Source: an uncultured Bacillota bacterium
GTDB taxonomy: Bacteria; Sysuimicrobiota; Sysuimicrobiia; Sysuimicrobiales; Segetimicrobiaceae
NCBI GenBank assembly: GCA_963804645.1
Contig: CAWDRG010000009.1
Coordinates: 1,248,001 to 1,312,000 of the forward strand
Direction: 5' to 3'
Length of the DNA: 64,000 nucleotides
Part shown: positions 1 through 64,000 of the stretch, one piece after another
Layout of the letters: every line of letters starts with the position of its first letter
Numbering within the stretch: position 1 is the stretch's first letter
Position numbers and translations under genes: made by a program
Notes under the pieces: generated by a model
What the model saw: the letters and a program-made list of their open reading frames with translations, nothing else
Database searches by the model: none
Told to the model about the DNA's origin: nothing

Positions 1-209
1 GGTTCGCGATCGGCGGCGTGCCGCCGCTCGGGCACCGGCGGCCGCTGGCCGTGTACGTCGACCGCACGCTGCTCGCGCACCCGATCGTGTACGCGGCGGC
101 CGGCACGCCGCGCGCGGTGTTTGGGGTCGCGCCCGACGCGCTGGCGCGCGCGGCCGGGGGGACCGTCGCGGACGTGGCGGAGGAGCCGTCGCCCGACGTC
201 GCTCGCTGA
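1..209 (+). CDS. YbaK/EbsC family aminoacyl-tRNA deacylase (5'-partial)
   Basis: FAIGGVPPLGH...VYVDRTL...VYAAAGTP motifs of the YbaK family; the frame runs off the window start. Confidence 0.85.
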   Translation, partial: FAIGGVPPLGHRRPLAVYVDRTLLAHPIVYAAAGTPRAVFGVAPDALARAAGGTVADVAEEPSPDVAR

Positions 210-232
210 CGCCGGCGGGCGCGGGACCGACG

Positions 233-1153
233 ATGGCCGTGCTGGTCCGGTCCGCGCGCGCCTCCGATCTTGACGCGGTGTTCGAGGTCTGGTGGGCGAC
301 CGCCCGCCCGGGCAGCGGCGCGGCCCCACCCGGGAGTCCGGCGCTCGTGCTGTTCCGGCACGAGCTCACCACGGGGCAGTTGTGGGTGGCGGAGGAAGAG
401 GGCGAGCTCGTCGGGTACGCGGCCTCGTTCGTCCGCGAGGGCGTCATGTTTCTTGCCGATCTGTTCGTCGTTCCCGCGCGGCAGTTGCACGGCATCGGCA
501 CCGCACTCCTGACCCAGGCACTCGAGCACCCCGCCGCCACCCGCTGCACGATGAGCTCCCTTGATCCGCGGGCGCTCGCGCTCTACGTCCGCGCGGGGAT
601 GCGACCGCGGTGGCCGCACCTGCAGCTCGCCGCCGATGCGCCGGATCTCGCGGCACTGCCGGGCAAGGATGTCTCGGTTGAACCAGCCGCGGTCGGCGAT
701 CCAGCGTTCGCGGCTTTGGACGCCCGCATCGGCGGCCGGGCGCGTCCCGAGGATCACGCCTTCTGGGTCGAGATCGGGGCGGTGCCGCTGTGGTTCGTGC
801 GCCGCGGCGCGCGCGTGGGGTACGGGTACGCGTGGATCCGGAAGGACGCACGCGGATCTGAAGTGCGGTTGGGTCCGCTCGGTGCCGCGACGCCTCCAGA
901 TGCCGCCGCGTCCGTCGGCGCGGCCTTTCGATGGGCCGCGGAGGCGGCGGCCTCGGCTGATCGGGGAGCCGCGCCGCGCACGTGGATGTACCGGGTCGCC
1001 CTCCCGGCGCCGCACGCGGCGCTCGAATCGCTCTTGGGAGCGCGGTTCCGCATCAGCGGGATGGAGATCTTCTGCTGCTCGCGCGACGATCTGTTCTGCG
1101 ACCCCCAATTGTACCTCGCGCTCGCGGGGCCGGAGGGGACGTCAATCTTCTGA
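233..1153 (+). CDS. GNAT family N-acetyltransferase
   Basis: LFVVPARQLHGIGTALL acetyl-CoA motif A; ALALYVRAGM. Confidence 0.8.
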   Translation: MAVLVRSARASDLDAVFEVWWATARPGSGAAPPGSPALVLFRHELTTGQLWVAEEEGELVGYAASFVREGVMFLADLFVVPARQLHGIGTALLTQALEHPAATRCTMSSLDPRALALYVRAGMRPRWPHLQLAADAPDLAALPGKDVSVEPAAVGDPAFAALDARIGGRARPEDHAFWVEIGAVPLWFVRRGARVGYGYAWIRKDARGSEVRLGPLGAATPPDAAASVGAAFRWAAEAAASADRGAAPRTWMYRVALPAPHAALESLLGARFRISGMEIFCCSRDDLFCDPQLYLALAGPEGTSIF

Positions 1154-1163
1154 TGGGTCCTCG

Positions 1164-2231
1164 CTACTTCCACACCTCGCCGTAGACTCGTGCCCAGTTC
1201 CCGCCCATAATCTGCGCCGCGTCGTCGTCCGAGTAGCCGCGTGCGAGGAGTCCGAGCGTCAGGTTCTGCCATTTCGCCATCGAATTCGCTTCTTCGGGAA
1301 AGATCCACGGCAGCGGCGGATATACGGACGGTTTGTACGGCCGGTTCGGCAGCTGGCCGAGTGCTCCGGTCTCCGTCATCATCTCCGCCGGATTGATCTC
1401 TTCGGTCAGGTCCGAGCCGAAGCCGACGTGGTCGACGCCGACGAGATCGACGACGTGGTCGACATGCGCAAGCAGATCCTCGAGCGTCGCCTTGGTGCGG
1501 CCGTCCGCGGTCAAGAGAAACGGGAGAAAGCAAATGCCCATGACGCCGCCGGTTCGCGCCATCGCCCGAATCAACTCGTCGCTCGCGCTGCGGGGATTGT
1601 TGCGCAGCGCCCGACACGCCGAGTGCGAGATGATCACCGGCGCGCGGGACACCTGGGTCGCCTCCAGGGCCGTCGCCTCGCCGGCGTGCGACACGTCGAC
1701 GACCATGCCCACCCGGTTCATCTCCGCCACCGCGGCGATGCCGAAATCGGTCAGCCCGCCCTGGACCCGTTCCTGGCACCCGTCGCCGAGCAGGCTCCGC
1801 TCGTTGTAGGTGACCTGCAGGGACCGCACGCCCGTGCGGTAGAGCGGCTCGATGTAGTCGGTGTCGTCCTCGATGATCGCCGGATCCTGCGTGCCGATGA
1901 TCACGCCGACCTTTCCGTCGGCCTTGGCGCGCCGGATGTCGTCCGCCCGGGCGACAAAAACGGCCTTGTCCGAGTTGTGGGCGACGCGGTGGTGCCAGGT
2001 GCGCACCAGCTTGATGCCCTCTGTGAACGTGTGGGCGTCCACGCCGGCCTGGCTGAACGCGGTGATTCCGCCGTCGAAGAGCCGCTGCAGGTAGGGCTCG
2101 TTGAAGCGCAGCGTCGAATGCGGATGCGCGATATGATCGGGGCACATCCCGTCGATGACGATCGCGCCCGCGTGCACGCGCGCCGCGCGCGTCCGCAGCG
2201 CATCGTTGACTGGGATCCGCACTCTCGACAT
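1164..2231 (-). CDS. Membrane dipeptidase (peptidase M19) family protein
   Basis: GMVVDVSHAG, ISHS, NPRSASDE, DHVGFGSD, IMGGNWARV motifs. Confidence 0.9.
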   Translation of the reverse strand: MSRVRIPVNDALRTRAARVHAGAIVIDGMCPDHIAHPHSTLRFNEPYLQRLFDGGITAFSQAGVDAHTFTEGIKLVRTWHHRVAHNSDKAVFVARADDIRRAKADGKVGVIIGTQDPAIIEDDTDYIEPLYRTGVRSLQVTYNERSLLGDGCQERVQGGLTDFGIAAVAEMNRVGMVVDVSHAGEATALEATQVSRAPVIISHSACRALRNNPRSASDELIRAMARTGGVMGICFLPFLLTADGRTKATLEDLLAHVDHVVDLVGVDHVGFGSDLTEEINPAEMMTETGALGQLPNRPYKPSVYPPLPWIFPEEANSMAKWQNLTLGLLARGYSDDDAAQIMGGNWARVYGEVWK

Positions 2232-2582
2232 GGCCGTGTCCCTTCTTTCCGCGGATGTGCCGCGTCACCTCGATCGCCTCAAGATCATCTGCGGTCGCGG
2301 CGGAATCCTTCGGGCTCCATCCCGACAGACGTTCGCCCGGGTCGTGGGTCAATCTGAAAGTCTGCGCCGCTTCCCGGACGGAGGAGCCGGCGGGCCATGT
2401 CGGCGCGATGCGCGTGACTCGTCCAGTCGGTGTTATACTACGGAGGTGAGGCTTCCCGGCTGGCCGGGATGCAACGATCGCGCTCATGCGGTTCGCACGC
2501 GATCGACCCGTTCCAGCGGCTCGGACGCAGGCGCACGGCGATTGACGTATGATCGATTCTGCTCTTCGCCGAGGTGACCTGA

Positions 2583-4517
2583 ATGGGCAACGGAAATTTT
2601 CGGCCGGGCACGTGGAGTAAGCTCCCGTCCAATTGTTCCCGTGATTACAACCTCACGTTTACACGCTGCGCGCAGTGGGGCAGCTACGCCTTCAACCAGT
2701 GCCTGTCGTGGATCGTCAACGCGACGGTGTCGTGCGTGCAATGGGCGTGGCAAGCGGTACAGACATGCGTGGCATGGGTTACCAATGCGACGCAACAGTG
2801 CGTCTCGTGGGCCCAGCAGGCCTCGCAGAACTGTTGTACCTGGTGGCCGTGCTCCTGGGGCTGCGCCATCGTCACGACCATCATCAGCTGGGTCTGCCTG
2901 CTGGTGCAGATCGTCGTCACGGTGGTCTGCGTCGTGTTCGCGATCATCGTCACCGTGTTCTGCGCCCTGTTCGCCGTCATCGTGACCGTCGCGTGCGCCA
3001 TATGGGCCGTGCTTGTCTACGTGTTCTGCGTGTTCTGGAGCGTGATCTCCATCATCTTCTGCATCTCCAACGCCAACGGCGGAACCGCGTTCCTGCTCAC
3101 CGACGGAACCGTGATGATGCAGGAGTGCTACGAATATGCGTACGGCGTAGGCATCCAGACCCGCAGATGGTGGAAGCTCTCACCCGACCAAAATGGCAGT
3201 TACGTCAACGGATCCTGGAGCCGTCTTGCGGATTCCACCCAGGCGCGGAAGTACTTCGCCTCCGCCGTGCTCGCCGACGGCAGGGTCCTGGTCTGCGGCG
3301 GTGAGTACTCTGACGCCGGAAGCGATACGAACACCTGCGAAATTTACGACCCCGTAGCCAACTCATGGACGGTGGTGAACACTCCCACGACCGGCGGGAA
3401 CCAGCCCCAGACATGGGGAAACATCGGCGACTCACCGAACACGGTACTGCCCGACGGCACATTCCTGCTGGGCTCGCTGAACTCCGCGAATATCGCCAAG
3501 CTCGCCCCGGCGACCCTCGCCTGGACAGCGATGAGCCAACGTCCGGTAGTGAGCAGCAGCGCTGAAGAATCCTGGGTGCTGATGCCCGATAACACCATCG
3601 CCACCCCAAGCTGTTCCGATGCCCCCACAACCTGGGTCTACGACATCGCCAGCGACCAGTGGAATCAGGGCAACAATCTGCCGACCAGCATCGTCCTTCC
3701 GCCCAGCGGAGACGTTCCTGAGACTGGACCGGCCCTGCTCCGCTACGACGGCACGGCCTTCTTCCTCGGCGCCAACCAGCACACCGCCGCGTACTCGGCC
3801 GCTGCCAACCCGCAGTGGACCAACGGGCCCGATCTGCCCCCGCTGTCCGGCTCGAACATCGGCATCATGGATGGCCCCGCCGCGCTGCTGACCAACGGGA
3901 ACATCCTCTTCGGCGCAGGTCCCATCGATGCCGCGGGGGACTTCCTGAGTCCCAGCTCCTACTTCGAATTCGACGGCACGCAATTCAACCGCACGAGCGA
4001 TCCGTCGAACAACAACTGCCCGACGTACGTGACCCGGCTGCTCCTGCTTCCGGACGGGAGCGTGATGTTCTCGCGCGAGGATGACTCATCGTTCTACGCG
4101 TATCAGCCCGCCTCCCCAACGCCGCAGGACAGTTGGCGGCCCGTCATCCAGAGCTGTCCTGCGAATCTCGTTCCTGGCAGTACGGTGCAAATCTCCGGGC
4201 TGCAGTTCAACGGGCTCTCGCAGGCCGTCGCGTACGGCGACGACTCCTCGGCCGCCACCAACTACCCGCTGGTCCGCGTCACCAACACCGGCAACAATCA
4301 GGTGCGTTACTGCCGCACCTTCAATCACACCACCACCGACGGCGGGGGCAACACCATTCCGTCCATGGGAGTGGCCACCGGCGCCGAGGTCATCACCACC
4401 AATGTCGCGATCCCATCGGATCTGAGTTCCGGCTCGTACGCGGTCGAGATCGTCGCCAACGGGATCGCGTCCCAACCCTTCAACGTGACGGTCGGCACCC
4501 GTCGCTCCGATGGCTGA
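2583..4517 (+). CDS. Kelch-repeat beta-propeller protein with N-terminal Cys-ladder insertion and C-terminal Ig-like domain
   Basis: Repeated LxDGxVLxxGG...YDP...W blades; C-terminal NYPLVR...IVANGIAS; 16-Cys segment at aa 18-160. Confidence 0.8.
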   Translation: MGNGNFRPGTWSKLPSNCSRDYNLTFTRCAQWGSYAFNQCLSWIVNATVSCVQWAWQAVQTCVAWVTNATQQCVSWAQQASQNCCTWWPCSWGCAIVTTIISWVCLLVQIVVTVVCVVFAIIVTVFCALFAVIVTVACAIWAVLVYVFCVFWSVISIIFCISNANGGTAFLLTDGTVMMQECYEYAYGVGIQTRRWWKLSPDQNGSYVNGSWSRLADSTQARKYFASAVLADGRVLVCGGEYSDAGSDTNTCEIYDPVANSWTVVNTPTTGGNQPQTWGNIGDSPNTVLPDGTFLLGSLNSANIAKLAPATLAWTAMSQRPVVSSSAEESWVLMPDNTIATPSCSDAPTTWVYDIASDQWNQGNNLPTSIVLPPSGDVPETGPALLRYDGTAFFLGANQHTAAYSAAANPQWTNGPDLPPLSGSNIGIMDGPAALLTNGNILFGAGPIDAAGDFLSPSSYFEFDGTQFNRTSDPSNNNCPTYVTRLLLLPDGSVMFSREDDSSFYAYQPASPTPQDSWRPVIQSCPANLVPGSTVQISGLQFNGLSQAVAYGDDSSAATNYPLVRVTNTGNNQVRYCRTFNHTTTDGGGNTIPSMGVATGAEVITTNVAIPSDLSSGSYAVEIVANGIASQPFNVTVGTRRSDG

Positions 4518-4569
4518 ACAGGGCACGGCCGCCAGCTGAACGACCACGACGCACCCGGAGGACACGAAG

Positions 4570-4893
4570 ATGAACCTGCGCGCCCGATTCAATCCCGGGA
4601 AGCGAACGCCGGCCGGCCCCGGCCCGGTGGATGACTGCGGGTGCGCCACGGGCGCCCAATTCATGGGTGTGGCGTTTGCCGGTTCCACAGCGTGGTATCT
4701 CTCGCGATGGCACGCGTATTCCGTTGGGGGAATCTGCGGGCGCGTCCTGCTCGTCTCCTTCGCCGCCGCCGTCCTGGGAAAAATCGTCGGCATCGTTCGG
4801 TACCGTTCGAAACACTCCCGGTCCTCACCGCCGTCACGCCGCCGTCAAGCCGTAGACAAGCACGCACTCGCGAATCTCGGAGAGCGTGGTTAG
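4570..4893 (+). CDS. Small membrane protein (two hydrophobic segments, DCGC motif)
   Basis: GGAGG RBS upstream; two TM-like stretches; follows the Kelch gene. Confidence 0.55.
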   Translation: MNLRARFNPGKRTPAGPGPVDDCGCATGAQFMGVAFAGSTAWYLSRWHAYSVGGICGRVLLVSFAAAVLGKIVGIVRYRSKHSRSSPPSRRRQAVDKHALANLGERG

Positions 4894-5044
4894 GAGCCAG
4901 GCCACTGCCTGGCGGGCGGAGAAATCGCCGACCCTTGGTGTGTCCGGAGCGCACAGTGACCCACCACCTCCGCCCGCCTCGCCCGTGTTGCCTTGCCCCA
5001 TGTGGGACGGCGTGCTATCATCCGTGCACAACCACATAGCAGCA

Positions 5045-5185
5045 GCCTTCGGGGCAGGGTGAGCCGGGCACGCGCTCGGCAATTCCCGATCGGCGGTACA
5101 GCCCGCGAGCCGGGCCGCGGTGGACGCGGCCGGGCAGGATCTGGTGAGAGTCCAGAGCCGACGGTATAGTCCGGATGGAGAAGGC
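5045..5185 (+). promoter_or_regulatory. FMN riboswitch (RFN element)
   Basis: TTCGGGGCAGGGTGA...AATTCCCGATCGGCGGT...AGCCCGCGA...GATCTGGTGAGAGTCCAGAGCCGACGGTATAGTCCGGATGGAGAAG; P1 GCCTTC/GAAGGC; directly upstream of ribD. Confidence 0.95.
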
Positions 5186-5203
5186 GCCAGCGTGTCGAGC
5201 CAT

Positions 5204-5241
5204 GCCCCGAGGGCGCAGTTTGCCTCGGGGGTTTTTGTTTT
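5204..5241 (+). terminator. Riboswitch expression-platform terminator
   Basis: CCCCGAGG...CCTCGGGG stem followed by GTTTTTGTTTT, just before the ribD ATG. Confidence 0.85.
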
Positions 5242-5242
5242 G

Positions 5243-6370
5243 ATGGCACCGATCCATACAGATGACGAGCGATTCATGCGCGAGGCGCTCGACCTCGCCC
5301 GGCGGGGGGCTGGGACGACCAGTCCCAATCCGATGGTGGGTGCCGTCGTCGTGGCGGACGAGGCGATCGTCGGGCGCGGATACCATCCCCGACCGGGCGA
5401 ACCGCACGCAGAGGTGTTCGCGCTCCGCGACGCCGGCGCCCGCGCGCTCGGCGCGACGCTGTACGTGACCTTGGAGCCGTGCGCCCACTGGGGGCGCACC
5501 CCGCCGTGTACCGAAGCGATCATCGGGGCGGGCATCCGGCGGGTCGTGGCGGCGATGCTCGATCCCGACCAGCAGGTCAGCGGTCGGGGCCTGCACCGGT
5601 TGGCCGAAGCCGGGGTGGCGACGAGCGTCGGCGTGGCCGAGCGCGACGCCCTGGACCTGAACGAGGCGTACGTCAAGCACCGGACCCTCGGCCTGCCGTG
5701 GGTGACCGCGAAGTGGGCGATGACGCTGGACGGGCGGATCGCGACCCGCTCGGGGGATTCCCGGTGGATCTCCGGGGAGCCGTCCCGCGCGCTGGCCCAC
5801 GAACTGCGCGCCGTGTCCGATGCGATTCTCGTGGGCATCGGCACGGTGCTGCAGGACGATCCGGCGCTGACCGCGCGCGGCACCGCGGGCGCCCGCAGCC
5901 CGCGGCGCGTCATCCTCGACAGCACCCTGCGCGTGCCGCCCGGCGCGCGCGTGCTCGCGCGGGACGGGACGCCGGTGCTGGTCGCCACGACGGAGCGGGC
6001 CGACCCCGAGGCCCGGCGCGCGCTCGAAGCGGCCGGCGTCGAGGTCCTGGCCGCGGGCGGCGCCGACGGGCGGGTGGACCTCCGGGCGCTGCTCGCCCAT
6101 CTCGCGCGCGCGGGCGTGATGAGCCTGCTCGTAGAGGGCGGGAGCGCCGTGCTCGGCGGGTTCGCGGACGCCGGGCTGATCGACACGGTCGTCGCGTTCG
6201 TCGGCCCCGCGATCGTCGGGGGGCCGGCGCCCGCGCCGGTCGGCGGCCGCGGGGTGGAGCTCTTGGCCCACGCGTGGCGCCTGGGGCGCATCGCCGTCCG
6301 GCAGCTCGGCGACGACGCCGTCATCGAGGGGCGCGTCCTCCGGCCTGACAGATCCGGGGGAGGCGCCTAG
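5243..6370 (+). CDS. ribD: Riboflavin biosynthesis deaminase/reductase RibD
   Basis: PNPMVGAV, HAE, TLEPCAHWGRTPPC, LLVEGG. Confidence 0.97.
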   Translation: MAPIHTDDERFMREALDLARRGAGTTSPNPMVGAVVVADEAIVGRGYHPRPGEPHAEVFALRDAGARALGATLYVTLEPCAHWGRTPPCTEAIIGAGIRRVVAAMLDPDQQVSGRGLHRLAEAGVATSVGVAERDALDLNEAYVKHRTLGLPWVTAKWAMTLDGRIATRSGDSRWISGEPSRALAHELRAVSDAILVGIGTVLQDDPALTARGTAGARSPRRVILDSTLRVPPGARVLARDGTPVLVATTERADPEARRALEAAGVEVLAAGGADGRVDLRALLAHLARAGVMSLLVEGGSAVLGGFADAGLIDTVVAFVGPAIVGGPAPAPVGGRGVELLAHAWRLGRIAVRQLGDDAVIEGRVLRPDRSGGGA

Positions 6371-6372
6371 CG

Positions 6373-6996
6373 ATGTTCACCGGGATCGTCGAGACGACCG
6401 GCGTCGTCCGCGCGCTCGCCGCGGGCGACGGCGGCGCGCGCATCGTGGTGGAGGCGGGCGCGTTTCTCGACGGCGCCCGCGTCGGGGACAGCATTGCCGT
6501 CAACGGTGTGTGCGTCACCATCACGCGCACCGGGGGGCCGCTGTTTGAGGCCGACCTCGGCGCGGAGACGCTGCGGCGCACCACGCTGGGGCAGCTCCGG
6601 CCCGGCGCGCCGGTGAATCTCGAGCGCCCGCTCGCGGTTGGCGACCGCCTCGGCGGGCACGTGGTGCAGGGCCACGTAGACGGCGTCGCCCGCGTGGTCG
6701 AGCGGCGGCCGGACGGGCCGGGATGGTGGGTGGAGATCACGCTCCCGCCCGCGCTGACCCGGTACGTGGTGGAGAAAGGCTCGATCGCGGTGGACGGGGT
6801 GAGCCTGACGGTCGCGTCGATCGCGCCCGAGCGGTTCGGCGTCTCGCTGATCCCGCATACGTGTGCGGCGACGACGCTCGGGACGCTCCGCGAGGGGGCG
6901 TTCGTCAACCTCGAGGTCGACGTGCTGGCGAAGCACATCGAGCGGCTCGCGGCGCCGTATCTCGGGGCCGCTCGCCCGGAGGAGGATGGGAAATGA
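6373..6996 (+). CDS. ribE: Riboflavin synthase
   Basis: MFTGIVE start; GDSIAVNGVC, GGHVVQGHVD. Confidence 0.97.
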   Translation: MFTGIVETTGVVRALAAGDGGARIVVEAGAFLDGARVGDSIAVNGVCVTITRTGGPLFEADLGAETLRRTTLGQLRPGAPVNLERPLAVGDRLGGHVVQGHVDGVARVVERRPDGPGWWVEITLPPALTRYVVEKGSIAVDGVSLTVASIAPERFGVSLIPHTCAATTLGTLREGAFVNLEVDVLAKHIERLAAPYLGAARPEEDGK

Positions 6997-8222
6997 TGGT
7001 CGAGCCCACGAAGGCCGCCGACGTGTTCGCGCCGGTGGAGCACGCGATCGCGCGGATCCGCGAGGGCGGCTTCGTCGTCGTCGTTGACGACGAGGATCGG
7101 GAGAACGAAGGCGATCTGGTGATGGCCGCCGAGCGGGTGACCCCGGAGGCGGTCAACTTCATGCTGAAGCACGCCCGGGGGCTGATCACGGTCCCGCTCA
7201 CCACGGCGCGGCTCGCGGCGCTGGATCTCCCGCAGATGGTCTCGCACAACACGTCGCACCAGGGCACCGCGTTCACGGTGTCGGTCGGGGCCACCCATCA
7301 GATCACGACCGGTATCTCGGCGCACGATCGTGCCGCGACGATCCGGGCGCTGGTGGATCCGGCGACGCGGCCCGATGATCTCTCGCGCCCGGGCCACGTG
7401 TTTCCCCTCCGGGCGACGCCGGGCGGCGTGCTGCGGCGCGCGGGCCATACGGAAGCGGCCGTCGACCTCGTGACGCTGGCCGGCCTGGAGCCCGGCGGAG
7501 CGCTGTGCGAGATCATGAGCGACGACGGGACGATGGCGCGGCTGCCGGATCTCGCGCGGTTCGCGGAGCGGCACGCGCTGCCGATGATCTCCGTGCGCGA
7601 TCTCATCCGGTACCGGCTGGCGCGCGACCGGTTCATCCGCCGCGAAGGCGCGACGCGGCTCCCGACGACGTTCGGGGAGTTCACCGCGGTGGTGTACGAG
7701 AACACGCTGGACGGCGCGAGCCATCTCGCGCTGACACTCGGCGACCTCAGCGGGGACGCGCCCGTGCTCATCCGGATGCACTCCGAGTGCCTGACCGGCG
7801 AAGTGTTCGGGTCGCTCCGCTGCGACTGTGGCGACCAGCTGCGGATCGCGCTCGAGCGCATCAGCGCCGAAGGCCGGGGCGTGCTGGTGTACATCCGCCA
7901 GGAAGGCCGCGGGATCGGCCTCACCAACAAGATCCGGGCCTACGCGCTGCAGGACGCCGGCAAGGACACCGTCGAGGCGAACGAGCTGCTCGGGTTTGCT
8001 CCCGATCCGCGCGACTACGGGGTCGGCGCGCAGATCCTCGCCGACCTCGGGCTGCGGCGCGTGCGCCTCCTGACCAACAACCCGGCGAAGCGCGTCGGGC
8101 TGGAAGGGTACGGGATCGAGGTCGTGGAGCGCGTCGCGATCGAAATCCCGCCGAATCCCGAGAACTACCGGTACCTCAGCACGAAGCGGCACAAGCTGGG
8201 GCACCTCCTCCACCTCGAGTGA
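6993..8222 (+). CDS. ribBA: DHBP synthase / GTP cyclohydrolase II
   Basis: DDEDRENEGD, RAGHTEA, HSECLTG...RCDC, QEGRGIGL. Confidence 0.97.
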   Translation: MMVEPTKAADVFAPVEHAIARIREGGFVVVVDDEDRENEGDLVMAAERVTPEAVNFMLKHARGLITVPLTTARLAALDLPQMVSHNTSHQGTAFTVSVGATHQITTGISAHDRAATIRALVDPATRPDDLSRPGHVFPLRATPGGVLRRAGHTEAAVDLVTLAGLEPGGALCEIMSDDGTMARLPDLARFAERHALPMISVRDLIRYRLARDRFIRREGATRLPTTFGEFTAVVYENTLDGASHLALTLGDLSGDAPVLIRMHSECLTGEVFGSLRCDCGDQLRIALERISAEGRGVLVYIRQEGRGIGLTNKIRAYALQDAGKDTVEANELLGFAPDPRDYGVGAQILADLGLRRVRLLTNNPAKRVGLEGYGIEVVERVAIEIPPNPENYRYLSTKRHKLGHLLHLE

Positions 8223-8728
8223 TGGCCGGCGCCCCGGACGGGATCGAGCGCGGCGACCGGCGCGGCGCGGGACTGCGCGTCGCGATCGCGGTCAGCCGCT
8301 TCAACGAGCACATCACGCGCCGCCTCCTTGCCGGCGCGCGCGAGGCGCTGCGCCGGTGCGGGGTGGACGACGGCGCCGTCGGCGTCGCGTGGGCGCCCGG
8401 GGCGTTCGACCTCCCCGTCGTCGCCCAGGCGCTGGCGCGCTCCGGGCGGTACGACGCGGTCGTGTGCCTCGGGTGCGTGATCCGGGGCGATACGGCGCAC
8501 GACCGGTACATCGCGCTCGGCGCCGCGGTCGGGCTGGGCCGCGTCGCGCTCGACGCGGGGCTCCCGGTCACGTTCGGCGTGCTCACGACCGAGACGCTGG
8601 CGCAGGCGGAGGACCGGAGCGGCGGCGCGCACGGCAACAAGGGCGAGGACGCCGCGCTGGCCGCGGTCGAGCTCGCCAACACGCTGCGCGGGATCGTCGG
8701 CGGCCCGCCGGCGCGGGGTGCCGGATGA
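8222..8728 (+). CDS. ribH: 6,7-dimethyl-8-ribityllumazine synthase
   Basis: SRFN, PGAFDLP, GCVIRGDT, FGVLT, GNKG. Confidence 0.95.
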   Translation: MAGAPDGIERGDRRGAGLRVAIAVSRFNEHITRRLLAGAREALRRCGVDDGAVGVAWAPGAFDLPVVAQALARSGRYDAVVCLGCVIRGDTAHDRYIALGAAVGLGRVALDAGLPVTFGVLTTETLAQAEDRSGGAHGNKGEDAALAAVELANTLRGIVGGPPARGAG

Positions 8729-10368
8729 CCGAGACCGGGCGCGAGGCGGCGGGCACGCTCTACGAGGGCGGGTCCATTTACACCGGCGAAGAGGGCGCGC
8801 CGCGCGCGTCCGCGCTGGCCGTGCGGGGCGGGCGGATCGCCGCCATCGGGGAGACGCGGGAGCTGCGCGACGCCTTTCCCTGGTTTGCGCGCGTCCCGCT
8901 CGACGGCCGGACGGTCCTGCCGGCGTTCACCGACAGTCACATCCACGTGGCGGGGCTCGGCCTGTCGCTCCGTCAGGTGGATCTGCGCGGCGCCCGGTCG
9001 CTGCGCGAGGCCGCGGCGCGCGCCGGCGAGGCGGCCCGGACCGCGCGGCCGGACGAGTGGATTCGGGGAGTCGGCTGGGACAAGAATCTGTGGCCCGAGG
9101 GGCGGTTTCCGACGCGGGACGACCTCGATCTGCTGACCGGGGGCTGTCCCACGGCGCTGCGCAGCAAGGACGGCCACACGGTCTGGGTGAACTCCGCGGC
9201 GCTCGCGCTGGCCGGGATCACGCGCGAGACGCCGGATCCCGAAGGCGGCACGATCGTCCGTGATGCAAGGACGGGTGAGCCCACGGGCCTCTTGGCCGAG
9301 CGGGCGACGTATCCGGTGATCGCGCTGGCCGGACGCCCCTCCCCGGGCGCGCTGGAGCAGGCGATCGTGGATGCCTCCGCGATGCTGCACCGCGCCGGCG
9401 TCGCCGGCGTGCACGTCGTCGAGGGCGGCGACGTGCTCGCCGCGTTCCAGCGGCTGCGGGCGCGCGGGGTGCTCACCCTGCGCGTGTGCATGATGCTGCC
9501 CGAGGACGCCCTCGACGCGGCGATCACGCTCGGCGTGCGCAGCGGATTCGGCGACGAGACGCTCCGGCTGGGCGGCGTCAAGATCTTCTCGGACGGCGCG
9601 CTCGGCTCGCAGACGGCGAGCATGCTCGAGCCGTACGAGGGACAGCCGGAGAACTGCGGCGTGGTCGTCCGTACCCGCGAGCAGCTGCACGCGCTCGTCA
9701 CGCGGGCCGCGGCCGCGGGCATCGCCTCGGTCGTGCACGCGATCGGCGACCGCGCGAACCGGTGGGTGCTCGACGCGATCGAAGCCGCCCGTGAGGATTC
9801 GGCGCGATTTGGCCTCCGGCACCGGATCGAGCACGTCCAGGTGCTGCATCCGGACGACCTGCCGCGCCTCGCGCGCCTCGGCGTCGTCGCCTCGATGCAG
9901 CCGATCCACTGCACGCAGGACCGCGACATCGTGGACCGCTATTGGGGGGCGCGCGGCCGGTACGCGTACGCGTTCCGGTCGCTGCTCGCGTGCGGTACCC
10001 GCCTCACGTTCGGCTCCGACGCGCCGGTCGAAACGCCGGACGTGCTCGCGGGGATCCACGCGGCCGTCGCGCGGCGGCGCCCGAACGAACCCGACCGGCC
10101 GGCATGGCGTCCCGAGGAACGCCTCACGGTCGGCGAGGCGGTGCGTGCTTACACGGAGGGACCCGCATACGCGGCGGGGGAGGAGCGCGAAAAAGGCCAG
10201 CTGCGGGCCGGGTACGTCGCGGACTTCGTTGCGCTGTCGGCCGATCCGTTCACGGCGGATCCCGACGCGCTGGCGGACGTGCGGGCCGTGCTGACCGTCG
10301 TCGGCGGGGAGATGCGCTACGCGGGTCCGTCGGGAGTCGGCGGGTCTTCGTCCTCGTCGTCCCCGTAG
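8725..10368 (+). CDS. YtcJ-like amidohydrolase (Amidohydro_3)
   Basis: PAFTDSHIH, KIFSDGALGSQTA, HAIGDRA, RIEHVQ, GSDAPV. Confidence 0.9.
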   Translation: MTETGREAAGTLYEGGSIYTGEEGAPRASALAVRGGRIAAIGETRELRDAFPWFARVPLDGRTVLPAFTDSHIHVAGLGLSLRQVDLRGARSLREAAARAGEAARTARPDEWIRGVGWDKNLWPEGRFPTRDDLDLLTGGCPTALRSKDGHTVWVNSAALALAGITRETPDPEGGTIVRDARTGEPTGLLAERATYPVIALAGRPSPGALEQAIVDASAMLHRAGVAGVHVVEGGDVLAAFQRLRARGVLTLRVCMMLPEDALDAAITLGVRSGFGDETLRLGGVKIFSDGALGSQTASMLEPYEGQPENCGVVVRTREQLHALVTRAAAAGIASVVHAIGDRANRWVLDAIEAAREDSARFGLRHRIEHVQVLHPDDLPRLARLGVVASMQPIHCTQDRDIVDRYWGARGRYAYAFRSLLACGTRLTFGSDAPVETPDVLAGIHAAVARRRPNEPDRPAWRPEERLTVGEAVRAYTEGPAYAAGEEREKGQLRAGYVADFVALSADPFTADPDALADVRAVLTVVGGEMRYAGPSGVGGSSSSSSP

Positions 10369-10559
10369 TCCTCATCGAGCGCCGGCACATCGAGCGGTTC
10401 CGGCTCGTCGGCGTCGTCGTCCTCGCGCTCGATGAGGGTCTCCTCCTGGTACCCGCACTCGGGACATTCGTAGACGACGATCTCGCCGCGGACGTCCGCC
10501 GTGACGACCTCCATGTCTTCCTCGCACTCGGGACAGGGCTTCGTAAATGGGATGGACAT
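10317..10559 (-). CDS. Small zinc-ribbon protein with acidic tail
   Basis: CPEC...CPECG followed by a D/E-rich C-terminus; GGAGG upstream. Confidence 0.7.
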   Translation of the reverse strand: MSIPFTKPCPECEEDMEVVTADVRGEIVVYECPECGYQEETLIEREDDDADEPEPLDVPALDEDYGDDEDEDPPTPDGPA

Positions 10560-10672
10560 CGTCGCGGGTCCGGTTCGCGGCGCGGCCGGGGCCTCCTCCT
10601 GGCGCGTGGAGCCGGCGGAAACGGCGCGGGTCCGGGCGGACGCCCGGACCCGCCGCGCGCGCCCGTCACGCG

Positions 10673-11275
10673 TTAGCCGATGTGGTAGGCGTCCACGCGC
10701 TTCGCCACGACGTCCCAGTCGAGGAGATCGAAGAACTTGTCGAGGTAGGACGCTTTGCCGGTGCCGTAATCGATGAAGTACGCATGCTCGAAACAGTCGA
10801 GGGCGACGAGCAGCGAACAGTTCCAGATCGGGTACGTGTTTTGTTCGTCGCCGATGAAGTTGAACACCTGGCCGGCGTCCCAGTCGTAGGCCGTCCAGAC
10901 CCACCCCCGGGCCGCGACCGCGGTCGCCTTCATGTCGGCCTTCCACGCGTCGAACGATCCGTACGCCTTCTCGAGGAGGCCGTTGACCTTGCCCGACGGC
11001 TTGCCGCCCTTCCCACCGAGCAGCTCGAAATACAGCTCGTGGTTCTTGACGCCCCCGAGCGCGCGGGAGAGCTCGACTTTCAGCTCACGGAGCTCGGAGT
11101 ATGTGGGATTGGCCTTGGAGAGGTCCACCCCGCCGCTGGCGAGCCGGTCGAGGATCTCGTTCGACTTCCCGACGTAGCCCTGGTACAGCTTGTAGTGCTC
11201 CTCCATGGTCCTCTTGCTGATGCCGTTCAGCTCGACGTCGAACGCGCGAAACTTCTTCGCCTCGTACTTTGGCAT
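10673..11275 (-). CDS. Fe/Mn superoxide dismutase family protein
   Basis: H(YKLY), NHELYF, GWVW, DCFEHAY metal ligands; GAGGAGG RBS. Confidence 0.9.
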   Translation of the reverse strand: MPKYEAKKFRAFDVELNGISKRTMEEHYKLYQGYVGKSNEILDRLASGGVDLSKANPTYSELRELKVELSRALGGVKNHELYFELLGGKGGKPSGKVNGLLEKAYGSFDAWKADMKATAVAARGWVWTAYDWDAGQVFNFIGDEQNTYPIWNCSLLVALDCFEHAYFIDYGTGKASYLDKFFDLLDWDVVAKRVDAYHIG

Positions 11276-11379
11276 GCACGATCCCTCCTCTGGGCGTGAT
11301 ACGAGTGACGTGTCTTCCGGCGGGGATGTCGGGAGCACGTTGATTATACGTCCCGCGCACGCGCGCGGGCAAGTCGCGG

Positions 11380-11574
11380 TCAGATGTTCGGGGCGCCGTC
11401 CTCGCGCGTCACGTAGGCCTCTTTCGTGTACGTGCCGCGGCGGCCGCAGTGCGGGCAGGTATGGTAGTTCGCCGCGAACGTCGCCTTGGCGAAGTTGCGC
11501 GTCGCCATCCGGATCCCGGTGTCGAATTCGCGTCCGCACGTCTGACAGTGGACCAGCACCATGAGTCTCGCCAT
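11380..11574 (-). CDS. Small CxxC...CxxC zinc-binding protein
   Basis: CQTCG...CPHCG in 64 aa. Confidence 0.65.
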   Translation of the reverse strand: MARLMVLVHCQTCGREFDTGIRMATRNFAKATFAANYHTCPHCGRRGTYTKEAYVTREDGAPNI

Positions 11575-11581
11575 GCGCGGA

Positions 11582-11959
11582 TTACCCGTGCGCGCCGCGG
11601 CGGGTGCGGGCCGCGGCGATGTCGGCGCGGTGCCAGAGGCGGTACCGGCCGGTTCCGAAGATGGGGGCGGGAAGGTCCGCGGTGCCAGCGGGGTCGAGCA
11701 GCGACGCCGGCGGCACGCCGAGCATCTCGGCGGCTTCGACGACCGTGACAAAGTCGTCGCCGTCGCGCACGAGGCGGCATACCTCAGCCAGGAACGACGC
11801 GTCGGCCGCGGGCCGCGATAGGAAGAACTGGACCGCGCTGCCGCCGCTCGCGTGCGCCTGCTTCGTCAGGTTGGCGAACCGGCGCAACTCATCCGGGTAG
11901 CCCCGCAGGTGGGACAGCACGATGGCATCCAGATCGGGGGCGGCGACGTGTTCCGCCAG
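11582..11959 (-). CDS. Hypothetical protein with C-terminal AlpA/excisionase-like HTH (start uncertain, possibly CTG)
   Basis: VTVVEAAEMLGV...LPAPI..GRYRLWHRADI; AGGAGG upstream of a CTG. Confidence 0.55.
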   Translation of the reverse strand: MAEHVAAPDLDAIVLSHLRGYPDELRRFANLTKQAHASGGSAVQFFLSRPAADASFLAEVCRLVRDGDDFVTVVEAAEMLGVPPASLLDPAGTADLPAPIFGTGRYRLWHRADIAAARTRRGAHG

Positions 11960-12019
11960 CGCGGATCCCTCCTGCGCCTGCCAGGCGCCCGCCCGAACGC
12001 GTGCGGTCTGAGATCGTGG

Positions 12020-12106
12020 TGGTGCCGAAGGGGAGACTCGAACTCCCACAGGCTTTCGCCTACTACGCCCTGAACGTAGCGCGTCTGCCAATTCCGCCAC
12101 TTCGGC
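12020..12106 (-). tRNA. tRNA-Leu(CAG)
   Basis: GCCGAAG acceptor stem, CTACG-TTCAGGG-CGTAG anticodon arm, long variable arm, GTTCGAGTC T-loop, encoded CCA. Confidence 0.97.
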
Positions 12107-12190
12107 ACGCGGCGCTCGAGCGCAAATAGCATACTGGAGCCGGACAGACAGTGTCAAGCAACCGGCGCCGCGCGCGCCGCGCGGCGCGGC

Positions 12191-12874
12191 TCAGCGCGGT
12201 TGCCCGGGATCGTCCGCGAGCGCGGCGACCGTCTCGGCCAGGCGCGTGAGATCGGGGAGCACGCGGGTCGGCCGCACGTCTCCGAGCGGCTCCCCGTGGC
12301 GGTTGATGAAGACGGTGCGGAATCCGAGCGCGCCGGCGGGGACCATGTCGTGGTACAGGCTTGCGCCGACGTGCACCGTCCGGTCCGGGGCGGCGTGCGT
12401 CTGGGCCTGGAACCGTGTCCAGTGGGCCGAGGCCGGCTTGTAGCTGCCGGCGTCCTCCGCGGTGACGATCGCATCCGGCACGCTGCCGAGTTGCGCGATC
12501 GAGAGGGCCAGCAGGTCGCGATCGACGTTCGACAGGATCGCCAGCCGCCGGCCGGCCCGCCGCAGCGCCTGGAGAGCGACCGTGACTTCGGGAAACGGCC
12601 GCCAGCGCGCGAGCGATTCGGGCAGCACCCGCTCGCGGCCCTCCGGCAGCGGGTGGCCGAGGCTCCGCATCAACCTGGCGCTGGCCTCTGCGAGCACGTC
12701 GCGGTACGGCCGGTAGGCCTCGTGCTCGACTTCCGCTTCGACCGCGATGTAGCGGACGGCGAGCGCGCGTCGATCGACCGGCGGCGGCAGCAGCGGCACC
12801 AGCACGTCGGCGACCCCGCCCTCCCAGTCGATGAGGGTGCCGTAGCAATCGAAGGTGACCCATTCCACGGGCAT
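12191..12874 (-). CDS. HAD hydrolase (haloacid dehalogenase type II-like)
   Basis: TFDCYGTLIDW, ILSNVD, SYKP, HVGASLYHD. Confidence 0.9.
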   Translation of the reverse strand: MPVEWVTFDCYGTLIDWEGGVADVLVPLLPPPVDRRALAVRYIAVEAEVEHEAYRPYRDVLAEASARLMRSLGHPLPEGRERVLPESLARWRPFPEVTVALQALRRAGRRLAILSNVDRDLLALSIAQLGSVPDAIVTAEDAGSYKPASAHWTRFQAQTHAAPDRTVHVGASLYHDMVPAGALGFRTVFINRHGEPLGDVRPTRVLPDLTRLAETVAALADDPGQPR

Positions 12875-13063
12875 CGGCGCACACGTTCGGCGAACGCGGC
12901 GGGCAGTCCTGTGGATTCGGGCATCAACGTTTGTCCCCGTGCGTTCTTGGGTAAGTGTGAGGTACTTCTGCAGTGTTTCGGAGCGTGACGTCGCCGGCGG
13001 TGGTCGGGGCGACGCCGGGCGGCGGGATGCGGTGGTTGGACGAAGTGGCGGGGGGACGGGCAC

Positions 13064-13660
13064 ATGATGGCAGCCAATACCCACACCAAAGGGCAGGTGT
13101 GGCTCGATCGTCCGGCGATGATCAGCGGACTGCGGGTCACCGTGGTCATCTGGATGGCCGTGGCGCTCTCCGGATGGGCCGCCGCCTGGGCGGCGTACTC
13201 GCACACGCTGTCCGCGCAGCAGAGCGCCGCGCGCATGGCGTCGATCGCGGGGCTGACCCCGGTGTCCGGGCCCGGCGTCGAGGTGGTGCTGTCCGATTCC
13301 ACGCGCGCGCTCGCCCCGGGCGACAGTCCGAGTGAGCTGCTCGTGCAGGACAGCGACCTGGTGTTTCTCGAGATGGCACTGTGGTACGGGGGCGCCGAGG
13401 CCGTGGCGGTCAACGGCGTGCGGATCACCGCCAAGACGTCGATCGTCTCGGCGGGGCCCACGATCGTGGTGGACGGACACCGGCTGGTGGGGCCGTTCCA
13501 CATCACGGCCGTGGGAGATCCCAGGCTCCTGCGGGGTGTGCTGATGACCCGCGAAGGGTACGCGGCGCGGCTCCGCGAATTCGGGCTCAACCTGCAGATC
13601 GTCGACCGGCCCCACCTGACAGTGCCGGCCGCGGCAATGGGATCGTCCACCCAGCTCTAG
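13064..13660 (+). CDS. DUF881 family protein
   Basis: AGLTPVSGPGVEVVLSD, GAEAVAVNG.RI, PFHITAVGD. Confidence 0.85.
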   Translation: MMAANTHTKGQVWLDRPAMISGLRVTVVIWMAVALSGWAAAWAAYSHTLSAQQSAARMASIAGLTPVSGPGVEVVLSDSTRALAPGDSPSELLVQDSDLVFLEMALWYGGAEAVAVNGVRITAKTSIVSAGPTIVVDGHRLVGPFHITAVGDPRLLRGVLMTREGYAARLREFGLNLQIVDRPHLTVPAAAMGSSTQL

Positions 13661-13712
13661 CCCGCCGCCGCATCACGGGGCGGAACACGGCAGTCGGAGG
13701 AGGGGAGGAACT

Positions 13713-13976
13713 ATGGGGATCCTGGCCTGGATCGTGGTGGGCATCATCGCGGGGTGGTTGGGGAAGATGGTCGTCCCGGGGGAAGGCCCGGGAGGTATCC
13801 TCGGCGACTTGGTCGTCGGCATCGTCGGCGCGCTGATCGGGGGGTGGCTGTTCACGTCGTTTGGGCATGCGGGCGTGACGGGCATGAACATCGGATCGAT
13901 CATCGTGGCGTTCATCGGCGCGGTGATCCTGCTTTTGATCATGCGCGCGCTCACCGGGCGGCGTTCGGTCGCGTAA
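13713..13976 (+). CDS. GlsB/YeaQ/YmgE stress-response membrane protein
   Basis: WIVVGIIAGWLG...GIVGALIGG...IGAVILL. Confidence 0.92.
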   Translation: MGILAWIVVGIIAGWLGKMVVPGEGPGGILGDLVVGIVGALIGGWLFTSFGHAGVTGMNIGSIIVAFIGAVILLLIMRALTGRRSVA

Positions 13977-14074
13977 CGCCGTTCGGCGCGGCGTCGCCGC
14001 GCGGGTTCCGGACACGGGTCCCCGGCCTTCCAGGCCGAGGGCCCGTGTGCTGTGTGTGCGGGCCGTCGGCCGTG

Positions 14075-15346
14075 TTAGGGCCGTTCGGCCCGCGGCATGT
14101 TGAACGCGTGCAGGCTCGGCATCAGCCCGAGCGCGCACAGGGGCAGGATCGCGCCCGCGATGGCGAGTGCCACGGGGAGCCCGAGGACGGACGCCACCGC
14201 GCCGATGCCGAGTGCGCCGAGCTGGTTCAGCCCAAACGTCGCGTAGTACAGCCCGAGGACGCGGCCGCGCATGTCCTCGCGCGCGCTGACCTGCAGCACC
14301 GTCGCCATCGTCGCATCGTACGTGCTGCCCACGTACCCTACCAGCGTCACGAGCACGAGCGACGGGAGCAGCCACGGCGAGAGGCCGAACAGCATGACGC
14401 CCACGCCGAACGCGATCGCGGACGCCACCAGCACCGTCCCCGTGTGCGCCACGTCGCCGCGGGCCGCGACGCGCAGCGTCGCCGCCAGTTGGCCGACGCC
14501 GCCCATCGCCGCGAGGTAGCCGAGTCCAAGCGCGCCGACCTTGAGCACGTCGCGCGCCATGACCGGCAGCATGTACTGGTACGAGAAGCCAAACGACTCG
14601 ATCACCAAGCTGAGCCCGAGCAGCCCGCGGACCGCCGGCGCTCGCACCGCGTACCGCAGCCCCTCGCGCACGGCCGCGACGAGGGGTTCGGTGCTCCGCC
14701 GCAGCGGCCGGGGATTGTGGAGGGCGAACAGCGCGCCGATGCCGATCACGTACGCGGCGCAGATCACGAGGTAGTTCTGGCCGACCCCCGCGCGCGCGAT
14801 GATCGCGCCGCCCGCAAGCGCGCCGAGGATCCTTACGATGCTGCCGGCCATGAACTGAAACGCGTTGGCGTTCAGCAGGCGCTGTTCGCCGACGACGTCG
14901 TAGACAAGGCCGTTCGTCGTGGGCTTGCCGACCGCGAACGCGCAGCCGGCGAGCGCCGCGTAGAGCAGCACGTGCCAGAGCTGGACGCGCTGGGCGAGGA
15001 CCAGGACCGCGAGGGCGAGGGCAAGCGCGGCGGAGGCGGCCTGCGTGATCAGCAGCAGGGACCGCCTGGGCAGGTAATCGGCGAACGCGCCCCCGGCGAG
15101 ACTGAACAGGCATTGGCTCGCGCCCCGCACGCCCGCGGCGAGTCCGACCCAGAGCGGCGACTGCGTCAAGATGAGCACCAGCCATCCCTGGCTGATGAGG
15201 TCGACGGTCTGGGTCATCGACGTGCAGAGCGTATTGATCCACAGCCAGCCGTATCCGGGGGCGTCGAACGCGTGGGAGAAGCGGGTGGGCCGAGCGAGCC
15301 TCAGGGGCCATCCTCCACGGGGGGCTGCGCCCGTCGGCAGGCGCAC
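14075..15346 (-). CDS. MFS transporter (H+ antiporter / DUF894-like); start uncertain
   Basis: Multiple TM segments; GWLVLILTQSPLWVG, GGAFAD..PRR, MRGRVLG. Confidence 0.85.
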   Translation of the reverse strand: MRLPTGAAPRGGWPLRLARPTRFSHAFDAPGYGWLWINTLCTSMTQTVDLISQGWLVLILTQSPLWVGLAAGVRGASQCLFSLAGGAFADYLPRRSLLLITQAASAALALALAVLVLAQRVQLWHVLLYAALAGCAFAVGKPTTNGLVYDVVGEQRLLNANAFQFMAGSIVRILGALAGGAIIARAGVGQNYLVICAAYVIGIGALFALHNPRPLRRSTEPLVAAVREGLRYAVRAPAVRGLLGLSLVIESFGFSYQYMLPVMARDVLKVGALGLGYLAAMGGVGQLAATLRVAARGDVAHTGTVLVASAIAFGVGVMLFGLSPWLLPSLVLVTLVGYVGSTYDATMATVLQVSAREDMRGRVLGLYYATFGLNQLGALGIGAVASVLGLPVALAIAGAILPLCALGLMPSLHAFNMPRAERP

Positions 15347-15438
15347 GAGGCACTGGTTCTCGGAGAAGCGGTGCGCCGCCTGCCTTCCGACGGCGCTTTG
15401 CAGGGGTGTGGCGCCCGGGAGGCGTATAGACTAGGTGA

Positions 15439-15463
15439 CGAACGGTCCGGACTGGACCGTTCG
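15439..15463. promoter_or_regulatory. Palindromic operator candidate upstream of the sugar ABC operon
   Basis: CGAACGGTCC-ggact-GGACCGTTCG perfect 10-bp inverted repeat just after a TAGACT -10-like hexamer. Confidence 0.5.
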
Positions 15464-15489
15464 ATCTCAGTCAGAGGGGAGCGATCCTC

Positions 15490-16821
15490 ATGCAGACTTC
15501 GGGTTGGTTGAACGGTTCCATGAACCGCCGGACGCTGCTGCGGCGGACCGCGGCGGCCGGACTCGGGCTCGCGGCGCTGCGGGGAGCTTCAGGGCTCCTC
15601 GATCCCGCGGCGGCCTCGGCCGCGAATTTGACGCTGTCCTATCCGAGCTGGATGTTCAGCGAGCCGAGCACCGGGAAGTACTTCCGCGACATGAGCGCGG
15701 CGTACAGCCAGGCGCACCCGGACGTCAACATCGATCTGATCCAGCTGCCCGCGGGGCAGTACGTCGAGAAGATCTTTACCGAAGTCCAGGGCGGCCAGGT
15801 GCCCGACATTCTCCCGCTGTTCACGACGCAGATGCCGCAGTACATGCAGCTCGATCTGCTGGAGCCCCTGGATCCGTATCTCGACAAGTCGACGTTCAAG
15901 AGCAAGCTGCTGCCGCTCCAGCGGTTCGCGCAGAAGGGCGGCAAGAACTACGGCATCGTGCTGACGGCCTCGCCGCAGGGCCTGCTGATCAACCACCTGC
16001 TGCTCGAGAAGGCGGGGGTCCAGATTCCGACGAACCTCGACGAGCTCTATACCGCCGCGGACAAGATCTACAAGGCGACCGGCGTGTTCGGCTACGGCGT
16101 GCACACCGATACCTCCGCGATGCTGCTGTCGTACGTGTCGTGCATGCAGTGGATCTTGGGCAACGGCAGCGATTTCACCAAGGCCGACGGCACCATCACG
16201 TGCAACGCGAAGGCGACCGTCGAGGGCTTCCAGCAGATGATGCGGTTCGTGAACGCGCCGTTCGCGCCGAAGGGGCAGGGCTGGTACCAGCTGCGCGAGA
16301 TGTTCGCCGAGGGCAAGCTCGCGATGCTGTGGGACGGGCCGTGGGACCTCGGGCAGGTGAAGACGGTGAACCCGAACCTGTACCCGTACATCGACATGGC
16401 GCCGTGTCCGACCAAGACGCACGCCGCGATCACCGGCGGCGCGTTCTACGCGATTCTCCGGAAAGAGCAGAACAAGCAGGCGGTCTGGGACTACCTCGCG
16501 TTCGCCACGAGCGACGAGTGGCAGCGCCGCTGGATCGAAGTCGAGGTGCAGGTGCCCGGCATCGCGATCGAGCCGGCCGCCGCGTTTATTCGGACGAACC
16601 CCGGGTACCGCTACGTGACCGAGATCGCGGCGAAATACGCGACGGGATTCGGGTATCTGCCGCCCGGCTACGTGAACGTGGCGACCGCGCTGCAGACGAA
16701 GGTCATCGCGCACGTCGGCGACATCTGGTCCGGTACCAAGTCGCCGCAGGTCGGGATGGACGAGTGCCAGCGCGAGCTCGAAGCGTGGGCCAAGACGCTG
16801 CCCCCGGGTTCGCGGGACTAG
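15490..16821 (+). CDS. Carbohydrate ABC transporter substrate-binding protein (Tat signal)
   Basis: NRRTLLRR twin-arginine leader; F.EGKLAMLWDGPW SBP_bac_1 motif. Confidence 0.9.
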   Translation: MQTSGWLNGSMNRRTLLRRTAAAGLGLAALRGASGLLDPAAASAANLTLSYPSWMFSEPSTGKYFRDMSAAYSQAHPDVNIDLIQLPAGQYVEKIFTEVQGGQVPDILPLFTTQMPQYMQLDLLEPLDPYLDKSTFKSKLLPLQRFAQKGGKNYGIVLTASPQGLLINHLLLEKAGVQIPTNLDELYTAADKIYKATGVFGYGVHTDTSAMLLSYVSCMQWILGNGSDFTKADGTITCNAKATVEGFQQMMRFVNAPFAPKGQGWYQLREMFAEGKLAMLWDGPWDLGQVKTVNPNLYPYIDMAPCPTKTHAAITGGAFYAILRKEQNKQAVWDYLAFATSDEWQRRWIEVEVQVPGIAIEPAAAFIRTNPGYRYVTEIAAKYATGFGYLPPGYVNVATALQTKVIAHVGDIWSGTKSPQVGMDECQRELEAWAKTLPPGSRD

Positions 16822-16955
16822 ACGGTCCGCCGGCATGTGGGGTGAGGGCGTAGGCGGAGCACCGGGCCGGCGACGTTGAGGCAGCGGACGACCGCGGGCG
16901 CGGGATCGCTGCGATCCCGCGCCCCGCGGCGCGCTGAGGGGCGCGTGGCATCCCC

Positions 16956-17841
16956 GTGAGGCGCGAGCGGCGCGTGTTTGCGATCCTGCTGATGGCGCCC
17001 ACGGTAGTGTGGACGCTGATCGTGCTCGTCTATCCCATCGCGATCACGCTCCGGAACAGCGTGCACCGTGTCGGCACGGGGTTCGAGCCGCATCCTCCCT
17101 TCATCGGCCTCGCGAACTACGCCGCCCTCGTCCAGGATCCCGTGTTCTGGAAGGCCGTCCAGGTGACCGTGGAGTTCACGGTCGGCAACCTCGCCGGCTC
17201 GTTCGGGTTCGGACTCCTCACGCGCGCTCCTGCTGCAGCACCGGTTCTGGGGCCGCCCGGTCGCGCGCGCGATCCTGCTGCTGCCCTGGGCGATGCCCCA
17301 GGTCGCGGCGGTGGTGATCTGGCGGTGGCTGCTGGACACGCAGTACGGCGCGGCGAACTACATCTTGTGGCGCCTGCGCCTGTCGCCGACGCCGAGCATC
17401 CAGTGGCTGTCGAGGCCGAGCCTCGCACTGTACGCGGTCCTGATCGCGACCGTCTGGTGGCAGTATCCCATCGCGACGACGTTTCTCCAGGCAGGGATCC
17501 AGTCCGTCTCGCTCGACCTCTACGAGGCGGCCGGGATCGACGGCGCAAACGCGTGGCAGCGGTTCCGCCACGTAACGTGGCCCGGCCTGCAGCCCGTCCG
17601 AAACATCCTCCTCTTGATGCTGCTGTTTTGGTCGCTCGGTCAGGTGATCATCATCTGGGCGATGACCAACGGCGGGCCGGCGCGCGCGACGCAGACGCTT
17701 GCCATCCTAGTCTACACGCGCGCGTTCAACGACTTCGAATTCGGCAGCGCCTCGGCGCTCGCGACGATCGTCCTCGTGGTCTCACTCGCGATCGGCCTGC
17801 TGTACTACCGGCTGGTGATGCGCACCGAGCCGGTGGTGTAA
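16956..17841 (+). pseudogene. Carbohydrate ABC permease with +1 frameshift near 17222
   Basis: N-half FIGLANY and C-half LYEAAGIDGA are in different frames; removing one base gives GLLTALLLQHRFWGRPVARAILLLPWAMP. Confidence 0.85.
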
Positions 17842-17844
17842 CCG

Positions 17845-18708
17845 ATGCGGGCCTGGGGCGTCGCGCGGACGGCGGCGGTGCGAGCCTGGGGTGCCGCACG
17901 GCCGGTGGTGCTCTACACCGGGGTGGCGGTCGCCTGCCTGGTCGTGGGATTTCCTATCTACTGGATGGCGGCGAGCGCGCTCGAGCCGGGAAGCCTGTTC
18001 AACTTTCCGCCGAGCTTCTTTCCGCTGCACCCGGTCTGGTCGAACTTCACGCAGATCTTCACGATCAACCCGCTGGCGCACTGGCTCGCGAACAGCCTGT
18101 TCGTCGCAGCGGGCACGATGCTGTGCTCGGTCGCCCTCAGCATCCACGCGGCGTACGGAATGTCGCGGCTCCGGACCCGGCCCGTCGTCGCGCTCGGGTT
18201 TCTGATGCTCATCGGACAGATGATCCCCGTCACGGTCCTGACGATTCCGTTCTACATCTTGTTTAGCGAACTGCACCTGCTCGACACGCTCAGCGGCGTC
18301 GTCATCGCGACGACGACGTTCACGGTCCCGCTCTGCTTATGGATGCTCAAGGGATTCTTCGACGGCGTGCCCCGCGAGCTCGACGAGGCCGCGCTCACGG
18401 ACGGCTGCACCCGCTTGGGGTCCCTGTACCGCGTGGTGCTGCCGTCGGCCCTCCCCGGTGTCGTGGCCGCCGCGACCTTCGGCTTCATGACCGGCTGGAA
18501 CGAGTTCTTCTTCGCGAGTATTTTTCTGAGCACCGAGACGAAATGGGTCGGGACCGTGGGACTCGTGACTTACATGGGGCAGTACTTCGTCCAGTGGTCG
18601 GCGCTGATGGCCACGGCGTTCGTGATCTCGCTCGTGCCGGCGGTGCTCTTTCTGCGCACGCAGCGGTACATGATGGCGGGCATCACGCAGGGCGCGGTGA
18701 AGACATGA
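17845..18708 (+). CDS. Carbohydrate ABC permease
   Basis: ELDEAALTDG EAA loop; WNEFFFA; GAVK end. Confidence 0.92.
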   Translation: MRAWGVARTAAVRAWGAARPVVLYTGVAVACLVVGFPIYWMAASALEPGSLFNFPPSFFPLHPVWSNFTQIFTINPLAHWLANSLFVAAGTMLCSVALSIHAAYGMSRLRTRPVVALGFLMLIGQMIPVTVLTIPFYILFSELHLLDTLSGVVIATTTFTVPLCLWMLKGFFDGVPRELDEAALTDGCTRLGSLYRVVLPSALPGVVAAATFGFMTGWNEFFFASIFLSTETKWVGTVGLVTYMGQYFVQWSALMATAFVISLVPAVLFLRTQRYMMAGITQGAVKT

Positions 18709-18742
18709 GCGCGCGCCCGACGGCGCGCGGGGAGGAACGACG

Positions 18743-19798
18743 GTGCTGAAGGTCGCGGTGATCGGCGCCGGGCTGCTCGGGGCCCGGCACGCGCGAGTGT
18801 ACGCCGAGCACGCGGGATGCCAGCTCGTCGCGGTCTGCGATCTCGACCGCGGACGCGCGGAGGATGTCGCGTCGCGCTACGGGGCACGCGCCTACACGTC
18901 GCTGGAAGAGCTGCTGCGTGCGGGCGCGGATGCCGTCTCGGTCGCGACCCCGGACCACGCGCACTACGCGCCCGTCGCCGCGTGCCTGGAGGCCGGCGCC
19001 CATGTGTTCCTCGAGAAGCCGCTCACGATCGACCCGGCCGAGGCCCGGGCGCTGATCCGGCTCGCGACCGAGCGCCGCCGCGTCCTCATGGTGAACTACA
19101 GCCAGCGCTGGCTGCCCGAGCACCGCCGCATCGAGCAGCTGATCGCCTCCGGCGCGCTCGGGGAGATCGTCTTCGTCGAGTCGCACCGCTGGGACGCGGC
19201 CTGGGTGCCGACGCGCATGATCGCGCCGTGGGCGGAGCGCACGACGCCGATCCACTTCATGTCGAGCCACGACATCGATCTCATTCTGTCGTGGACCGGG
19301 CGGCGCGCGCAGCGTGTCTACGCGGTGTCCCACCGCGGGGCGCTCGGGCGCCCGAACGTCGTGGACGGCTACCAGGCGCTGATCGGGCTCGAGGGCGGCG
19401 TCCGGGTGAGCCTGCACTCGTCCTGGATCCTGCCCGAGACGTTTCCGTCGGCCGCCGACAGCCGCCTCGAGATCCTCGGCGCGCGCGGCGCCGTCTTCTT
19501 CGACGGCAACCGGCGCGAGATGTCGGTGTTCGCGCCGGGGCACAGCGAGCGCGTGCTGTTCGGAGGCCCGCGGACCGCCGACGAGGTCGGCGGCCGGATC
19601 GTCGGGGCGTTCGTGGACTCGCTCCAGGCGTTTCTGGACGCGGTGGCGGCGGACGATCGAGACGGGCCGACGTCGGCCCGCCGCACGCTGCCCGTCGTGG
19701 AGCTGCAGGCCGCGGTCCTCGCGTCCGCGGAGCGGGGCAGCGAGGTCACGGTAGACGCGGAGCCGCCCGAGGCGGCGCAGGAGGGGAGACGGTCATGA
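18743..19798 (+). CDS. Gfo/Idh/MocA oxidoreductase
   Basis: GAGLLG, ATPDHAH, HVFLEKP. Confidence 0.92.
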   Translation: MLKVAVIGAGLLGARHARVYAEHAGCQLVAVCDLDRGRAEDVASRYGARAYTSLEELLRAGADAVSVATPDHAHYAPVAACLEAGAHVFLEKPLTIDPAEARALIRLATERRRVLMVNYSQRWLPEHRRIEQLIASGALGEIVFVESHRWDAAWVPTRMIAPWAERTTPIHFMSSHDIDLILSWTGRRAQRVYAVSHRGALGRPNVVDGYQALIGLEGGVRVSLHSSWILPETFPSAADSRLEILGARGAVFFDGNRREMSVFAPGHSERVLFGGPRTADEVGGRIVGAFVDSLQAFLDAVAADDRDGPTSARRTLPVVELQAAVLASAERGSEVTVDAEPPEAAQEGRRS

Positions 19799-20961
19799 AG
19801 GTCGTGGACCTTGTGGTCGACCGGATCAACATCGCGTTCACCCACACCATGTCGTCGGCGACGTCCCGAGCGAGCGGGATGAGCAAGTGCATCGTGCGGC
19901 TCCGCACCGACGACGGCGTGGAGGGACTCGGCGAGGCCCCGGGCGGCGACGCCACCCACGTGGAGATTCTGCGGGCGTACGCGGAGCTGCAGGGCCAGGA
20001 TCCGTTTCGCATCGAGGCGATCGTCGAGCGGCTGCCAGGGCCGCACCGCGGCCTGTACGGCCCGACCCCGACGGCGATCTCCGCGCTGGAGATGGCGCTG
20101 TGGGATATCAAGGGCAAGGCCGTCGGCCGGCCGGTGTGCGACCTGCTCGGCGGCCGGTATCGGAGCCGGGTCGCGGTGTGCGCGCCCCTGTTCACGCACG
20201 AGGACGCGGAAACCGATTTCGCGTCCGCGACCGTGGCGCTCGCGGACGAGGCGATCGCGCGCTTTGGGTTCAGCGCGGTCAAGGTCAAAGCGGGCGTGTA
20301 TCGGCCGGGGGCGGAGCTCGGCGCCCTGCGCGCGCTGCGGACGAAGTTCGGCGACGGGCTCGCGATGCGCGTCGACCCGAACGGCGTGTGGTCGCCGGAG
20401 GAGAGCATCCGGTTCGGTCAGCGCGCCCTCGATCTGGATCTCGAATGGATGGAGGACCCGACGTGGGGCATCGCGGGGATGCGCCGGGTCCGCGCGAGCG
20501 TGCCGATCCCGCTCGCCACGAACATGTGCGTGCGGAACTTCGACGAGGTGCCGGTCGCGATCCGTGAGGACGCGGTCGACGTGATCCTGGGCGACCACCG
20601 CATCTGGGGCGGGATGTGGCCGACGCGGAAGCTCGCGGCGCTGTGCGAAGGGATGAACATCGGGTTTGGGCTGCACAGCTCGCACGAGCTGGGCATCGCG
20701 ACCGCCGCGCGGGTGCACCTGGCGGCGGCCACCGCACATCTCAGCTATCCGATCGACGTGACGCACTGGTTTCACGCCGACGACGTGGTCGTCGGCGGCG
20801 GACTGCCGATCGTCTCGGGGATGATCGACGTGCCGACGGGCCCCGGCCTCGGGGTCGCGTTGGATCGCGAGGCGCTCGCGCGCGGCGTCGCCAGCTACGA
20901 GCACGACGGCGAGCACGTGTCGACGTTCACGAATCCGTCCCGCTACCGGTGGTGGGCGTAG
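19795..20961 (+). CDS. Enolase-superfamily dehydratase, glucarate dehydratase-like
   Basis: MALWDIKGK, KVK, DPN, EDP, ATNM, HS, PTGPGLG. Confidence 0.85.
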   Translation: MKVVDLVVDRINIAFTHTMSSATSRASGMSKCIVRLRTDDGVEGLGEAPGGDATHVEILRAYAELQGQDPFRIEAIVERLPGPHRGLYGPTPTAISALEMALWDIKGKAVGRPVCDLLGGRYRSRVAVCAPLFTHEDAETDFASATVALADEAIARFGFSAVKVKAGVYRPGAELGALRALRTKFGDGLAMRVDPNGVWSPEESIRFGQRALDLDLEWMEDPTWGIAGMRRVRASVPIPLATNMCVRNFDEVPVAIREDAVDVILGDHRIWGGMWPTRKLAALCEGMNIGFGLHSSHELGIATAARVHLAAATAHLSYPIDVTHWFHADDVVVGGGLPIVSGMIDVPTGPGLGVALDREALARGVASYEHDGEHVSTFTNPSRYRWWA

Positions 20962-21098
20962 CCGCACGCGGGAGCGGTACGGTGCTCGGACCTCGGTCGC
21001 GGTCGGCCCCTCGGCGGTGCCCCAGCGCCTGACGCACGCATGCCCTCGTAGGTGGCAGGCCTCGGCGGGTCCGTTGTACGTGCAAACATCTGAGTGTA

Positions 21099-21127
21099 TT
21101 GACATCTAAATATCTATCTGTTACGTT
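21099..21127 (+). promoter_or_regulatory. Sigma70-type promoter candidate for ssb
   Basis: TTGACA-17 nt-TACGTT with extended TG, in an AT-rich patch. Confidence 0.55.
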
Positions 21128-21275
21128 GCATCCACGAGCTTGGTTGGACGTCTGACGCAGGCCTGTGGCGGCGGCGGGCGAGGTGGAGACGGCCCATCGG
21201 GAGTCTCCCGGAGCATGCGGCACACGGCAGACGGTGTCACGAGCCACATACCACGAACGTGTCGGAGGTGACGGC

Positions 21276-21680
21276 GTGCTGAACCGAATCCAGTTGATCG
21301 GACGGCTGACCCGGGACCCAGAGCTGCGCTACATTTCGAGCGGACAGCCGATGGCCCAGTTCACGCTGGCCGTGGATCGCGACTTTCGGAACACGGAGGG
21401 CGAACACGAGGCCGATTTCATTCAGTGCGTCACCTGGCGCACCCTTGCCGAACAAGTCGGCCAGTACTGCGCCAAGGGGCGGCTCGTCGCGGTGGAAGGA
21501 CGGCTCCAGACGCGCAGCTATGAGGCACAGGACGGCACCCGCCGGAAGTCCACCGAGGTGGTCGGCGACCGCGTGTGGTTTCTCGACCGTCCCCGTGGGG
21601 ACGCGCGCGCCGACGCGCCCGACGAGGAGACCGTGCCTGATGCCCTCGCCGAGGCGGAGGACCCGACGCCCTCGCACTAA
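21276..21680 (+). CDS. ssb: Single-stranded DNA-binding protein (short, no DDIPF tail)
   Basis: LNRIQLIGRLTRDPELRY, ADFIQCVTW, VEGRLQTRSY; GGAGG RBS. Confidence 0.93.
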   Translation: MLNRIQLIGRLTRDPELRYISSGQPMAQFTLAVDRDFRNTEGEHEADFIQCVTWRTLAEQVGQYCAKGRLVAVEGRLQTRSYEAQDGTRRKSTEVVGDRVWFLDRPRGDARADAPDEETVPDALAEAEDPTPSH

Positions 21681-22043
21681 CGCAGTCCGCGTGTTGATCG
21701 ACTGCTGATGCCGTTGCGTGGACGGGGCACCCGTTGTGGTGGACGTTCCTCCCCCCTCCGGAGCGTCGGGCGCCCGCGGCGCCCCCTCGTCCACCAGCGT
21801 CCACAGTGGTACGCAGGGTAGGGCGCGCGGTTTGAGCGCGCGATGCCCACTGTAGTTCCGGTCGTGTCCCCTCGCGCCGTCTAGGCGCGCGCCACTTTCT
21901 GTCCCGCGTTTCCCCTTCGCCTGCGCCGCCCCGAATTCGGGCGCGGCGCAGGTCTCGCCATGCCCTCGCCGTCCTGGCCTCGGCCGCGTCCCCGACGTCT
22001 CGCATGCGCTCGTCATCACACGCATCGAAAGGAGATGATCGCC

Positions 22044-22928
22044 ATGGCATCTGCTCCGGCCGCGGCCTCGCTGCTGCGGTTGACGTCGCGCGACCGCCTG
22101 CTGGTCACACTGCTCGCAGAGCTTCGGTATCTCACGGTGCACCAGGTCCGGCAGGCATGTTTCCCAACGCTCTCGAGCCGAGCGGCCTCGCAGCGGCTGT
22201 CACTGCTTCGCGGCCGCGGGGTGCTCGACTGCCTGCGCCACCGCACGTTCGACGACCGCCGGGCGTTTTGGGGGCTCGGCGCGCTCGGGCGCGCCGCCGC
22301 CGCAGCGCTCTCCGACGGCATCCCGCTCCGTCCGGCATCGGTGGTGGTGGGCGCGCTGTTGATGGACCATCTCGTGGCGACGAACCAGATCTTCTGCGAC
22401 CTGTGCGGCGCGTGGCGCGCCGGAGGGCTCGCACCCTTCTCATGGGTCGGCAGCCACCACGCGCGCGTGGATCTCGGACTGACGCATGTGGTGCCTGACG
22501 CGATGATCATCGTCCCCGGCCGTCGGGGCGAACGATGGCTGTACTGCCTCGAGCGCGATCGCGGCACGATGTCCGCGGACGCGCTGGCCGACAAGTTCGC
22601 TCGGTACCGGCTCATGCACGAGCGAGCCCGCGAGCACCGGGGCGACCCGCTGTGGGATGCCCTCGCCGATTCGTGCCTCATGGTCGCCTGCGACGACGAG
22701 CCGCGGGCGGTGCGGGCCGCCGGGCTCGCCGCCGCCGCCGGCCTCGACCGTGTGTGGGCCGGCCTTGCGCAGGACTGCGCGGCGTCGCTGGCCGCGGCTG
22801 TGGAGTGTCCGGGCGGCCCGGAGGGCGGAGACCGCGCGTTCTCGGTCCGGCTGTCCGGGGTGCTCGGGGGCGTTCTCTACCCGCCGGAGCCCCTGGGGAC
22901 CGGCGCCGGCGCGGGAGATCCGTCATGA
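22044..22928 (+). CDS. Replication-relaxation (Replic_Relax) family protein
   Basis: LTSRD...LRYLT..Q winged-helix N-terminus; HLVATN; PDA...LERDRGT nuclease-like motif; AAAGGAG RBS. Confidence 0.8.
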   Translation: MASAPAAASLLRLTSRDRLLVTLLAELRYLTVHQVRQACFPTLSSRAASQRLSLLRGRGVLDCLRHRTFDDRRAFWGLGALGRAAAAALSDGIPLRPASVVVGALLMDHLVATNQIFCDLCGAWRAGGLAPFSWVGSHHARVDLGLTHVVPDAMIIVPGRRGERWLYCLERDRGTMSADALADKFARYRLMHERAREHRGDPLWDALADSCLMVACDDEPRAVRAAGLAAAAGLDRVWAGLAQDCAASLAAAVECPGGPEGGDRAFSVRLSGVLGGVLYPPEPLGTGAGAGDPS

Positions 22929-24520
22929 AGCGCCGGGGGCTTGTCCTCGGTGGTCTGGTCGCGGCCTGCGGCGCGCTGGTCGTGCCGTCCCCGGGCAGCT
23001 GGTGGCTCGCCGGATGCGCGTGCGTGTCGATCTTGCTGGGGACACTCGGGACGGCGGACGCCGCCGGACGCGATCTGCCGCCGATCGCCACCGCGTCGTG
23101 GGCCGCGTGGTCCGAGGCGCGAGGATTCGCATCCCCGGGTCCGTTTCTGCTCGGGATGTGGCCCGGCGGCTCGCGACGGCTCTACCTCGGCGAGGAGCAG
23201 GTGTCGGGGCATGTGCTGGTGCTGGGCCCGTCGAGGTCCGGGAAGACCGCGGGCGCGATCGCGCCCAACATTCTCATGCGGGATCCGGCCCGGGAGAGCA
23301 TCATCGTGATGGACGTCAAGACCGGCCCGCGCGCGCTCTGGAACGTCGCGGCGGGCCGGTACGGCGATCGCGCCCACCTGTTCTGTCCGCTCTTCGAGGG
23401 GTCGGTCGGATACAATCCGCTCGACGACGTGCGCTCGATCGGCACGGCGCAGCGCAAAGCCGCGCTGCTGGTGCACAACACGACGCCGCGAGATCTGTCG
23501 GGCGACGCGCGGGTGTACACGGGGGCCGCGCGGGACCTTGCCGCGCTCCTGTTCCTGCACGTGCAGCAGGATCGTGAAGCGGGAGGGCACACCGTGGGGG
23601 CGGTGTACCGGCTGCTGCTCGGGGGCGCCGCCGCCGTCCGCGACGTACTGAGGGACAGCCGGATGCCCGAGGTGCGGGAGCGGCACGGCATGTTCGCGGC
23701 GCGGGAGCGTCGGGTGCAGGAGGCGGCAGTCACCGGGCTGCTCGAGCGCCTCGCCCCGTGGGCCGACCCGCTCATCTGCGACGCGACCGCGTCGCACTGG
23801 GATCTTGGGCGCCTCGGACGGGAGCCGATCGCCCTCTTCATTCTCCTGCCCGAGGACGAAGCCCAGCGGCTGCAGCCGCTCATTGCCTGGCTCGTCGCGG
23901 ACCTGCTCGACGGCCTCATCACACAGGCGGATCAAGACGGTCTCCGGTGCCCGGTCCGGATGTATCTGGACGAGTTCCGCCGCTTCGGCTATCTCTCCGG
24001 GCTGAGCGACCGGCTCGCCACGCTGCGGGAGCGGCGCGTCAGCGTCGTGCTCGGTCTGCAGGTCCTCAGCCAGCTCGAAGAAGTGTACGGCCCCAGGGAA
24101 GCGCGGACGCTGCTCGGCAACACGGAAACCAAAGTGATCTTTCGGGCCGGCGATCTCGAGACCGCTCGGATGACGAGCGCGTGGCTCGGGAATACCGCGG
24201 TCCCGTCCGTCTCGGTCACGCACGGGGAGCGGTCGGGGCGCAGCGCGACGATCCGCCCGTATGTGCGCCCGCTGGCCCCGCCCGAGGACCTCGTGCGGAT
24301 GCCGGAGCGCGCCGTGATCGTGCTGACGGGGACCGCGCGGCCGCTCGCGCTCTGGCAGGCGCGCTACTACGAGGCGGACGATCTCGCCGCGGTCGCGCCC
24401 CCCTTTCCGCTGCGGCGGCGTACGGGTCCGGTGCTCCCGCCGGCGGTCGGTCCCTCGCGCGGCGCCCGCGCGACGCCGCGTGCCGGGGCCCCGCGGCCGT
24501 CGGGCGGCGTGCGCCTGTAA
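22925..24520 (+). CDS. Type IV coupling protein (VirD4/TraG/TraD-like)
   Basis: Two N-terminal TMs; Walker A GPSRSGKT; DVK; YNPL; YLDEF; Q.LSQLEEVYG; GNT; ATGA overlap with the upstream gene. Confidence 0.9.
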   Translation: MKRRGLVLGGLVAACGALVVPSPGSWWLAGCACVSILLGTLGTADAAGRDLPPIATASWAAWSEARGFASPGPFLLGMWPGGSRRLYLGEEQVSGHVLVLGPSRSGKTAGAIAPNILMRDPARESIIVMDVKTGPRALWNVAAGRYGDRAHLFCPLFEGSVGYNPLDDVRSIGTAQRKAALLVHNTTPRDLSGDARVYTGAARDLAALLFLHVQQDREAGGHTVGAVYRLLLGGAAAVRDVLRDSRMPEVRERHGMFAARERRVQEAAVTGLLERLAPWADPLICDATASHWDLGRLGREPIALFILLPEDEAQRLQPLIAWLVADLLDGLITQADQDGLRCPVRMYLDEFRRFGYLSGLSDRLATLRERRVSVVLGLQVLSQLEEVYGPREARTLLGNTETKVIFRAGDLETARMTSAWLGNTAVPSVSVTHGERSGRSATIRPYVRPLAPPEDLVRMPERAVIVLTGTARPLALWQARYYEADDLAAVAPPFPLRRRTGPVLPPAVGPSRGARATPRAGAPRPSGGVRL

Positions 24521-24587
24521 GCCAGGGAGGCCTCTCCGCGGCGAAGAACCGGACGATCATGTGGCGGCATCCGACGGCCGGGGCACG

Positions 24588-25718
24588 ATGAGCGAGATTC
24601 CAGGCGCCGCCGACGTGGTCATCATCGGCGGAGGCATCGTCGGTGTCTCCGCCGCGTTTTTTCTCGCCGAGGCCGGCGGGATGCGCGTCGTGGTGCTCGA
24701 GCGGGGGGCGATTGGGTCGGGCGCCACCGGGCGGGCCGCCGGCGTGATTCTCCTGCAGGTCGAGTCCGAGGCGGAGGTGCGGCTGCAGCTCGACAGCCTG
24801 GCGCTGCACCGCCGGTTGTGCGACGAGCTCGGCACCGATCTCGCGGCGCACGGCAGCCTGCTGCTGTGGACCTCCGAGGACGAGGCGGCCGGCGCGCGCG
24901 AGCTCGCGGCCGTGCACCGCGCCTGTGGAATTCCTCTCGAGCTGCTCGACGCCGCGGAGATCCGCCGCCGCTTCTCGTATCTGGAGGCCGACGATGTCGT
25001 CCTGGCGACATTCTCGGCAGACGACCCGTGGGCGACGCCGCTCGCCGTCGTCCGGCGGCTCGCGGACGCGGCCCGCGCGCGCGGCGCCGCGATCTGCGAG
25101 CACTGCGAGGTCACCGGCGTCGACGTCGAGGACGGGCGGGTGTCGGGGGTCCGCACCGCCGCCGGGACGATTTCGACGCGCGCCGTCGTGAACGCGGCGG
25201 GCGCGTGGGCGCGGGTCGTGGGCGACCGGTCCGGGGTGCGGATCCCGGTGGCGCCCCGGAAGCGTCAGGTGTTCGTCCTGGATCCCCAGGGAACGCTGCC
25301 GCCGGACGCGCCGTTTATTATGGAAGAGCGGCGCGACTACTACTGCAAAATGCGGCCGAAAGGGCTCATCATGGTCTGCGGGCAGACCCGGGGCGACACG
25401 CTGGATCCGACGGTGGAGTGGGGGTACCTCGACGAGGCGCTCGAGCCGACGCGCCGCCGCATCCCGGCGCTTCGGCTGGCGCCGGTCACGGGCGCGTGGG
25501 CCGGGATCAGGCCGATGCCGCCCGACGGACGGCCCGTCATCGGCACGGTCCCGGGCCTTGAAGGCTACGTGGTTGCGGGCGGCCTCGCGGGGCAGGGCTT
25601 TGCGCGGGGCCCGCTCGCCGGCCAGATCGTGTCCGAGCTCGTGACGACCGGACGCTCGCAGCGGGATCTCGAACCCTACCGGCCCGACCGGTTCGGTCGG
25701 GAGCCGCGGGGCCGCTAG
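24588..25718 (+). CDS. FAD-dependent oxidoreductase (DAO / sarcosine oxidase beta-like)
   Basis: IIGGGIVG, GATGRAAG, VNAAGAW, PDGRPVIG. Confidence 0.9.
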   Translation: MSEIPGAADVVIIGGGIVGVSAAFFLAEAGGMRVVVLERGAIGSGATGRAAGVILLQVESEAEVRLQLDSLALHRRLCDELGTDLAAHGSLLLWTSEDEAAGARELAAVHRACGIPLELLDAAEIRRRFSYLEADDVVLATFSADDPWATPLAVVRRLADAARARGAAICEHCEVTGVDVEDGRVSGVRTAAGTISTRAVVNAAGAWARVVGDRSGVRIPVAPRKRQVFVLDPQGTLPPDAPFIMEERRDYYCKMRPKGLIMVCGQTRGDTLDPTVEWGYLDEALEPTRRRIPALRLAPVTGAWAGIRPMPPDGRPVIGTVPGLEGYVVAGGLAGQGFARGPLAGQIVSELVTTGRSQRDLEPYRPDRFGREPRGR

Positions 25719-25724
25719 ACGCGG

Positions 25725-26501
25725 ATGTGGACCGACACGCACCTGCACCTCGATGACGCGGCCTTCGACCCTGACCGCGACGCGGTGGTCGCCCGCGCCC
25801 GAGACGCGGGCGTCGACGCGTTGATCTGCGCCGGCACGTCGGTGGACGGCAGCCGCCGTGCGATCGCACTCGCGGAGCGGTGCCCGGAGGTGTGGGCGAC
25901 GGTCGGGATCCATCCCCAAGAGGCCGCGGCGGCGAATGAGGAGGCGCTCCGCACCCTCGAGTCGCTGGCCCGCCATCCACGGGTGGTGGCGGTCGGCGAG
26001 ACGGGGCTCGACTACGTGCACGAGCGCGCGCCGCGAGCCGTGCAAGCAGATGCGTTTCGCGCGCACGTCCGTCTCGCCCGCACCGCCGGCCTCCCGCTCG
26101 TGGTCCACAATCGTGAGGCGCACGACGATGTCGAGCGGATACTACAGGAGGAAGGGGCGCCGTCCGTCGTCATGCACTGTTTCAGCGGCCCCCCCGAGAT
26201 CGCGACGCGGTGGGCCGCGATGGGCTGGATGCTCTCGTTCGCGGGCCCGCTCACCTTTGCACGGGCCGACGCCCTGCGGGAGGCCGCGCGGCGTGTGCCG
26301 GACGACCGGCTGCTGATCGAGACCGACGCGCCGTACCTGGCGCCGGCGCCCATGCGCGGGCGCCGATGCGAGCCGGCGTTCCTGGTGCATACCGGCCGGG
26401 CGCTGGCGGCCCTCACGGGCGTGGCCGAGGATGCGCTCGCGCGGGTGCTCGCCGAGAACGGCAAGAGGGTGTTCTTTGGTCCGCGGTTCGTGGTAAGGTA
26501 G
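25725..26501 (+). CDS. tatD: TatD family hydrolase
   Basis: DTHLH, GIHP, GETGLDY, HCFSG, ETDAPY. Confidence 0.95.
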   Translation: MWTDTHLHLDDAAFDPDRDAVVARARDAGVDALICAGTSVDGSRRAIALAERCPEVWATVGIHPQEAAAANEEALRTLESLARHPRVVAVGETGLDYVHERAPRAVQADAFRAHVRLARTAGLPLVVHNREAHDDVERILQEEGAPSVVMHCFSGPPEIATRWAAMGWMLSFAGPLTFARADALREAARRVPDDRLLIETDAPYLAPAPMRGRRCEPAFLVHTGRALAALTGVAEDALARVLAENGKRVFFGPRFVVR

Positions 26502-26530
26502 GAGCGGGTGATGGAGGGGCGCGGTTCGTG

Positions 26531-27682
26531 ATGACGAAGAGTTCTCGCCGGTCTCTGCAGCGGGGAGCGTGGGCGTCCGTGGCGGTGCTGCTCGGCGTCA
26601 TGCTCACCGCCGGCCGCGTCCCGGTCGCGGCGCTGACCTTCCCGAGCGCCGCCGACGAGACCAAGTTGGGGGCGCAGATCGCCAAGCAGATCGAGACGCA
26701 CTACCGGCTCATCAACGAACCGCCACTCGTGGACCGCGTTACCACGGTGGGCGCCGCGCTCGCCAAGGTGGTGACCCGCCAGGACCTCACGTATCACTTT
26801 CTCATCGTCCAGTCGCCCGCGGTGAACTCATTTGCCGTTCCCGGCGGATGGGTGTACGTCACCCAGGGGATGATGCAGTTCGTCCGGACCGACGATGAGC
26901 TGGCGGCGGTGCTCGCCCACGAGCTGGCGCACATCGACCACCGAGACTACTACATCCAGCAGGATCGCGAGTCGCACCTGACCCCGGCCATGTGGGCCGC
27001 CCTCGCGGTGTCCATTCTGGCGCAGTCGCCCGGACCGTTTCTCGCCGCCCAGTACGGTATCCAGGGCTCGCTGTCGTCGTTCGAGCAGGATCTGGAACGG
27101 AACGCGGACGAAACCGCCGTCTTGTACCTCGCGAAGACGTCGTACTCGCCGGTCGCGATGCTGACCGTGCTCGAGCACCTTGCGGAAACCGACCGGCTGT
27201 CAGGGCAGGAGGCCGTGGACCAGCTGGTCCAGGACCACCCCGACACGAATGCGCGAGTCGCCGACGTCAGGGCGATGCTCCAGCAGCTCGGCATCCCGAT
27301 CGTCCGGCGGACCGCCGAGGGGTATCTGCGCATCAGCCTCGACCCGCCGAACCCGGCCGGCGCGCAGCCGGTGACGATCAGGGTGGACGGCAGACCGGTA
27401 CTCACGCTCGGCGCCGTCGTGGGAGGTCAGATGCCGCTCCAGCGGGCGCAGACAGTCGAGGATCAGCTCAACGGATTTTTCAACACCGATCCGGCGCCGT
27501 ACGACGTGCGCGTCAGCACGCTGCTGGGTCAATCGAGCGTCATCGGTGCGCAGACCGTCCTGTATCGGGTCGCTCCAGAGGACGCCAGCTACGCGCACGT
27601 CGACGCGGACGCGCTCGCGATGACGGTGCGCACCCAGCTGGCCCAGGCCATCGACAACGCTCCGTACAATCGCAAGTTCTGA
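26531..27682 (+). CDS. M48 family metallopeptidase (secreted)
   Basis: NSFAVPGG, ELAAVLAHELAH, ERNAD, DHP; signal-like N-terminus. Confidence 0.9.
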   Translation: MTKSSRRSLQRGAWASVAVLLGVMLTAGRVPVAALTFPSAADETKLGAQIAKQIETHYRLINEPPLVDRVTTVGAALAKVVTRQDLTYHFLIVQSPAVNSFAVPGGWVYVTQGMMQFVRTDDELAAVLAHELAHIDHRDYYIQQDRESHLTPAMWAALAVSILAQSPGPFLAAQYGIQGSLSSFEQDLERNADETAVLYLAKTSYSPVAMLTVLEHLAETDRLSGQEAVDQLVQDHPDTNARVADVRAMLQQLGIPIVRRTAEGYLRISLDPPNPAGAQPVTIRVDGRPVLTLGAVVGGQMPLQRAQTVEDQLNGFFNTDPAPYDVRVSTLLGQSSVIGAQTVLYRVAPEDASYAHVDADALAMTVRTQLAQAIDNAPYNRKF

Positions 27683-27688
27683 GCCGGC

Positions 27689-28411
27689 GTGGAGCTGCAC
27701 GTCGCGTTTCTTCCTGCGGAGGCCGGTGACTGCCGCGGCCGCGCGGTCGCCGTCATCGACGTTATTCGAGCGACCACCTCGCTGCTGGTCATGGCGGAGC
27801 GCGGGTGCGACGGGGTCGTGATCGCTCCCACGCTTGAGGCGGCGCGCGCGTTTCGGGCCGGCCACCCCGACGTGCTGCTGGCCGGGGAGCAGGGAGGCCG
27901 CGCGCCGCAGGGCTTCGATTTCGGCAATAGTCCGGCCGCATTCGCGCGCGCGGATCTTGCGGGACGCCGCGTGGTGTTTGCCACGACGAATGGGACGCGC
28001 GCGCTCCACTTCGCCCGCGGCGCGCCGGTCGTCCTCATCGCTTGCTTGCGCAACCGGTCGGCCGCGGCGCGCGTGCTCATGGACGAAGCGGCCCGCGGCG
28101 GCCTCGACATCACGCTGATCTGCTCGGGGCGGGAAGGGCGGTTCGGGCTAGACGACGCGTACACGGCCGGGGCGATTGTCGACGCGATCCTCCGTACGGC
28201 GTCGCCGGCCCCGGTGCTCACCGATGCCGCGGCGGCCGCGCGCGTCTTGTTCGAGGCGTATCCGGACGCGGGGACGCTGCTCCCGACGACATGGGCCGGC
28301 CGCAATGTGATCGAGGTCGGGCTCGAGGCGGATTTGGCCGTCTGCGCGGAACTTGATCGGTCGGTCGTGGTGCCGCGGATCGGCGAGCGGGTGCGTCTGC
28401 TCGACGAGTAG
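27689..28411 (+). CDS. comB: 2-phosphosulfolactate phosphatase family
   Basis: VIDVIRATT, GFDFGNSP, TTNGT, DD..AG. Confidence 0.92.
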   Translation: MELHVAFLPAEAGDCRGRAVAVIDVIRATTSLLVMAERGCDGVVIAPTLEAARAFRAGHPDVLLAGEQGGRAPQGFDFGNSPAAFARADLAGRRVVFATTNGTRALHFARGAPVVLIACLRNRSAAARVLMDEAARGGLDITLICSGREGRFGLDDAYTAGAIVDAILRTASPAPVLTDAAAAARVLFEAYPDAGTLLPTTWAGRNVIEVGLEADLAVCAELDRSVVVPRIGERVRLLDE

Positions 28412-28417
28412 GCCCCG

Positions 28418-29050
28418 CTAGATTCTCGAGCGAACGTGGAGGCCGCTCCATTTCGCGATCTGCCACGTCGCTTTCATCTTGTCGGCGTACCCGCGAAGGA
28501 GCCCGTGCTTCTCCTGTTTGGGGACGTGCCGCAGGCCGCCGAGCGGCACCGTGCGCGTGTGCAGCCCTGCGGTTTTCAAGTAGCGGTTCAGGGCCGCTTC
28601 GATTCCGAAGCCCGTATTTTCCAGCTCGGCGACGCCCTCCAACACCGAGCGGTTGAGCGCACGCTGGCCGCTGAGGATCGGGAAGAGGGTCTGGATGAAA
28701 TCGCGCGTGATTTGGCCGATCGAGCCGTCGGCGGTTCCCATCAGGACCGGCTGCAGGAGGTCTCTGACGTGTTCTGCCGTGAGTCCCACGAGGTCTCCGT
28801 CGAGCAGCAGGATGATCTCCGCGTCGGTCACGTTCAGGCCGGCGGCGATCGCACCGCCCTTTCCTTGGTTTTCTCGGAGTGCAAGGACGCGGGCGCCGTG
28901 GCGGCGCGCGGTCTCGACCGTGCCGTCGCGCGAGCCGTCGCTGACGACGATCACCTCGTCCACAAGGAGACACCGTTTCACGGCGCAGACGACCTCGCCG
29001 ATGGTGCGTTCCTCGTCGAAGGCAGGGATAATTGCGGCGACTCGAGGCAT
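28418..29050 (-). CDS. Glycosyltransferase family 2
   Basis: IIPAFDEE, SDGSRDGT, NQGKGGA, LDGD, LSGQRA. Confidence 0.92.
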   Translation of the reverse strand: MPRVAAIIPAFDEERTIGEVVCAVKRCLLVDEVIVVSDGSRDGTVETARRHGARVLALRENQGKGGAIAAGLNVTDAEIILLLDGDLVGLTAEHVRDLLQPVLMGTADGSIGQITRDFIQTLFPILSGQRALNRSVLEGVAELENTGFGIEAALNRYLKTAGLHTRTVPLGGLRHVPKQEKHGLLRGYADKMKATWQIAKWSGLHVRSRI

Positions 29051-29366
29051 CGGGCTCCCCCTAATCTGCGTGTTCCCTGTTCGGTGGGATTTCCTTCGAC
29101 ATTTTGATCGACTTGCCTCGATGAAGCGTAGGTGGAGTTTGTCAATCGTGTAACATCCCAGTTCCCCTCCAGTGTCCATCTTCGGATCGCGCCCAGGGGA
29201 GGTGTCCTTGCCCTGACAATAGTGGCGCGCCGCGGTTTCGGCATCGGTCGAAGGACCCATAAATCTGCACCGACCCGGCTTTAATCGCGCGACCGGTCTC
29301 GCTGGTGCCCTGGCCACGGATGCGGCACTCGCATTTCGGCGCGGGCATGGTGATAGGAGGTTCCTC

Positions 29367-29375
29367 TGGTATAAT
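29367..29375 (+). promoter_or_regulatory. Extended -10 promoter of tRNA-Arg
   Basis: TGGTATAAT ending 8 nt before the tRNA 5' end. Confidence 0.7.
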
Positions 29376-29383
29376 GACAATAC

Positions 29384-29459
29384 GCGCCCGTAGCTCAGCG
29401 GATAGAGCGTCGGCCTCCGGAGCCGTAGGTCGGGGGTTCAAATCCCTCCGGGCGCGCCA
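29384..29459 (+). tRNA. tRNA-Arg(CCG)
   Basis: GCGCCCG/CGGGCGC acceptor stem, CGGC-CTCCGGA-GCCG anticodon arm, GGTTCAAATCC T-arm, CCA. Confidence 0.97.
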
Positions 29460-29527
29460 TATTTTATTAGGGTTTCTGCGCGTAGTCGTGCTAGCGTTCG
29501 GCTACTCCTGATAACGGATTGATAACG
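29430..29527 (+). repeat. att-like repeat R0 (tRNA 3' end plus arm)
   Basis: TCGGGGGTTCAAATCCCTCCGGGCGCGCCA + TATTTT...GTTCGG...CTGATAACGGATTGATAACG. Confidence 0.9.
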
Positions 29528-29725
29528 TCGGGGAGAAAAGCCGGCAGATGCGCCTTCTCCGCCGAGGGGCCGATGATGTCTTTCGAGAACGGTCTCGCGG
29601 ATAAATCATTCAGATGAACAGTATTCCCCCGCAAGAGCGCAGACTTACCATTTAGTCACAGTTTTTGCCCACCGTAGGATAAAGGTGAAATCCGGCGAGA
29701 TCCTGGTTCCGCGCGGGGTGAGCGC

Positions 29726-30397
29726 ATGCGAAGGTTCGCAGCAGGGGTCACGATTTTACTTGCGATCGTGATGATGCTCGCGCTAAAGGATGCGCGAGCC
29801 AATTTGATCACCAATGGAAGTTTCGAGACGCCATTGGTACCGGTGGGGAACTTTACGAACTTCTTGACCGGGAGTACGTTAATCACCGGTTGGACTGTTA
29901 CGGGGCCAGAAGTCTCCGTAGTGAGCGGCACGTTTACCCAGTCCGGCTTCACCTTTCCTGCCCAAAATGGCAATCAGTGGCTTGACCTCACCGGAGATGG
30001 GACAAATTCGTTTGAAGGCGTGGTGCAAACGGTCAGCACGACACCGGGAACAAACTATGATTTGTCCTACTGGGAGGGGAATGTGTCCGGGGGGGTTTTT
30101 GGCACTACAAGTACGGTCGAAGTACAATTGAACGGTGTGTCTGCTGGTTCTGTGACGAACAGCACCCCGGGCACCACGTTGACCTGGCAACAGTTCGCCC
30201 TTCCGTTCACGGCGACCGGCGCCACGACGACAATCGAGTTCGACAATCTTGACCCCAGCAATGACAACTCCAACGGCCTCGACAACGTGGATTTGGAACT
30301 CGCAAGCACATCACCGGTTCCGGAGCCGTCTTCGCTCTTGTTGCTGGGTTCTGGATTGTTCGGGTTGGCCGGCTTGGTGCGGCGTCGCTTCGCCTGA
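29726..30397 (+). CDS. PEP-CTERM protein with DUF642-like carbohydrate-binding domain
   Basis: Signal peptide; NLITNGSFE...WLDL...LDNV; VPEPSSLLLLGSGLFGLAGLVRRR. Confidence 0.9.
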   Translation: MRRFAAGVTILLAIVMMLALKDARANLITNGSFETPLVPVGNFTNFLTGSTLITGWTVTGPEVSVVSGTFTQSGFTFPAQNGNQWLDLTGDGTNSFEGVVQTVSTTPGTNYDLSYWEGNVSGGVFGTTSTVEVQLNGVSAGSVTNSTPGTTLTWQQFALPFTATGATTTIEFDNLDPSNDNSNGLDNVDLELASTSPVPEPSSLLLLGSGLFGLAGLVRRRFA

Positions 30398-30425
30398 CTA
30401 AGTTGATGTGCCGGTTCAGATAGAA

Positions 30426-30523
30426 TCGGGGGTTCAAATCCCTCCGGGCGCGCCATATTTTTTACGGGTTCCTGCGCGTAGACGTGCTGGCGTTCGGTTG
30501 TTCCTGATAACGGATTGATAACG
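30426..30523 (+). repeat. att-like repeat R1
   Basis: Gapless 98-bp match to R0; first 36 bp identical; 9 mismatches by hand count. Confidence 0.95.
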
Positions 30524-30561
30524 GCACCCGAGTCGCAATCATGGACCCATGGAGAGTAACG

Positions 30562-31038
30562 ATGGCCAGCAATATCAGCAAATACGTCGTTCTGAATGAG
30601 GGCGATGGTTTGAGGTTTCAATCCGGGCCGGGTCGGGACCTGATTTTCAAGGTCACGGGCGAGGACACAAACGGAGCGTTCGATTACTTCATCGTCGAGG
30701 TGGCCCCGCATGGCGGCCCGCCGCTGCACGTCCACCACGCGCAGGAAGAGACCATCCACGTGCTGAAGGGCCGCTTCAAGATACGCATCGGCGACTCGAT
30801 TTCCACACTCATTGAGGGCGGCTTTGCTTATCTGCCCTCCAAGGTGCCGCATGCCTTCCTGAACCTGACCGATGCGGGTGGCGAGATTATTGTGGTCTAC
30901 ACGCCCGGCGGCGGGCACAAGTTTTACGAAGAGTTGGGGCCGGTCAGCCGGAGCGCGTCGCCGGACCGGCAGAAGATCGCGGCGGTGTTTGAGAAGTATG
31001 GCATGACCTTGCTGGGCGGACCCTTGACGGCGGATTAG
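30562..31038 (+). CDS. Cupin domain protein (quercetin dioxygenase-like)
   Basis: GPPLHVHHAQEE...G...PSKVPHAF. Confidence 0.9.
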   Translation: MASNISKYVVLNEGDGLRFQSGPGRDLIFKVTGEDTNGAFDYFIVEVAPHGGPPLHVHHAQEETIHVLKGRFKIRIGDSISTLIEGGFAYLPSKVPHAFLNLTDAGGEIIVVYTPGGGHKFYEELGPVSRSASPDRQKIAAVFEKYGMTLLGGPLTAD

Positions 31039-31083
31039 AACGAGTTCCAACCCAAAAGGCTGCGTCCACCGCCGCTCTATCGC

Positions 31084-31165
31084 CGGGAGTTCAAATCCCA
31101 GGGCGCGCCGTATCTTATCAGGGTTCCCGCGTAGTCGTGCTGATGTTCGGTCGTTTCTGATAGCG
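31084..31165 (+). repeat. att-like repeat R2 (degenerate)
   Basis: CGGGAGTTCAAATCCCAGGGCGCGCCGTATCTTATCAGGGTTCCCGCGTAGTCGTGCTGATGTTCGG...CTGATAGCG. Confidence 0.85.
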
Positions 31166-31478
31166 TACGCGCGCCTTCCCGAATGTCCGCGTTGGCAAGT
31201 TGGCTTTCAACACATGCTGACTTTGACGACCTTCGCACCGGCTTGCAACCCAATGTCGTTGCCAGAGGCTGGCTATCGGCCTGGTTCCTTCGTCCGAGTG
31301 TTGGAATCATCCCTTAGGATGGCGGACCCGGAATTGTTGCGCGCTAATGAACTAGTTCGAGGGTTCGGTGTTCCCCCCCCCAAAGGAGGATGGACAATAT
31401 AGTGAGACGATGAGTAGGAGTGAAATAGACGGATGCCCGAATGGAATACGGTGTTGGCGGTAAATTTGGAGGTCAAAA

Positions 31479-32405
31479 ATGTTGAATCTCCGGCCGCTTA
31501 GTACCTGTATTCTCGCTCTGGCTGCGATCGTCACGGTGGGCTTCGTGAAAGCCGCATCAGCTGATGTTGTCACCCTGGATAACTTCACGGTCACACTGAA
31601 TGGCACGACGATCTTCGACGATTCGTTCGGTGCAGGTCTGACGCTGGCGGGGGGCAATCCCCCCGGTGCAATTCTGCCGTCGGGGCAGAACTTTTCTAAT
31701 GGCACGCCGGCAAACTACGGGGTCATCGGGACGGTAACCGAAACCGGAAACAGGGCGATACTAGATTCAGCGCTCGGAGCCAATTTCGCCGGGGGGCTCG
31801 CTAAACTCAATAACACCGACCTTCAAACAGGTCCGCCGATCTCTCCCTTCTCCTTGACGCCGAACGACGCTTTCACGACAACCGCCTTGTACAATCTCAC
31901 CGTGCCCTCGAACGTCGGTGGGTTTTATCAAGTCGAACTCGCAAGCAGCACCGCCTCGAATAGTGGGGATGGGATGGGCGACGTTGTCTCGGTCGACGTT
32001 TGCACCCCGCCGCAGTTTGGCGGTCCACCACTGTGCGGGTCGGCTACCGCCCCCAGCATTCAACTATTTGATCGCAACTTTGCCGCCAATACAGGGACCG
32101 TTATTGGTCAGGCTCCGCTGGTCACCAGCAATCAACAGATCCTCTTTGAGCTTTCCCATCCTACTCCCGGGACACCCGATGTCTTCGGATCGTATGCCTA
32201 CGTGAACGGAGGCGTCGAAGGTCCCTTGACGCCTCTCGGGGACTATACCGGCCTGTTCCAGGGCCTGAACTACACTCAACCAGGCTTTACACAGTTGACT
32301 GTTACCCCTGAGCCGTCATCGCTTATGCTACTGGCCTCATCGATCCCAAGCGTTCTTGGGTTTGCGTGGCTCAGGCGTCGGAAGGCGGCTGGCTGCCGGT
32401 CCTAG
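31479..32405 (+). CDS. PEP-CTERM protein
   Basis: GGAGG RBS; signal peptide; TPEPSSLMLL...LRRRK. Confidence 0.88.
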   Translation: MLNLRPLSTCILALAAIVTVGFVKAASADVVTLDNFTVTLNGTTIFDDSFGAGLTLAGGNPPGAILPSGQNFSNGTPANYGVIGTVTETGNRAILDSALGANFAGGLAKLNNTDLQTGPPISPFSLTPNDAFTTTALYNLTVPSNVGGFYQVELASSTASNSGDGMGDVVSVDVCTPPQFGGPPLCGSATAPSIQLFDRNFAANTGTVIGQAPLVTSNQQILFELSHPTPGTPDVFGSYAYVNGGVEGPLTPLGDYTGLFQGLNYTQPGFTQLTVTPEPSSLMLLASSIPSVLGFAWLRRRKAAGCRS

Positions 32406-32548
32406 ATCAAGACACGGACTTGAGACCGTATTGGCGCCGGGCAACGTGCCGCTTGTTCCTGCGGGCGGCGCGCCCCGGCGCTGCACTGCCGAACGTGTTT
32501 ACTCCGTGGGTGAGAATCTACTCGATGGACTTCCGCCGAGTTCACCAA

Positions 32549-32637
32549 TCGATCCCGTCGGGCGTGCCATATTTTTCACGGGTTTCGGAGCCAGCGCGTG
32601 TTGGTGTTCGGCCAGTCCTGATACCGGATTGATAACG
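32549..32637 (+). repeat. att-like repeat R3 (divergent core)
   Basis: TCGATCCCGTCGGGCGTGCCATATTTTTCACGGGTTTC...GTTCGG...CCTGATACCGGATTGATAACG. Confidence 0.85.
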
Positions 32638-32662
32638 GGAGTGGGCAGATGGGGGGACGTTC

Positions 32663-33004
32663 TTGAAGCGACGAGTCGCCGATAGTCCGCTTCGAAAGGC
32701 CACCACGATCCGACTCGCCGGCAGCCTGTTTGTGAAGTTTCTCGCGCCAGATCCCAACCTCCCGATTTACCCGAACTCAGCGTTCAATCTGAAAGTCAGG
32801 ACCGTACCTAACGCCGCATGCGTTGCATCCCACGGCGCGCCTTTTGACGCCACGATTTCGCGGCCGAAACAAAACGCGGACAAAAGCGGGCATGTCGCGT
32901 GGTTTGTCAAGAACGGGAGTGCGAGCGGCTTGCGCACCGTGACGGTCACCTGCACCCAAAGCGGTAAGAAAGGCATACTGTACTTCTCCTGGGTTACCGC
33001 GTGA
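32663..33004 (+). pseudogene. Probable 5'-truncated homolog of the secreted protein at 33927-34307
   Basis: Shared VxT....C...AD..G.V.W...G.RTV.V.C pattern; no signal peptide or good start. Confidence 0.5.
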
Positions 33005-33280
33005 CGGCACGGGGACGACAAACCGGGGAAGTAGCGCAGGGCAGCGGCTCAGGGCACGGGATTCTAGAATCGCGAAGCGTCCGACAGATGCTTGGTGGAC
33101 CTCCAACGCGTGCTGGTGTTCAGCCGTTCCCGCAGCACGGATGGATCGTTGGACCCGAATCAACCGTGAGAAAGGGAAGACCTACCTCATATTCTGCCCG
33201 TGCAGTGGATCCCGCAGGAGAGTTAGGCCCGAGATCGATCAGGGAGGAGCGCAGGGGGAAATGCGGAAACCTCCGCCGGG

Positions 33281-33673
33281 ATGCTGTCTATTGGACCTCC
33301 GGGTTGGGTGGTGACATCGTGTCACGGAGGGGCGTGCGTGTGCCCTTCGGTCCCGACGCACTATCCAGATTGCTTCCTTATCTGGGGGTGGATCGTCCTG
33401 CTACTGGTGACCGCCCTCCTGCTCGTCGCGTTCGGGTTCTCCGTACGCTCGCGCTTTCTGACGCCCCCCGCATCGCTGAGCGCGTCTCAACGACTGCAGC
33501 GCCAACGGAGTTTTTGGATCGTCATGTTCGGGGTGATCATCGGGCAAGGCGTCGTCATCCTGGCGACGCATCAATCCGTGAATTCCTACGTCACGCTGCT
33601 GGTCCTGGCCGCCGCTGTAGGCATTGCCTACGTCATGTGGTCGCGCTCCCTTAGACGCCGGAAACCATTATAG
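33281..33673 (+). CDS. Small membrane protein (about 3 TM, Cys-rich N-terminus); start uncertain
   Basis: Three hydrophobic segments; basic C-terminus. Confidence 0.55.
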   Translation: MLSIGPPGWVVTSCHGGACVCPSVPTHYPDCFLIWGWIVLLLVTALLLVAFGFSVRSRFLTPPASLSASQRLQRQRSFWIVMFGVIIGQGVVILATHQSVNSYVTLLVLAAAVGIAYVMWSRSLRRRKPL

Positions 33674-33926
33674 ACGGGTGGCGTGTAGACGTCCGAGCCG
33701 AGAGGTCCGAGCGTCTCTTGTTTCATCCGGGCGCCGCGACTAAACGTCGTCTATTAGCCCCAGGGTCGGGCCGCTCTACAACAGCCTTCGGGTAGCCGGG
33801 TTCAAATCTCGAGCGCACCGATGGTCGAGTCCCGGCGACACGCGGTCTGTCAGATTCGTTCTGACCCCATGAAGTGTGAGGGCCCAGACGGAGTCCGGGC
33901 CCCTTTCATCGTCGGCTCGCCCGACG

Positions 33927-34307
33927 CTACTGGACGTCGTATCCCACCTCCAGGCCCACGGTGCCGGACGCGTTCTTGCAGAATACGTGAACCGTCCGAT
34001 GCCCCTTCGGGAAGTTCATGCCGAGTTTCCACGCCCAGGTCACTTTGCCTTGGTCATCAGCTTGGACGTTGGGCAGATGGTACTCTGACGGGGCTCCGCC
34101 CTTGGCGCTTCCGCCGGGTTGCGCACCCTGGATGTCACCCGAACACGTCGTTCCAGTCTGCGTCTGCACAACGAGCTGTTGGGAACCTCCGGATGCGATC
34201 GGCGATACAATCGATACGAGCGTGACCGTGAGCGCATCGGCAAAGCTTGGCCCCACCGCGACGGTGACAGCCGCGAAGATCGTGAACACGACAGCGAGTG
34301 CACGCAC
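33927..34307 (-). CDS. Small secreted protein, predicted beta-rich with two Cys
   Basis: AAGGAGG RBS; signal peptide MRALAVVFTIFAAV...SFA. Confidence 0.75.
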   Translation of the reverse strand: MRALAVVFTIFAAVTVAVGPSFADALTVTLVSIVSPIASGGSQQLVVQTQTGTTCSGDIQGAQPGGSAKGGAPSEYHLPNVQADDQGKVTWAWKLGMNFPKGHRTVHVFCKNASGTVGLEVGYDVQ

Positions 34308-35016
34308 GCCAGTCCCTCCTTATGTGCCGTTTGCGAGCGGGCCTCTATTCGGCTCGCGCGGGGACTCCTCCTTGCGGACATCGCATGATCCCGGCAACGT
34401 CGACCGCGGGGTGCTGGTCGACCTCGCGGCTCGATCGTATGGAGGGAATCAACTGAGTCTGAAGAACGAGGCGATAGCCGCACACAGGATCGGGCGCGCG
34501 ACGTTCACAACCTGGCGTGCGCTGCGTACGGGAGGCATATGATGACAGCTTCTCGGAAGAGCAAGCGGAAGGCTGTCGCGGCGAGTGGCCGCAGCACAGC
34601 ACGCCCGCCCGGAGGAGCCGCGTGGCGTCGACCGCCCGCGCGGCGAAGGCCAAGCCGGCGATTCTGATCAATGAGAAATCCGTGCGGTCGCGCCCACGTC
34701 CGGCGCGGAAGCGCCGCCCGTAACGAGACCACACGCCGAGAATCGTCGCCGCCTGGCTCATGGTATTTCAATCGCGGCGATATCTATCGTCTCGACCGCT
34801 CCCACGTCTCTGCACACTCGCCTTCGCGACCGCCGCGTCGGCGGTGTTCTTGGGGCGTTTTGTTCGACGATCGGCGGCATGATGTCGTCTGGGGCACGCC
34901 GCGTGACTCTGCGGGTGGGCTCGTGACGGTGCGTGGCTTCGCGGCTGTCGGAGGTGCGCGCCCCGGGGCATGGTCCGCCGTCTCCGAAGCGGTCGTGAGA
35001 GGTCGTACGGGAGGAG

Positions 35017-35379
35017 ATGATGCCGATGGGCGTTGGTGGGATCGCGATGTGGTACATTCAGTCGATCTACGCGGAGAACGAGGACTTTTCGTTCACGCAT
35101 GATATCGAGTTCGCTCCCTCCAGCATCGGGGCCACCGGGTTCGGGAACTACCTGATGGTGAGCGGATCGCCAAACTACTACTATATTGGCGTCAGCGAGT
35201 ACCGCACCCGCGACCCCGAGACCGGCGTGGATACCGTCCACACCTTCGGGACGAGTTACGGCACCGTCGCGCCGGCGTTCTTCGATAACAACGTGGACAG
35301 CGTGACCTACGCGATCGGCCTCGGGAATTCCAACTGGGTGTGGATCAACGTGACGATGCAGCTGTTCTTCTTCGACTAG
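35017..35379 (+). CDS. Hypothetical protein (aromatic, beta-rich)
   Basis: GGAGG RBS; GC3-biased codons; protein-like composition. Confidence 0.7.
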   Translation: MMPMGVGGIAMWYIQSIYAENEDFSFTHDIEFAPSSIGATGFGNYLMVSGSPNYYYIGVSEYRTRDPETGVDTVHTFGTSYGTVAPAFFDNNVDSVTYAIGLGNSNWVWINVTMQLFFFD

Positions 35380-35389
35380 GGGGCGCGCC

Positions 35390-35707
35390 ATGATGATGAT
35401 GGGGCACGGGAAAATCATTGCTCCGGAGGCGAGCTCGATCTGCGTGCTGTACGATCCGGCGGATGGCCGGATTCTCCACATGCATCGGGTGACGACGCTG
35501 CCCGGCGGCCGCAGGATGGACGCGAAAGCAATCGAGGCGCGCGCGTTCGAGCTTGCCAAGCAATGCGGCGCGGACGTGTCTCGGGCGCACGCGCTGCAGG
35601 TCGATCCGCGGGACGTCACGCCGAGTGTGCCTCACCGGGTGGATGTGCGGACACGGCGCCTCGTGGTGCGGCCGGGCGGCATCCCGTCCAAGTGGGGGCG
35701 CGGTTGA
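35390..35707 (+). CDS. Hypothetical protein
   Basis: 10 nt after the previous gene; VLYDPADGRILHMH. Confidence 0.65.
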   Translation: MMMMGHGKIIAPEASSICVLYDPADGRILHMHRVTTLPGGRRMDAKAIEARAFELAKQCGADVSRAHALQVDPRDVTPSVPHRVDVRTRRLVVRPGGIPSKWGRG

Positions 35708-35870
35708 TCCACGCGACCCCGCTCGCGGGCGACGAACCGAACGGGCGGAACACCCAGGAAGTCCCGGCGGCGCATCTCGAACACGATCCGGCGTGCGTGT
35801 GGGTCGCCGTGGGCGGCGGCCGCGCGGCACTGCGGCGCGTGGTCGAGAACCCGGGTATTGGGGGAGCGTA

Positions 35871-37625
35871 ATGGCAGACGCGTCGAGCCTGCAGCCTTGG
35901 CGAGTGGATCAGATCGGCGGCATGACGGTGGAATGGGATCTTGGCATTCCGATGGACGACGGCCTCGTGCTCCGCGCCGACGTATTCCGCCCCGCGGCGC
36001 GGGGCCGGTACCCCGTGATCCTGACCTACGGACCGTACGCGAAGGGCCTGCCGTTCCAAGAGGGGTATCCCGATCAGTGGCGGCGTCTCAGCCAGAACCA
36101 TCCGGAGGTGTGCCGCGGCTCGACGTGCCGTTTCCAGACCTGGGAGGCGGTTGATCCTGAGAAGTGGGTACCGGACGGCTATGTTTGCGTGCGCGTCGAT
36201 TCGCGGGGCGCAGGTCGCTCGCCGGGTTTCTTGGATCCGTTCTCGCCGCGCGAGACCCGGGATTTCTACCTGTGCATCGAATGGGCGGCGGAGCAGCCCT
36301 GGAGCACGGGAAAGATCGGGCTGCTCGGAATCTCCTACTACGCCATCAATCAGTGGCACGTGGCCGCGCTGCGCCCGCCGCACCTGGTCGCGATGTGCCC
36401 CTGGGAGGGGGCCGCGGAGTGGTACCGGGACATGACGCGGCACGGGGGGATCAAGACGACGTTTTGGGACAACTGGATGACGAAGCAGGTGGTGACCGTG
36501 CAGCACGGTCGCGGCGACCGGGGGCCGCGTGACCCGAATACCGGTCTGACGGTGGCCGGCCCGGAGACGCTGTCGGAGGAGGCGCTCGCCGCGAACCGCG
36601 CCGATCTGCGGCGTGCCGTCCTGTCGCATCCGCTCGACGACGCCTATCACCGGGAGCGGTCTCCGGATTGGACGCGCGTCACGGTCCCGTTTCTTTCCGC
36701 GTCCAATTGGGGCGGGCAGGGGCTGCACCCGCGCGGGAACGTCGAGGGATTCGTGCGGGCGGCCAGCGCGGAGAAGTGGCTCGAGGTGCACGGGTTGGAG
36801 CACTGGACGCACTTCTATACGGACTACGGGGTGGCGCTGCAGAAGCGGTTCTTCGATCACTACCTCAGAGGCATCGACAACGGCTGGCAGGACCAGCCGA
36901 AGGTGCTCCTGCAGGTGCGTCATCTGGACCGGTTCGTGCCCCGGACGGAAGACGCGTGGCCGATTCCGCGTACGCGGTGGACGCGCTTCTATCTCGACGC
37001 CGCGGGCTCGGCGTTGTCGCGCGAGACGGTCCCGGCGGGCGCCTCGGCCGAGTTCGAGGCGCTGGGGGAGGGCGTCACGCTGTCGTCTGCGCCGCTCGAG
37101 CGCGACACCGAGCTCACGGGGCCGGCGGCGGCGAAGCTGTTCGTGTCGTCGAGCACGGTCGACGCGGACATCTTCGTCGTGCTGCGCGTGTTCGACCCCC
37201 AAGGCGGCGAGGTCGACTTTCAAGGGGCGCTCGATCCGCACACGCCGATCGGCAACGGGTGGCTCAGGGCGTCGCACCGGCGGCTCGACCCCGACCTGTC
37301 CACGCCGTGGCGCCCATACCACAGTCACGACCGGGCGGAGCCGCTCGTCCCGGGGCAGGTCTACGAGCTCGACGTTGAGATCTGGCCGACCAGCCTCGTC
37401 GTGCCGCGGGGCTACCGGATCGCGCTCACGATCCTGGGGAAAGATCTTGAACGGCCCGGTCCCGGCCTGCAGATCAAGAGCTTCGCCGCGCCCTTCCGAG
37501 GGTCCGGGCCGTTCCTTCACACCGATCCCGAAGATCGTCCGGCCGCCGTCTTTGGCGGGCGGACCACGCTCCACACCGGCGGCGCGCACCCCTCGTTTCT
37601 GCTGCTGCCCGTGATCCCCAATTAA
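35871..37625 (+). CDS. CocE/NonD family hydrolase
   Basis: LRADVFRP, VDSRGAGRSPG, GKIGLLGISY, VEIWPTS. Confidence 0.92.
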   Translation: MADASSLQPWRVDQIGGMTVEWDLGIPMDDGLVLRADVFRPAARGRYPVILTYGPYAKGLPFQEGYPDQWRRLSQNHPEVCRGSTCRFQTWEAVDPEKWVPDGYVCVRVDSRGAGRSPGFLDPFSPRETRDFYLCIEWAAEQPWSTGKIGLLGISYYAINQWHVAALRPPHLVAMCPWEGAAEWYRDMTRHGGIKTTFWDNWMTKQVVTVQHGRGDRGPRDPNTGLTVAGPETLSEEALAANRADLRRAVLSHPLDDAYHRERSPDWTRVTVPFLSASNWGGQGLHPRGNVEGFVRAASAEKWLEVHGLEHWTHFYTDYGVALQKRFFDHYLRGIDNGWQDQPKVLLQVRHLDRFVPRTEDAWPIPRTRWTRFYLDAAGSALSRETVPAGASAEFEALGEGVTLSSAPLERDTELTGPAAAKLFVSSSTVDADIFVVLRVFDPQGGEVDFQGALDPHTPIGNGWLRASHRRLDPDLSTPWRPYHSHDRAEPLVPGQVYELDVEIWPTSLVVPRGYRIALTILGKDLERPGPGLQIKSFAAPFRGSGPFLHTDPEDRPAAVFGGRTTLHTGGAHPSFLLLPVIPN

Positions 37626-37636
37626 GGCGGTGTGAG

Positions 37637-38608
37637 ATGGATGAGGCGTTGATTCCGAGCGCGTCGCAGGTGCCCCGGTTTTCCGGAATTCGGACGTTCA
37701 TGCGTCTGCCGTACGTGCCGCGGGTCGAGACGTTTCGTCCAGACGTCGCGATCATCGGCATTCCGTTCGACACCGGGGCGAGTTTTCGTCCCGGCGCCCG
37801 CTTCGGCCCGTCGGCGATCAGGGACATCTCCGTGCTGCTGCGGCCGTCCAACCAGTTTCACAAGGTCAACGCCCTCGAACGGCTGCGGGTCGCGGACGCC
37901 GGCGACGCGCTCGCCATCCCCGGCGAGATCGCGCGCACCTATGAGAACGTCGCGCGGCAGTGGGCGGAGCTCGCGAACGCGGGCATCATCCCGATCGCGC
38001 TCGGGGGCGACCACTCGATTACGCTGGGCGAGCTGCGCGGATTGACGCAGAAGTACGGCCCGCTCGCGCTCGTGCATTTTGACGCGCACACGGACACCTG
38101 GGACAATTACTGGGGGGTGCGATACACGCACGGGACCCCGTTTCGGCGCGCGTGCGAGGAGGGGCTGCTGGATACCGCGCATTCGATTCAGGTAGGTCTG
38201 CGCGGCAGCGAGTACGCCCCGACCGACTTGGACGACGTGAGGCAGCTCGGGTTTCAAGCGCTGCTCGCGCAGGATCTGCTGTCGCTGACGCCGGCCGAGG
38301 TGGCGGATACCGTCCGCCGGCGGGTCGACGGGCGTCGGGCGTTTTTCAGCTTTGACGTCGATTTCTTCGATCCCGCCTTCGCACCGGGCACCGGCACGCC
38401 GGAGGTCGGGGGCCCCACGAGCGCCTTCGGGCTGCAGACCGTGCGGCACCTCACCGGCATCGACTTCATCGGGTTCGACGTCGTGGAAGTCCTGCCGGCC
38501 CACGATGTCTCGGCCATCACCGCGCTGCTCGCGGCCAGCCTCGCGTTCGAGTTCTTGGCGCTCGTCGCGGTGCAGCGGGCGGCCGTGCCGTCGCGGGGCG
38601 CCGACTAA
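37637..38608 (+). CDS. speB: Agmatinase (ureohydrolase family)
   Basis: RPGARFGP, GGDHS, DAHTD, DVDFFDP, PGTGTP. Confidence 0.88.
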   Translation: MDEALIPSASQVPRFSGIRTFMRLPYVPRVETFRPDVAIIGIPFDTGASFRPGARFGPSAIRDISVLLRPSNQFHKVNALERLRVADAGDALAIPGEIARTYENVARQWAELANAGIIPIALGGDHSITLGELRGLTQKYGPLALVHFDAHTDTWDNYWGVRYTHGTPFRRACEEGLLDTAHSIQVGLRGSEYAPTDLDDVRQLGFQALLAQDLLSLTPAEVADTVRRRVDGRRAFFSFDVDFFDPAFAPGTGTPEVGGPTSAFGLQTVRHLTGIDFIGFDVVEVLPAHDVSAITALLAASLAFEFLALVAVQRAAVPSRGAD

Positions 38609-38647
38609 GATAAAGCGGTCCGTCCGCCGCCCGGTCCGCGCGGGTCG

Positions 38648-39625
38648 CTAACGCGCGGCCGGGGGGACCGCGTTCACCACGTAGCGGGGCGCTTCGTTCG
38701 ACAGCGCCCGCACCACGTTTTCGACGGCTTTCCGCTGCAACTCGCGCACGGACTCCTCGGAGTAGAAGGCGACGTGGGGCGTCAGTACAAGCGTGTCGAG
38801 CGCGCGCACCGCCTCGAGATCGCGCGGCGGCTCGGTTTCGAGCACGTCGAGCGCCGCTCCGGCGATCCATCCCTCGCGCAGGGCGGTGACGAGGGCGTCG
38901 TGGGCCACGAGGGGCCCGCGCGAAGTGTTGATGAGATACGCGGTCGGCTTCATCGCCCGGAGCGCCGCTGCCCCGATGAGGCCGCGGGTCTCGGGGACGA
39001 GCGGTGCGTGGACGGAGACGAAGTCGGAGCGGGCGAGCAGGTCCTCGAGCGTGACCTTCTCGACGTGGGCCGCCGCCATGTCCTCGCCGCTCACGTACGG
39101 GTCGAACGCGATGACGTCGAGGCCCAACGCCTGCGCCTTGCCGGTGAGCCGGCGCGGGATCTTCCCAAATCCGATGAGCCCAAGCACCCGCCCCCGCAGC
39201 CGGTGCATGGGCGCCGCATCGCGCGCGTCCCAGCGCCCGTCCCGCACGTGACGGTCGAGGAGCGCGACCTTGCGGGCGCACGCGAACAGGAGCGCCAGGG
39301 CGTGGTCGCTGACCTCGTCGATGCAGTAATCCGGGACGTTTGTCACCGGGATGCCGCGCGCGGTGGCAGCCGCCACGTCGACGTTGTCGACGCCGATGCC
39401 GTAGCGGGCGATGATGCGGCACCGGGTGAGCCGTTCGATGACGCGTCCCGTGACCGGCGCATAGCAGACGAGGATCGCGTCCGCGTCCGCGACGTGGTCC
39501 ACGAGTTGGGCATCCGACGTCGCCTGCAGGGCGACGATGTTGACGCCCATTGGGTCCAGCAGCGCGTGTTCGATCTCGAGCGACGGAAACACGTGGTCTG
39601 TGACGACGACCTTGACTGGACTCAT
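38648..39625 (-). CDS. D-2-hydroxyacid dehydrogenase (CtBP-like)
   Basis: GIGVDNVD, NVPDYC, GFGKI, INTSRG, TPHVAFYS. Confidence 0.92.
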   Translation of the reverse strand: MSPVKVVVTDHVFPSLEIEHALLDPMGVNIVALQATSDAQLVDHVADADAILVCYAPVTGRVIERLTRCRIIARYGIGVDNVDVAAATARGIPVTNVPDYCIDEVSDHALALLFACARKVALLDRHVRDGRWDARDAAPMHRLRGRVLGLIGFGKIPRRLTGKAQALGLDVIAFDPYVSGEDMAAAHVEKVTLEDLLARSDFVSVHAPLVPETRGLIGAAALRAMKPTAYLINTSRGPLVAHDALVTALREGWIAGAALDVLETEPPRDLEAVRALDTLVLTPHVAFYSEESVRELQRKAVENVVRALSNEAPRYVVNAVPPAAR

Positions 39626-39804
39626 GCTGGTGTCTTCTTAGTTTTGCCTCGCCCTTCCTGTACGTCGTGGTACCTGTGACGTCGGCCGGCGGGGTGGCCC
39701 GTTCCCGTGGCGACCGCGCCCCGCGCTGCGTTGGAAGGAGCGCCGGGGCCAAAGTGGAAGCCCTAGGGCAAATCGACACGCCTCGTTCCAGGAGGTCCGC
39801 TGTC

Positions 39805-40953
39805 GTGAGTCGCCGTCCCCGTGTTGTCCTGGCCCTCGTCGCGGCGATCGCCGGTCTGTGTGTCCTCACGGTGCCACTCTCGGCCGGCGCGGCGATCGCG
39901 CGGCCGACGAACCTGCGCCCGGTGCAAAGCAAAGCGGACTGCGCGGCGGCCTTGAGCCTGATGGCCGTCATCTGCGGGACCGCGGTCACAGAAGGCAAAC
40001 TCCAACTGATCTGGGACGAATCGGACAAGGGTGCAACCGGGTATAAGGTCTACGAGCTCGGGGCCGGCGGCCAGAAACTCTTGGGCACGTCGACGGCGCG
40101 GTACTACTTGGTCAACAGACCGTCAGAAGGCTACGCCAACCTCTGCTTCGCGGTCGCGGCGTCCGTCGGGAGCCGGGCCTCCGCGGAGAGCTCACGCTAT
40201 TGCTATGCGCCCGGCGCGACCGCGGTCACGCGGTCCTTTAAGCCCACTCACACGATTACACAAGTCGCCTGGACGACGCCCTCGGGTGTGGCGTGCAACG
40301 GCCTGACGGTCAACGCGCCCGAGCCCGGCTCCTTCTTTTTCCAGGGCGCGGACAAGGACTTCGGCTCCGCCTTCACGGCGTTCTTCCCGTGGCTGACCAA
40401 CGAATCGTCGACCTCGGGCCGGGTCGGCATCGGCGGCGTGTACGTCGGGAACGAGGCGGCAGTCATGCAGGTCAACGTGCAATCCGGGGCGTTTACGATC
40501 GTGAACTGCACCGTGGTGCAGGGCCAGCGCATCACGGCGCAGATTCACGCGCTCGGGGGCGCGGCGTTCAATCTCGGATCACTGGTCCATCATAAGCTGT
40601 ACTCGGCCAGCCTGACCCTCACCGTGTCGCAAACCGTGAACGTCGCGTCCAATAGAGCCACGGTGTCCAACGGTGGGTGGTGTCCGATCTTCATCGGGGC
40701 CGCGAATCGGGAGTGGTGGCTTTCGCCTCTCGGGAACCTGACCTACAACAACGCGGCGCGGATCAACGTCGTTTCCCAGCCGGCGGCCCCCATCGACGTG
40801 ACTTCGCTCGTCTCCGCCTGGGCGTCCGTCAGATACGCCAACAACTTTGGATTCATCGTGTCGAGTACCCTTCCGACTGGCGCGGTTCCCATCGTCAGCA
40901 ACGCCTGCCTCACGAAGTTTTCCACCCCGTCGCTGCAAGTTGTGTCCTTTTAG
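39805..40953 (+). CDS. Secreted hypothetical protein (FN3-like N-domain, DNRLRE-like C-terminus)
   Basis: AGGAGG RBS; signal peptide; L.W...ATGYKVY; IDVTSLVSAW..NNFGF..PSLQV. Confidence 0.65.
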   Translation: MSRRPRVVLALVAAIAGLCVLTVPLSAGAAIARPTNLRPVQSKADCAAALSLMAVICGTAVTEGKLQLIWDESDKGATGYKVYELGAGGQKLLGTSTARYYLVNRPSEGYANLCFAVAASVGSRASAESSRYCYAPGATAVTRSFKPTHTITQVAWTTPSGVACNGLTVNAPEPGSFFFQGADKDFGSAFTAFFPWLTNESSTSGRVGIGGVYVGNEAAVMQVNVQSGAFTIVNCTVVQGQRITAQIHALGGAAFNLGSLVHHKLYSASLTLTVSQTVNVASNRATVSNGGWCPIFIGAANREWWLSPLGNLTYNNAARINVVSQPAAPIDVTSLVSAWASVRYANNFGFIVSSTLPTGAVPIVSNACLTKFSTPSLQVVSF

Positions 40954-40974
40954 TCGCCGCGCCTCGCACGCCGC

Positions 40975-42150
40975 TTAGGCCTTCGCGTCCACGCCCCGCC
41001 CCGTGTCGGTGGACTCGCGGCTCAGGATGAGCGCCGCCAGGCCGAGGGGGAGCGCGAGGCCGAATGGCGGCACGGGGCTGACCAGGGCCAGCGCGCCCCC
41101 GAGGAGCGGTCCCAGAAACAGCCCGTAGTCGATCGCGCTGTTGTACACGCCCATCGCCGTCGTGTAGCTCTCGCGCGCCGTCCGCCACGTCACGCGCGTC
41201 GCAAACATCACCGGGATCACGCCAAACGACGCGCCGTAGCATGCACCGAGCGCCAGGAAGCCGGCTGGCGAGCGCAGGAGCGGCACGAGGACGGCGGCCG
41301 CGCTCATCCCGACGATGCCCGCCGGAGCCACCCACGCCGCGCGGCGGTGGGCGATCATCCGGCCCGTGGCGATCTGCATGAGGGTGTACAGGCACCCCTG
41401 CACCGCGAAGACCCAGCCGACCACGGCGACCGAGATGCCGTGGTGCGCCATCTGCAGCGGGAGAAAGGTCGACCACAGGCCGCTGATGCCGAAGCACAGC
41501 ATGCACGCCGCGGACAGGCGGACCACGGTCCGATTGGCGAGCACGCTTCGCAGGTCGTGAGACGTGCCTGCGGGGGCCGCCCGCCGCGGTGCGGTTGCGG
41601 CCGCGACGGCGGGCAGGGCGAGGAGGCTCATCGCGCTCGCCAGGTAGAATGGGGCCCGGTCGCCGTGGCGTGCGGCGATGAACCCGCCGACCGCGGGACC
41701 GACCAGCGTGGCCGCGGAGGCCCAGAACCAGTACACGCTGAGCACACGTCCGCGCGTGCTGGCGGTGGACGACTCCGCGACCGCGGCCTGCAGCGGCGGC
41801 ACGAAGACCGCCCTGGCGCCGCCGATCGCCCCGAGCGTCGACGCGACTGCTCCGGCACTCCGGGCCGCGCTCGCCAGGACGAGGCAGATCGCGTTCGCCG
41901 AGAAGCCGGTGACGAGCGCCGCCCGCCTGCCGACCGCGCGCGCGACGAACCCGGCCTGCAGTTCCACGGTGCCCATGACGAGGCTCAGGATGCTGATCAG
42001 GAAGCCGATCTGTGCCGTGGTGTAGCCGAGGCGCGCGAGATGCAGAGGGAGGACGGGCAGGACCAGCTGCCAGGAGATATTTCCGCAGAAGCCCGCCGCG
42101 GCGAGCAGCAGCACGCGCGCGCCAACGCGCTCGACGCGCTTATCCATCAC
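40975..42150 (-). CDS. MFS transporter
   Basis: About 12 TM; PVLPLHL, GRR, RGR, GPAVGG. Confidence 0.88.
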   Translation of the reverse strand: MMDKRVERVGARVLLLAAAGFCGNISWQLVLPVLPLHLARLGYTTAQIGFLISILSLVMGTVELQAGFVARAVGRRAALVTGFSANAICLVLASAARSAGAVASTLGAIGGARAVFVPPLQAAVAESSTASTRGRVLSVYWFWASAATLVGPAVGGFIAARHGDRAPFYLASAMSLLALPAVAAATAPRRAAPAGTSHDLRSVLANRTVVRLSAACMLCFGISGLWSTFLPLQMAHHGISVAVVGWVFAVQGCLYTLMQIATGRMIAHRRAAWVAPAGIVGMSAAAVLVPLLRSPAGFLALGACYGASFGVIPVMFATRVTWRTARESYTTAMGVYNSAIDYGLFLGPLLGGALALVSPVPPFGLALPLGLAALILSRESTDTGRGVDAKA

Positions 42151-42188
42151 GCGGGGTCACTCCGCGGGCGACCGGCTGCGGCGGCGGA

Positions 42189-42692
42189 TCACGGTTTGTA
42201 GTGCCACATGACGCCGTGGCCGCAGTCCCCGGTGAACTTTACCCCCGCGGATTCCGCGTTCTGCACGGTGGGATGCACGTGGAACGTGGTGAGCTGGCCG
42301 GGATCGAGCGGCTTGATCGGCACGACGCTCGCCTCGATCGAGCGGTCGTCTTCGTCGAAAAAGTACGCGATGACGTCGCAGGTGCCGCGCGTGTTCCCGT
42401 CGTTGCGCACGGTTCCGAAAAACCAGTTGACGGTGTCGTCCGACGTGCCCAGGTCCAAGTAGTGCTTTTCCACCACGACATAGTACGGGCCCGAAGACGA
42501 GGACGACGCCGCGACGGCCGGCGCGGCGCGGTTCAGCCCGGCATCCAGCACGGCACGCACGCGGTCGACGGCTGGCATCGCAAGCACGGCGGCCGCGGCG
42601 CCGATCACGACGCCGACGGCGAACGCCTGCCAGAGTGTCCGCGGCGCCGGCGGGCGTCTCCCGTCCGGGCGCACCGATGCGTCTTGCGGCAT
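42189..42692 (-). CDS. Membrane-anchored FxLYD-like domain protein
   Basis: One TM, then GTVRNDG...AYFFDEDD...LDPGQ..TF. Confidence 0.65.
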   Translation of the reverse strand: MPQDASVRPDGRRPPAPRTLWQAFAVGVVIGAAAAVLAMPAVDRVRAVLDAGLNRAAPAVAASSSSSGPYYVVVEKHYLDLGTSDDTVNWFFGTVRNDGNTRGTCDVIAYFFDEDDRSIEASVVPIKPLDPGQLTTFHVHPTVQNAESAGVKFTGDCGHGVMWHYKP

Positions 42693-42848
42693 GCCCGTGG
42701 ATTCTTGAGGACGAAGCGCGATGCCTGCCGCGCCCGGGTCCAGGCAGGGGTTTGTTTCGAAGGCGGCAAACCGGTGAGCCTGTCGCTTGCGTACCGCCCG
42801 GCCGCGAGGACGGCGGCCGGGAACCCACGATCGCATCGAGGTGGCGCG

Positions 42849-43856
42849 GTGGAGACGCTCGACATACACTTTCACGTGGTGCCCTCGCAGTTTCTCGACG
42901 ACGTGCGCCGCGGGACGTTCAGCGAGGCCGTGACCATGGAACGCGCCGACGGCCGGGAGCGGATGGTCCAGCATGCGCCGCCCCACATCGTCCTTGAGCC
43001 GGGCGGCGGCGGGCTGCAGCCCGACGTGTACGACGAGACCCTGATTCTCTCGGCGATGGACCGCAAGAAACTCGACGGGGCGGTGATCGGTCCCTCCCCG
43101 GGTCAGTTTTACTACTGGGCCGCGCCGGAGATGGGCGAGCGCATGGCGCGCTCCGTCAACAACGGCATCGCGGCGATGGTGAAGGCGCACCCCGACCGGT
43201 TCATCGGCATCGGCACGGTGCCGATGCAGGACAGTGAGCGCGCGGTGCGCGAGCTCCGGCGCGCCGTGACGGAGCTCGGCCTTCGCGGCGTGGAGATCTG
43301 CACCCACATCGCCGGGGTCGATTTGGACGCCCCGCAGTTCATGTCGGTCTACGCGGAGGCGGAGCGGCTCGGCGTGCCGTTCTTTCTTCACCCTCAGAAT
43401 ACGGGCGACATCACCCGGATGAAGGAGTACCATCTGTGGAATCTCGCCGGGTTCCCGCTGGAGACGGCCCTCGCCGCGAGCCGGCTGCTGCTCAGCGGGA
43501 CGTTTGAAAAGTACCCGGGGTTCAAAATCATTCTCGCGCACGGGGGCGGGTATTTCCCGTACCAGGTCGGCCGGCTCGACCACGGCTACACCGTCCGGAA
43601 GGAGCTCCAGCATCTTCCGCGGCGTCCCAGCGAGTATCTCGCGAACATTTACTGCGACACCCTGACCCACAACGCGCTGTCGCTGCGGTTCTTAGTCGAT
43701 CGGATGGGCGACGACCACGTGGTGATCGGCAGCGACTATCCGTTCGACATGGGCTACGACCAGCCGGTTGAGATGGTCAAGGCGAGCGGGCTGGGCTCGG
43801 TGCGAGAAGCTAAAGTGCTGGGAAAGAACCTCGCCAAGCTGATGAAAGTCGGCTGA
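42849..43856 (+). CDS. Amidohydrolase_2 family (ACMSD/decarboxylase-like)
   Basis: DIHFH, FLHP, LAHGGG, IGSDYPFDM. Confidence 0.9.
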   Translation: METLDIHFHVVPSQFLDDVRRGTFSEAVTMERADGRERMVQHAPPHIVLEPGGGGLQPDVYDETLILSAMDRKKLDGAVIGPSPGQFYYWAAPEMGERMARSVNNGIAAMVKAHPDRFIGIGTVPMQDSERAVRELRRAVTELGLRGVEICTHIAGVDLDAPQFMSVYAEAERLGVPFFLHPQNTGDITRMKEYHLWNLAGFPLETALAASRLLLSGTFEKYPGFKIILAHGGGYFPYQVGRLDHGYTVRKELQHLPRRPSEYLANIYCDTLTHNALSLRFLVDRMGDDHVVIGSDYPFDMGYDQPVEMVKASGLGSVREAKVLGKNLAKLMKVG

Positions 43857-43906
43857 GCGGCCCGCGCCGACCACCACGTTCGATTCGCCACAAGGGAGGT
43901 GCTCGC

Positions 43907-44902
43907 ATGACGCTCGGCTGGGGAATCATCGGGACCGGCGGGTTTGCCGGCAGCGCGGTCGCGCCCGCGATCAGCGTGCTCGGAGACCGCGGCACGCTCA
44001 TGGCGGCCGTGAGCCGTGACCGCGGCCGCGCGGACGAGTTCGCGGCGAAACACGGCGCCGCGCGCGCGTACACCGCGTACGAGGACCTGCTGCGCGACCC
44101 GGCAGTCCAGATCATCTACATCTCGACGCCGAACGCCCAGCACGCGGAGCAAGCGATCGCGGCGGCGCGGGCGGGCAAGCATGTGCTGTGCGAGAAGCCG
44201 CTCGCGCTGACGTCGGCGGACGCGCGGAGGGTCGTGGAGGAGTTTGCCAAGGCTGGGCTGAAACTTGGCACGCATTTTCAGACGCGGCATCACACGGCGT
44301 TCGTGGAGACGAAGCGGCTGCTGGAGGAACGCGCGATCGGCGACGTGATTCTCGTCCAGGTGGAGGTCAGCCCCGGGGCGGCCCCGCTGGGCGGATGGCG
44401 GACCGATCCGTCCCTCGCAGGCCTCGGCGTGATCAACAACCTGGGCGTCCACGCCTACGACCTCCTGCGGTACCTGCTCGGGTCGGAGGTGCGCGAGGTT
44501 GTCGCCCTGACCAACGTCGGGAGGACGCAGGAGCTGGAGCGGATGGCGGTGGCGCTGCTGCGGTTCGAGAACGGGGTCCTCGCGTACGTCAACGCGAATC
44601 AGAACGTCCCGTTCTACCAGCCCGACATCGCGATCTACGGCACGTCGGGACGGATCGTCGGGGCGGACTGCACGCGGCCGTTCCGTGACGGCGAGCTCCG
44701 CGTGCTGACGGAGGCCGGCGAGCGGGTGACGAAGCACACCAGCAGGGACGCGGTGGTGCGATCGGTGGCCGCGTTCAACACGGCGGTGGCGGAGAACCGA
44801 GAGCCCAACGCCTCGGGCGTCGACGGGTGGCGGAACGTGCAGGTGACCGAGGCGTTGATCGCCTCCGCGCGCGAGGGGCGGCTGACGCAGGTCGCGCGCT
44901 GA
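43907..44902 (+). CDS. Gfo/Idh/MocA oxidoreductase (1,5-anhydrofructose reductase-like)
   Basis: WGIIGTG, ISTPN..H, HVLCEKP, GVHAYD. Confidence 0.92.
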   Translation: MTLGWGIIGTGGFAGSAVAPAISVLGDRGTLMAAVSRDRGRADEFAAKHGAARAYTAYEDLLRDPAVQIIYISTPNAQHAEQAIAAARAGKHVLCEKPLALTSADARRVVEEFAKAGLKLGTHFQTRHHTAFVETKRLLEERAIGDVILVQVEVSPGAAPLGGWRTDPSLAGLGVINNLGVHAYDLLRYLLGSEVREVVALTNVGRTQELERMAVALLRFENGVLAYVNANQNVPFYQPDIAIYGTSGRIVGADCTRPFRDGELRVLTEAGERVTKHTSRDAVVRSVAAFNTAVAENREPNASGVDGWRNVQVTEALIASAREGRLTQVAR

Positions 44903-44955
44903 CGTCGGCGCCCGCCGAGGTTCGGACCGGCGGAGGAGGAGCGCAAGAGACGCGC

Positions 44956-45894
44956 ATGGCGGTTCCCAGCCTCTCGGATACGACCGCGCTGCGCCCCCAG
45001 CGGCCCAGAAGCCTCGGGGCGTTCCTGCGGTCCGCGGAGGCGCGCCACCAGCTGTGGGGCTACGTGTTCCTGGCGCCCATGTTCCTGCTGCTGGTGGCGT
45101 TCAAGTTCGTCCCGATGGTCCAGGCGTTCTACCTCAGCCTCACCAACTTCGATCTCTTGAGCCCGCCGCATTTCGTCGGCCTCACCAACTACGCCAGCCT
45201 CTTGCAAGATTCGACGTTTCGCCAGTCGGTGACCGTGACCGCGTACTTCGTGTTCGGGGTCTGCGTGCCGCTGTGGTTTTTCTCGCTCGGGCTCGCCCTG
45301 ATCTTCAACAGCGCTCTCCCGGCCAGGCACCTGCTGCGCATGGTGTACTTTCTCCCAGCGGTGATGCCGGTCGTCGTCTACGCGACGGTCTGGCGCTTCT
45401 TGTTTCATCCCTACGGGCTGCTCAACGACGGCCTGCACCTGTTCGGGGTGGCCCCGATCAACTGGCTGACCGACAGCCGGTGGACGATGCCGGGGTTCAT
45501 CCTGTCCGCGTGGTGGCGGTTCGTCCCGTACTTCATGATCCTGTACCTCGCCGGACTGCAGAACATCTCGCACGAGTACTACGAGGCGGCCGCGATCGAC
45601 GGCGCCTCGGGCCGGCAGCGGTTCTTCGCGATCACGCTGCCGCTGCTGCGCCCGACGATTCTGTTGGTGATGGTCGTCTCGCTGATCTTCATGTCGAAGG
45701 TCTTCACCAACGTGCTGATCATCACCGGGGGCGGCCCGGACGGCGCCACCTCGGTGCTGTCGTTTTTCATCTACCAGAACGGGCTGCAGTTCTTCAAGAT
45801 GGGCGTGGCCTGCGCGGCCTCGATCTTCCTGCTCGCCGGCATGGTCTCGTTTACGCTGATGCAGCTCGGTGTGTTCCGGGACGGCCGGACGTGA
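44956..45894 (+). CDS. Carbohydrate ABC permease
   Basis: FVGLTNY, YYEAAAIDGA, TGGGP. Confidence 0.93.
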   Translation: MAVPSLSDTTALRPQRPRSLGAFLRSAEARHQLWGYVFLAPMFLLLVAFKFVPMVQAFYLSLTNFDLLSPPHFVGLTNYASLLQDSTFRQSVTVTAYFVFGVCVPLWFFSLGLALIFNSALPARHLLRMVYFLPAVMPVVVYATVWRFLFHPYGLLNDGLHLFGVAPINWLTDSRWTMPGFILSAWWRFVPYFMILYLAGLQNISHEYYEAAAIDGASGRQRFFAITLPLLRPTILLVMVVSLIFMSKVFTNVLIITGGGPDGATSVLSFFIYQNGLQFFKMGVACAASIFLLAGMVSFTLMQLGVFRDGRT

Positions 45895-46730
45895 TCAGCG
45901 GCCGCGGCCCGTACCACACCGCGCTGTACTGGACGCGCTTTGTCCTCGTCGCGGGCTTCGGGCTCGTGCTGCTGATCCCGATCTTCTGGATGCTGTCCGT
46001 CTCGCTGAAGCCGCTCGTCGAAGTGTTTCAGCTGCCGATGCAATGGCTCCCGCACCCGCCCGAATGGCATAACTACCCGGACGCGTGGAATCAGTTTCCG
46101 TTTACGCGCTACTTCGAGAATAGCTTGATCGTCTCGGTCGTGGTCACGGTCCTCAACGTGGTCCTGTCGGGGTTCGCGGGGTACAGCCTCGCCAAGTATC
46201 GCTACTTCGGACAGCGCGCGCTGTTCATTGCGATTCTCTGCACCCTGATGCTGCCGATCGAGGTCTTGATGGTGCCCACGTTCTTGATCGTCAAGGATCT
46301 CGGATGGCTGAACAGCTACCAGGGGCTGATCGTCCCGGTGGCCGCCGATGCATTCGGCGTGTTCCTGATGCGGCAGTTCATGCTGCATCTGCCCGACTCG
46401 CTCATCGAGGCGGCCCGGATCGACGGCGCGGGAGAACTGCGCACGTATTTCTGGATTGTCGTGCCGCTCGTCTGGCCGGCCGTGTTCACGCTCGCTCTCT
46501 TCACGTGGCGCGAGACGTGGGACTCGTTTGTCTGGCCGTACATCATCATCACGAACGACAGCCTGCGCACGGTGCCGCTCGGGCTGCAGCAGTTCCAAGC
46601 GCAATACGTGACGACGTACAACCAGCTCATGGCGATCTCGACGATCGCGATGGTACCGCTCATGCTCGTCTTTTTCTTCTTCCAGCGCACGTTCATTCAG
46701 GGGATCACGCTGTCCGGGTTGAAGGAATAG
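45891..46730 (+). CDS. Carbohydrate ABC permease
   Basis: LIEAARIDGA; W..FVWP; GLK end. Confidence 0.93.
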   Translation: MISGRGPYHTALYWTRFVLVAGFGLVLLIPIFWMLSVSLKPLVEVFQLPMQWLPHPPEWHNYPDAWNQFPFTRYFENSLIVSVVVTVLNVVLSGFAGYSLAKYRYFGQRALFIAILCTLMLPIEVLMVPTFLIVKDLGWLNSYQGLIVPVAADAFGVFLMRQFMLHLPDSLIEAARIDGAGELRTYFWIVVPLVWPAVFTLALFTWRETWDSFVWPYIIITNDSLRTVPLGLQQFQAQYVTTYNQLMAISTIAMVPLMLVFFFFQRTFIQGITLSGLKE

Positions 46731-46765
46731 CGCGTGGCCCGCCTTCCGCGCGTATCGGATCCCGC

Positions 46766-47785
46766 ATGACACCCCGCGTGTTCGTCGTCCAGCCGGTCCC
46801 CGACGCCGCGCTCGCGCTGCTGCGCGAGGTGGCGGAGGTCACCGTCTACCCGCATCTCGACCGGCAGATCACCACGGACGAACTCGTCGCGAGCGCGAAG
46901 CGCACCGACTACCTGTTCGCGATGCACGAGACGATCGTGCCGGCCGAGGTCGTACGCGCGAACCCCCGGCTCCGGGGCATTTCGGTCGTCGCGCGGTCGG
47001 CCGAGTTCATCGATCTGGCGACGGCGCGCGAGCTTCGGATCCCGGTGGCGACGCTCTATCCGGCCGACGAGATCTACGGCCGCATCGCCAAGGCGACGGC
47101 CGACCTCACCGCCGGCATGCTGCTGAGCCTGGCGTACCGGTTGCTCGACGCGGATCGCTTCACGCGGCAGGGGCGGTTCAAGCAGGAGCAGTCCCTGGCC
47201 CTCATGGGCCTCGGGTGTCCCGGGAAGACGGTCGGGCTGATCGGCCTCGGCGTCGTCGGCGAGCTGCTCGTCCCGCGGCTGCGGTCCTTCGAGATGGAGG
47301 TCCTCTACACCAAGCGCACGCGCCTCTCCGAGGCGCGCGAACGGGCCCTTGGGGTCACGTGGGCGTCCGGGAAGGACGAGGTGCTGCGGGGGAGCGACTA
47401 CGTCTGCATCGCGTGCGACTACAATTCGAGCACGCACCGTCTGATCGGCGCCCGCGAATTCCGCCTGATGCGGCGGTCGGCCTACCTCATCAACACCGCG
47501 CGCGGCCGCATCGTCGACGAACCGGCGCTCATCGCGGCGCTGCGCGACGGGACGATCGCCGGGGCCGCGCTGGACGTGTACTGGAATGAGCCTCCCGAGA
47601 CGCACGACCCGGCTCCGAGCGAGGCACTGTACGATCTGCATAATGTCATCCTTGCGCCCCACAACGGGGGAGCGACGTGGGACGTCCGCACCGCGATGAC
47701 GGTGTCGTGCGCGCAGAACATCGTCGCCATGATCAAAGGGGAACGGCCGCCCGGACTCTGCAACCCCGAGATCTACGACGGGTAG
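46766..47785 (+). CDS. D-2-hydroxyacid dehydrogenase family (atypical substrate domain)
   Basis: GLGVVG, INTARG, DVYWNEP, PHNGG. Confidence 0.88.
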   Translation: MTPRVFVVQPVPDAALALLREVAEVTVYPHLDRQITTDELVASAKRTDYLFAMHETIVPAEVVRANPRLRGISVVARSAEFIDLATARELRIPVATLYPADEIYGRIAKATADLTAGMLLSLAYRLLDADRFTRQGRFKQEQSLALMGLGCPGKTVGLIGLGVVGELLVPRLRSFEMEVLYTKRTRLSEARERALGVTWASGKDEVLRGSDYVCIACDYNSSTHRLIGAREFRLMRRSAYLINTARGRIVDEPALIAALRDGTIAGAALDVYWNEPPETHDPAPSEALYDLHNVILAPHNGGATWDVRTAMTVSCAQNIVAMIKGERPPGLCNPEIYDG

Positions 47786-48023
47786 GTCGCCGAACCGTGC
47801 GAACACCCATGCCCCCCACGCGGCCTGAGCCTCGGCGCGCCGGGGCGGAGGGACCGCCCGCGGCCCCGGATCAGGCGCCGCCGCGGTCTCGATCCGGGGC
47901 GTCCGGGTGGGGCGGGGAGCAGGAGCGCCGCCGCTGAGCGAGAACACGCAGGGACGAATGACGACGGTCCGTGCCGCGCGGTTTAGCAGGCGACAGTAGG
48001 CGTCCGGAGGGAGGAGTCTGCGC

Positions 48024-49334
48024 GTGAAGAGCCATGGCCGATTGGTGACCGCGATTCTGCTCGCAGTGGTGCTCGCGATCGGGGTGACGATGTACGGCGG
48101 GGTGGGCGTGCCGTCCGCCAGCGAAGCCGCGGGATGGACGCTGCCGTCGGGGTCCGTTAACCTCGCCTACTGGGACGGCGGCGACAGCACGAAGAGCAAT
48201 CTGGTCCAGACAATGCTCCGGCAGTACGCGCAGCTCCATCCCAATTACAAGGTCCAGTTCACGACGGACGTCTTTTCCGATAAGGTCGCGGTCGCGTTGA
48301 GCGCTGGGACGGTGGCGCCGCTGTTTGAGGTCGCCGACTGGAACCTGCCGAAGTACATCCAGGCCGGGCTGCTCGATCCGCTCCCGCCCGCGGCCTGGGG
48401 CCGGCAAACCGTGGCGCAGGTGCTCGACGGGTACATTCCGCATCTCCTCGACGCCCAGTACGCGAACGGCAATCTGTATGCCGTTCCGGACCAGCAGAAC
48501 GCCCACAGTCTCTACATCGACAACAATTTGTTCAAGGCGGCGGGCCTCGACCCGGTCAAGGACGCGCCGAAGACCTGGGCGGACGTCGCGCATCTCAATC
48601 AGGTGCTGACCAAGCGGCAGGGCAACCAGATCGTGCAGAAGGGCTTCGAGATGCGCTACGTTTGCCCCGACGGCCACTGGGTGGCCCAGATGTTTCAGAT
48701 CCTGCTGTACCAAGCCGGCGGCCAGATGTTTCAGGGCGCCCAGCCCGCCTTCGACAGCGCGGCGGGCGTCAAGGCGCTTGAGACGTGGAAGAGCGTGACC
48801 GTGGCGCCGCAGGTCACGCAGAACACCTGCGCGTCCCCGTACCAGGATTTCGCCGACGGGCAGGACGCGATGACGTTCATGGGGCCGAACGGCGGTCCGT
48901 CGATCGAGCTGATCAATCCCAAACTCGCCGGCAACTACACGGTCGTCCCGCTGCCGCAGCTGGATCCGTCGCACCCGGCGACGATCGTCTACTCGTTCAA
49001 CTGGGCCGTCTACGCCAAGGCGCCCGCCGATCAGAAGATGGTCGCGTGGGATCTGGTGCACTACCTGAGCTCGCAGCCGCTCGTGTGGTGGAGCCAGATC
49101 AAGTTCCTGCAGTCGCGGCAGGGCTGGTTCGATACCCCGGAGGCCAAGGCCACGCCGTTCCTCGGCGTGTTCATCCATGACCTGTCCGTGGGCCGCCCGG
49201 TGGCCCGCACGACCAACTATCCTCAGCTGCAGCCGATTTTGGGCCGGATGATCGATCGGGTGATCCTGAACAACCAGGACCCGAAGGCCGCCTTGGACCA
49301 GGCCGTCAGCGAGTACCAGCAGGCGACGAAATAA
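48024..49334 (+). CDS. Carbohydrate ABC substrate-binding protein
   Basis: Signal peptide; GNLYAVP; LFKAAGLDP..PKTW; FADG. Confidence 0.9.
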   Translation: MKSHGRLVTAILLAVVLAIGVTMYGGVGVPSASEAAGWTLPSGSVNLAYWDGGDSTKSNLVQTMLRQYAQLHPNYKVQFTTDVFSDKVAVALSAGTVAPLFEVADWNLPKYIQAGLLDPLPPAAWGRQTVAQVLDGYIPHLLDAQYANGNLYAVPDQQNAHSLYIDNNLFKAAGLDPVKDAPKTWADVAHLNQVLTKRQGNQIVQKGFEMRYVCPDGHWVAQMFQILLYQAGGQMFQGAQPAFDSAAGVKALETWKSVTVAPQVTQNTCASPYQDFADGQDAMTFMGPNGGPSIELINPKLAGNYTVVPLPQLDPSHPATIVYSFNWAVYAKAPADQKMVAWDLVHYLSSQPLVWWSQIKFLQSRQGWFDTPEAKATPFLGVFIHDLSVGRPVARTTNYPQLQPILGRMIDRVILNNQDPKAALDQAVSEYQQATK

Positions 49335-49336
49335 CG

Positions 49337-50344
49337 ATGGAGTCGATCGACATCCACTTCCATGTCGTGCCGCCGGCGTTTGTGGAGGCGGTGCGCCGCG
49401 GGGAGTTCTCGGACGTCGTCCACATCGAGCGGAGAAGCGGCACCGATCACATGCTCTTTCACGCGCCGCCGGACGTGGTGGTCGAGCCCGGTTCAGCGCT
49501 GGACCCGGCGGAACACGAGGTGCCGTTGATCGTGGAGGGGCTCAACCGCCGCCAGCTCGACGCGGCGGTCATCGGGCCGTCTCCGGGACTCTTTTTCTAC
49601 TGGGCCGGCCCGGCCCTCGGGGCCCGGCTGGCCGGCGCGCTCAACGACGGCATCGCGGCGATGGTGCGAGCCCATCCCGACCGGTTCATCGGGATGGGCA
49701 CCGTGCCGATGCAGGACGGCGCGCTCGCGGCGCGCGAGGTCGAGCGGGCGGTGACCGAGCTGGGTCTGCGCGCCATTGAGGTCTGCACCCACGTCAACGG
49801 GGTGGACTTGGACCACCCGAGTTTCACGCCGATGTTCGCCGCGGTGGAACGCCTCAACGTGCCCGTGTTCATTCATCCGCAGAACTGGGGCGACATGCGG
49901 CGGTGGAAATCTCACCACATTTGGAATCTGGTCGGATTTCCGACGGAGACCGCGCTCGCGGCCGCGCACCTGATCTTGGGAGGGGTATTCGAGAAGTTCC
50001 CCCGCCTCAAGGTGGTCCTCGCGCACGGCGGCGGATATTTTCCGTACCAGGTTGGCCGGCTGGATCATGGGTACGACGTGCGCCGGGAGTTGAACGAGCA
50101 TCTGCCGAGGCATCCTAGTGAATATCTTGGCGGCATTTACTGCGACACGCTGACCCACAGCGGGATGGCGCTGCGGTATCTACTCGAGCGGGTCGGCGAC
50201 GACCACGTCGTGATCGGCAGCGACTATCCGTTTGACATGGGCTACGACCATCCCGTCGCCATGGTGCGGGAGAGCGGGCTGGGGCGGGAGCGAGAAGCGA
50301 AAGTACTCGGCAAGAATCTGGCCAAGCTGCTCGGAATCGGGTGA
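49337..50344 (+). CDS. Amidohydrolase_2 family, close paralog of 42849-43856
   Basis: DIHFH, FIHP, LAHGGG, IGSDYPFDM; long runs identical to the paralog. Confidence 0.9.
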   Translation: MESIDIHFHVVPPAFVEAVRRGEFSDVVHIERRSGTDHMLFHAPPDVVVEPGSALDPAEHEVPLIVEGLNRRQLDAAVIGPSPGLFFYWAGPALGARLAGALNDGIAAMVRAHPDRFIGMGTVPMQDGALAAREVERAVTELGLRAIEVCTHVNGVDLDHPSFTPMFAAVERLNVPVFIHPQNWGDMRRWKSHHIWNLVGFPTETALAAAHLILGGVFEKFPRLKVVLAHGGGYFPYQVGRLDHGYDVRRELNEHLPRHPSEYLGGIYCDTLTHSGMALRYLLERVGDDHVVIGSDYPFDMGYDHPVAMVRESGLGREREAKVLGKNLAKLLGIG

Positions 50345-50347
50345 CCG

Positions 50348-50386
50348 TCGACCCCACGCCCGACGGCCCGTCGGGCGTGGGGTCGA
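50348..50386. repeat. Perfect 19-bp inverted repeat (hairpin)
   Basis: TCGACCCCACGCCCGACGG-C-CCGTCGGGCGTGGGGTCGA just after the stop codon; no U-tract. Confidence 0.8.
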
Positions 50387-50569
50387 ACCTCGATCGTTCC
50401 AGCACGCGCCGCCCGGCGGCCCGCACGCTGACGCTGGCCATGGGACTGGTACCGCCTCGCGTAGCACCATGCCGATTCGACGGGCGCGCCGCATGACGCA
50501 GCCGAGGACTGCGCGGCCGCGCTGACGCGTCGGACGGTTCGGTCGGACATCGACAGGTGAGGTGATGGG

Positions 50570-51688
50570 ATGGCGGAGGGACGCGACGCCGGGGTCGGAT
50601 TCCGACGCGTTGGATTTCTCGACCTGATGGGCGGCGGTCAGGTCACGGTCGACGGCAACTACGCGTACGTCGGACACATGGCGCCGCCCCTGGGGACGAG
50701 CATCCTGGACGTGTCCAATCCGGCGGATCCCCGGGTGGTGGCCCAGCTCACCGTGCCGGCCGATATCCATTCGCACAAGGTGCGCGTGATCGGCGACGTG
50801 ATGCTGGTGAACTATGAGCGGTTCCCGGAGGACGACCGGGCGCCGCGATCGGTCGGGCTCAAGCTCTATGACATCGCGGACCGGCGGCGGCCGCGCGAGA
50901 TCTCGTTTTTCCCCACGCAGAACCGCGGGGTCCACCGGTTTGATGTCCAGGGGACCCAGGTGTTCTTGTCGACCGGCTGGGAGGGCTTCCGCTCGAACAT
51001 CCTTGCGATCGTGGACGTCGCGCAGCCCACGAAGCCGACGCTCGTCGGTCGGTGGTGGTTTGAGGGGCTGCAGGGCGACGGGTTTGGACCGCCCGACTAC
51101 TGGGTCCACCTGGCGCTCGCGCGCGGGGACCGCGCGTACGTCGCCTGCGGAGTTGCGGGCGTCCGCATCGTCGATATTACCGATCGGTCCCGACCCGCCA
51201 CCGTGAGCGGCGTCCAGTGGAATCCCCCGTACACGCCCCCGACGCACACGTTCTTGCCGGTGCCGCACCTGATCCGGAACCGGCGGTTCGCCGTGGTGAC
51301 GGACGAGGACGTGATCGACAACGTGCTCGAGGATCCGCCGGCGTTTATGTGGATCCTCGACATCACGGACGAGACGCGCCCGGTGCCGGTCGCGACGTAC
51401 CAGGCGGATCCGGACGGCCTGGTCGTCCCCGGCAAGCGGTTTGGCGCGCACCAGCCGTGGGAGCATATTCGAGAGGACAACATCGTCTTCGTGACGTGGT
51501 TCAGCGGCGGGCTGCGGGCCGTCGATATCAGCGACCCCTACCGGCCCCGGGAGGTCGGCCGCTACATTCCTCCGGCGGTCCCGCCGCAGCCGGCGGTGCA
51601 GTCGAACGACGTCTTTGTCGATCCCCGCGGGCTGGTGTATGTGATCGACCGGTATCGCGGCCTGACGGTGCTCGAGTTTCGGCCGTGA
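50570..51688 (+). CDS. LVIVD-repeat beta-propeller protein
   Basis: ILDVSNPADP, LYDIAD, IVDITD, AVDISDPYRP repeats; RFGAH. Confidence 0.9.
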   Translation: MAEGRDAGVGFRRVGFLDLMGGGQVTVDGNYAYVGHMAPPLGTSILDVSNPADPRVVAQLTVPADIHSHKVRVIGDVMLVNYERFPEDDRAPRSVGLKLYDIADRRRPREISFFPTQNRGVHRFDVQGTQVFLSTGWEGFRSNILAIVDVAQPTKPTLVGRWWFEGLQGDGFGPPDYWVHLALARGDRAYVACGVAGVRIVDITDRSRPATVSGVQWNPPYTPPTHTFLPVPHLIRNRRFAVVTDEDVIDNVLEDPPAFMWILDITDETRPVPVATYQADPDGLVVPGKRFGAHQPWEHIREDNIVFVTWFSGGLRAVDISDPYRPREVGRYIPPAVPPQPAVQSNDVFVDPRGLVYVIDRYRGLTVLEFRP

Positions 51689-51845
51689 GCGGCGGGGGCC
51701 GCCGAGGGATCGCACCGTGCCGGGGCGAACTCGATGGTATTCAGCCGCGGTGCACCGGCTCCGTGAACGTCGACCGCCCGGCCCCCACGTGTTCCTGCGG
51801 CCGGGCCGTCCGCGTGCCCGCGCGAATCATCTTGGGAGGTGAGTC

Positions 51846-52857
51846 GTGAAGCCGAAAGTATTTGTGGTGCAGCCGATTCCGGACGTCGCGCTTGACCTGA
51901 TGCGCGAAGTGGCGGACGTCGACGTCTTTCCGCGCCTGGACCGGCACTTGAGCGAGGACGAGTTGATCGCCGCTGCGAAGCGGACCGACTATCTGTTCGT
52001 TATGGGGGGCAACCTGATTACGGGTGACATCCTCCGTGCGAACCCAAACCTGAAGGGCGTGGTGCTGGTGCACCGCCGCATGGCCCAGAACCCGATCGAC
52101 CTCGATGTCGCGCGCGAGTGCAACATCAAGGTCGTATTCCCCGACCCGTGGGACCGGGTGTACCAGTACATCTGCCGGGCGACGTGCGACCTCGCGATGG
52201 CCATGATCCTGGATTTTGCCTACCGCGTCCTCGACGCGGATCGCTACACGCGCGCCGGGAAGTTCAAGCAGGAGCACACGATGGCGCTGATGGGGATCGG
52301 CTGCCACGGCAAGACGCTCGGGTCGGTGGGGCTGGGCCGCGTCGACCGAGTTCATGGTGCCGCGCGCGAAGGCCTTCGAGATGAACGTGATCTACACGAA
52401 GCGCACCCGGCTGCCGCTGGAACAGGAGCGGGCGCTCGGCGTGGAATGGGTGCCGGACAAGGACGAAGTCCTGCGGCGGAGCGACTTCGTGAGCGTGGGG
52501 GTCGACTACAATCCGAGCACGCACCTGATGTTCGGGGAGCGCGAGTTTGCGCTGATGAAGCCGACCGCGTACTTCATCAACATCGGACGGGGCCGGATCG
52601 TCGACGAGCCCGCGCTCGTGCGGGCGCTGCAGAAGGGCACGATCGCCGGCGCGGGGCTCGACGTCTACTGGAACGAGCCGCCGGTCACCCGCGAGCCCGC
52701 GCCCAGCGAGGAGTTTTTCAAGATGGACAACGTGATCTTGGCCCCGCACAACGGGGGCGCCACGTGGGAGGCCCGCGGCGAGCTGACCAAGGACGCGGCG
52801 CGCAATGTCGTCGCGCTGATCAAGGGCGACGAGCCCCGCGGGCTCGTCAAGTGGTAG
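51846..52857 (+). pseudogene. D-2-hydroxyacid dehydrogenase (paralog of 46766) with +1 frameshift at about 52345
   Basis: Removing A52345 gives GLGRVAEFMVPRAKAF and joins ORFs 51846 and 52354. Confidence 0.85.
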
Positions 52858-52977
52858 CGAAGCGTACCGCGGCGGCGGGCGCGGCACCCGACCTCGGGGG
52901 CCGCGTCCGCTGATCCGCCCGGCCCGCGTCGCGCGCGGGGCGGCCGTGCGCCGGGCGGGCCGGGTCGAAGGGATGCA

Positions 52978-53964
52978 ATGACGGCACGCGCGCGCGTCTA
53001 TCTGACCCAGCCGATCCCGGAGCGCCCGCTGCATCGTCTCCGCGAGCTCGCGGACGTTACGTCCAACCCCGATCCGCTGCACATCGCGACCGCCGAGGAG
53101 CTGGCCGCCGGCACCCGCGACGCGGACGTGCTGTTCTGCCTGCTGCACGACCGCGTGGACGGGTCGCTGCTGGCGCAGCGTCCGGGGCTGCGGCTCATCG
53201 CGTCGATGGCGATCATCCCCGCCAACATCGATGTCGCGGCGGCGACCGCGCGCGGCATCCCGGTGACGGTGATCCCGCCGCTCGTGACCGAGGCGACGGC
53301 CGACGTCACGATGGCGCTGCTGCTCGCGGTGGCGCGGCGCGTCGTCGAAGGGGACCGGCTGCTGCGGTCCGGCGTGTTTCCCGGCGGACAGTCCACGTAT
53401 CTCATCGGCGGGACCGTGCACGGGAAGACGCTCGGAATCGTCGGGTTCGGCGCGATCGGCCGCGCCGTTGCGGCGCGCGCACGCGGATTCGGGATGCGGG
53501 TGCTCTATATGAAGCGCACGCGCCTGCCCGCGGACGAGGAGCGCGCCCTCGGGCTCGAGTGGGCGGCGCTGCCGGATCTGCTGCGCGAGGCGGATTTTGT
53601 GTCGGTTCACGCCCTGCAGACGGCGGACACCCATCATCTGATCGGCGCGCCGGAGCTCCGCCAGATGAAGCGGACGGCGTACCTGCTCAATACCTCCCGG
53701 GGACCCCTGGTCGACGAAGCGGCGCTCGTGACCGCGCTGCGGGAGGGGTGGATCGCCGGAGCGGGACTCGACGTGTACGAGCACGAACCCCGCGTCTCGG
53801 CCGGCCTGTTGGGGCTCGCGAACGCGGTGCTGGTGCCGCACATCGGCAGCGCCGATCGCGAGACGCGGGATCGCATCGCGGGCGTCGTCGTGGACAACAT
53901 CGCCGCCTTCCTGCGCGGCGAGCGGCCGCCCAACGTGGTGAATCCGGAGGTCTACCGGCGGTGA
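52978..53964 (+). CDS. Glyoxylate reductase-like D-2-hydroxyacid dehydrogenase
   Basis: TEATAD, GFGAIG, NTSRG, DVYEHEP, PHIGSA. Confidence 0.9.
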   Translation: MTARARVYLTQPIPERPLHRLRELADVTSNPDPLHIATAEELAAGTRDADVLFCLLHDRVDGSLLAQRPGLRLIASMAIIPANIDVAAATARGIPVTVIPPLVTEATADVTMALLLAVARRVVEGDRLLRSGVFPGGQSTYLIGGTVHGKTLGIVGFGAIGRAVAARARGFGMRVLYMKRTRLPADEERALGLEWAALPDLLREADFVSVHALQTADTHHLIGAPELRQMKRTAYLLNTSRGPLVDEAALVTALREGWIAGAGLDVYEHEPRVSAGLLGLANAVLVPHIGSADRETRDRIAGVVVDNIAAFLRGERPPNVVNPEVYRR

Positions 53965-54052
53965 CGCGCCGCGGCGATCGGATCGCGCGGAGGGCGCTGC
54001 GGCTGCGGCCCGGGGCCGGGCGATGCCCCATCATGACGGTGGAGGGCGGCGT

Positions 54053-55309
54053 ATGCCGGGGGATGGCGTGACGCGGACTGGGATGGGCGCGGAGTCGTGG
54101 TCGCGCGGCGCCGGGCTCGTCGATTTCGAGGCACGGGTCGACATGTCCCGGCTCCGGGCCGGGCGGTGGGCCCGCGCGCGAGCGGCGCTGGCCGACGCGA
54201 AGCTCGATGCGGTGCTGGTGTGGAAGGAAGAAAACGTCCGGTATCTCACGAGCCTGCGGCCGCAGGTGATCGCGGGCAAGAACGGGGTGCTGAACGGCGC
54301 GCTGTTCACCCGCGACGGTGTTGCGATTCTGTTCATCTCGGGCGGCGATCGCGATCGCGCCGAGGCGTCGATGCCCTGGGTCGCCGAGTTTCATACCGTG
54401 CCGATCCTGGAGGAGCCCGGGCTGGTGCGCCACGCGGCGACCGCGATCATCCCCGAGGTGCTGCGCCGGCACGGACTCGCCGGCGGTGCGGTGGGGATCG
54501 ACCTCGCGAGCAAGCTGCTCATGGATGCCCTCGGCGAGACGTGTCCGGGGGTTCGGTGGGTCGACGGCGACGCGGCGATGCAGGCGGCGCGTCGCGTGAA
54601 GAGCGCGGAGGAACTGGCGGTGCTCGAGGAGGCGACCGCCATCGCCGAGGCGGTGACCGCCACGGCCGTGGCCCACGTCGCGGCCGGCGTCCGCGAGTGT
54701 GAGGTGGCGGCGGAGGCGGTGCGGACCCTGTACCGCCTCGGCGGCGAATACCCGCATGTGACGACGCCGTTTGTGGCGAGCGGGGAACGGATGTCGCCGC
54801 CGACGCGCCTCGCGACCGACAAGTTGATTCGCGAAGGCGACCTCGTGTTCATCGACATCGGCGCGATGTGGAACGGGTATTTCGGCGACATCGGCCGGAC
54901 GGTCGTCTGCGGGACGCCGTCGGCCGAACAGTGCCGGATCTATCGCACCGTCTGGGAGGCCCTCCAAGCTGGGATTGACGCGATGCGCCCCGGGGTCACG
55001 AACGTTGCCGTGGCCGCCGCGATCCGGGGACGGGCCGAGCATCATGGGCTCGCGGAGCATTTTCTCAGCCTGTTCATCGGGCACGGGATCGGCTGCGGGT
55101 CGAACGAGCCGCCGTATGTCGGGGAAGACATTCCGGGAGCGGCGGCGGTCGTGCTCGAACCCGGCATGGTGTTTGCGCTGGAGCCGCTGATCTGGGTGCC
55201 CGGCGTGGCCGGCGGGGGCGGTGTTCGTCTCGAGGACATGGTCGTCGTGACCGGCGACGGGGCGCGGCGCATGTCCCGGAGTCCGTACTGCGAGGCGCTG
55301 CTGGCATGA
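54053..55309 (+). CDS. M24 (Xaa-Pro peptidase / creatinase-fold) protein
   Basis: ENVRY; FID...GDIGRT; GHGIG; LEP; RLED. Confidence 0.9.
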   Translation: MPGDGVTRTGMGAESWSRGAGLVDFEARVDMSRLRAGRWARARAALADAKLDAVLVWKEENVRYLTSLRPQVIAGKNGVLNGALFTRDGVAILFISGGDRDRAEASMPWVAEFHTVPILEEPGLVRHAATAIIPEVLRRHGLAGGAVGIDLASKLLMDALGETCPGVRWVDGDAAMQAARRVKSAEELAVLEEATAIAEAVTATAVAHVAAGVRECEVAAEAVRTLYRLGGEYPHVTTPFVASGERMSPPTRLATDKLIREGDLVFIDIGAMWNGYFGDIGRTVVCGTPSAEQCRIYRTVWEALQAGIDAMRPGVTNVAVAAAIRGRAEHHGLAEHFLSLFIGHGIGCGSNEPPYVGEDIPGAAAVVLEPGMVFALEPLIWVPGVAGGGGVRLEDMVVVTGDGARRMSRSPYCEALLA

Positions 55310-55382
55310 GCGCGGGCGTCGTCGCGGAAGAGCGCACGATCACAGCGGTGGGGACACATCTCAGAAGGGGAGGCGACAGGGC

Positions 55383-56639
55383 ATGAGTGAGCATCCGTTT
55401 CTCGCAGGGAAGCACGAGCTTCAGCCGCGCCGCGTCTACAGCACGTCCGGCACCGACTGGCAGGGGCGGGTGAACTTTGATCGCCTGCGGCGGGAGCGCC
55501 TGGCGCGTGCGCGGGAGATGATGGACAAGCACAATTTGGGCGCCCTCATTCTGTTTGTCGGCGAGAACGTGCGGTACGTGACGGGCGTGTACCAGGGCAA
55601 CTGGAAGAACAACATCTTCATTCGCTACGCGGTGCTGGTCCGCGGCAAGGACCCCGTCCTGTTTGAGACGGTCGGGAGCGACATGGTGTGCGCCCAGATC
55701 GATGCGCCGTGGCTGCACGAAGTGCGTCCCGCGATCACGTGGAAGTGGTCGGAGGGCGCGGAGCCCGAGATGGCGACCCGCATGGCGACCTCCATCGCGG
55801 ACGTGCTGCGCGAGGGCGGGGTCGAGAAGGAGAAGATCGGCATCGACATCATGGACATGGTCGCGTACCAGGCGCTGACGAAGCAGGGGCTGAACATCGT
55901 CAACGGCTGGCCGGCGATGTCTCAGGCGCGGGTGATCAAGACCCTCGACGAGCTGGAGTGCCACAAGATCGCCGCCGCCCACGGGGACGCGGCGATGTGG
56001 ATGGCCAAGCACGAATGGGCGAAGCCGGGCGTGCGCGAGGCGGAAGTGTGCGCCAAGGTCAACGAGTACCTGTACCGGAGCGGGTTCGACTTCGTCTACG
56101 ACATCATCGTCGCATCGGGCGGCAACACGAGCCCGTACCGCCGGTGGCACACCGACAAAATCATTCGGCAAGGCGACCTGATGATCATCGACATCAACGC
56201 GGTCGGCCCGGGCGGCTACTTCATCGACTTCGTGCGGTGCTGGAAAGTCGCCCAGCAGCCGACGCAAAAAGAGAAGGACCTCTACAAGGAGTGCTACGAC
56301 TCGCTCTACGCGGCGATCCACGCCATCAAGCCCGGGGCGACCAGCGCCGATGTCGCGAAGCACTTTCCCGTGTACGACGACGACAAGTACGGAAGCGTGT
56401 CGCTGCAGCAGTTCGCCCACAGCATCGGCCTGAGCCTGTACGAGGGGATGTGGATCTCGCGCGCGTACTCGCTGAAGTACCCGGCGGAGCTCAAGCCGAA
56501 CATGTATTTTGCGATCGAGACCTTTGCGGGCCATCCGGGTCTCGAGCAGACGGTGCGGCTCGAGGAGAACCTGGTGGTGACCGACAAGGGCTACGAGATT
56601 TTCACGCTGTGCGAGCACGCCGACGACATGCGGCAGTAG
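55383..56639 (+). CDS. M24 family protein
   Basis: ENVRY; IID...IDFVR; AHSIG; AIET; RLEE. Confidence 0.9.
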   Translation: MSEHPFLAGKHELQPRRVYSTSGTDWQGRVNFDRLRRERLARAREMMDKHNLGALILFVGENVRYVTGVYQGNWKNNIFIRYAVLVRGKDPVLFETVGSDMVCAQIDAPWLHEVRPAITWKWSEGAEPEMATRMATSIADVLREGGVEKEKIGIDIMDMVAYQALTKQGLNIVNGWPAMSQARVIKTLDELECHKIAAAHGDAAMWMAKHEWAKPGVREAEVCAKVNEYLYRSGFDFVYDIIVASGGNTSPYRRWHTDKIIRQGDLMIIDINAVGPGGYFIDFVRCWKVAQQPTQKEKDLYKECYDSLYAAIHAIKPGATSADVAKHFPVYDDDKYGSVSLQQFAHSIGLSLYEGMWISRAYSLKYPAELKPNMYFAIETFAGHPGLEQTVRLEENLVVTDKGYEIFTLCEHADDMRQ

Positions 56640-56688
56640 TCGGGGGCACGGCGGGCGTGTGTGTCTAGGCTGAGCGCGGGGGTCCGGC

Positions 56689-57681
56689 ATGATCGTTGAC
56701 GTGCACAGTCATTTTTTCCCGGACCGGTTTCTCGCGGCGCTGGCGCGGGACGGCGCGGCGCACGGCGCGCACGTCGAGGACACCCCGTCGGGCAAGATCG
56801 TGTGGAGCAGCCCGAGACAGGCCTCGCCCATCGGGCCGGTGTTCTACGACGTGGCGGCCCGGCTCGACGCCGTGGACCGGTGGGGGATCGGGCTGCAGGC
56901 ACTGTCGCTGTCCCCGCCGATGCTGTACTGGGCGCCGGCCGCGCTCGGGCGGGACCTCGCGGCCGTGTTCAACGATGAGCTCGCGGCGATCGCGGCCGCC
57001 CACGCCGACCGGTTCGTCGCGCTCGCGACCCTCCCCCTCCAGGATATCGACGCCGCGGTGGCCGAAACCGCGCGCGCCGCTCGACTCGGGTGCCGGGGCA
57101 TCTACATCGGGACGAATGTGAACGGACGCTACCTGGACGATCCGGCGTTCGGGCCGCTGTGGGACGCCGCCGTCCGGCTGCGCCTGCCCGTGTTCACCCA
57201 CCCGCTGCACAACGCCGGCGAGGAGCGGATGACGGGATGGCACCTGCCCAATTCCGTGGGGAACCCCGGGGAAACGGCCCTGTGCGGGGCGCGGCTGATC
57301 ATGGCCGGCGTGCTGGATCGATTCCCCGATCTCGAGATCGTGCTCGCCCACGGCGGCGGCACGCTGCCGTTTCTGGCCGGACGGCTGGATCACGCCTACG
57401 CGGTGCGGCCGGAGGCCAAGACGGCGATTCCCGCGCCGCCGTCGGCCTACCTTCGGCGGCTGTACTTCGACACCATTACCTTCAACGACGAGGCGCTGCG
57501 GTTCTTGATCAAGACCGTCGGACCCGAGCGCGTCATGCTCGGGACCGACTACGCGTACGACATGGCCGATGCCGACGCGATCGCACGCGTCCGACGACTC
57601 GCTCTTGGCTCGAGCGACACCGAGGCGATTTGCGGCCGCACCGGAATGCGCGTGCTCGGTCGTGCGCCGACCGGACGCTGA
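56689..57681 (+). CDS. Amidohydrolase_2 family (ACMSD-like)
   Basis: DVHSH, FTHP, LAHGGG, LGTDY. Confidence 0.9.
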   Translation: MIVDVHSHFFPDRFLAALARDGAAHGAHVEDTPSGKIVWSSPRQASPIGPVFYDVAARLDAVDRWGIGLQALSLSPPMLYWAPAALGRDLAAVFNDELAAIAAAHADRFVALATLPLQDIDAAVAETARAARLGCRGIYIGTNVNGRYLDDPAFGPLWDAAVRLRLPVFTHPLHNAGEERMTGWHLPNSVGNPGETALCGARLIMAGVLDRFPDLEIVLAHGGGTLPFLAGRLDHAYAVRPEAKTAIPAPPSAYLRRLYFDTITFNDEALRFLIKTVGPERVMLGTDYAYDMADADAIARVRRLALGSSDTEAICGRTGMRVLGRAPTGR

Positions 57682-57712
57682 CACGACGCCGTGAGTCCCG
57701 GGGGGTAGCGTC

Positions 57713-58704
57713 ATGCGGGCCATGGTGATCGAGCGCTACGGCGCGCCGCTCGCGCCGCGCGACCTGCCGGTGCCCGTCCCCGGTCCCCACGAGGTGCTCG
57801 TACGGGTGCTCGGGTGCGGCGTGTGCCGCACCGACCTCAAGATCGTGTCCGGGGCGATGCCATTCTCACACGACGTCCCGCTGCCGCATGTGCCTGGTCA
57901 CGAGATTTCGGGCGAGATCGCAGCGCTCGGCGCCGGGGCCCGGGGCGCCGTCGGTGACCGGGTCGTGGTGTTCAACTACTGGTCCTGCGGGCGGTGCGTC
58001 CAGTGCCAGGCGGGCGAGGAGACCCTGTGCGAACACCTGCGCGGATGGGTCGGGTTCACGAGCCCGGGCGGATTTCAGGAGTTTCTTGCCGTTCCCGATG
58101 ACTGTGTCCTCCCGCTGCCGGCCACCGTCCGTCCCGAGCACGGGGGCCCCCTGTCGTGCGCGGTTGGCACGGCGTTCCACGCCACGGTGTCCCGGGGCGG
58201 GGTGCGCGCCGGCGAGACCGTCGCGGTCCTCGGCGCCGGCGGGGTCGGCCTGCACATCATCGAGGTGGCGCGGGCGGCCGGCGCCGGCACGTTCGCGGTG
58301 GACGTGCAGCCGCACCGCCTGGACGCGGCGCTGGTAGTCGGCGCCGATGCCGCGTTTCCGGCCGGTGCCGAGGCCGTCGCCGGCGTGAGACAGGCTACCG
58401 GCGGGCGCGGTGCCGACTTGGTGCTCGATACGGTCGGGCACGACGACTCGCTGCTGGCGGCGTCGCAACTCGTGCGAACGGGAGGCAGGATCGTGCTGGT
58501 GGGATACACCACCCGGGCGGAGGAGTATCCGCGCCTTCCCAGTCACGGGCCGGACGAGCCCGCGCGCGACGAGATCGAACGCGCGGCGCAGCTCCGCGCG
58601 CGTCACATAGCGCGATCCGATCACCGTCAGCTGCCCCAGCGCGACCCGCGCTCGGGCGCGGGACGATCGTGCGCACGGGCACGGGTCGGACTCGCCACGA
58701 CTAA
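57713..58704 (+). pseudogene. Zn-dependent alcohol dehydrogenase with inverted / damaged C-terminus
   Basis: CGVCRTD, PGHE, C..C..C...C, GAGGVG intact; the expected IGSRY...RPV segment lies on the minus strand at 58544-58651. Confidence 0.8.
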
Positions 58705-60452
58705 TGGGTTCCGTGCAGGAGGTTCTGTAATGCGGGCGGCAGTCCCGGGATGTTCGGCAATGACGGTCCCTGCGGCTGCGGCTGTCCAGATGTCTGCCCG
58801 CCTGTGAGCTGCGGCACTCCGGTCGCGGCGAACTTCGGGTTGCTGACCGTTCCTCCAATGGAGAACGATACGACGGCGGTGGTCGCGCCTGCGGCGCCCG
58901 GGACGATGCGGCTCAGCAGCGCGGCGGGCGACAGCGCGCCCCCCGACGTCAGGGAGACGATGCCGGTGCCCGCATAGTTCAGCGTGCCGTCGAACCCGAC
59001 GCTGCCGTGGGCCGTTCCCCGGATCGCGTTGGCATCGAGCCGCAGTGCGGTGCTGTACACGCGCTCCCGTGCGATGCGCACGTCTCCGCCGAGCGAGCGA
59101 AACGACGTGGTCCCTCCCGGGACCCCGACCTGCAGCGACTTGGCTATTTGCGCCAGCTGGCTCGGCATGCTGATCCCGGGCAGCGTCCCGTTGACCACGG
59201 CAAAGGTGCCCGTGCCCGCGAGTGCCGCGAGCGGGTCCGCGCCGAATGCGGTCGAGACGTCGAGATCGGCCTGCAGCGTGCCGGTCACGCCAGGGTTCTG
59301 AGGCGCGGCGGCACGCAGCAGGTCCGCCAGGTTGACGCCGCGCACCGCGGCGGTCGCCACCGCCGGGAGATTCGCTGCCGCGTAATCGACCCGCGCGCTC
59401 CCCCGCACGGTGCCGCCGTATGCGGACAGCTGGTAGGGGTCGGCGCGGACCGTGTCCGTGTAGATGGCGAGATGGCTGTGAATCTGCGTGACGGTGAACG
59501 GCGGGACGACGGCGCGGTTGATGGTGACCTCGCCGCGCGCGATCAGGCGCCGCGGTCCCGGCGGACCCGAGAGGGACGAGCCCGGCTGCGTGCTCAGGAG
59601 GCGCCGAACGGTAGTGAGGTCGAGCTCCGGGATCTCCGCGGCGAACGTGATCAACGGCGGGTTCATGCCGACGATGGCCGCGGTGCCCGAGGCACGAATC
59701 GTCCCGAGCGTGACGGCAAACGTGGCCGTGCTCCGTCCGTCCCGCAGCGCGATCTTACCCGACTGCACCACGATGGGCATCGTGACCAGCGGCGTGACGA
59801 TCCGTGCGTGTGTCAGGGTCGCGGTGACGGAGAGGTGGCCCATCCAATCCGGCGCGCTCGGATCGACGGCTCCGACCGTGGCGTTGAGACCGCTCAGCGT
59901 GACGACGGGCGCCGTGTGTGTGTGCCGCGCGTCGAGGGTGTCGACCGTGAGGGTCACATTGGTGATCGTAATCGCGCCGATGGGAGCGAGGCTGATGAGG
60001 GGCTGCGCCCCCGGTGCGGCGGCTGTGACCGGCGGGCTGGGATGCGGGAGCGCCGGCGCGCCGTAGTTCGTCCGGCCCGCTGGATCGTTCAACAGGGTGA
60101 CCTGGACTCCGCTGACCGCGATCGATCGGATTTGCAGCCGGCGCGCGAGCAGCGCCCGAGGCTCGATCCCGAGATCCACGGAGCGCGCCTCGAGCGCGTT
60201 GCCGCGCGGGAATCCTGTCGGATTCAGGAGGCGCACGTCCGACGCGTGGACGTGCACGCGCGGCCACAGCTCGAGCCGAAGCGATCCGATCTGGACCTGG
60301 TGTCCCGTGCTGGACGTCAGGTACTGCTCGAGCAGGGGCCGGTAGCGGTCGACCGGGACCAGAAACGGCGTGGCCGCGCCAGCCGCGACGACGAACACCA
60401 CGGCGCCCACCGCCCAAATCCACCAGCGTGTTCTGCCCCGTGTATTCCCCAT
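58701..60452 (-). CDS. AsmA family protein
   Basis: N-terminal TM; VDRYRPLLEQ...TG..V.IG; C-terminal G.V.FDG.L, IGGTVSNP. Confidence 0.85.
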   Translation of the reverse strand: MGNTRGRTRWWIWAVGAVVFVVAAGAATPFLVPVDRYRPLLEQYLTSSTGHQVQIGSLRLELWPRVHVHASDVRLLNPTGFPRGNALEARSVDLGIEPRALLARRLQIRSIAVSGVQVTLLNDPAGRTNYGAPALPHPSPPVTAAAPGAQPLISLAPIGAITITNVTLTVDTLDARHTHTAPVVTLSGLNATVGAVDPSAPDWMGHLSVTATLTHARIVTPLVTMPIVVQSGKIALRDGRSTATFAVTLGTIRASGTAAIVGMNPPLITFAAEIPELDLTTVRRLLSTQPGSSLSGPPGPRRLIARGEVTINRAVVPPFTVTQIHSHLAIYTDTVRADPYQLSAYGGTVRGSARVDYAAANLPAVATAAVRGVNLADLLRAAAPQNPGVTGTLQADLDVSTAFGADPLAALAGTGTFAVVNGTLPGISMPSQLAQIAKSLQVGVPGGTTSFRSLGGDVRIARERVYSTALRLDANAIRGTAHGSVGFDGTLNYAGTGIVSLTSGGALSPAALLSRIVPGAAGATTAVVSFSIGGTVSNPKFAATGVPQLTGGQTSGQPQPQGPSLPNIPGLPPALQNLLHGTH

Positions 60453-60552
60453 CGCTGCGCTGGCGTCCAATCACGGCGTGCCGCCGTGTGCGGACGTCCT
60501 TCTCACCGCTCCGGCATCAGTCGCATACGTCAATGATACCTGGAGCGGGCGG

Positions 60553-61548
60553 TTACCGCCACGGCGGCGTGAGGCCGAGCTGCTCGAGCTTGGCCTCAAG
60601 TTCCGCGCGTTCGCGATTGCTGGCCAGGCTGCCGTCCTTTCTCCGGGTGAGCAGGCCGTGCTCCTCGGCTGTTTTCATCGCTCCCGCGGGGTCGTGTCGG
60701 CTCAGCAGCCGCACGACGGCCGCCTCGATGCGGGAGAAGTGGACGGCGTGCCGACGGTAGTCGAGGAACGCCTCCCAGACCAGGGGCACCCAGTTTGCGA
60801 CGATCTCGCTGCCGATGGTGGTTGCGTAACAGCGGATCTCATACTGGGCGTGGTCGTCCATCCGGAGGTCGAGGAAGTGCAGGAGGTTGTGAAGATCGAT
60901 CTTCCAGTACGCCTCGGTGTAGGTCGAGAGCGGCAGATCCTTCCTGGCCTGCTCCCGCGCCACGCCTGCGGCGATGCGCTCCTGATAGACGGCCCGCGCC
61001 CGCTCCTGAAGGTCGCGCTCCTCGGCGCTGAGACGGCTTCCCACGTCGGCGGGCACGGTGCCGCTGCTTCCCTGTCGATTCAGTGTCGACTGCAGGCGCC
61101 ACTCGCCGGGCGGGGTGCGCTGGGCGGCATCGATGGCGACCGAGTAGCGGGTCGAGTACTCGTTCACATTGGCGGTGCGGTGGCGGATGTACTGCCGCCA
61201 CGTGTCCATCGGAACGCGGAGGTGCAGCTTGAGTTCGCACATCTCGAACGGCGTCGTGTGGCGGTGGCGCATGAGGTAGCGGATCAGGCCGCGGTCCTGG
61301 TGTACGCGCTTCGTGCCCGATCCATACGAGATACGCGCCGCTTGCACGACGGCCGCGTCGTCTCCCATATAGTCGAGGAGGCGGATGAAGCCGTCATCCA
61401 GGACCTGAAGCGGTCGTCCGAGGATCGCATCGAGCGCGGGCACGCTGGGCCGTGTGAGGACCTCGGCAACGGGGCGGCCGTCCGCGTCCGGAACGCGTTC
61501 GGCGGATCCGGTGAGACCGGGGTCGGTATCGGAGAGATGGCGGCTCAT
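60553..61548 (-). CDS. thyX: FAD-dependent thymidylate synthase
   Basis: AARISY, HTTPFE, RHRTANVNEYSTRY signature, HAQYEIR. Confidence 0.96.
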   Translation of the reverse strand: MSRHLSDTDPGLTGSAERVPDADGRPVAEVLTRPSVPALDAILGRPLQVLDDGFIRLLDYMGDDAAVVQAARISYGSGTKRVHQDRGLIRYLMRHRHTTPFEMCELKLHLRVPMDTWRQYIRHRTANVNEYSTRYSVAIDAAQRTPPGEWRLQSTLNRQGSSGTVPADVGSRLSAEERDLQERARAVYQERIAAGVAREQARKDLPLSTYTEAYWKIDLHNLLHFLDLRMDDHAQYEIRCYATTIGSEIVANWVPLVWEAFLDYRRHAVHFSRIEAAVVRLLSRHDPAGAMKTAEEHGLLTRRKDGSLASNRERAELEAKLEQLGLTPPWR

Positions 61549-61669
61549 CGCGAGTTGCCCGCGGCGGCGGGCGGCGAGTCCGAGCGGCGGCGACTGTGGA
61601 CGGTTCGCCTGGTTCGTGGCGGGAGCCGCCGGATCTCGTTCGTCAGCGACACGTGCGCGCGAGCCACGG

Positions 61670-62323
61670 TTACTGGCACGCCGGTAGCGAAATCGTGATC
61701 GGCACGCCGAAGTCGTAGTAGTCGATGGTGACCTGGCCCGTTTGTCCGGAGGCGGAGCCGGTGGACATGGCGCGCCGCGGCAGTCCGGTGGTGGACGCGA
61801 CATCGATCGTGGTGTTGGTCATGACGTTGCCGTCCGCAGCGGTCGTCACCGCCACGTATGTGTGCATCGGAACGTTGTCGATCGTCGTGGCCGGTCCGCG
61901 CGAGATGTTGATGGTGCCCTGCAATCCCTGGGTAAAGTTCGCGATCTCCGTGGGATCCGTCGGCAGCATGCCCGGCCCACAGTCCCAGTCGGTCGCGCCG
62001 TTCGCGGTCGTCAGGCGGTGGCGGCTTTGGCCTGCCACCGTGATGTCCTCTTCCCCCAGGCCGGCGTCGAGGAGGAACGTTGCATGCGAACGATCGGGCA
62101 GCACCTCCCACGTCAGCGTCCCGTTTCCCTGCGGCGTGACCGTCTGGATCTTCATCTTAAACGCGGGCAGCGCGAGCAGCTTCTGAAACGCGGCATTGAG
62201 TTCTTGCCACGCGGCTTGGTCACCCGTGATCTGCAGGTTGGCCTGGGACGCACGGGCGCACGCGAGTATCGCGATCGCCGCCAGCGCCGCCGACAGCCAC
62301 CTTCTCCCCGGCGGATAACGCAT
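61670..62323 (-). CDS. Secreted hypothetical protein (LolA/LppX-like fold suspected)
   Basis: GGAGG RBS; signal peptide; TGLPRR...IDYYDFGVPITI.LP. Confidence 0.65.
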   Translation of the reverse strand: MRYPPGRRWLSAALAAIAILACARASQANLQITGDQAAWQELNAAFQKLLALPAFKMKIQTVTPQGNGTLTWEVLPDRSHATFLLDAGLGEEDITVAGQSRHRLTTANGATDWDCGPGMLPTDPTEIANFTQGLQGTINISRGPATTIDNVPMHTYVAVTTAADGNVMTNTTIDVASTTGLPRRAMSTGSASGQTGQVTIDYYDFGVPITISLPACQ

Positions 62324-62587
62324 CGGGTACCTCCAAGAGCACCTCCTCGTGCAGTTCGTCGGCGGCGCCTGCGTTCCTGTGAGTGAACACGGTCCAAGAC
62401 CGCGCACGGCGCGCAACGGCTGCGCGTCGTACCGCATGCAACCGCGCGCGCTTGCCGGGGCTTCTCGGCTTGGGGGTCGACCGGGTGCCGTGGTGAGGTC
62501 GCGGCGGCCGTGCCCCGTCAGGAACTTTTCGAGGCTCCCGGGCGCTTTCGAAACCATTCGGGTCCGAGACGTGAAAGGGGTTTGTGA

Positions 62588-63214
62588 ATGATGCGGCTCA
62601 CCGCATGTGGGATGTTCGTCCTCGCGCTGGCCCTGGGGGGCGCCCCCGCGTGGGCGCAGCAGACGCAGCAGACGCCCGCCGCGCACCCGGCCGCGAAGGG
62701 GGCGCGCGTGATCGGCACGATCAGCACCGCGTCGCCCGGCACGATCGTGGTGACGGGGCGCGACGGCAAGGCGATCACGGTCAAGACGACGGCGGGGACC
62801 AAGATCGTCGGCCGCGCCAAGGGGACCGTGACGCAGATCGCGGTCGGCGATACGATTCGCGTCGTGGCGGACGAGGGGCAGGACGGCACGCTGACCGCGA
62901 CGGGCGTGCAGGACGTCGCGGCGAGCGTCGGGCTGCCGGTTCGCGGACGCGGCGGCGAGAGACAGACACAGAACGGGCAGACGCTGGTCGCCGGCACGGT
63001 CGCGCAGGTGCGTGACGGCGCGGTGTCGATCACCTCCGCCGACGGCAGCGCGACCACCGTCGGCGTGCCGCAGTCGGCGCGGATCGAGCGGCTCTCGACA
63101 CTGCCGTCGGGGAGCCTCGCGGTCGGCGCGCGCGTGATGGTGCAGGGCACGCCGAACCAGGATGGGAGCGTGAGCGCGCTCGTCGTGTTGGTGGACGGAA
63201 CGGCGGCGCACTGA
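62588..63214 (+). CDS. Secreted DUF5666-like (tandem OB-fold) protein
   Basis: Signal peptide; two repeats of G.V...T...I.VG..V.V.G...DG.L.A. Confidence 0.75.
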   Translation: MMRLTACGMFVLALALGGAPAWAQQTQQTPAAHPAAKGARVIGTISTASPGTIVVTGRDGKAITVKTTAGTKIVGRAKGTVTQIAVGDTIRVVADEGQDGTLTATGVQDVAASVGLPVRGRGGERQTQNGQTLVAGTVAQVRDGAVSITSADGSATTVGVPQSARIERLSTLPSGSLAVGARVMVQGTPNQDGSVSALVVLVDGTAAH

Positions 63215-63230
63215 CGGACCGGCAGCGGCA

Positions 63231-63270
63231 CGCGGCGGGAGGCTCCCTCGGAAGCCCCCGCCGCGTTGTT
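63231..63270. terminator. Hairpin between convergent genes
   Basis: CGCGGCGGG-AGGCT...AGCC-CCCGCCGCG-TTGTT. Confidence 0.6.
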
Positions 63271-64000
63271 ACGGCTTCGCGCAGAGCAGCACGAGTTCGT
63301 CCCAGGCGAACTGCACGTCCGCGCCGTCTCGGCGGATCTGGAACGCGGCCGCGGCGTCGGGGGGCGCGGTGAGAAACTCCGCCCGCAGCGACTCCGCGAC
63401 GTCGGCCGTCACGCCGGCTCGCCGCACCCAGTCGTCGAACGTCAGCGGCACGTGCGTCATCACGGCCGCGTTCACGCGCAGTCCGCACTCCTCGAACAGC
63501 GCACGGAGACGGCTCGGCGGGTCACAGGCCACGTGCGAGGGGTCGCGTCGAACTTCCCAGCTGTTCATCAGCGCGGCGAGACGCGCGTCCTCCGGCGCGC
63601 ACGTATCGACGAGGACGATGCGGCCGCCCGACCGTGCGACGCGCGCCATCTCCGCCACCGCCTGCGTGAGGTGCGGGAAGTGGTGAGCGGCGTGGCGGCA
63701 CGTGACGAGATCGAACGCGCCGCTGCGGAACGGCATCGCCTCCGCGTCGCCGAGGCAGAACTCCACGTTCGTGACGCCCCGCCCGGCCTGCAGGGCGCGC
63801 GCCTCGCGCAGCATGCCGGCCGTCATGTCGAGCCCGACGACCCGCCGGCAGTGGGGCGCGAGCGCCAGCGCGGTGAATCCGGTGCCGGTGGCGACGTCGA
63901 GCGCGCCCTCGGAGGCCGCGGGCGCGGCGAGGCGCAGCAGCGCGTCGAGCCCTTCCGAGTGCCGGTGCACCTGGCTCACCGCGTACCAGGCGGCCTGGCG
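63269..64000 (-). CDS. Class I SAM-dependent methyltransferase (5'-partial)
   Basis: LDVATGTG, GDAEAMPF, FDLVTCR.AAHHF, RDPSH. Confidence 0.92.
   Translation of the reverse strand, partial: RQAAWYAVSQVHRHSEGLDALLRLAAPAASEGALDVATGTGFTALALAPHCRRVVGLDMTAGMLREARALQAGRGVTNVEFCLGDAEAMPFRSGAFDLVTCRHAAHHFPHLTQAVAEMARVARSGGRIVLVDTCAPEDARLAALMNSWEVRRDPSHVACDPPSRLRALFEECGLRVNAAVMTHVPLTFDDWVRRAGVTADVAESLRAEFLTAPPDAAAAFQIRRDGADVQFAWDELVLLCAKP

Follow-up and report, generated by a model that had tools for sequence, protein, structure and literature searches.

A cysteine-laddered helical hairpin in a bacterial Kelch propeller protein: a candidate membrane-association module with a CGC partner

Introduction

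What purpose is served by a ladder of cysteines that climbs in steps of eleven residues and returns in mirror register, when it heads a β-propeller protein that carries no signal peptide? The question is raised by a gene found in a 64,000-nucleotide stretch of the genome of an uncultured bacterium (assembly GCA_963804645.1, contig CAWDRG010000009.1, positions 1,248,001 to 1,312,000). This whole stretch is called the window here, and all nucleotide coordinates given below are positions in it.

The gene and its cysteine pattern

The gene and its parts are the following:

2583..4517, plus strand: ladder-propeller gene, 644 aa, end including the stop codon (from the list of open reading frames and its translation)
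2607..2624, plus strand: GTWSKL, aa 9-14, first β-strand of the propeller, ahead of the insertion
2634..2834, plus strand: arm 1, aa 18-84, amphipathic helix with seven Cys 11 residues apart and a C-x-x-W repeat
2832..2864, plus strand: turn CCTWWPCSWGC, aa 84-94, with four Cys (84, 85, 90 and 94)
2862..3062, plus strand: arm 2, aa 94-160, apolar helix with seven Cys 11 residues apart, in mirror register to arm 1
2909..2989, plus strand: 33-bp tandem repeat within arm 2, 2.5 copies with 83% matches (Tandem Repeats Finder)
3078..4514, plus strand: body, aa 166-644, Kelch β-propeller and C-terminal Ig-like domain, galactose oxidase/GlxA-like fold

The cysteines of the 644-aa protein are residues 18, 29, 40, 51, 62, 73, 84, 85, 90, 94, 105, 116, 127, 138, 149 and 160, with spacings of 11 six times, then 1, 5 and 4, and then 11 six times again. 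The original prediction of a ladder in steps of 11 is matched exactly by the translation of 2583..4517, and its mirror symmetry likewise, every mirror pair totalling 178; codons 18-160 of this reading frame correspond to coordinates 2634-3062. The two arms differ in character. Arm 1 (aa 18-84) has a mean Kyte-Doolittle hydropathy of -0.02 and three charged residues, whereas arm 2 (aa 95-160, 66 aa) reaches 2.66 and contains no charged residue, proline or glycine. The return arm had been described as hydrophobic V/I/F; it is indeed apolar and charge-free, but T, S, Q and Y are also present, so it is not purely V/I/F. One unit of the 33-bp repeat corresponds to one 11-residue rung of arm 2. The reported absence of a signal peptide agrees with the N-terminus as read by eye, where no hydrophobic stretch of that type is found. 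The GC3 of 2583..4517 is 0.83, similar to that of the neighbouring genes, and the gene is present in a single copy in its own genome.

A predicted hairpin inserted after the first strand of the propeller

The AlphaFold2 model of the window protein, built with a 75-sequence alignment (pLDDT 89.9), contains two long helices, aa 22-82 and 90-159, with pLDDT values of 84-94 (87-94 for the second, that of arm 2) and a 7-residue turn between them. The first strand of the propeller is modelled at aa 10-14, and alignment A1 shows no variation at G9 and W11. In relatives that lack the ladder, the sequence GTWxxLxNQPxFxAGTMLLLTDG runs unbroken and GTWxxL directly precedes the propeller. The comparison bears out the proposed insertion into the propeller, aa ~16-165 standing in for a short loop after the first strand, and together with the modelled helices it supports a long antiparallel hairpin that would project from the propeller.

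Arm 1 can be read in a hendecad register with apolar residues at positions 1, 2, 4, 5, 8 and 9 and polar ones at 3, 7, 10 and 11; C, W and A/T share one face. Small residues of arm 2 occupy hendecad positions 5 and 9, beside the Cys face, and the positions in the middle of this arm are poorly conserved except for their apolar character. The hairpin is, as modelled, α-helical in hendecad register. A β-solenoid or amyloid reading was rejected, since the helical model is of high confidence and the 11-residue pattern lines up C, W and A along a single side of the helix. Prediction of aa 12-170 as a three-copy oligomer, with an alignment, scored 0.01 against a mark of 0.42, which counts neither for nor against self-association. 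The roles first suggested for the hairpin, a membrane-inserting needle, a pore former or a fibre, found no direct backing.

The propeller body

Pfam recognises Kelch_1 at aa 224-268 (E 1.4e-8), and the best Foldseek match of the body is galactose oxidase (9g43_A, E 2.1e-17), with GlxA (4unm_A) and 1gof among the top matches. The lectin-like label once given to the propeller finds no support here; the body resembles the galactose oxidase/GlxA fold, with which it shares, according to Foldseek, a seven-bladed Kelch propeller and a C-terminal Ig-like domain. The likeness does not extend to the sequence, as identity to these enzymes is only ~14% and the NCBIfam model of GlxA, NF052501, gives 20.3 bits, its cut-off being 800. 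The copper site of radical copper oxidases comprises two Tyr, two His and a Cys-Tyr cross-link; the window protein has exactly two histidines, of which H582 is invariant in alignment A1.

Relatives at E<1e-30 number 1652, and most of them match aa ~165-640 only. The body cysteines C238 and C252 are conserved in 19 and 18 of 20 ladder proteins, respectively, versus 4 and 3 of 50 relatives with a signal peptide. A signal peptide is also absent in 36 of 149 propeller relatives, so the propeller body is not necessarily extracytoplasmic.

Coupled arms in the ladder-propeller family

With aa 1-175 as query, the ladder was found conserved in 109 clusters of this ladder-propeller family (family 1), and likewise at 45 genome loci from many phyla. 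Arm spans were measured independently of the cysteines in 131 proteins, 25 others, truncated or without an anchor, being skipped. The arm lengths co-vary with r=0.9997 and fall into classes of 5+5, 6+6, 7+7 and 8+8 rungs, with spans of (53,50), (64,61), (75,72) and (86,83). In 126 of the 131 proteins the two spans differ by 3, and arm 2 ranges from 44 to 77 aa across relatives in step with arm 1. All full-length relatives have arms of equal length. Both arms carry the same number of cysteines at all 45 genome loci with a complete reading frame. This conservation and the co-varying arm lengths place the ladder far beyond chance. Relatives with asymmetric arms or with separate transmembrane helices, either of which would have spoken against the hairpin, did not emerge.

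The outermost mirror pair is jointly lost in P0043 and in P0053/55/56. Unpaired losses of a single cysteine occur in P0044 and P0094 and count against strict pairing. The mirror cysteines, mostly lost in pairs, appear to act as coupled pairs, a view that the alignments support. The turn CCxWWPCSWxC is common to family-1 relatives and to the metalloprotease family described below, while in the 5+5 subfamily it is simpler, C-x7-C. Searching for short stand-alone ladders brought up nothing beyond fragments and frameshifted versions of the architecture described here. The distribution is patchy, the ladder being found in none of 6 genomes of the same genus and in none of 22 of the same family, yet in many phyla.

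A sister family of metalloproteases

The original prediction raised the possibility that the ladder is fused to other domains, and the same module does head a second, larger family (family 2), of at least 390 clusters of adamalysin-like metalloproteases, whose profile retrieves the window ladder at E 6e-6. Cysteine spacings are palindromic in 113 of the 119 family-2 proteins listed, mirrored 7/7 steps included, and the inner turn pair is jointly lost in two proteins. The best Foldseek match of the family-2 body is 1wni (E 9.5e-4, TM 0.63 on target). With an HExxH zinc motif in which H317, E318, H321 and H327 are invariant, it is assigned to the adamalysin/reprolysin-type metzincins, and it holds four invariant cysteines, none of them a zinc ligand. 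A Pfam search of family-2 proteins gave zero matches; PF13688 is precomputed on 4 of the 120 family-2 proteins listed. Both families lack a signal peptide, and the folds of both bodies, propeller and metzincin, match extracellular enzyme types.

The CGC membrane partner

A small gene lies beside the ladder gene:

4570..4893, plus strand: partner gene, open reading frame of 107 aa, with a basic N-tail, CGC, two hydrophobic helices and a basic C-tail
4636-4644, plus strand: CGC motif of the partner

The CGC motif stands eight residues before the first of the two apolar stretches, and the second helix of the window partner contains GK. The gene is single copy in the window genome; among the neighbours of the ladder gene are also a Peptidase_M19 dipeptidase and RibD. 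Partner homologues adjoin ladder genes in 43 of 46 family-1 loci versus none of 27 ladderless loci, and they are present at no fewer than 53 of 80 family-2 loci. The three ladder loci without a partner are L020, L022 and L035, two of which are short or end at the gene; the contig of one family-2 gene (G009) likewise ends at the gene, and its upstream side has no partner. The partner can be downstream on the same strand, convergent or upstream, and ladder and partner pairs occur in tandem at L100. In 25 of 57 family-2-linked partners an extra cysteine lies within the last four residues.

Over 103 partner sequences, net charge averages +0.65 ahead of CGC, +0.07 in the loop and +3.09 beyond helix 2, and from these counts the positive-inside rule predicts CGC at the cytoplasmic face of the membrane. 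Stable disulfides are unexpected at this face, which speaks for thiolate chemistry or for an export step as yet unknown. The partner has no family match in Pfam and NCBIfam, Mer families included; the sequence search of the PDB gave nothing meaningful (best E 0.01, to an unrelated dehydrogenase), and the ESM Atlas yielded only unnamed 'hypothetical protein' clusters.

Three peat metatranscriptome runs from one study contained one exact contig each (4097-4291, 4259-4432 and 4429-4612), the last of which spans the ladder stop and the partner start. As assembled contigs from libraries possibly containing DNA, they hint, weakly at best, that the two genes are expressed and co-transcribed.

Comparison with known systems

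Both the hairpin and the CGC partner appear to be undescribed. The earlier view that the ladder hairpin belongs to no described family agrees with the lack of a match in Pfam, NCBIfam, PADLOC and the literature. PADLOC gave zero matches for ladder proteins and partners, and the hairpin had no usable match in the ESM Atlas. In the literature outside subscription journals, nothing was found on the turn motif or on locus tags A2cp1_1909-1911, and searches on CX10C or cysteine ladders led only to CHCH, defensin and unrelated work.

The closest analogue of ladder and partner would be the CHCH twin-CX9C/CX10C fold with Mia40. In the crystal structure of COA6 (PMC6743065), a CX9C-CX10C helical pair is held by the mirror disulfides C58-C90 and C68-C79. 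CHCH proteins such as COA6 and Cox6B have in common with the ladder an antiparallel helical pair with cysteines in mirror register, with CX10C (spacing 11) on one helix (PMC6743065), and the AlphaFold2 model gives the ladder a helix-turn-helix hairpin of CHCH type. The scale is different, since CHCH proteins have one motif per helix, four cysteines, two rungs and helices of ~15 aa, whereas the ladder has seven cysteines per arm with six CX10C steps, two turn cysteines and helices of 60-70 aa, and the module ranges from three to eight rungs plus the turn pair. Moreover, CHCH proteins are soluble and reside in the eukaryotic intermembrane space, whereas the ladder is bacterial, has an apolar second helix and lies within, or is fused to, large enzymes. 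Pfam CHCH does not match the window protein at E up to 1.

A CGC motif is known as a shuttle in Erv2. Mia40 oxidises substrates of CHCH type through a CPC motif (PMC4019985), and in Mia40 and other CxC thiol catalysts a Cys-x-Cys motif acts on helical hairpins that bear cysteines (PMC4019985; bioRxiv 10.64898/2026.01.27.701630), much as a CGC protein is here linked genetically to the ladder. Unlike Mia40, the partner is a two-helix membrane protein of 100-145 aa, unrelated in sequence or known fold, with CGC predicted to be cytoplasmic, and it is only a putative catalyst.

The motif of α-hairpinins is CX3C. These plant antimicrobial peptides form a helix-loop-helix stapled by two disulfides (PMC6273665). 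In contrast to the ladder, they are short secreted peptides with neither hendecad repeat, apolar arm nor partner gene.

MerF is a small mercury carrier with two transmembrane helices and a vicinal Cys pair. MerE also has two transmembrane helices, and its Cys28/Cys30 pair is required for uptake of Hg(II) and methylmercury (PMC5715351); the partner resembles it in its small size, its two apolar stretches and a Cys-x-Cys close to the first of them. However, CGC stands just before the first helix of the partner and not in mid-helix as in MerE/MerF, and the window has no mer operon.

Proposed mechanism

The cysteine pattern, helix prediction, insertion point, co-variation of the arms, portability of the module and linkage of the partner are established directly, and from them we infer the chemistry of the rungs, the embedding in the membrane, the compartment and the action of the partner. 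The favoured reading, held with a confidence slightly above even, is that the ladder is a rung-stapled amphipathic helical hairpin that acts as a membrane-association rod without signal peptide and is handled by a dedicated CxC partner. The model proposes that residues 16-165 form an antiparallel α-helical hairpin of ~90-105 Å on a hendecad (11/3) repeat, which would hold all cysteines on one helix face. Cys i of the outgoing helix would then lie opposite Cys 178-i of the return helix, giving seven cross-rungs, with C85-C90 as an inner pair within the turn; the rungs are more likely to be disulfides than thiolate-metal sites. The outgoing amphipathic helix would pack its C/W/A face against the return helix, leaving the rest of the latter wholly apolar, and the outcome would be a rigid two-sided rod incompatible with a soluble monomer. 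Most likely, this N-terminal rod serves to associate the protein with the membrane independently of a signal peptide. Its apolar arm would be immersed in lipid, probably parallel to the membrane plane and not across it, and the rod would tie an enzyme-type domain to the membrane: the galactose-oxidase-like propeller in the window protein, the adamalysin-like metalloprotease in its sister family. The neighbouring CGC protein would be the dedicated partner; it probably docks the apolar arm and probably oxidises, isomerises or loads the thiols of the ladder.

Membrane association is suggested by the charge-free 66-aa arm 2, by its variable length (44-77 aa) and by its richness in Trp and Tyr in variants such as P0155 and in family 2. 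An oxidising milieu is suggested by the conserved body cysteines C238/C252, the four invariant cysteines of the protease and the extracellular-type folds. The absence of a signal peptide in both families and the predicted cytoplasmic location of CGC speak against this reading, and we know of no proven bacterial precedent for an in-plane membrane rod of this length.

Alternative readings

The same predicted location of CGC and the missing signal peptide would suit a ladder for thiophilic metals, which we consider possible but unlikely. Its rungs would be two-coordinate thiolate sites on the cytoplasmic side of the membrane, binding for instance Cu(I) or Hg(II), and would be loaded or unloaded by the CGC protein as a MerE/MerF-like carrier, and the ladder would be a relay, a buffer or a metal or redox switch controlling the attached domain. 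The size and predicted layout that the partner shares with MerE (PMC5715351) fit such a role, the extra C-terminal cysteine of the 25 family-2-linked partners could be a swinging ligand, and the reduced mirror pair C58/C90 of COA6 has been proposed as a Cu(I) site (PMC6743065). Nevertheless, rungs 11 residues apart (~16 Å by helix geometry) are poor for storage in comparison with clustered cysteines, no mer, cop or other metal genes adjoin the window gene, Pfam and NCBIfam give no Mer-family match, and the attachment of a propeller or metzincin is left unexplained.

A bolder form of the idea of a CxC-handled hairpin, which we regard as rather doubtful, is that ladder and CGC protein are a hitherto unknown bacterial two-gene system that positions folded Cys-rich enzymes at or across the membrane in the absence of a signal peptide. 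Such a system would be the prokaryotic equivalent of the mitochondrial Mia40/CHCH folding trap: the CxC protein would zip the ladder rung by rung, and this zipping would drive the rod, together with its cargo, through insertion or export, or lock it there.

It could also be argued that the hairpin is the membrane-inserting part of a released effector, delivering an enzymatic payload, and that the small membrane protein confers immunity. One N-terminal module bearing different enzyme bodies, the small membrane protein adjoining ladder genes in both families, the patchy distribution reminiscent of horizontal transfer and the tandem pairs would all be in keeping with this proposal. It is improbable, though, as neither a secretion signal nor secretion-system genes were seen, the orientation of the partner varies, unlike that of typical immunity genes, the invariant CGC argues for thiol chemistry over simple blocking, and PADLOC found no match.

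Little likelihood is likewise given to an oligomeric stalk or two-sided rod, in which several hairpins would shield their apolar arms within a bundle or sheet, either raising the propellers on a stalk or coating a hydrophobic surface or inclusion as hydrophobins and oleosins do. Arm length changes by whole rungs, as in stalks, and the wholly apolar arm 2 far exceeds the thickness of a bilayer, but the poorly conserved middle of this arm agrees better with contact to lipid than with a specific protein core, and the membrane partner is left without a role.

An ordinary multi-pass anchor, with two or three conventional transmembrane helices making up the 66 apolar residues and with incidental cysteines, is suggested by hydropathy alone and is highly improbable, given that no Pro, Gly or charge interrupts these residues, that AlphaFold2 models a single continuous helix, that the apolar length tracks the polar arm from 44 to 77 aa, that the N-terminal strand has to rejoin the propeller and that the conserved cysteines are mostly lost as mirror pairs.

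Scope of the module

If the rungs of the favoured membrane-association rod are true cross-links, the module would comprise up to eight rungs and a cap over ~100 Å, with one face entirely apolar, and to our knowledge it would exceed in length, by a wide margin, any other natural Cys-stapled helical hairpin. It points to an undescribed mode of anchoring, exporting or redox- or metal-gating bacterial enzymes, and would offer protein design a natural rigid amphipathic rod. The module occurs widely across many phyla among bacteria of soil and peat, and it gives a starting point for several hundred clusters annotated as 'hypothetical protein', some of them from cultured strains, as exemplified by the family-2 gene A2cp1_1910 of Anaeromyxobacter dehalogenans 2CP-1.

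The ladder and the propeller that carries it

The window encodes a ladder-propeller protein (family 1) whose N-terminal part is a ladder, a helical hairpin with a cysteine every 11 residues in mirror register. Beside it lies the gene of a small two-helix membrane protein with a CGC motif, the partner. The features are the following:

2583..4517, + strand, ladder-propeller gene (ORF, 644 aa)
2634-3062, + strand, ladder (codons 18-160 of ORF 2583..4517)
2909-2989, 33-bp tandem repeat inside arm 2 of the ladder
4570..4893, + strand, partner gene (107 aa; start 53 nt 3' of the ladder-gene stop, with a 52-nt spacer)

Translation places the cysteines of the outgoing arm (arm 1) at residues 18, 29, 40, 51, 62, 73 and 84, and those of the return arm (arm 2) at 94, 105, 116, 127, 138, 149 and 160, with steps of exactly 11 in both, and the turn CCTWWPCSWGC contains C85 and C90 beyond the two series. 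The original prediction that mirror pairs sum to 178 holds for every pair. Arm 1 (aa 18-84) has a mean hydropathy of -0.02 and three charged residues; arm 2 (aa 95-160) has a mean hydropathy of 2.66 and no charged residue, Pro or Gly. Pfam finds nothing in the first 200 residues, its sole match being a Kelch motif at aa 224-268.

In the AlphaFold2 model (75-row alignment; mean pLDDT 89.9, pTM 0.84), a strand at aa 10-14 precedes two helices, 22-82 and 90-159 (block pLDDT 84-94), and the body that follows them is all beta. Across 105 proteins, one side of arm 1 in the 11-residue register carries C(1), V/A(2), W(4), A/G(5), T/A(8) and mixed V/T/S/F/Y(9), and the opposite side Q/S/R/E; in arm 2 all register positions are apolar, with small A/T/S/G at 5 and 9 next to the cysteine. 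Such an arrangement is typical of two antiparallel helices that run straight and pack closely, and the reading as an antiparallel helical hairpin in hendecad register, its mirror cysteines coupled, is well supported.

The body (aa ~165-640) is a member of a very large family: among the 1.84 billion representatives scanned, 1652 proteins match at E<1e-30, and of the best 150, which were listed, most align only from about aa 165. Ladderless relatives begin with M-x-GTWxxLxNQPxFxAGTMLLLTDG, an uninterrupted N-terminus, and therefore the ladder replaces a loop of ~9 residues between the first strand and the remaining propeller, an insertion much as had been supposed from the sequence alone. Foldseek matches the body to galactose oxidase and GlxA (E 2e-17); it scores 20 bits against the curated GlxA model, whose cut-off is 800, so it is not called a copper oxidase. 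The N-termini of 149 body relatives are signal-peptide-like in 52 and start directly at the propeller in 36. Fusions to multicopper oxidase, FG-GAP, laminin-G and chitobiase C-terminal domains occur among body relatives, and one ladder-propeller protein (P0050) has an extra chitobiase C-terminal domain. A ladderless relative without signal peptide (P0156) is fused to the multicopper oxidase domains Cu-oxidase_2 and Cu-oxidase_3, a hint of redox chemistry in the propeller family. The window protein has only two His, at aa 400 and aa 582; the second, H582, lies in the C-terminal domain and does not vary among 75 relatives.

Equal arms among relatives

A query with aa 1-175 retrieves 109 clusters with the same layout, in which 11-residue spacings flank a CCx4Cx3C or Cx7C turn and the rungs (mirror cysteine pairs) number 5+5, 6+6, 7+7 or 8+8. 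Arm length can also be measured independently of cysteines, as the distance of the turn from a GxW anchor on one side and from a GGTAFLLTDG anchor on the other. The spans are (53,50), (64,61), (75,72) or (86,83) and differ by 3 in 126 of 131 scored proteins (r=0.9997), a set that leaves out 25 proteins that are truncated, miss an anchor or have an odd turn, and in which protein relatives and genome loci partly overlap. In every one of the 45 genome loci whose ORF is complete, the two arms have the same number of cysteines. The few asymmetric relatives are without the N-terminal GxW motif and appear truncated at the 5' end.

Loss of rungs is mostly paired: the outermost pair is replaced by G/A in one relative (P0043) and by T/G, G/A and G/A in three others (P0053, P0055, P0056), and unpaired losses are seen in P0044 and the fragment P0094. 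The 33-bp tandem repeat in arm 2 shows that rungs arise by unit duplication, and therefore equal arms need selection to persist. In a divergent ladder-propeller subfamily (P0110 and P0155, aa 1-165), arm 1 is acidic, with repeats like CSQWADEGSYQ, and arm 2 aromatic, with repeats like CQAWYWVANWV; an aliphatic return arm is therefore not required.

A second family of ladder proteins

A match in the window's own phylum (G009) and the cluster P0109 are a different protein type, with a ladder from residue 4, a CCDWWPCSWAC turn, two further apolar helices and, at the C-terminus, a domain with HExxHxxxLWH. This family 2 query matches 390 clusters; some of the best 120 belong to cultured Anaeromyxobacter, Hyphomonas and Rhizobium, and all carry the name 'hypothetical'. 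The cysteine spacing is palindromic in 113 of the 119 proteins listed from these best 120, and the other six look truncated or have one additional downstream cysteine.

Cysteine spacings in the 119 family-2 proteins listed (best 120 of 390 clusters)
Spacing; proteins
11,11,7,1,5,4,7,11,11; 52
11,11,11,1,5,4,11,11,11; 42
11,11,11,7,1,5,4,7,11,11,11; 10
11,11,1,5,4,11,11; 4
11,11,7,10,7,11,11 (inner turn pair lost together); 2
11,7,1,5,4,7,11; 1
four-rung form; 1
11,11,11,1,5,4,11,11,11 after one additional N-terminal Cys; 1

Antiparallel pairing gains strong and independent support from the mirrored 7/7 step. AlphaFold2 models a family-2 protein (pLDDT 89.3) with helices at 2-31, 39-108 and 113-141 and then an alpha/beta domain that resembles adamalysin-type metalloproteinases (best match 1wni, E 9.5e-4, TM 0.63 on target). 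The family-2 profile recovers the window ladder (E 6e-6), and the ladders are therefore homologous and portable.

One locus (L100, 3194-6886) has two tandem module pairs. A CGC partner (3194-3643) and a family-2 ladder-metzincin (3712-4815) make up the first. The second consists of a third hairpin-metzincin type (5121-6506; Cys spacings 18,5,4,2,1,5,18, motif HELGHxxGLCH) and a partner-like two-helix protein (6362-6886) that has a single cysteine, in 'YGCE', and neither protein of this second pair has a Pfam match.

The CGC partner

Clustering of the flanking ORFs of 46 ladder-propeller loci revealed the partner, which is found in 43 of them (41 by motif scan, L008 and L048 by BLAST), 60-400 bp from the ladder gene and downstream on the same strand, convergent or upstream. 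It occurs in none of 27 ladderless propeller loci (L051-L077), and on the same strand in at least 53 of 80 family-2 metagenome loci, many of them on short contigs. Ladder gene and partner gene are both single-copy in the window genome. The locus L036, whose ladder gene is frameshifted, lacks the partner; L024 retains it downstream, though an IS element (rve integrase core, E 7e-17) interrupts the ladder-propeller gene there within the ladder (5400-6400); arm 1 is severed and only arm 2 is left.

In the consensus of 101 partners, CGC is followed by G-A and then by two apolar helices joined by a short loop, the second helix with GK..G. The 20 aa that precede CGC have a net charge of +0.65, the loop one of +0.07 and the part beyond helix 2 one of +3.09, from which the positive-inside rule predicts the CGC and both ends at the cytoplasmic face. 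Partners linked to family 2 are the longer ones (median 143 aa); a cysteine stands within the last four residues in 25 of 57 of them, versus none of 44 linked to family 1. Searches of Pfam, NCBIfam, PADLOC and PDB found no relative of the partner; its CGC recalls the CPC of Mia40 and the Cys-x-Cys of MerE by motif only.

Proposed function and rung chemistry

The ladder probably serves in membrane association, with arm 2 as an in-plane, half-buried rod and the adjoining membrane protein as its putative docking and thiol-handling partner. Large apolar side chains cover ~260 degrees of arm 2 along 44-77 residues, a length too great and too variable for a transmembrane span, and plain transmembrane helices are effectively excluded. 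Mid-positions of arm 2 are conserved only in polarity, and in other subfamilies the arm is Trp/Tyr-rich; an in-plane, half-buried rod fits this length, conservation and composition best. An effector with its immunity protein is an improbable reading of the gene pair, and an oligomeric stalk or surface-active rod is equally improbable for the ladder.

The rungs would be disulfides rather than thiolate-metal sites. This is favoured by the CHCH precedent, the extra turn pair, the conserved cysteines in the body of the ladder clade (C238 in 19 and C252 in 18 of 20 ladder proteins, versus at most 6 of 36 relatives) and four invariant cysteines in the family-2 protease body, none of them zinc ligands. 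In COA6, the disulfides C58-C90 and C68-C79 hold the CX9C-CX10C helices together (excerpts of PMC6743065). Thiolate-metal chemistry, with the ladder as a metal relay or switch, is unlikely, even if somewhat less so than the two readings just mentioned; the absence of a signal peptide in all ladder proteins and the predicted cytoplasmic CGC speak against disulfides and would fit it, and it has analogies in MerE (excerpts of PMC5715351) and in the Cu(I) site proposed for reduced COA6 (PMC6743065, same excerpts).

The module would act as a lengthened CHCH hairpin, yet it departs from the CHCH family in both the defining motif count and the profile. We rate the ladder as a known structural principle in a new form, and there is a real chance that ladder and partner are a new kind of membrane-targeting or thiol-relay device. 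In line with the original prediction, which recognised no described family for the ladder, searches of Pfam, NCBIfam, PADLOC and the open-access literature found neither ladder nor partner described.

Distribution, neighbourhood and expression

The ladder gene is absent from the six other genomes of the genus and from all 22 other genomes of the family, genus included; the phylum comprises 94 genomes in one order. The closest relatives of the window ladder are in Terriglobales-type MAGs (75-84% identity over aa 1-175). MAGs with ladder-propeller genes are labelled mostly Acidobacteriota, and also Gemmatimonadaceae, Methylomirabilota, Binataceae, Burkholderiaceae, Steroidobacteraceae, Actinomycetes, Anaeromyxobacter, Chitinophagales, Bacteroidota, Verrucomicrobiota and Caulobacteraceae. 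This patchy occurrence suggests horizontal transfer, by which the window gene also appears to have been gained, though its GC3 of 0.83 fits the host.

Ladder gene and partner seem to form a two-gene island. They are flanked by genes for an M19 membrane dipeptidase (1164-2231, - strand) and RibD (deaminase and reductase; 5120-6370, + strand), whose link to the pair is not evident. Peat metagenome runs contain near-identical DNA. Three peat metatranscriptome runs of one study have one exact contig each in the 3' part of the ladder gene, and the contig at 4429-4612 reaches from before the ladder stop across the 52-nt spacer into the CGC gene, a weak hint of expression and co-transcription.

Follow-up and report, generated by a model that had tools for sequence, protein, structure and literature searches.

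Tandem single-gene units behind tRNA-Arg(CCG): probable accretion of small elements now lacking an integrase

An array of directly repeated, putative att-type sites lies next to a tRNA-Arg(CCG) gene in the window (the whole stretch of DNA analysed here, 64,000 nucleotides long), and it was probably formed by tandem accretion of small, now integrase-less (CIME-like) elements at a tRNA-Arg(CCG) hot spot, of which it represents the proximal part. A first-pass annotation had offered two explanations, an integron-like array of cassettes mobilised in trans and the residue of serial integrations. The latter is the more likely of the two. Rather than new machinery for gene capture, the array is most likely what successive insertions, now without an integrase, have left at a hot spot of a familiar type. 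According to this explanation, small elements of one att family would insert serially by site-specific recombination with the tRNA 3' end, and every insertion would rebuild the tRNA and leave a copy of its last 30-48 nt (the core) together with the P' arm of the element. The two TGATAAC sites of this arm, one helical turn apart, would be of the type held by the arm-binding domain of a lambda-type tyrosine integrase. Older units would be displaced from the tRNA and decay in order, and the units would be left with their cargo only, namely secreted PEP-CTERM proteins, a cupin and a small membrane protein; since they have no integrase, they are regarded as CIME-like remnants. We infer both the order of the insertions and the route of integrase loss. 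Accretion in tandem that leaves remnants devoid of an integrase has been described before (PMC5704250; preprint 10.1101/2020.12.28.424599).

Repeats and cargo units behind the tRNA gene

The features are summarized in Table 1. The direct repeats of the tRNA 3' end plus arm, reported previously at R0 to R3, were borne out by alignment and BLAST. The whole R0 copy (30-nt core and 68-nt arm) covers 29430-29527, and R1 matches it without gaps at 89 of 98 positions (91%; nine mismatches, as had been counted), the first 36 nt being identical. Identity is 76-84% in blocks of 25-38 nt for R2, the arm of which is divergent past the first TGATAGCG, and 67% across 98 nt (32540-32637) for R3. When the 98-nt unit was compared with the 5.3-Mb genome by BLAST, four copies were found (E 1.4e-45, 3.0e-33, 6.1e-12 and 1.1e-11). 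The core-only remnant near 33797 (R4) was also recovered: GGTTCAAATC occurs three times in the window (29435, 30431 and 33799) versus 0.09 expected, a number reached in 0 of 100 shuffles. The earlier inventory of five copies holds, but it missed R3b, by which the unit described as a fragment plus a membrane gene falls into two. The wear of the repeats grows with distance from the tRNA, R0 and R1 being intact, R2 and R3 worn, and R3b and R4 relics. The inserted units between the repeats are 0.5-1.5 kb each and lie within a low-GC tract (GC of 54-63% over 29.0-35.5 kb versus mostly 64-76%, about 70%, on either side), the composition of which is unlike that of the host.

Table 1. Features of the tRNA-Arg(CCG) array and its surroundings, with positions in the window
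Feature	Position	Strand	Remarks
tRNA-Arg(CCG), anchor	29384-29459	+	ARAGORN; Rfam RF00005, 67.6 bits
R0 core, final 30 nt of tRNA-Arg(CCG)	29430-29459	+	
R0 arm, putative P'-type	29460-29527	+	tandem TGATAAC-N4-TGATAAC at 29509-29526
Unit 1 cargo, secreted DUF642 protein with PEP-CTERM sorting tail, 223 aa	29726-30397	+	
R1, 30-nt core identical to tRNA end, and arm	30426-30523	+	candidate arm-type sites 30505-30522
Unit 2 cargo, cupin_2 protein, 165 aa	30541-31038	+	Pfam PF07883 7e-14
R2, core and arm with first candidate arm-type site only	31084-31171	+	core 80% over 25 nt
Unit 3 cargo, second PEP-CTERM protein, 308 aa	31479-32405	+	
R3, degenerate core, well-kept arm	32538-32637	+	candidate arm-type sites 32619-32636, 1 mismatch
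Unit 4, candidate coding frame, 113 aa	32663-33004	+	no family match (Pfam)
R3b, degenerate arm copy	33100-33145	+	arm profile E 0.0016; unit profile E 0.015
Unit 5 cargo, small membrane protein, 130 aa	33281-33673	+	
R4, core-only relic, T-arm motif kept, no arm behind	33797-33823	+	
Distal low-GC island tail	33824-35500		unnamed frames and a secreted 126-aa frame (33927-34307, -)
Methyltransferase, ancestral neighbour of the tRNA in relatives, far edge of variable interval	63269-63979	-	

The unit 1 protein matched PF04862 (2.7e-14) and PF07589 (1.6e-06) in Pfam. The closest relative of the unit 2 cupin in the family is just 35% identical, and the unit 3 protein, whose match to PF07589 (7.9e-4) is slightly short of the curated cut-off, has no relative among the 22 other family genomes. 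Contigs from RNA libraries fall on 31970-32156, inside the unit 3 cargo, and one falls on 34049-34299 in the distal island tail. Relatives of the unit 5 membrane protein (61-65% aa identity) come after an arm in the congener G004 and in the metagenome contig L066; the unit comes fifth in this array and second in G004, and in L066 it immediately follows the tRNA copy with which the contig starts. All five cargo frames are on the + strand, co-oriented with the tRNA as annotated at first, and the short distances noted then from cargo stop to next repeat were confirmed as 28 nt for unit 1 (30397 to 30426) and 45 nt for unit 2 (31038 to 31084), with roughly 95-140 nt for units 3-5. That random deletion would need to cut back several elements so tidily speaks against accretion.

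A co-oriented frame begins 17-300 nt after every arm, and a promoter-like match (TTGATA-16-AATCAT, 9/12) runs from the R1 arm, as might be expected if the repeat were a functional cis element (a terminator, promoter, RNA-processing signal or tRNA-like tag) and not a recombination site. We consider this very unlikely, because no conserved fold was found in an alignment of 12 arms (consensus -3.4 kcal/mol, compensatory change in 1 of 11 predicted pairs) and an Rfam search at a permissive E returned tRNA and noise only. Promoter-like sites (3 against 1.6 in shuffles) and terminator-like sites (5 against 4.8) were not in excess; moreover, the region is compositionally foreign and its layout equals that of the integrase att sites of relatives described below.

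Repeats of ~100 nt break short-read assemblies, many of the related contigs are short, and the array of one relative (G013) is divided over contigs. Nevertheless, it is hardly conceivable that the array is an assembly artefact, produced by the collapse of repeats or by chimerism in this metagenome-assembled genome. In L152, an independent metagenome contig, a repeat copy lies between the end of the DUF642 gene and the start of the cupin gene, both at 100% protein identity, so this copy is R1. One sequencing-run contig spans the junction of the cupin end with R2 and another that of the PEP-CTERM end with R3; a third extends from the first bases of R1 into the cupin gene. All these contigs are possibly from the same sample as the assembly. 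In addition, a collinear array is present in G004 on a 267-kb contig. Joints of circles or unit deletions were not seen in the Logan contigs of four runs, where a depth of ~3-5 neither supports nor refutes mobility, and skips from 30800 to 30882 and from 32950 to 33408 (sides of 30 and 21 letters) were treated as noise.

The arm as an att-type site and the search for an integrase

At the same tRNA, a 10.4-kb island of the relative G001 encodes a type I restriction system, and its 378-aa PF00589 integrase adjoins the far tRNA copy; a tandem CTGTAGCCAA is found ~45-65 nt past the CCA and is repeated in the opposite arm. The order in G013 (C270) is integrase 3' end, tandem TTGGACACGG and tRNA-Arg core, and the tandem TTGGACACGG also occurs ~48-68 nt past the CCA, in a stretch that aligns to positions 2-92 of the unit profile. 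The tandem 9-10-mers of these integrase islands have the same offset as the TGATAAC-N4-TGATAAC tandem that ends the arm in R0 and R1 and, with 1 mismatch, in R3, and we therefore read the arm as the P' arm of a lambda-type attP. Judged from these sequences, the interpretation of the array repeats as att-type sites anchored on the tRNA is supported; the TGATAAC tandem is a candidate arm-type site, and an integrase may bind to the arm. The direct repetition of core and arm beside the tRNA in a low-GC tract, and the same architecture with an integrase in two relatives (G001 and G013), argue for accretion.

Motifs like this tandem (TGCTAACGG-N-TTGCTAAC) were found elsewhere in the family and likewise argue for accretion: G009 has one ~50 nt past its tRNA-Ala(CGC), in G007 one precedes a fragment of tRNA-Ala, and in G012 and G014 they overlie a decayed integrase 3' end adjoining tRNA-Val(CAC). 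The possibility that the arm itself is the 3' end of an integrase gene was rejected, the matching peptide being explained by the shared DNA motif alone. An arm-only copy on C15 was likewise rejected as a second type of site, being cut off by a 2.28-kb insertion sequence (four copies).

None of the 11 PF00589 hits of the genome falls in the window, and none of the 55 window frames scanned (10 + 45) matched recombinase or transposase families in Pfam, in agreement with the first-pass annotation, which had described the units as small and integrase-less; the 6-kb array contains neither an integrase fragment nor replication genes. An intact cognate integrase is absent from this genome, where sequences of matching type are fragments only (C11:25.6 kb, C17:13.0 kb and C8:110.3 kb). 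A 404-aa recombinase on C2 was considered as a trans integrase that tracks the arm and was rejected: as a core gene it is carried by 21 of the 23 family genomes, and its presence does not follow that of the arm. With no intact matching integrase in the genome, the array is inert here as long as no helper element comes in.

Of the 94 genomes of the order, 6 have the arm family, which also occurs in at least 12 short metagenome contigs (true arms among the matches listed); the metagenome motif scan gave at least 119 loci, and among the matches listed there are 12 true arms and six with the motif only. An exact-pattern scan of species genomes worldwide gave 5 loci, of which 3 belong to two assemblies matching G013 and G015, and the other two, from Flavobacteria, were taken as chance. 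No intact integrase was found beside an arm of this family in the 6 genomes and the 12 metagenome contigs among the matches listed, most contigs being <2.5 kb and the longest flanks examined ~10 kb. This lack of an adjoining integrase speaks against accretion. Repeats at the ends of integrase-bearing islands, which the annotation had named as a sign of ordinary island decay, do occur in sister att families with the same layout, and this tells against the cassette interpretation.

A conserved opposite (P) arm of ~110-130 nt precedes the core in 4 of the 12 arm-bearing metagenome contigs among the matches listed and also in G013, where the tandem site precedes it, and in G006. The profile of this P arm had no match at E 0.1 or better in the 6-kb array. 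The previous impression of little room for an opposite-side arm is correct for the array itself, but it does not extend to the units in relatives and metagenomes. That 6 kb hold no integrase fragment and no P-arm relic is a further point against accretion.

Variation among relatives and the age of unit 1

The methyltransferase at the far edge of the variable interval shares 66% aa identity with a G007 gene located 46 nt from the tRNA. Among the 11 loci found, the interval between tRNA and methyltransferase ranges from 46 nt (G007) and ~80 nt (G009) up to ~10 kb, and it is 34 kb in this genome, suggesting that tRNA-Arg(CCG) is a family-wide integration hot spot. A comparison of related genomes, as proposed with the annotation, showed that relatives differ from one another in individual units, the outcome named there as an argument against an unvarying gene content. 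G004 lacks the two units that are private to this genome (G000), those of the cupin and the second PEP-CTERM protein, whereas unit 1 is common to both; its protein is 93% identical (dN/dS 0.18), and its dS of 0.21, compared with 0.51, 0.65 and 0.65 for flanking genes, shows that this tRNA-proximal unit is younger than the host split. The earlier suggestion that the newest unit is next to the tRNA agrees with this age, but not with the private units, which sit mid-array and not beside the tRNA.

The homology of unit 1 with G004 ends 8 nt past the stop codon, and G000 and G004 have no alignable sequence between this stop codon and the core that follows. A clean crossover within the core does not account for this, which also weighs against accretion. 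The arm upstream of the tandem site is ~68-78% alike in the two genomes versus ~91-93% for the rest of unit 1. A unit younger than the host split and with a sharp end looks like a ~1-kb integrase-less unit that moved as such, a further point against accretion. The units might have been born small, as ~1-kb circles in which a single gene accompanies the core and P' arm and hardly any opposite arm is present, and captured at the tRNA or a resident copy, with an integron-like logic, by an integrase from elsewhere or from a visiting element. Single-gene units do recur (five in this array, two in G004 and one in G017), and the common orientation of the five cargo frames, the stops of units 1 and 2 at 28-45 nt from the next core, the two private units, the differing positions of the membrane-protein unit and arms that never adjoin an integrase are all consistent with such circles. 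We nonetheless find this origin doubtful. There is no candidate trans integrase, the fragments being phage-type and the intact recombinases core genes; elsewhere in the arm family the opposite arm is long; and an 'empty' unit of ~0.48 kb in G006, with both arms and no gene, looks like decay. The mid-array position of the private units, the lower similarity of the arm and the single pair of genomes sharing a unit also count against it.

The 36 identical bases common to R0 and R1, and the U1 unit of G004 with its R1-like core and R3-type arm, are what unequal crossing-over would produce, and the copies could then have arisen by local duplication or homologous recombination of the tRNA 3' region, with unrelated genes inserted and no site-specific recombination. 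(A resemblance of the G004 U2 core to that of R3 was too weak to be used.) This alternative leaves unexplained why each interval is foreign in composition and has a cargo of its own, why the tandem arm sites are common to integrase islands and why two genera have arrays of this family that differ in cargo. It has in our view very little chance of being correct.

Likeness to known systems

The system nearest to the preferred reading, tandem accretion, is that of the CIMEs (cis-mobilisable elements), which are described in streptococci in tandem accretion with ICEs or IMEs (PMC5704250). As described there, they keep their att sites without integration or transfer genes and stand one after another at a target gene's 3' end, with att copies between them; likewise, each unit of the array lies between two core copies and has no integration or transfer genes. 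The array differs from that description in its units of 0.5-1.5 kb with one gene each, its P'-side arm only, its up to six copies in a row and its lack of a functional partner element. As to an origin by ICE or IME decay, we note that the array has no integrase or P-arm relic and that relatives in the arm family have P arms. The Prochlorococcus tycheposons (preprint 10.1101/2020.12.28.424599) form tRNA-anchored islands by serial integration at one tRNA, where older elements are pushed inward and partial tRNAs and degenerate remnants remain in a hypervariable island of niche genes. These elements carry their own integrase and usually a replication module, and fragmented integrases occur among the remnants, whereas the array has no integrase fragment or replication genes and has a conserved arm with every copy.

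Accretion, if true, would make the array a clean, well-graded example of a tRNA hot spot at which an uncultivated lineage of peat and soil collects accessory genes for surface proteins and enzymes, and would mean that att arms can outlive their own integrase. As in lambda-type tRNA islands, the tRNA 3' end is duplicated and tandem arm-type sites would lie ~50-70 nt from the core; unlike the single attL/attR pair of such islands, the array has many copies and neither integrase nor opposite arm. At the tmRNA gene of Dehalococcoides, several islands are reportedly found in tandem between repeated 3' ends, and these are said to be multi-gene and in many cases to have their own integrase.

If instead the units move as integrase-less single-gene modules, they would represent site-specific capture of integron grain outside integrons, and this could be tested on a defined site, the core plus the TGATAAC tandem. 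That minimal cassettes circulate among peat bacteria and are captured by a trans integrase, as a tRNA-anchored analogue of integrons on a lambda-type att site, seems to us rather improbable. The array shares with integrons its one-way order, its small, co-oriented, mostly single-gene units and a recombination-site-like repeat for each of them. Yet the integron-like cassette machine proposed at first was not upheld, there being no cognate integrase and no attC-like hairpin in the arm: the array lacks intI, an attI-promoter platform and the folded palindrome of attC, and each of its repeats precedes the gene and is derived from a tRNA.

Repeat array and its cargo

The direct repeat unit consists of the last 30 nt of tRNA-Arg(CCG) (the core) and the following 68 nt (the arm), and its recurrence in direct orientation, described in the first-pass annotation, was confirmed (R0 at the tRNA itself, R1 to R3 in the Table). 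The weak core-only remnant reported near 33797 also held, since the T-arm motif of the core occurs again at 33799 (three matches in the window versus 0.09 expected). The GC content is 54-63% over 29.0-35.5 kb, compared with about 69% genome-wide. The intervals between the repeats (units) encode a PEP-CTERM-tailed DUF642 protein (unit 1), a cupin, a second PEP-CTERM protein, an unnamed 113-aa frame and a 130-aa membrane protein. As had been stated, all of these genes share the strand of the tRNA, and no recombinase gene was found in the window (0 of the 11 PF00589 matches of the genome and 0 of 55 frames scanned). PEP-CTERM proteins need an exosortase, and the genome of the window (G000) encodes one. 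RNA-library contigs on 31970-32156 and 34049-34299 give a weak hint of expression of the region. No supported fold and no Rfam match was found for the arm, and promoter-like and terminator-like sites were not enriched in the array.

In our view, serial integration at a tRNA hot spot, together with loss of the integrase, is the best explanation of the array. The loss would have followed, or been combined with, the serial integration, and the outcome would be units resembling cis-mobilisable elements (CIMEs, as defined in PMC5704250) within an island of the kind that 10.1101/2020.12.28.424599 describes for tycheposon-shaped tRNA islands. The neat one-gene format of the units, with no integrase or P-arm relic within the array, would also suit cassettes, that is, single-gene units moved by an integrase in trans, a reading that we regard as rather improbable.

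Two further observations concern the same contig. Genes for SSB, Replic_Relax and a type IV coupling protein (TraG/VirD4-like) are clustered in normal-GC DNA at window 21165-24520, 5-8 kb upstream of tRNA-Arg(CCG), and may be a remnant or resident conjugative module. A second tRNA-Arg(CCG) call by ARAGORN (G000:C9:79789-79864) is probably false because it lies inside an apparent protein-coding stretch.

Table. Coordinates and composition of the repeats, related arm-bearing loci and insertion sequences (C, contig; L, extracted locus; G004-G017, genomes of relatives)
Feature	Location	Description
tRNA-Arg(CCG)	window 29384-29459	anchor of array
R1	window 30426-30523	direct; 89/98 bases same as R0, first 36 identical
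R2	window, from 31084	direct
R3	window 32538-32637	direct
Degenerate arm copy	window 33100-33145	found with profile built on the four units
Arms, G004		three copies behind tRNA
Arms, G006	L034:8954-9469	tRNA and P' arm, about 0.3 kb, opposite (P) arm, second core; 'empty' unit of about 0.48 kb, no gene
Arms, G013		tRNA and arm on 5.1-kb contig; three further copies on another contig
Arms, G015		one arm
Arms, G017		arm, 215-aa gene, core; plus one arm-only copy
IS481-family insertion, G004	L030:11258-12476	
IS481-family insertion, G015	L040:3113-4012	
IS481-family insertion, G017	L054:95-1057	
2.28-kb insertion sequence, G000	C15:376.0-378.26 kb	
2.28-kb insertion sequence, G000	C15:294.0-295.8 kb	
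2.28-kb insertion sequence, G000	C17:298.5-300.3 kb	
2.28-kb insertion sequence, G000	C10:178.1-179.9 kb	

The arm as a putative integrase attachment site

The arm terminates in TGATAAC-N4-TGATAAC (TGNTAACGG), which across the whole of G000 is found only at R0, R1, R3 and one arm copy on C15; one extra match with two mismatches was taken as chance. The repeats are read as putative att sites of a tyrosine-integrase family, and the arm as the probable P' arm of a lambda-type attP, because integrase islands of relatives have the same layout with tandem sites. In G001, the same tRNA heads a classical 10.4-kb island, in which a 378-aa integrase gene adjoins the far tRNA copy and a tandem CTGTAGCCAA about 45-65 nt past the CCA is repeated in the opposite arm. 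In G013 (C270), the end of an integrase gene is followed by a tandem TTGGACACGG and then by the tRNA-Arg core, and the tandem occurs again about 48-68 nt past the CCA, in a stretch that aligns to positions 2-92 of the unit profile. The sites of G000, G001 and G013:C270 therefore represent three att families, which share a layout but each have an arm site of their own. Sequences close to the G013:C270 arm site (TGCTAACGG-N-TTGCTAAC) are present about 50 nt past tRNA-Ala(CGC) in G009, ahead of a tRNA-Ala fragment in G007, and overlapping the 3' end of a degraded integrase gene beside tRNA-Val(CAC) in G012 and G014. An integrase would be expected to bind the tandem of the window's arm.

The G001 island (L045, G001:C64, about 4000-14464), bounded by a 48-nt tRNA repeat, looks complete and carries defence cargo, its genes encoding a deaminase, type I restriction hsdR/hsdS/hsdM, a HEPN protein and the integrase.

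A search with a sequence-only arm model detected the arm family in 6 of 23 family genomes, and in 6 of 94 across the order, spanning two genera; five of the six had supplied sequences for the model, and G017 is an independent match. (The 94-genome counts, here and for the DUF642 gene below, include one unpublished genome, G034, on which no claim rests.) Metagenome contigs scanned for the motif yielded at least 119 loci, and among the matches listed 12 contigs, all of 2.5 kb or less, have true arms. The tyrosine integrase that the first-pass annotation proposed to seek beside the same arm elsewhere was not seen in intact form in the six genomes or in these 12 contigs among the matches listed.

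In four of these 12 metagenome contigs, and in G013 and G006, a longer 48-nt core is preceded by an opposite (P) arm, which is conserved and about 110-130 nt long; the sequence differs on both outer sides of these sites, and in G013 the same tandem site precedes the P arm. No P arm was found at the window's units. A P-arm-like relic at G000:C1:700-850 has a TAACGGACTGATAACGG site and then the P-arm motif CCGGTGATCGTCRCGA in duplicate, with no tRNA core following. The P arms of the sister units and the 'empty' two-arm unit of G006 argue against single-gene cassettes.

Comparison with relatives and the tRNA hot spot

G004 belongs to the same genus as G000, with flanking DNA about 85% identical. 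Its order is tRNA, IS481-family insertion, arm, DUF642/PEP-CTERM gene (93% aa identity), repeat U1, membrane protein gene (61% aa), repeat U2, other genes and an S15 peptidase gene, the counterpart of window 35553-37625. Comparison of tRNA-Arg(CCG) loci, suggested at first pass, revealed differing unit content, as the units with the cupin and the second PEP-CTERM protein are absent from G004. Within the family, the closest match of the cupin has 35% identity, and none of the 22 other genomes has a match to the second PEP-CTERM protein. U1 has an R1-like core joined to an R3-type arm, as would result from an R1-R3 deletion or from insertion into such a site.

Unit 1 adjoins the tRNA in both genomes, and 2 of the 94 genomes examined across the order have its DUF642 gene. 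The synonymous divergence of this gene between G000 and G004 is 0.21, versus 0.51, 0.65 and 0.65 for three flanking genes, so that unit 1 is younger than the host split; its dN/dS of 0.18 indicates purifying selection. The 198-nt spacer before the gene is 91% identical, and homology extends 8 nt past the stop codon and then gives way to 20-35 unalignable nt. The arm upstream of the tandem site is about 68-78% alike, less than the rest of unit 1 (40 nt in one genome pair). At 72% DNA identity, the membrane-protein unit has diverged much more strongly than the flanks, and in metagenome contig L066 it immediately follows a tRNA copy that is truncated on its 5' side by the contig start. The youth of unit 1 and its abrupt right boundary would fit a cassette moved in trans, whereas the private cupin and second PEP-CTERM units sit mid-array, which speaks against it.

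Upstream of the tRNA, synteny is widespread: a phosphatase gene is found in 17 of 20 tRNA loci and a glycosyltransferase gene (at least 60% identity) in 12 of 20, and an M48 peptidase gene is also common. Downstream, a methyltransferase gene follows the tRNA after 46 nt in G007 and after about 80 nt in G009, and in nine other loci the separation is 1.5 to about 10 kb. Its counterpart in the window (63269-63979, 66% identical) is 34 kb from the tRNA. This variable distance indicates that the interval is a family-wide hot spot, of which the array is the youngest, still foreign-looking part. Imm1-family immunity proteins are encoded in the variable interval after the tRNA in two genomes of the other arm-bearing genus (L040:5757-6146 in G015; L054:4421-4804 in G017), hinting at polymorphic-toxin immunity genes as hot-spot cargo.

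Present mobility and other mobile DNA

G000 is 96.8% complete, and its phage-type integrase genes are fragments only (C11:25.6 kb, C17:13.0 kb and C8:110.3 kb). Its intact 404-aa recombinase does not track the arm, because it is a core gene found in 21 of 23 family genomes. The absence of a helper integrase from G000 thus weighs against movement of cassettes in trans. The public runs holding the stretch are peat metagenomes, whose low-depth contigs bridge the cupin-R2 and PEP-CTERM-R3 junctions and contain no circle or deletion joints.

Several other mobile elements were observed. An IS481-family insertion lies between core and arm, about 12-15 nt past the CCA, at the same spot in three of six arm-bearing genomes (Table), and at least two metagenome contigs (L117 and L146) show it there too. 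A copy of the transposase gene also lies about 0.3 kb after tRNA-Arg(TCT) (G000:C19:54963-55895), and the element's end sequence abuts tRNA-Arg(TCG) near G000:C11:131900; these positions suggest an insertion sequence that specifically targets the DNA immediately downstream of Arg tRNA genes. The four copies of a 2.28-kb insertion sequence in G000 contain a 585-aa frame without a Pfam match, three of the proteins being identical and one 99.8% identical, and one copy separates the C15 arm copy from its former upstream DNA. In the same region (L058, G000:C15:368300-388299), IS110, Mutator and ISAZ013 transposase genes and two group II intron reverse transcriptase genes occur within 20 kb. Finally, tRNA-Arg(TCG) heads a decayed island of the ordinary type (G000:C11:121829-131990, about 10 kb), with the far tRNA copy at 121829-121874 and fragments of a broken integrase gene at 124.6 and 127.7-128.2 kb.
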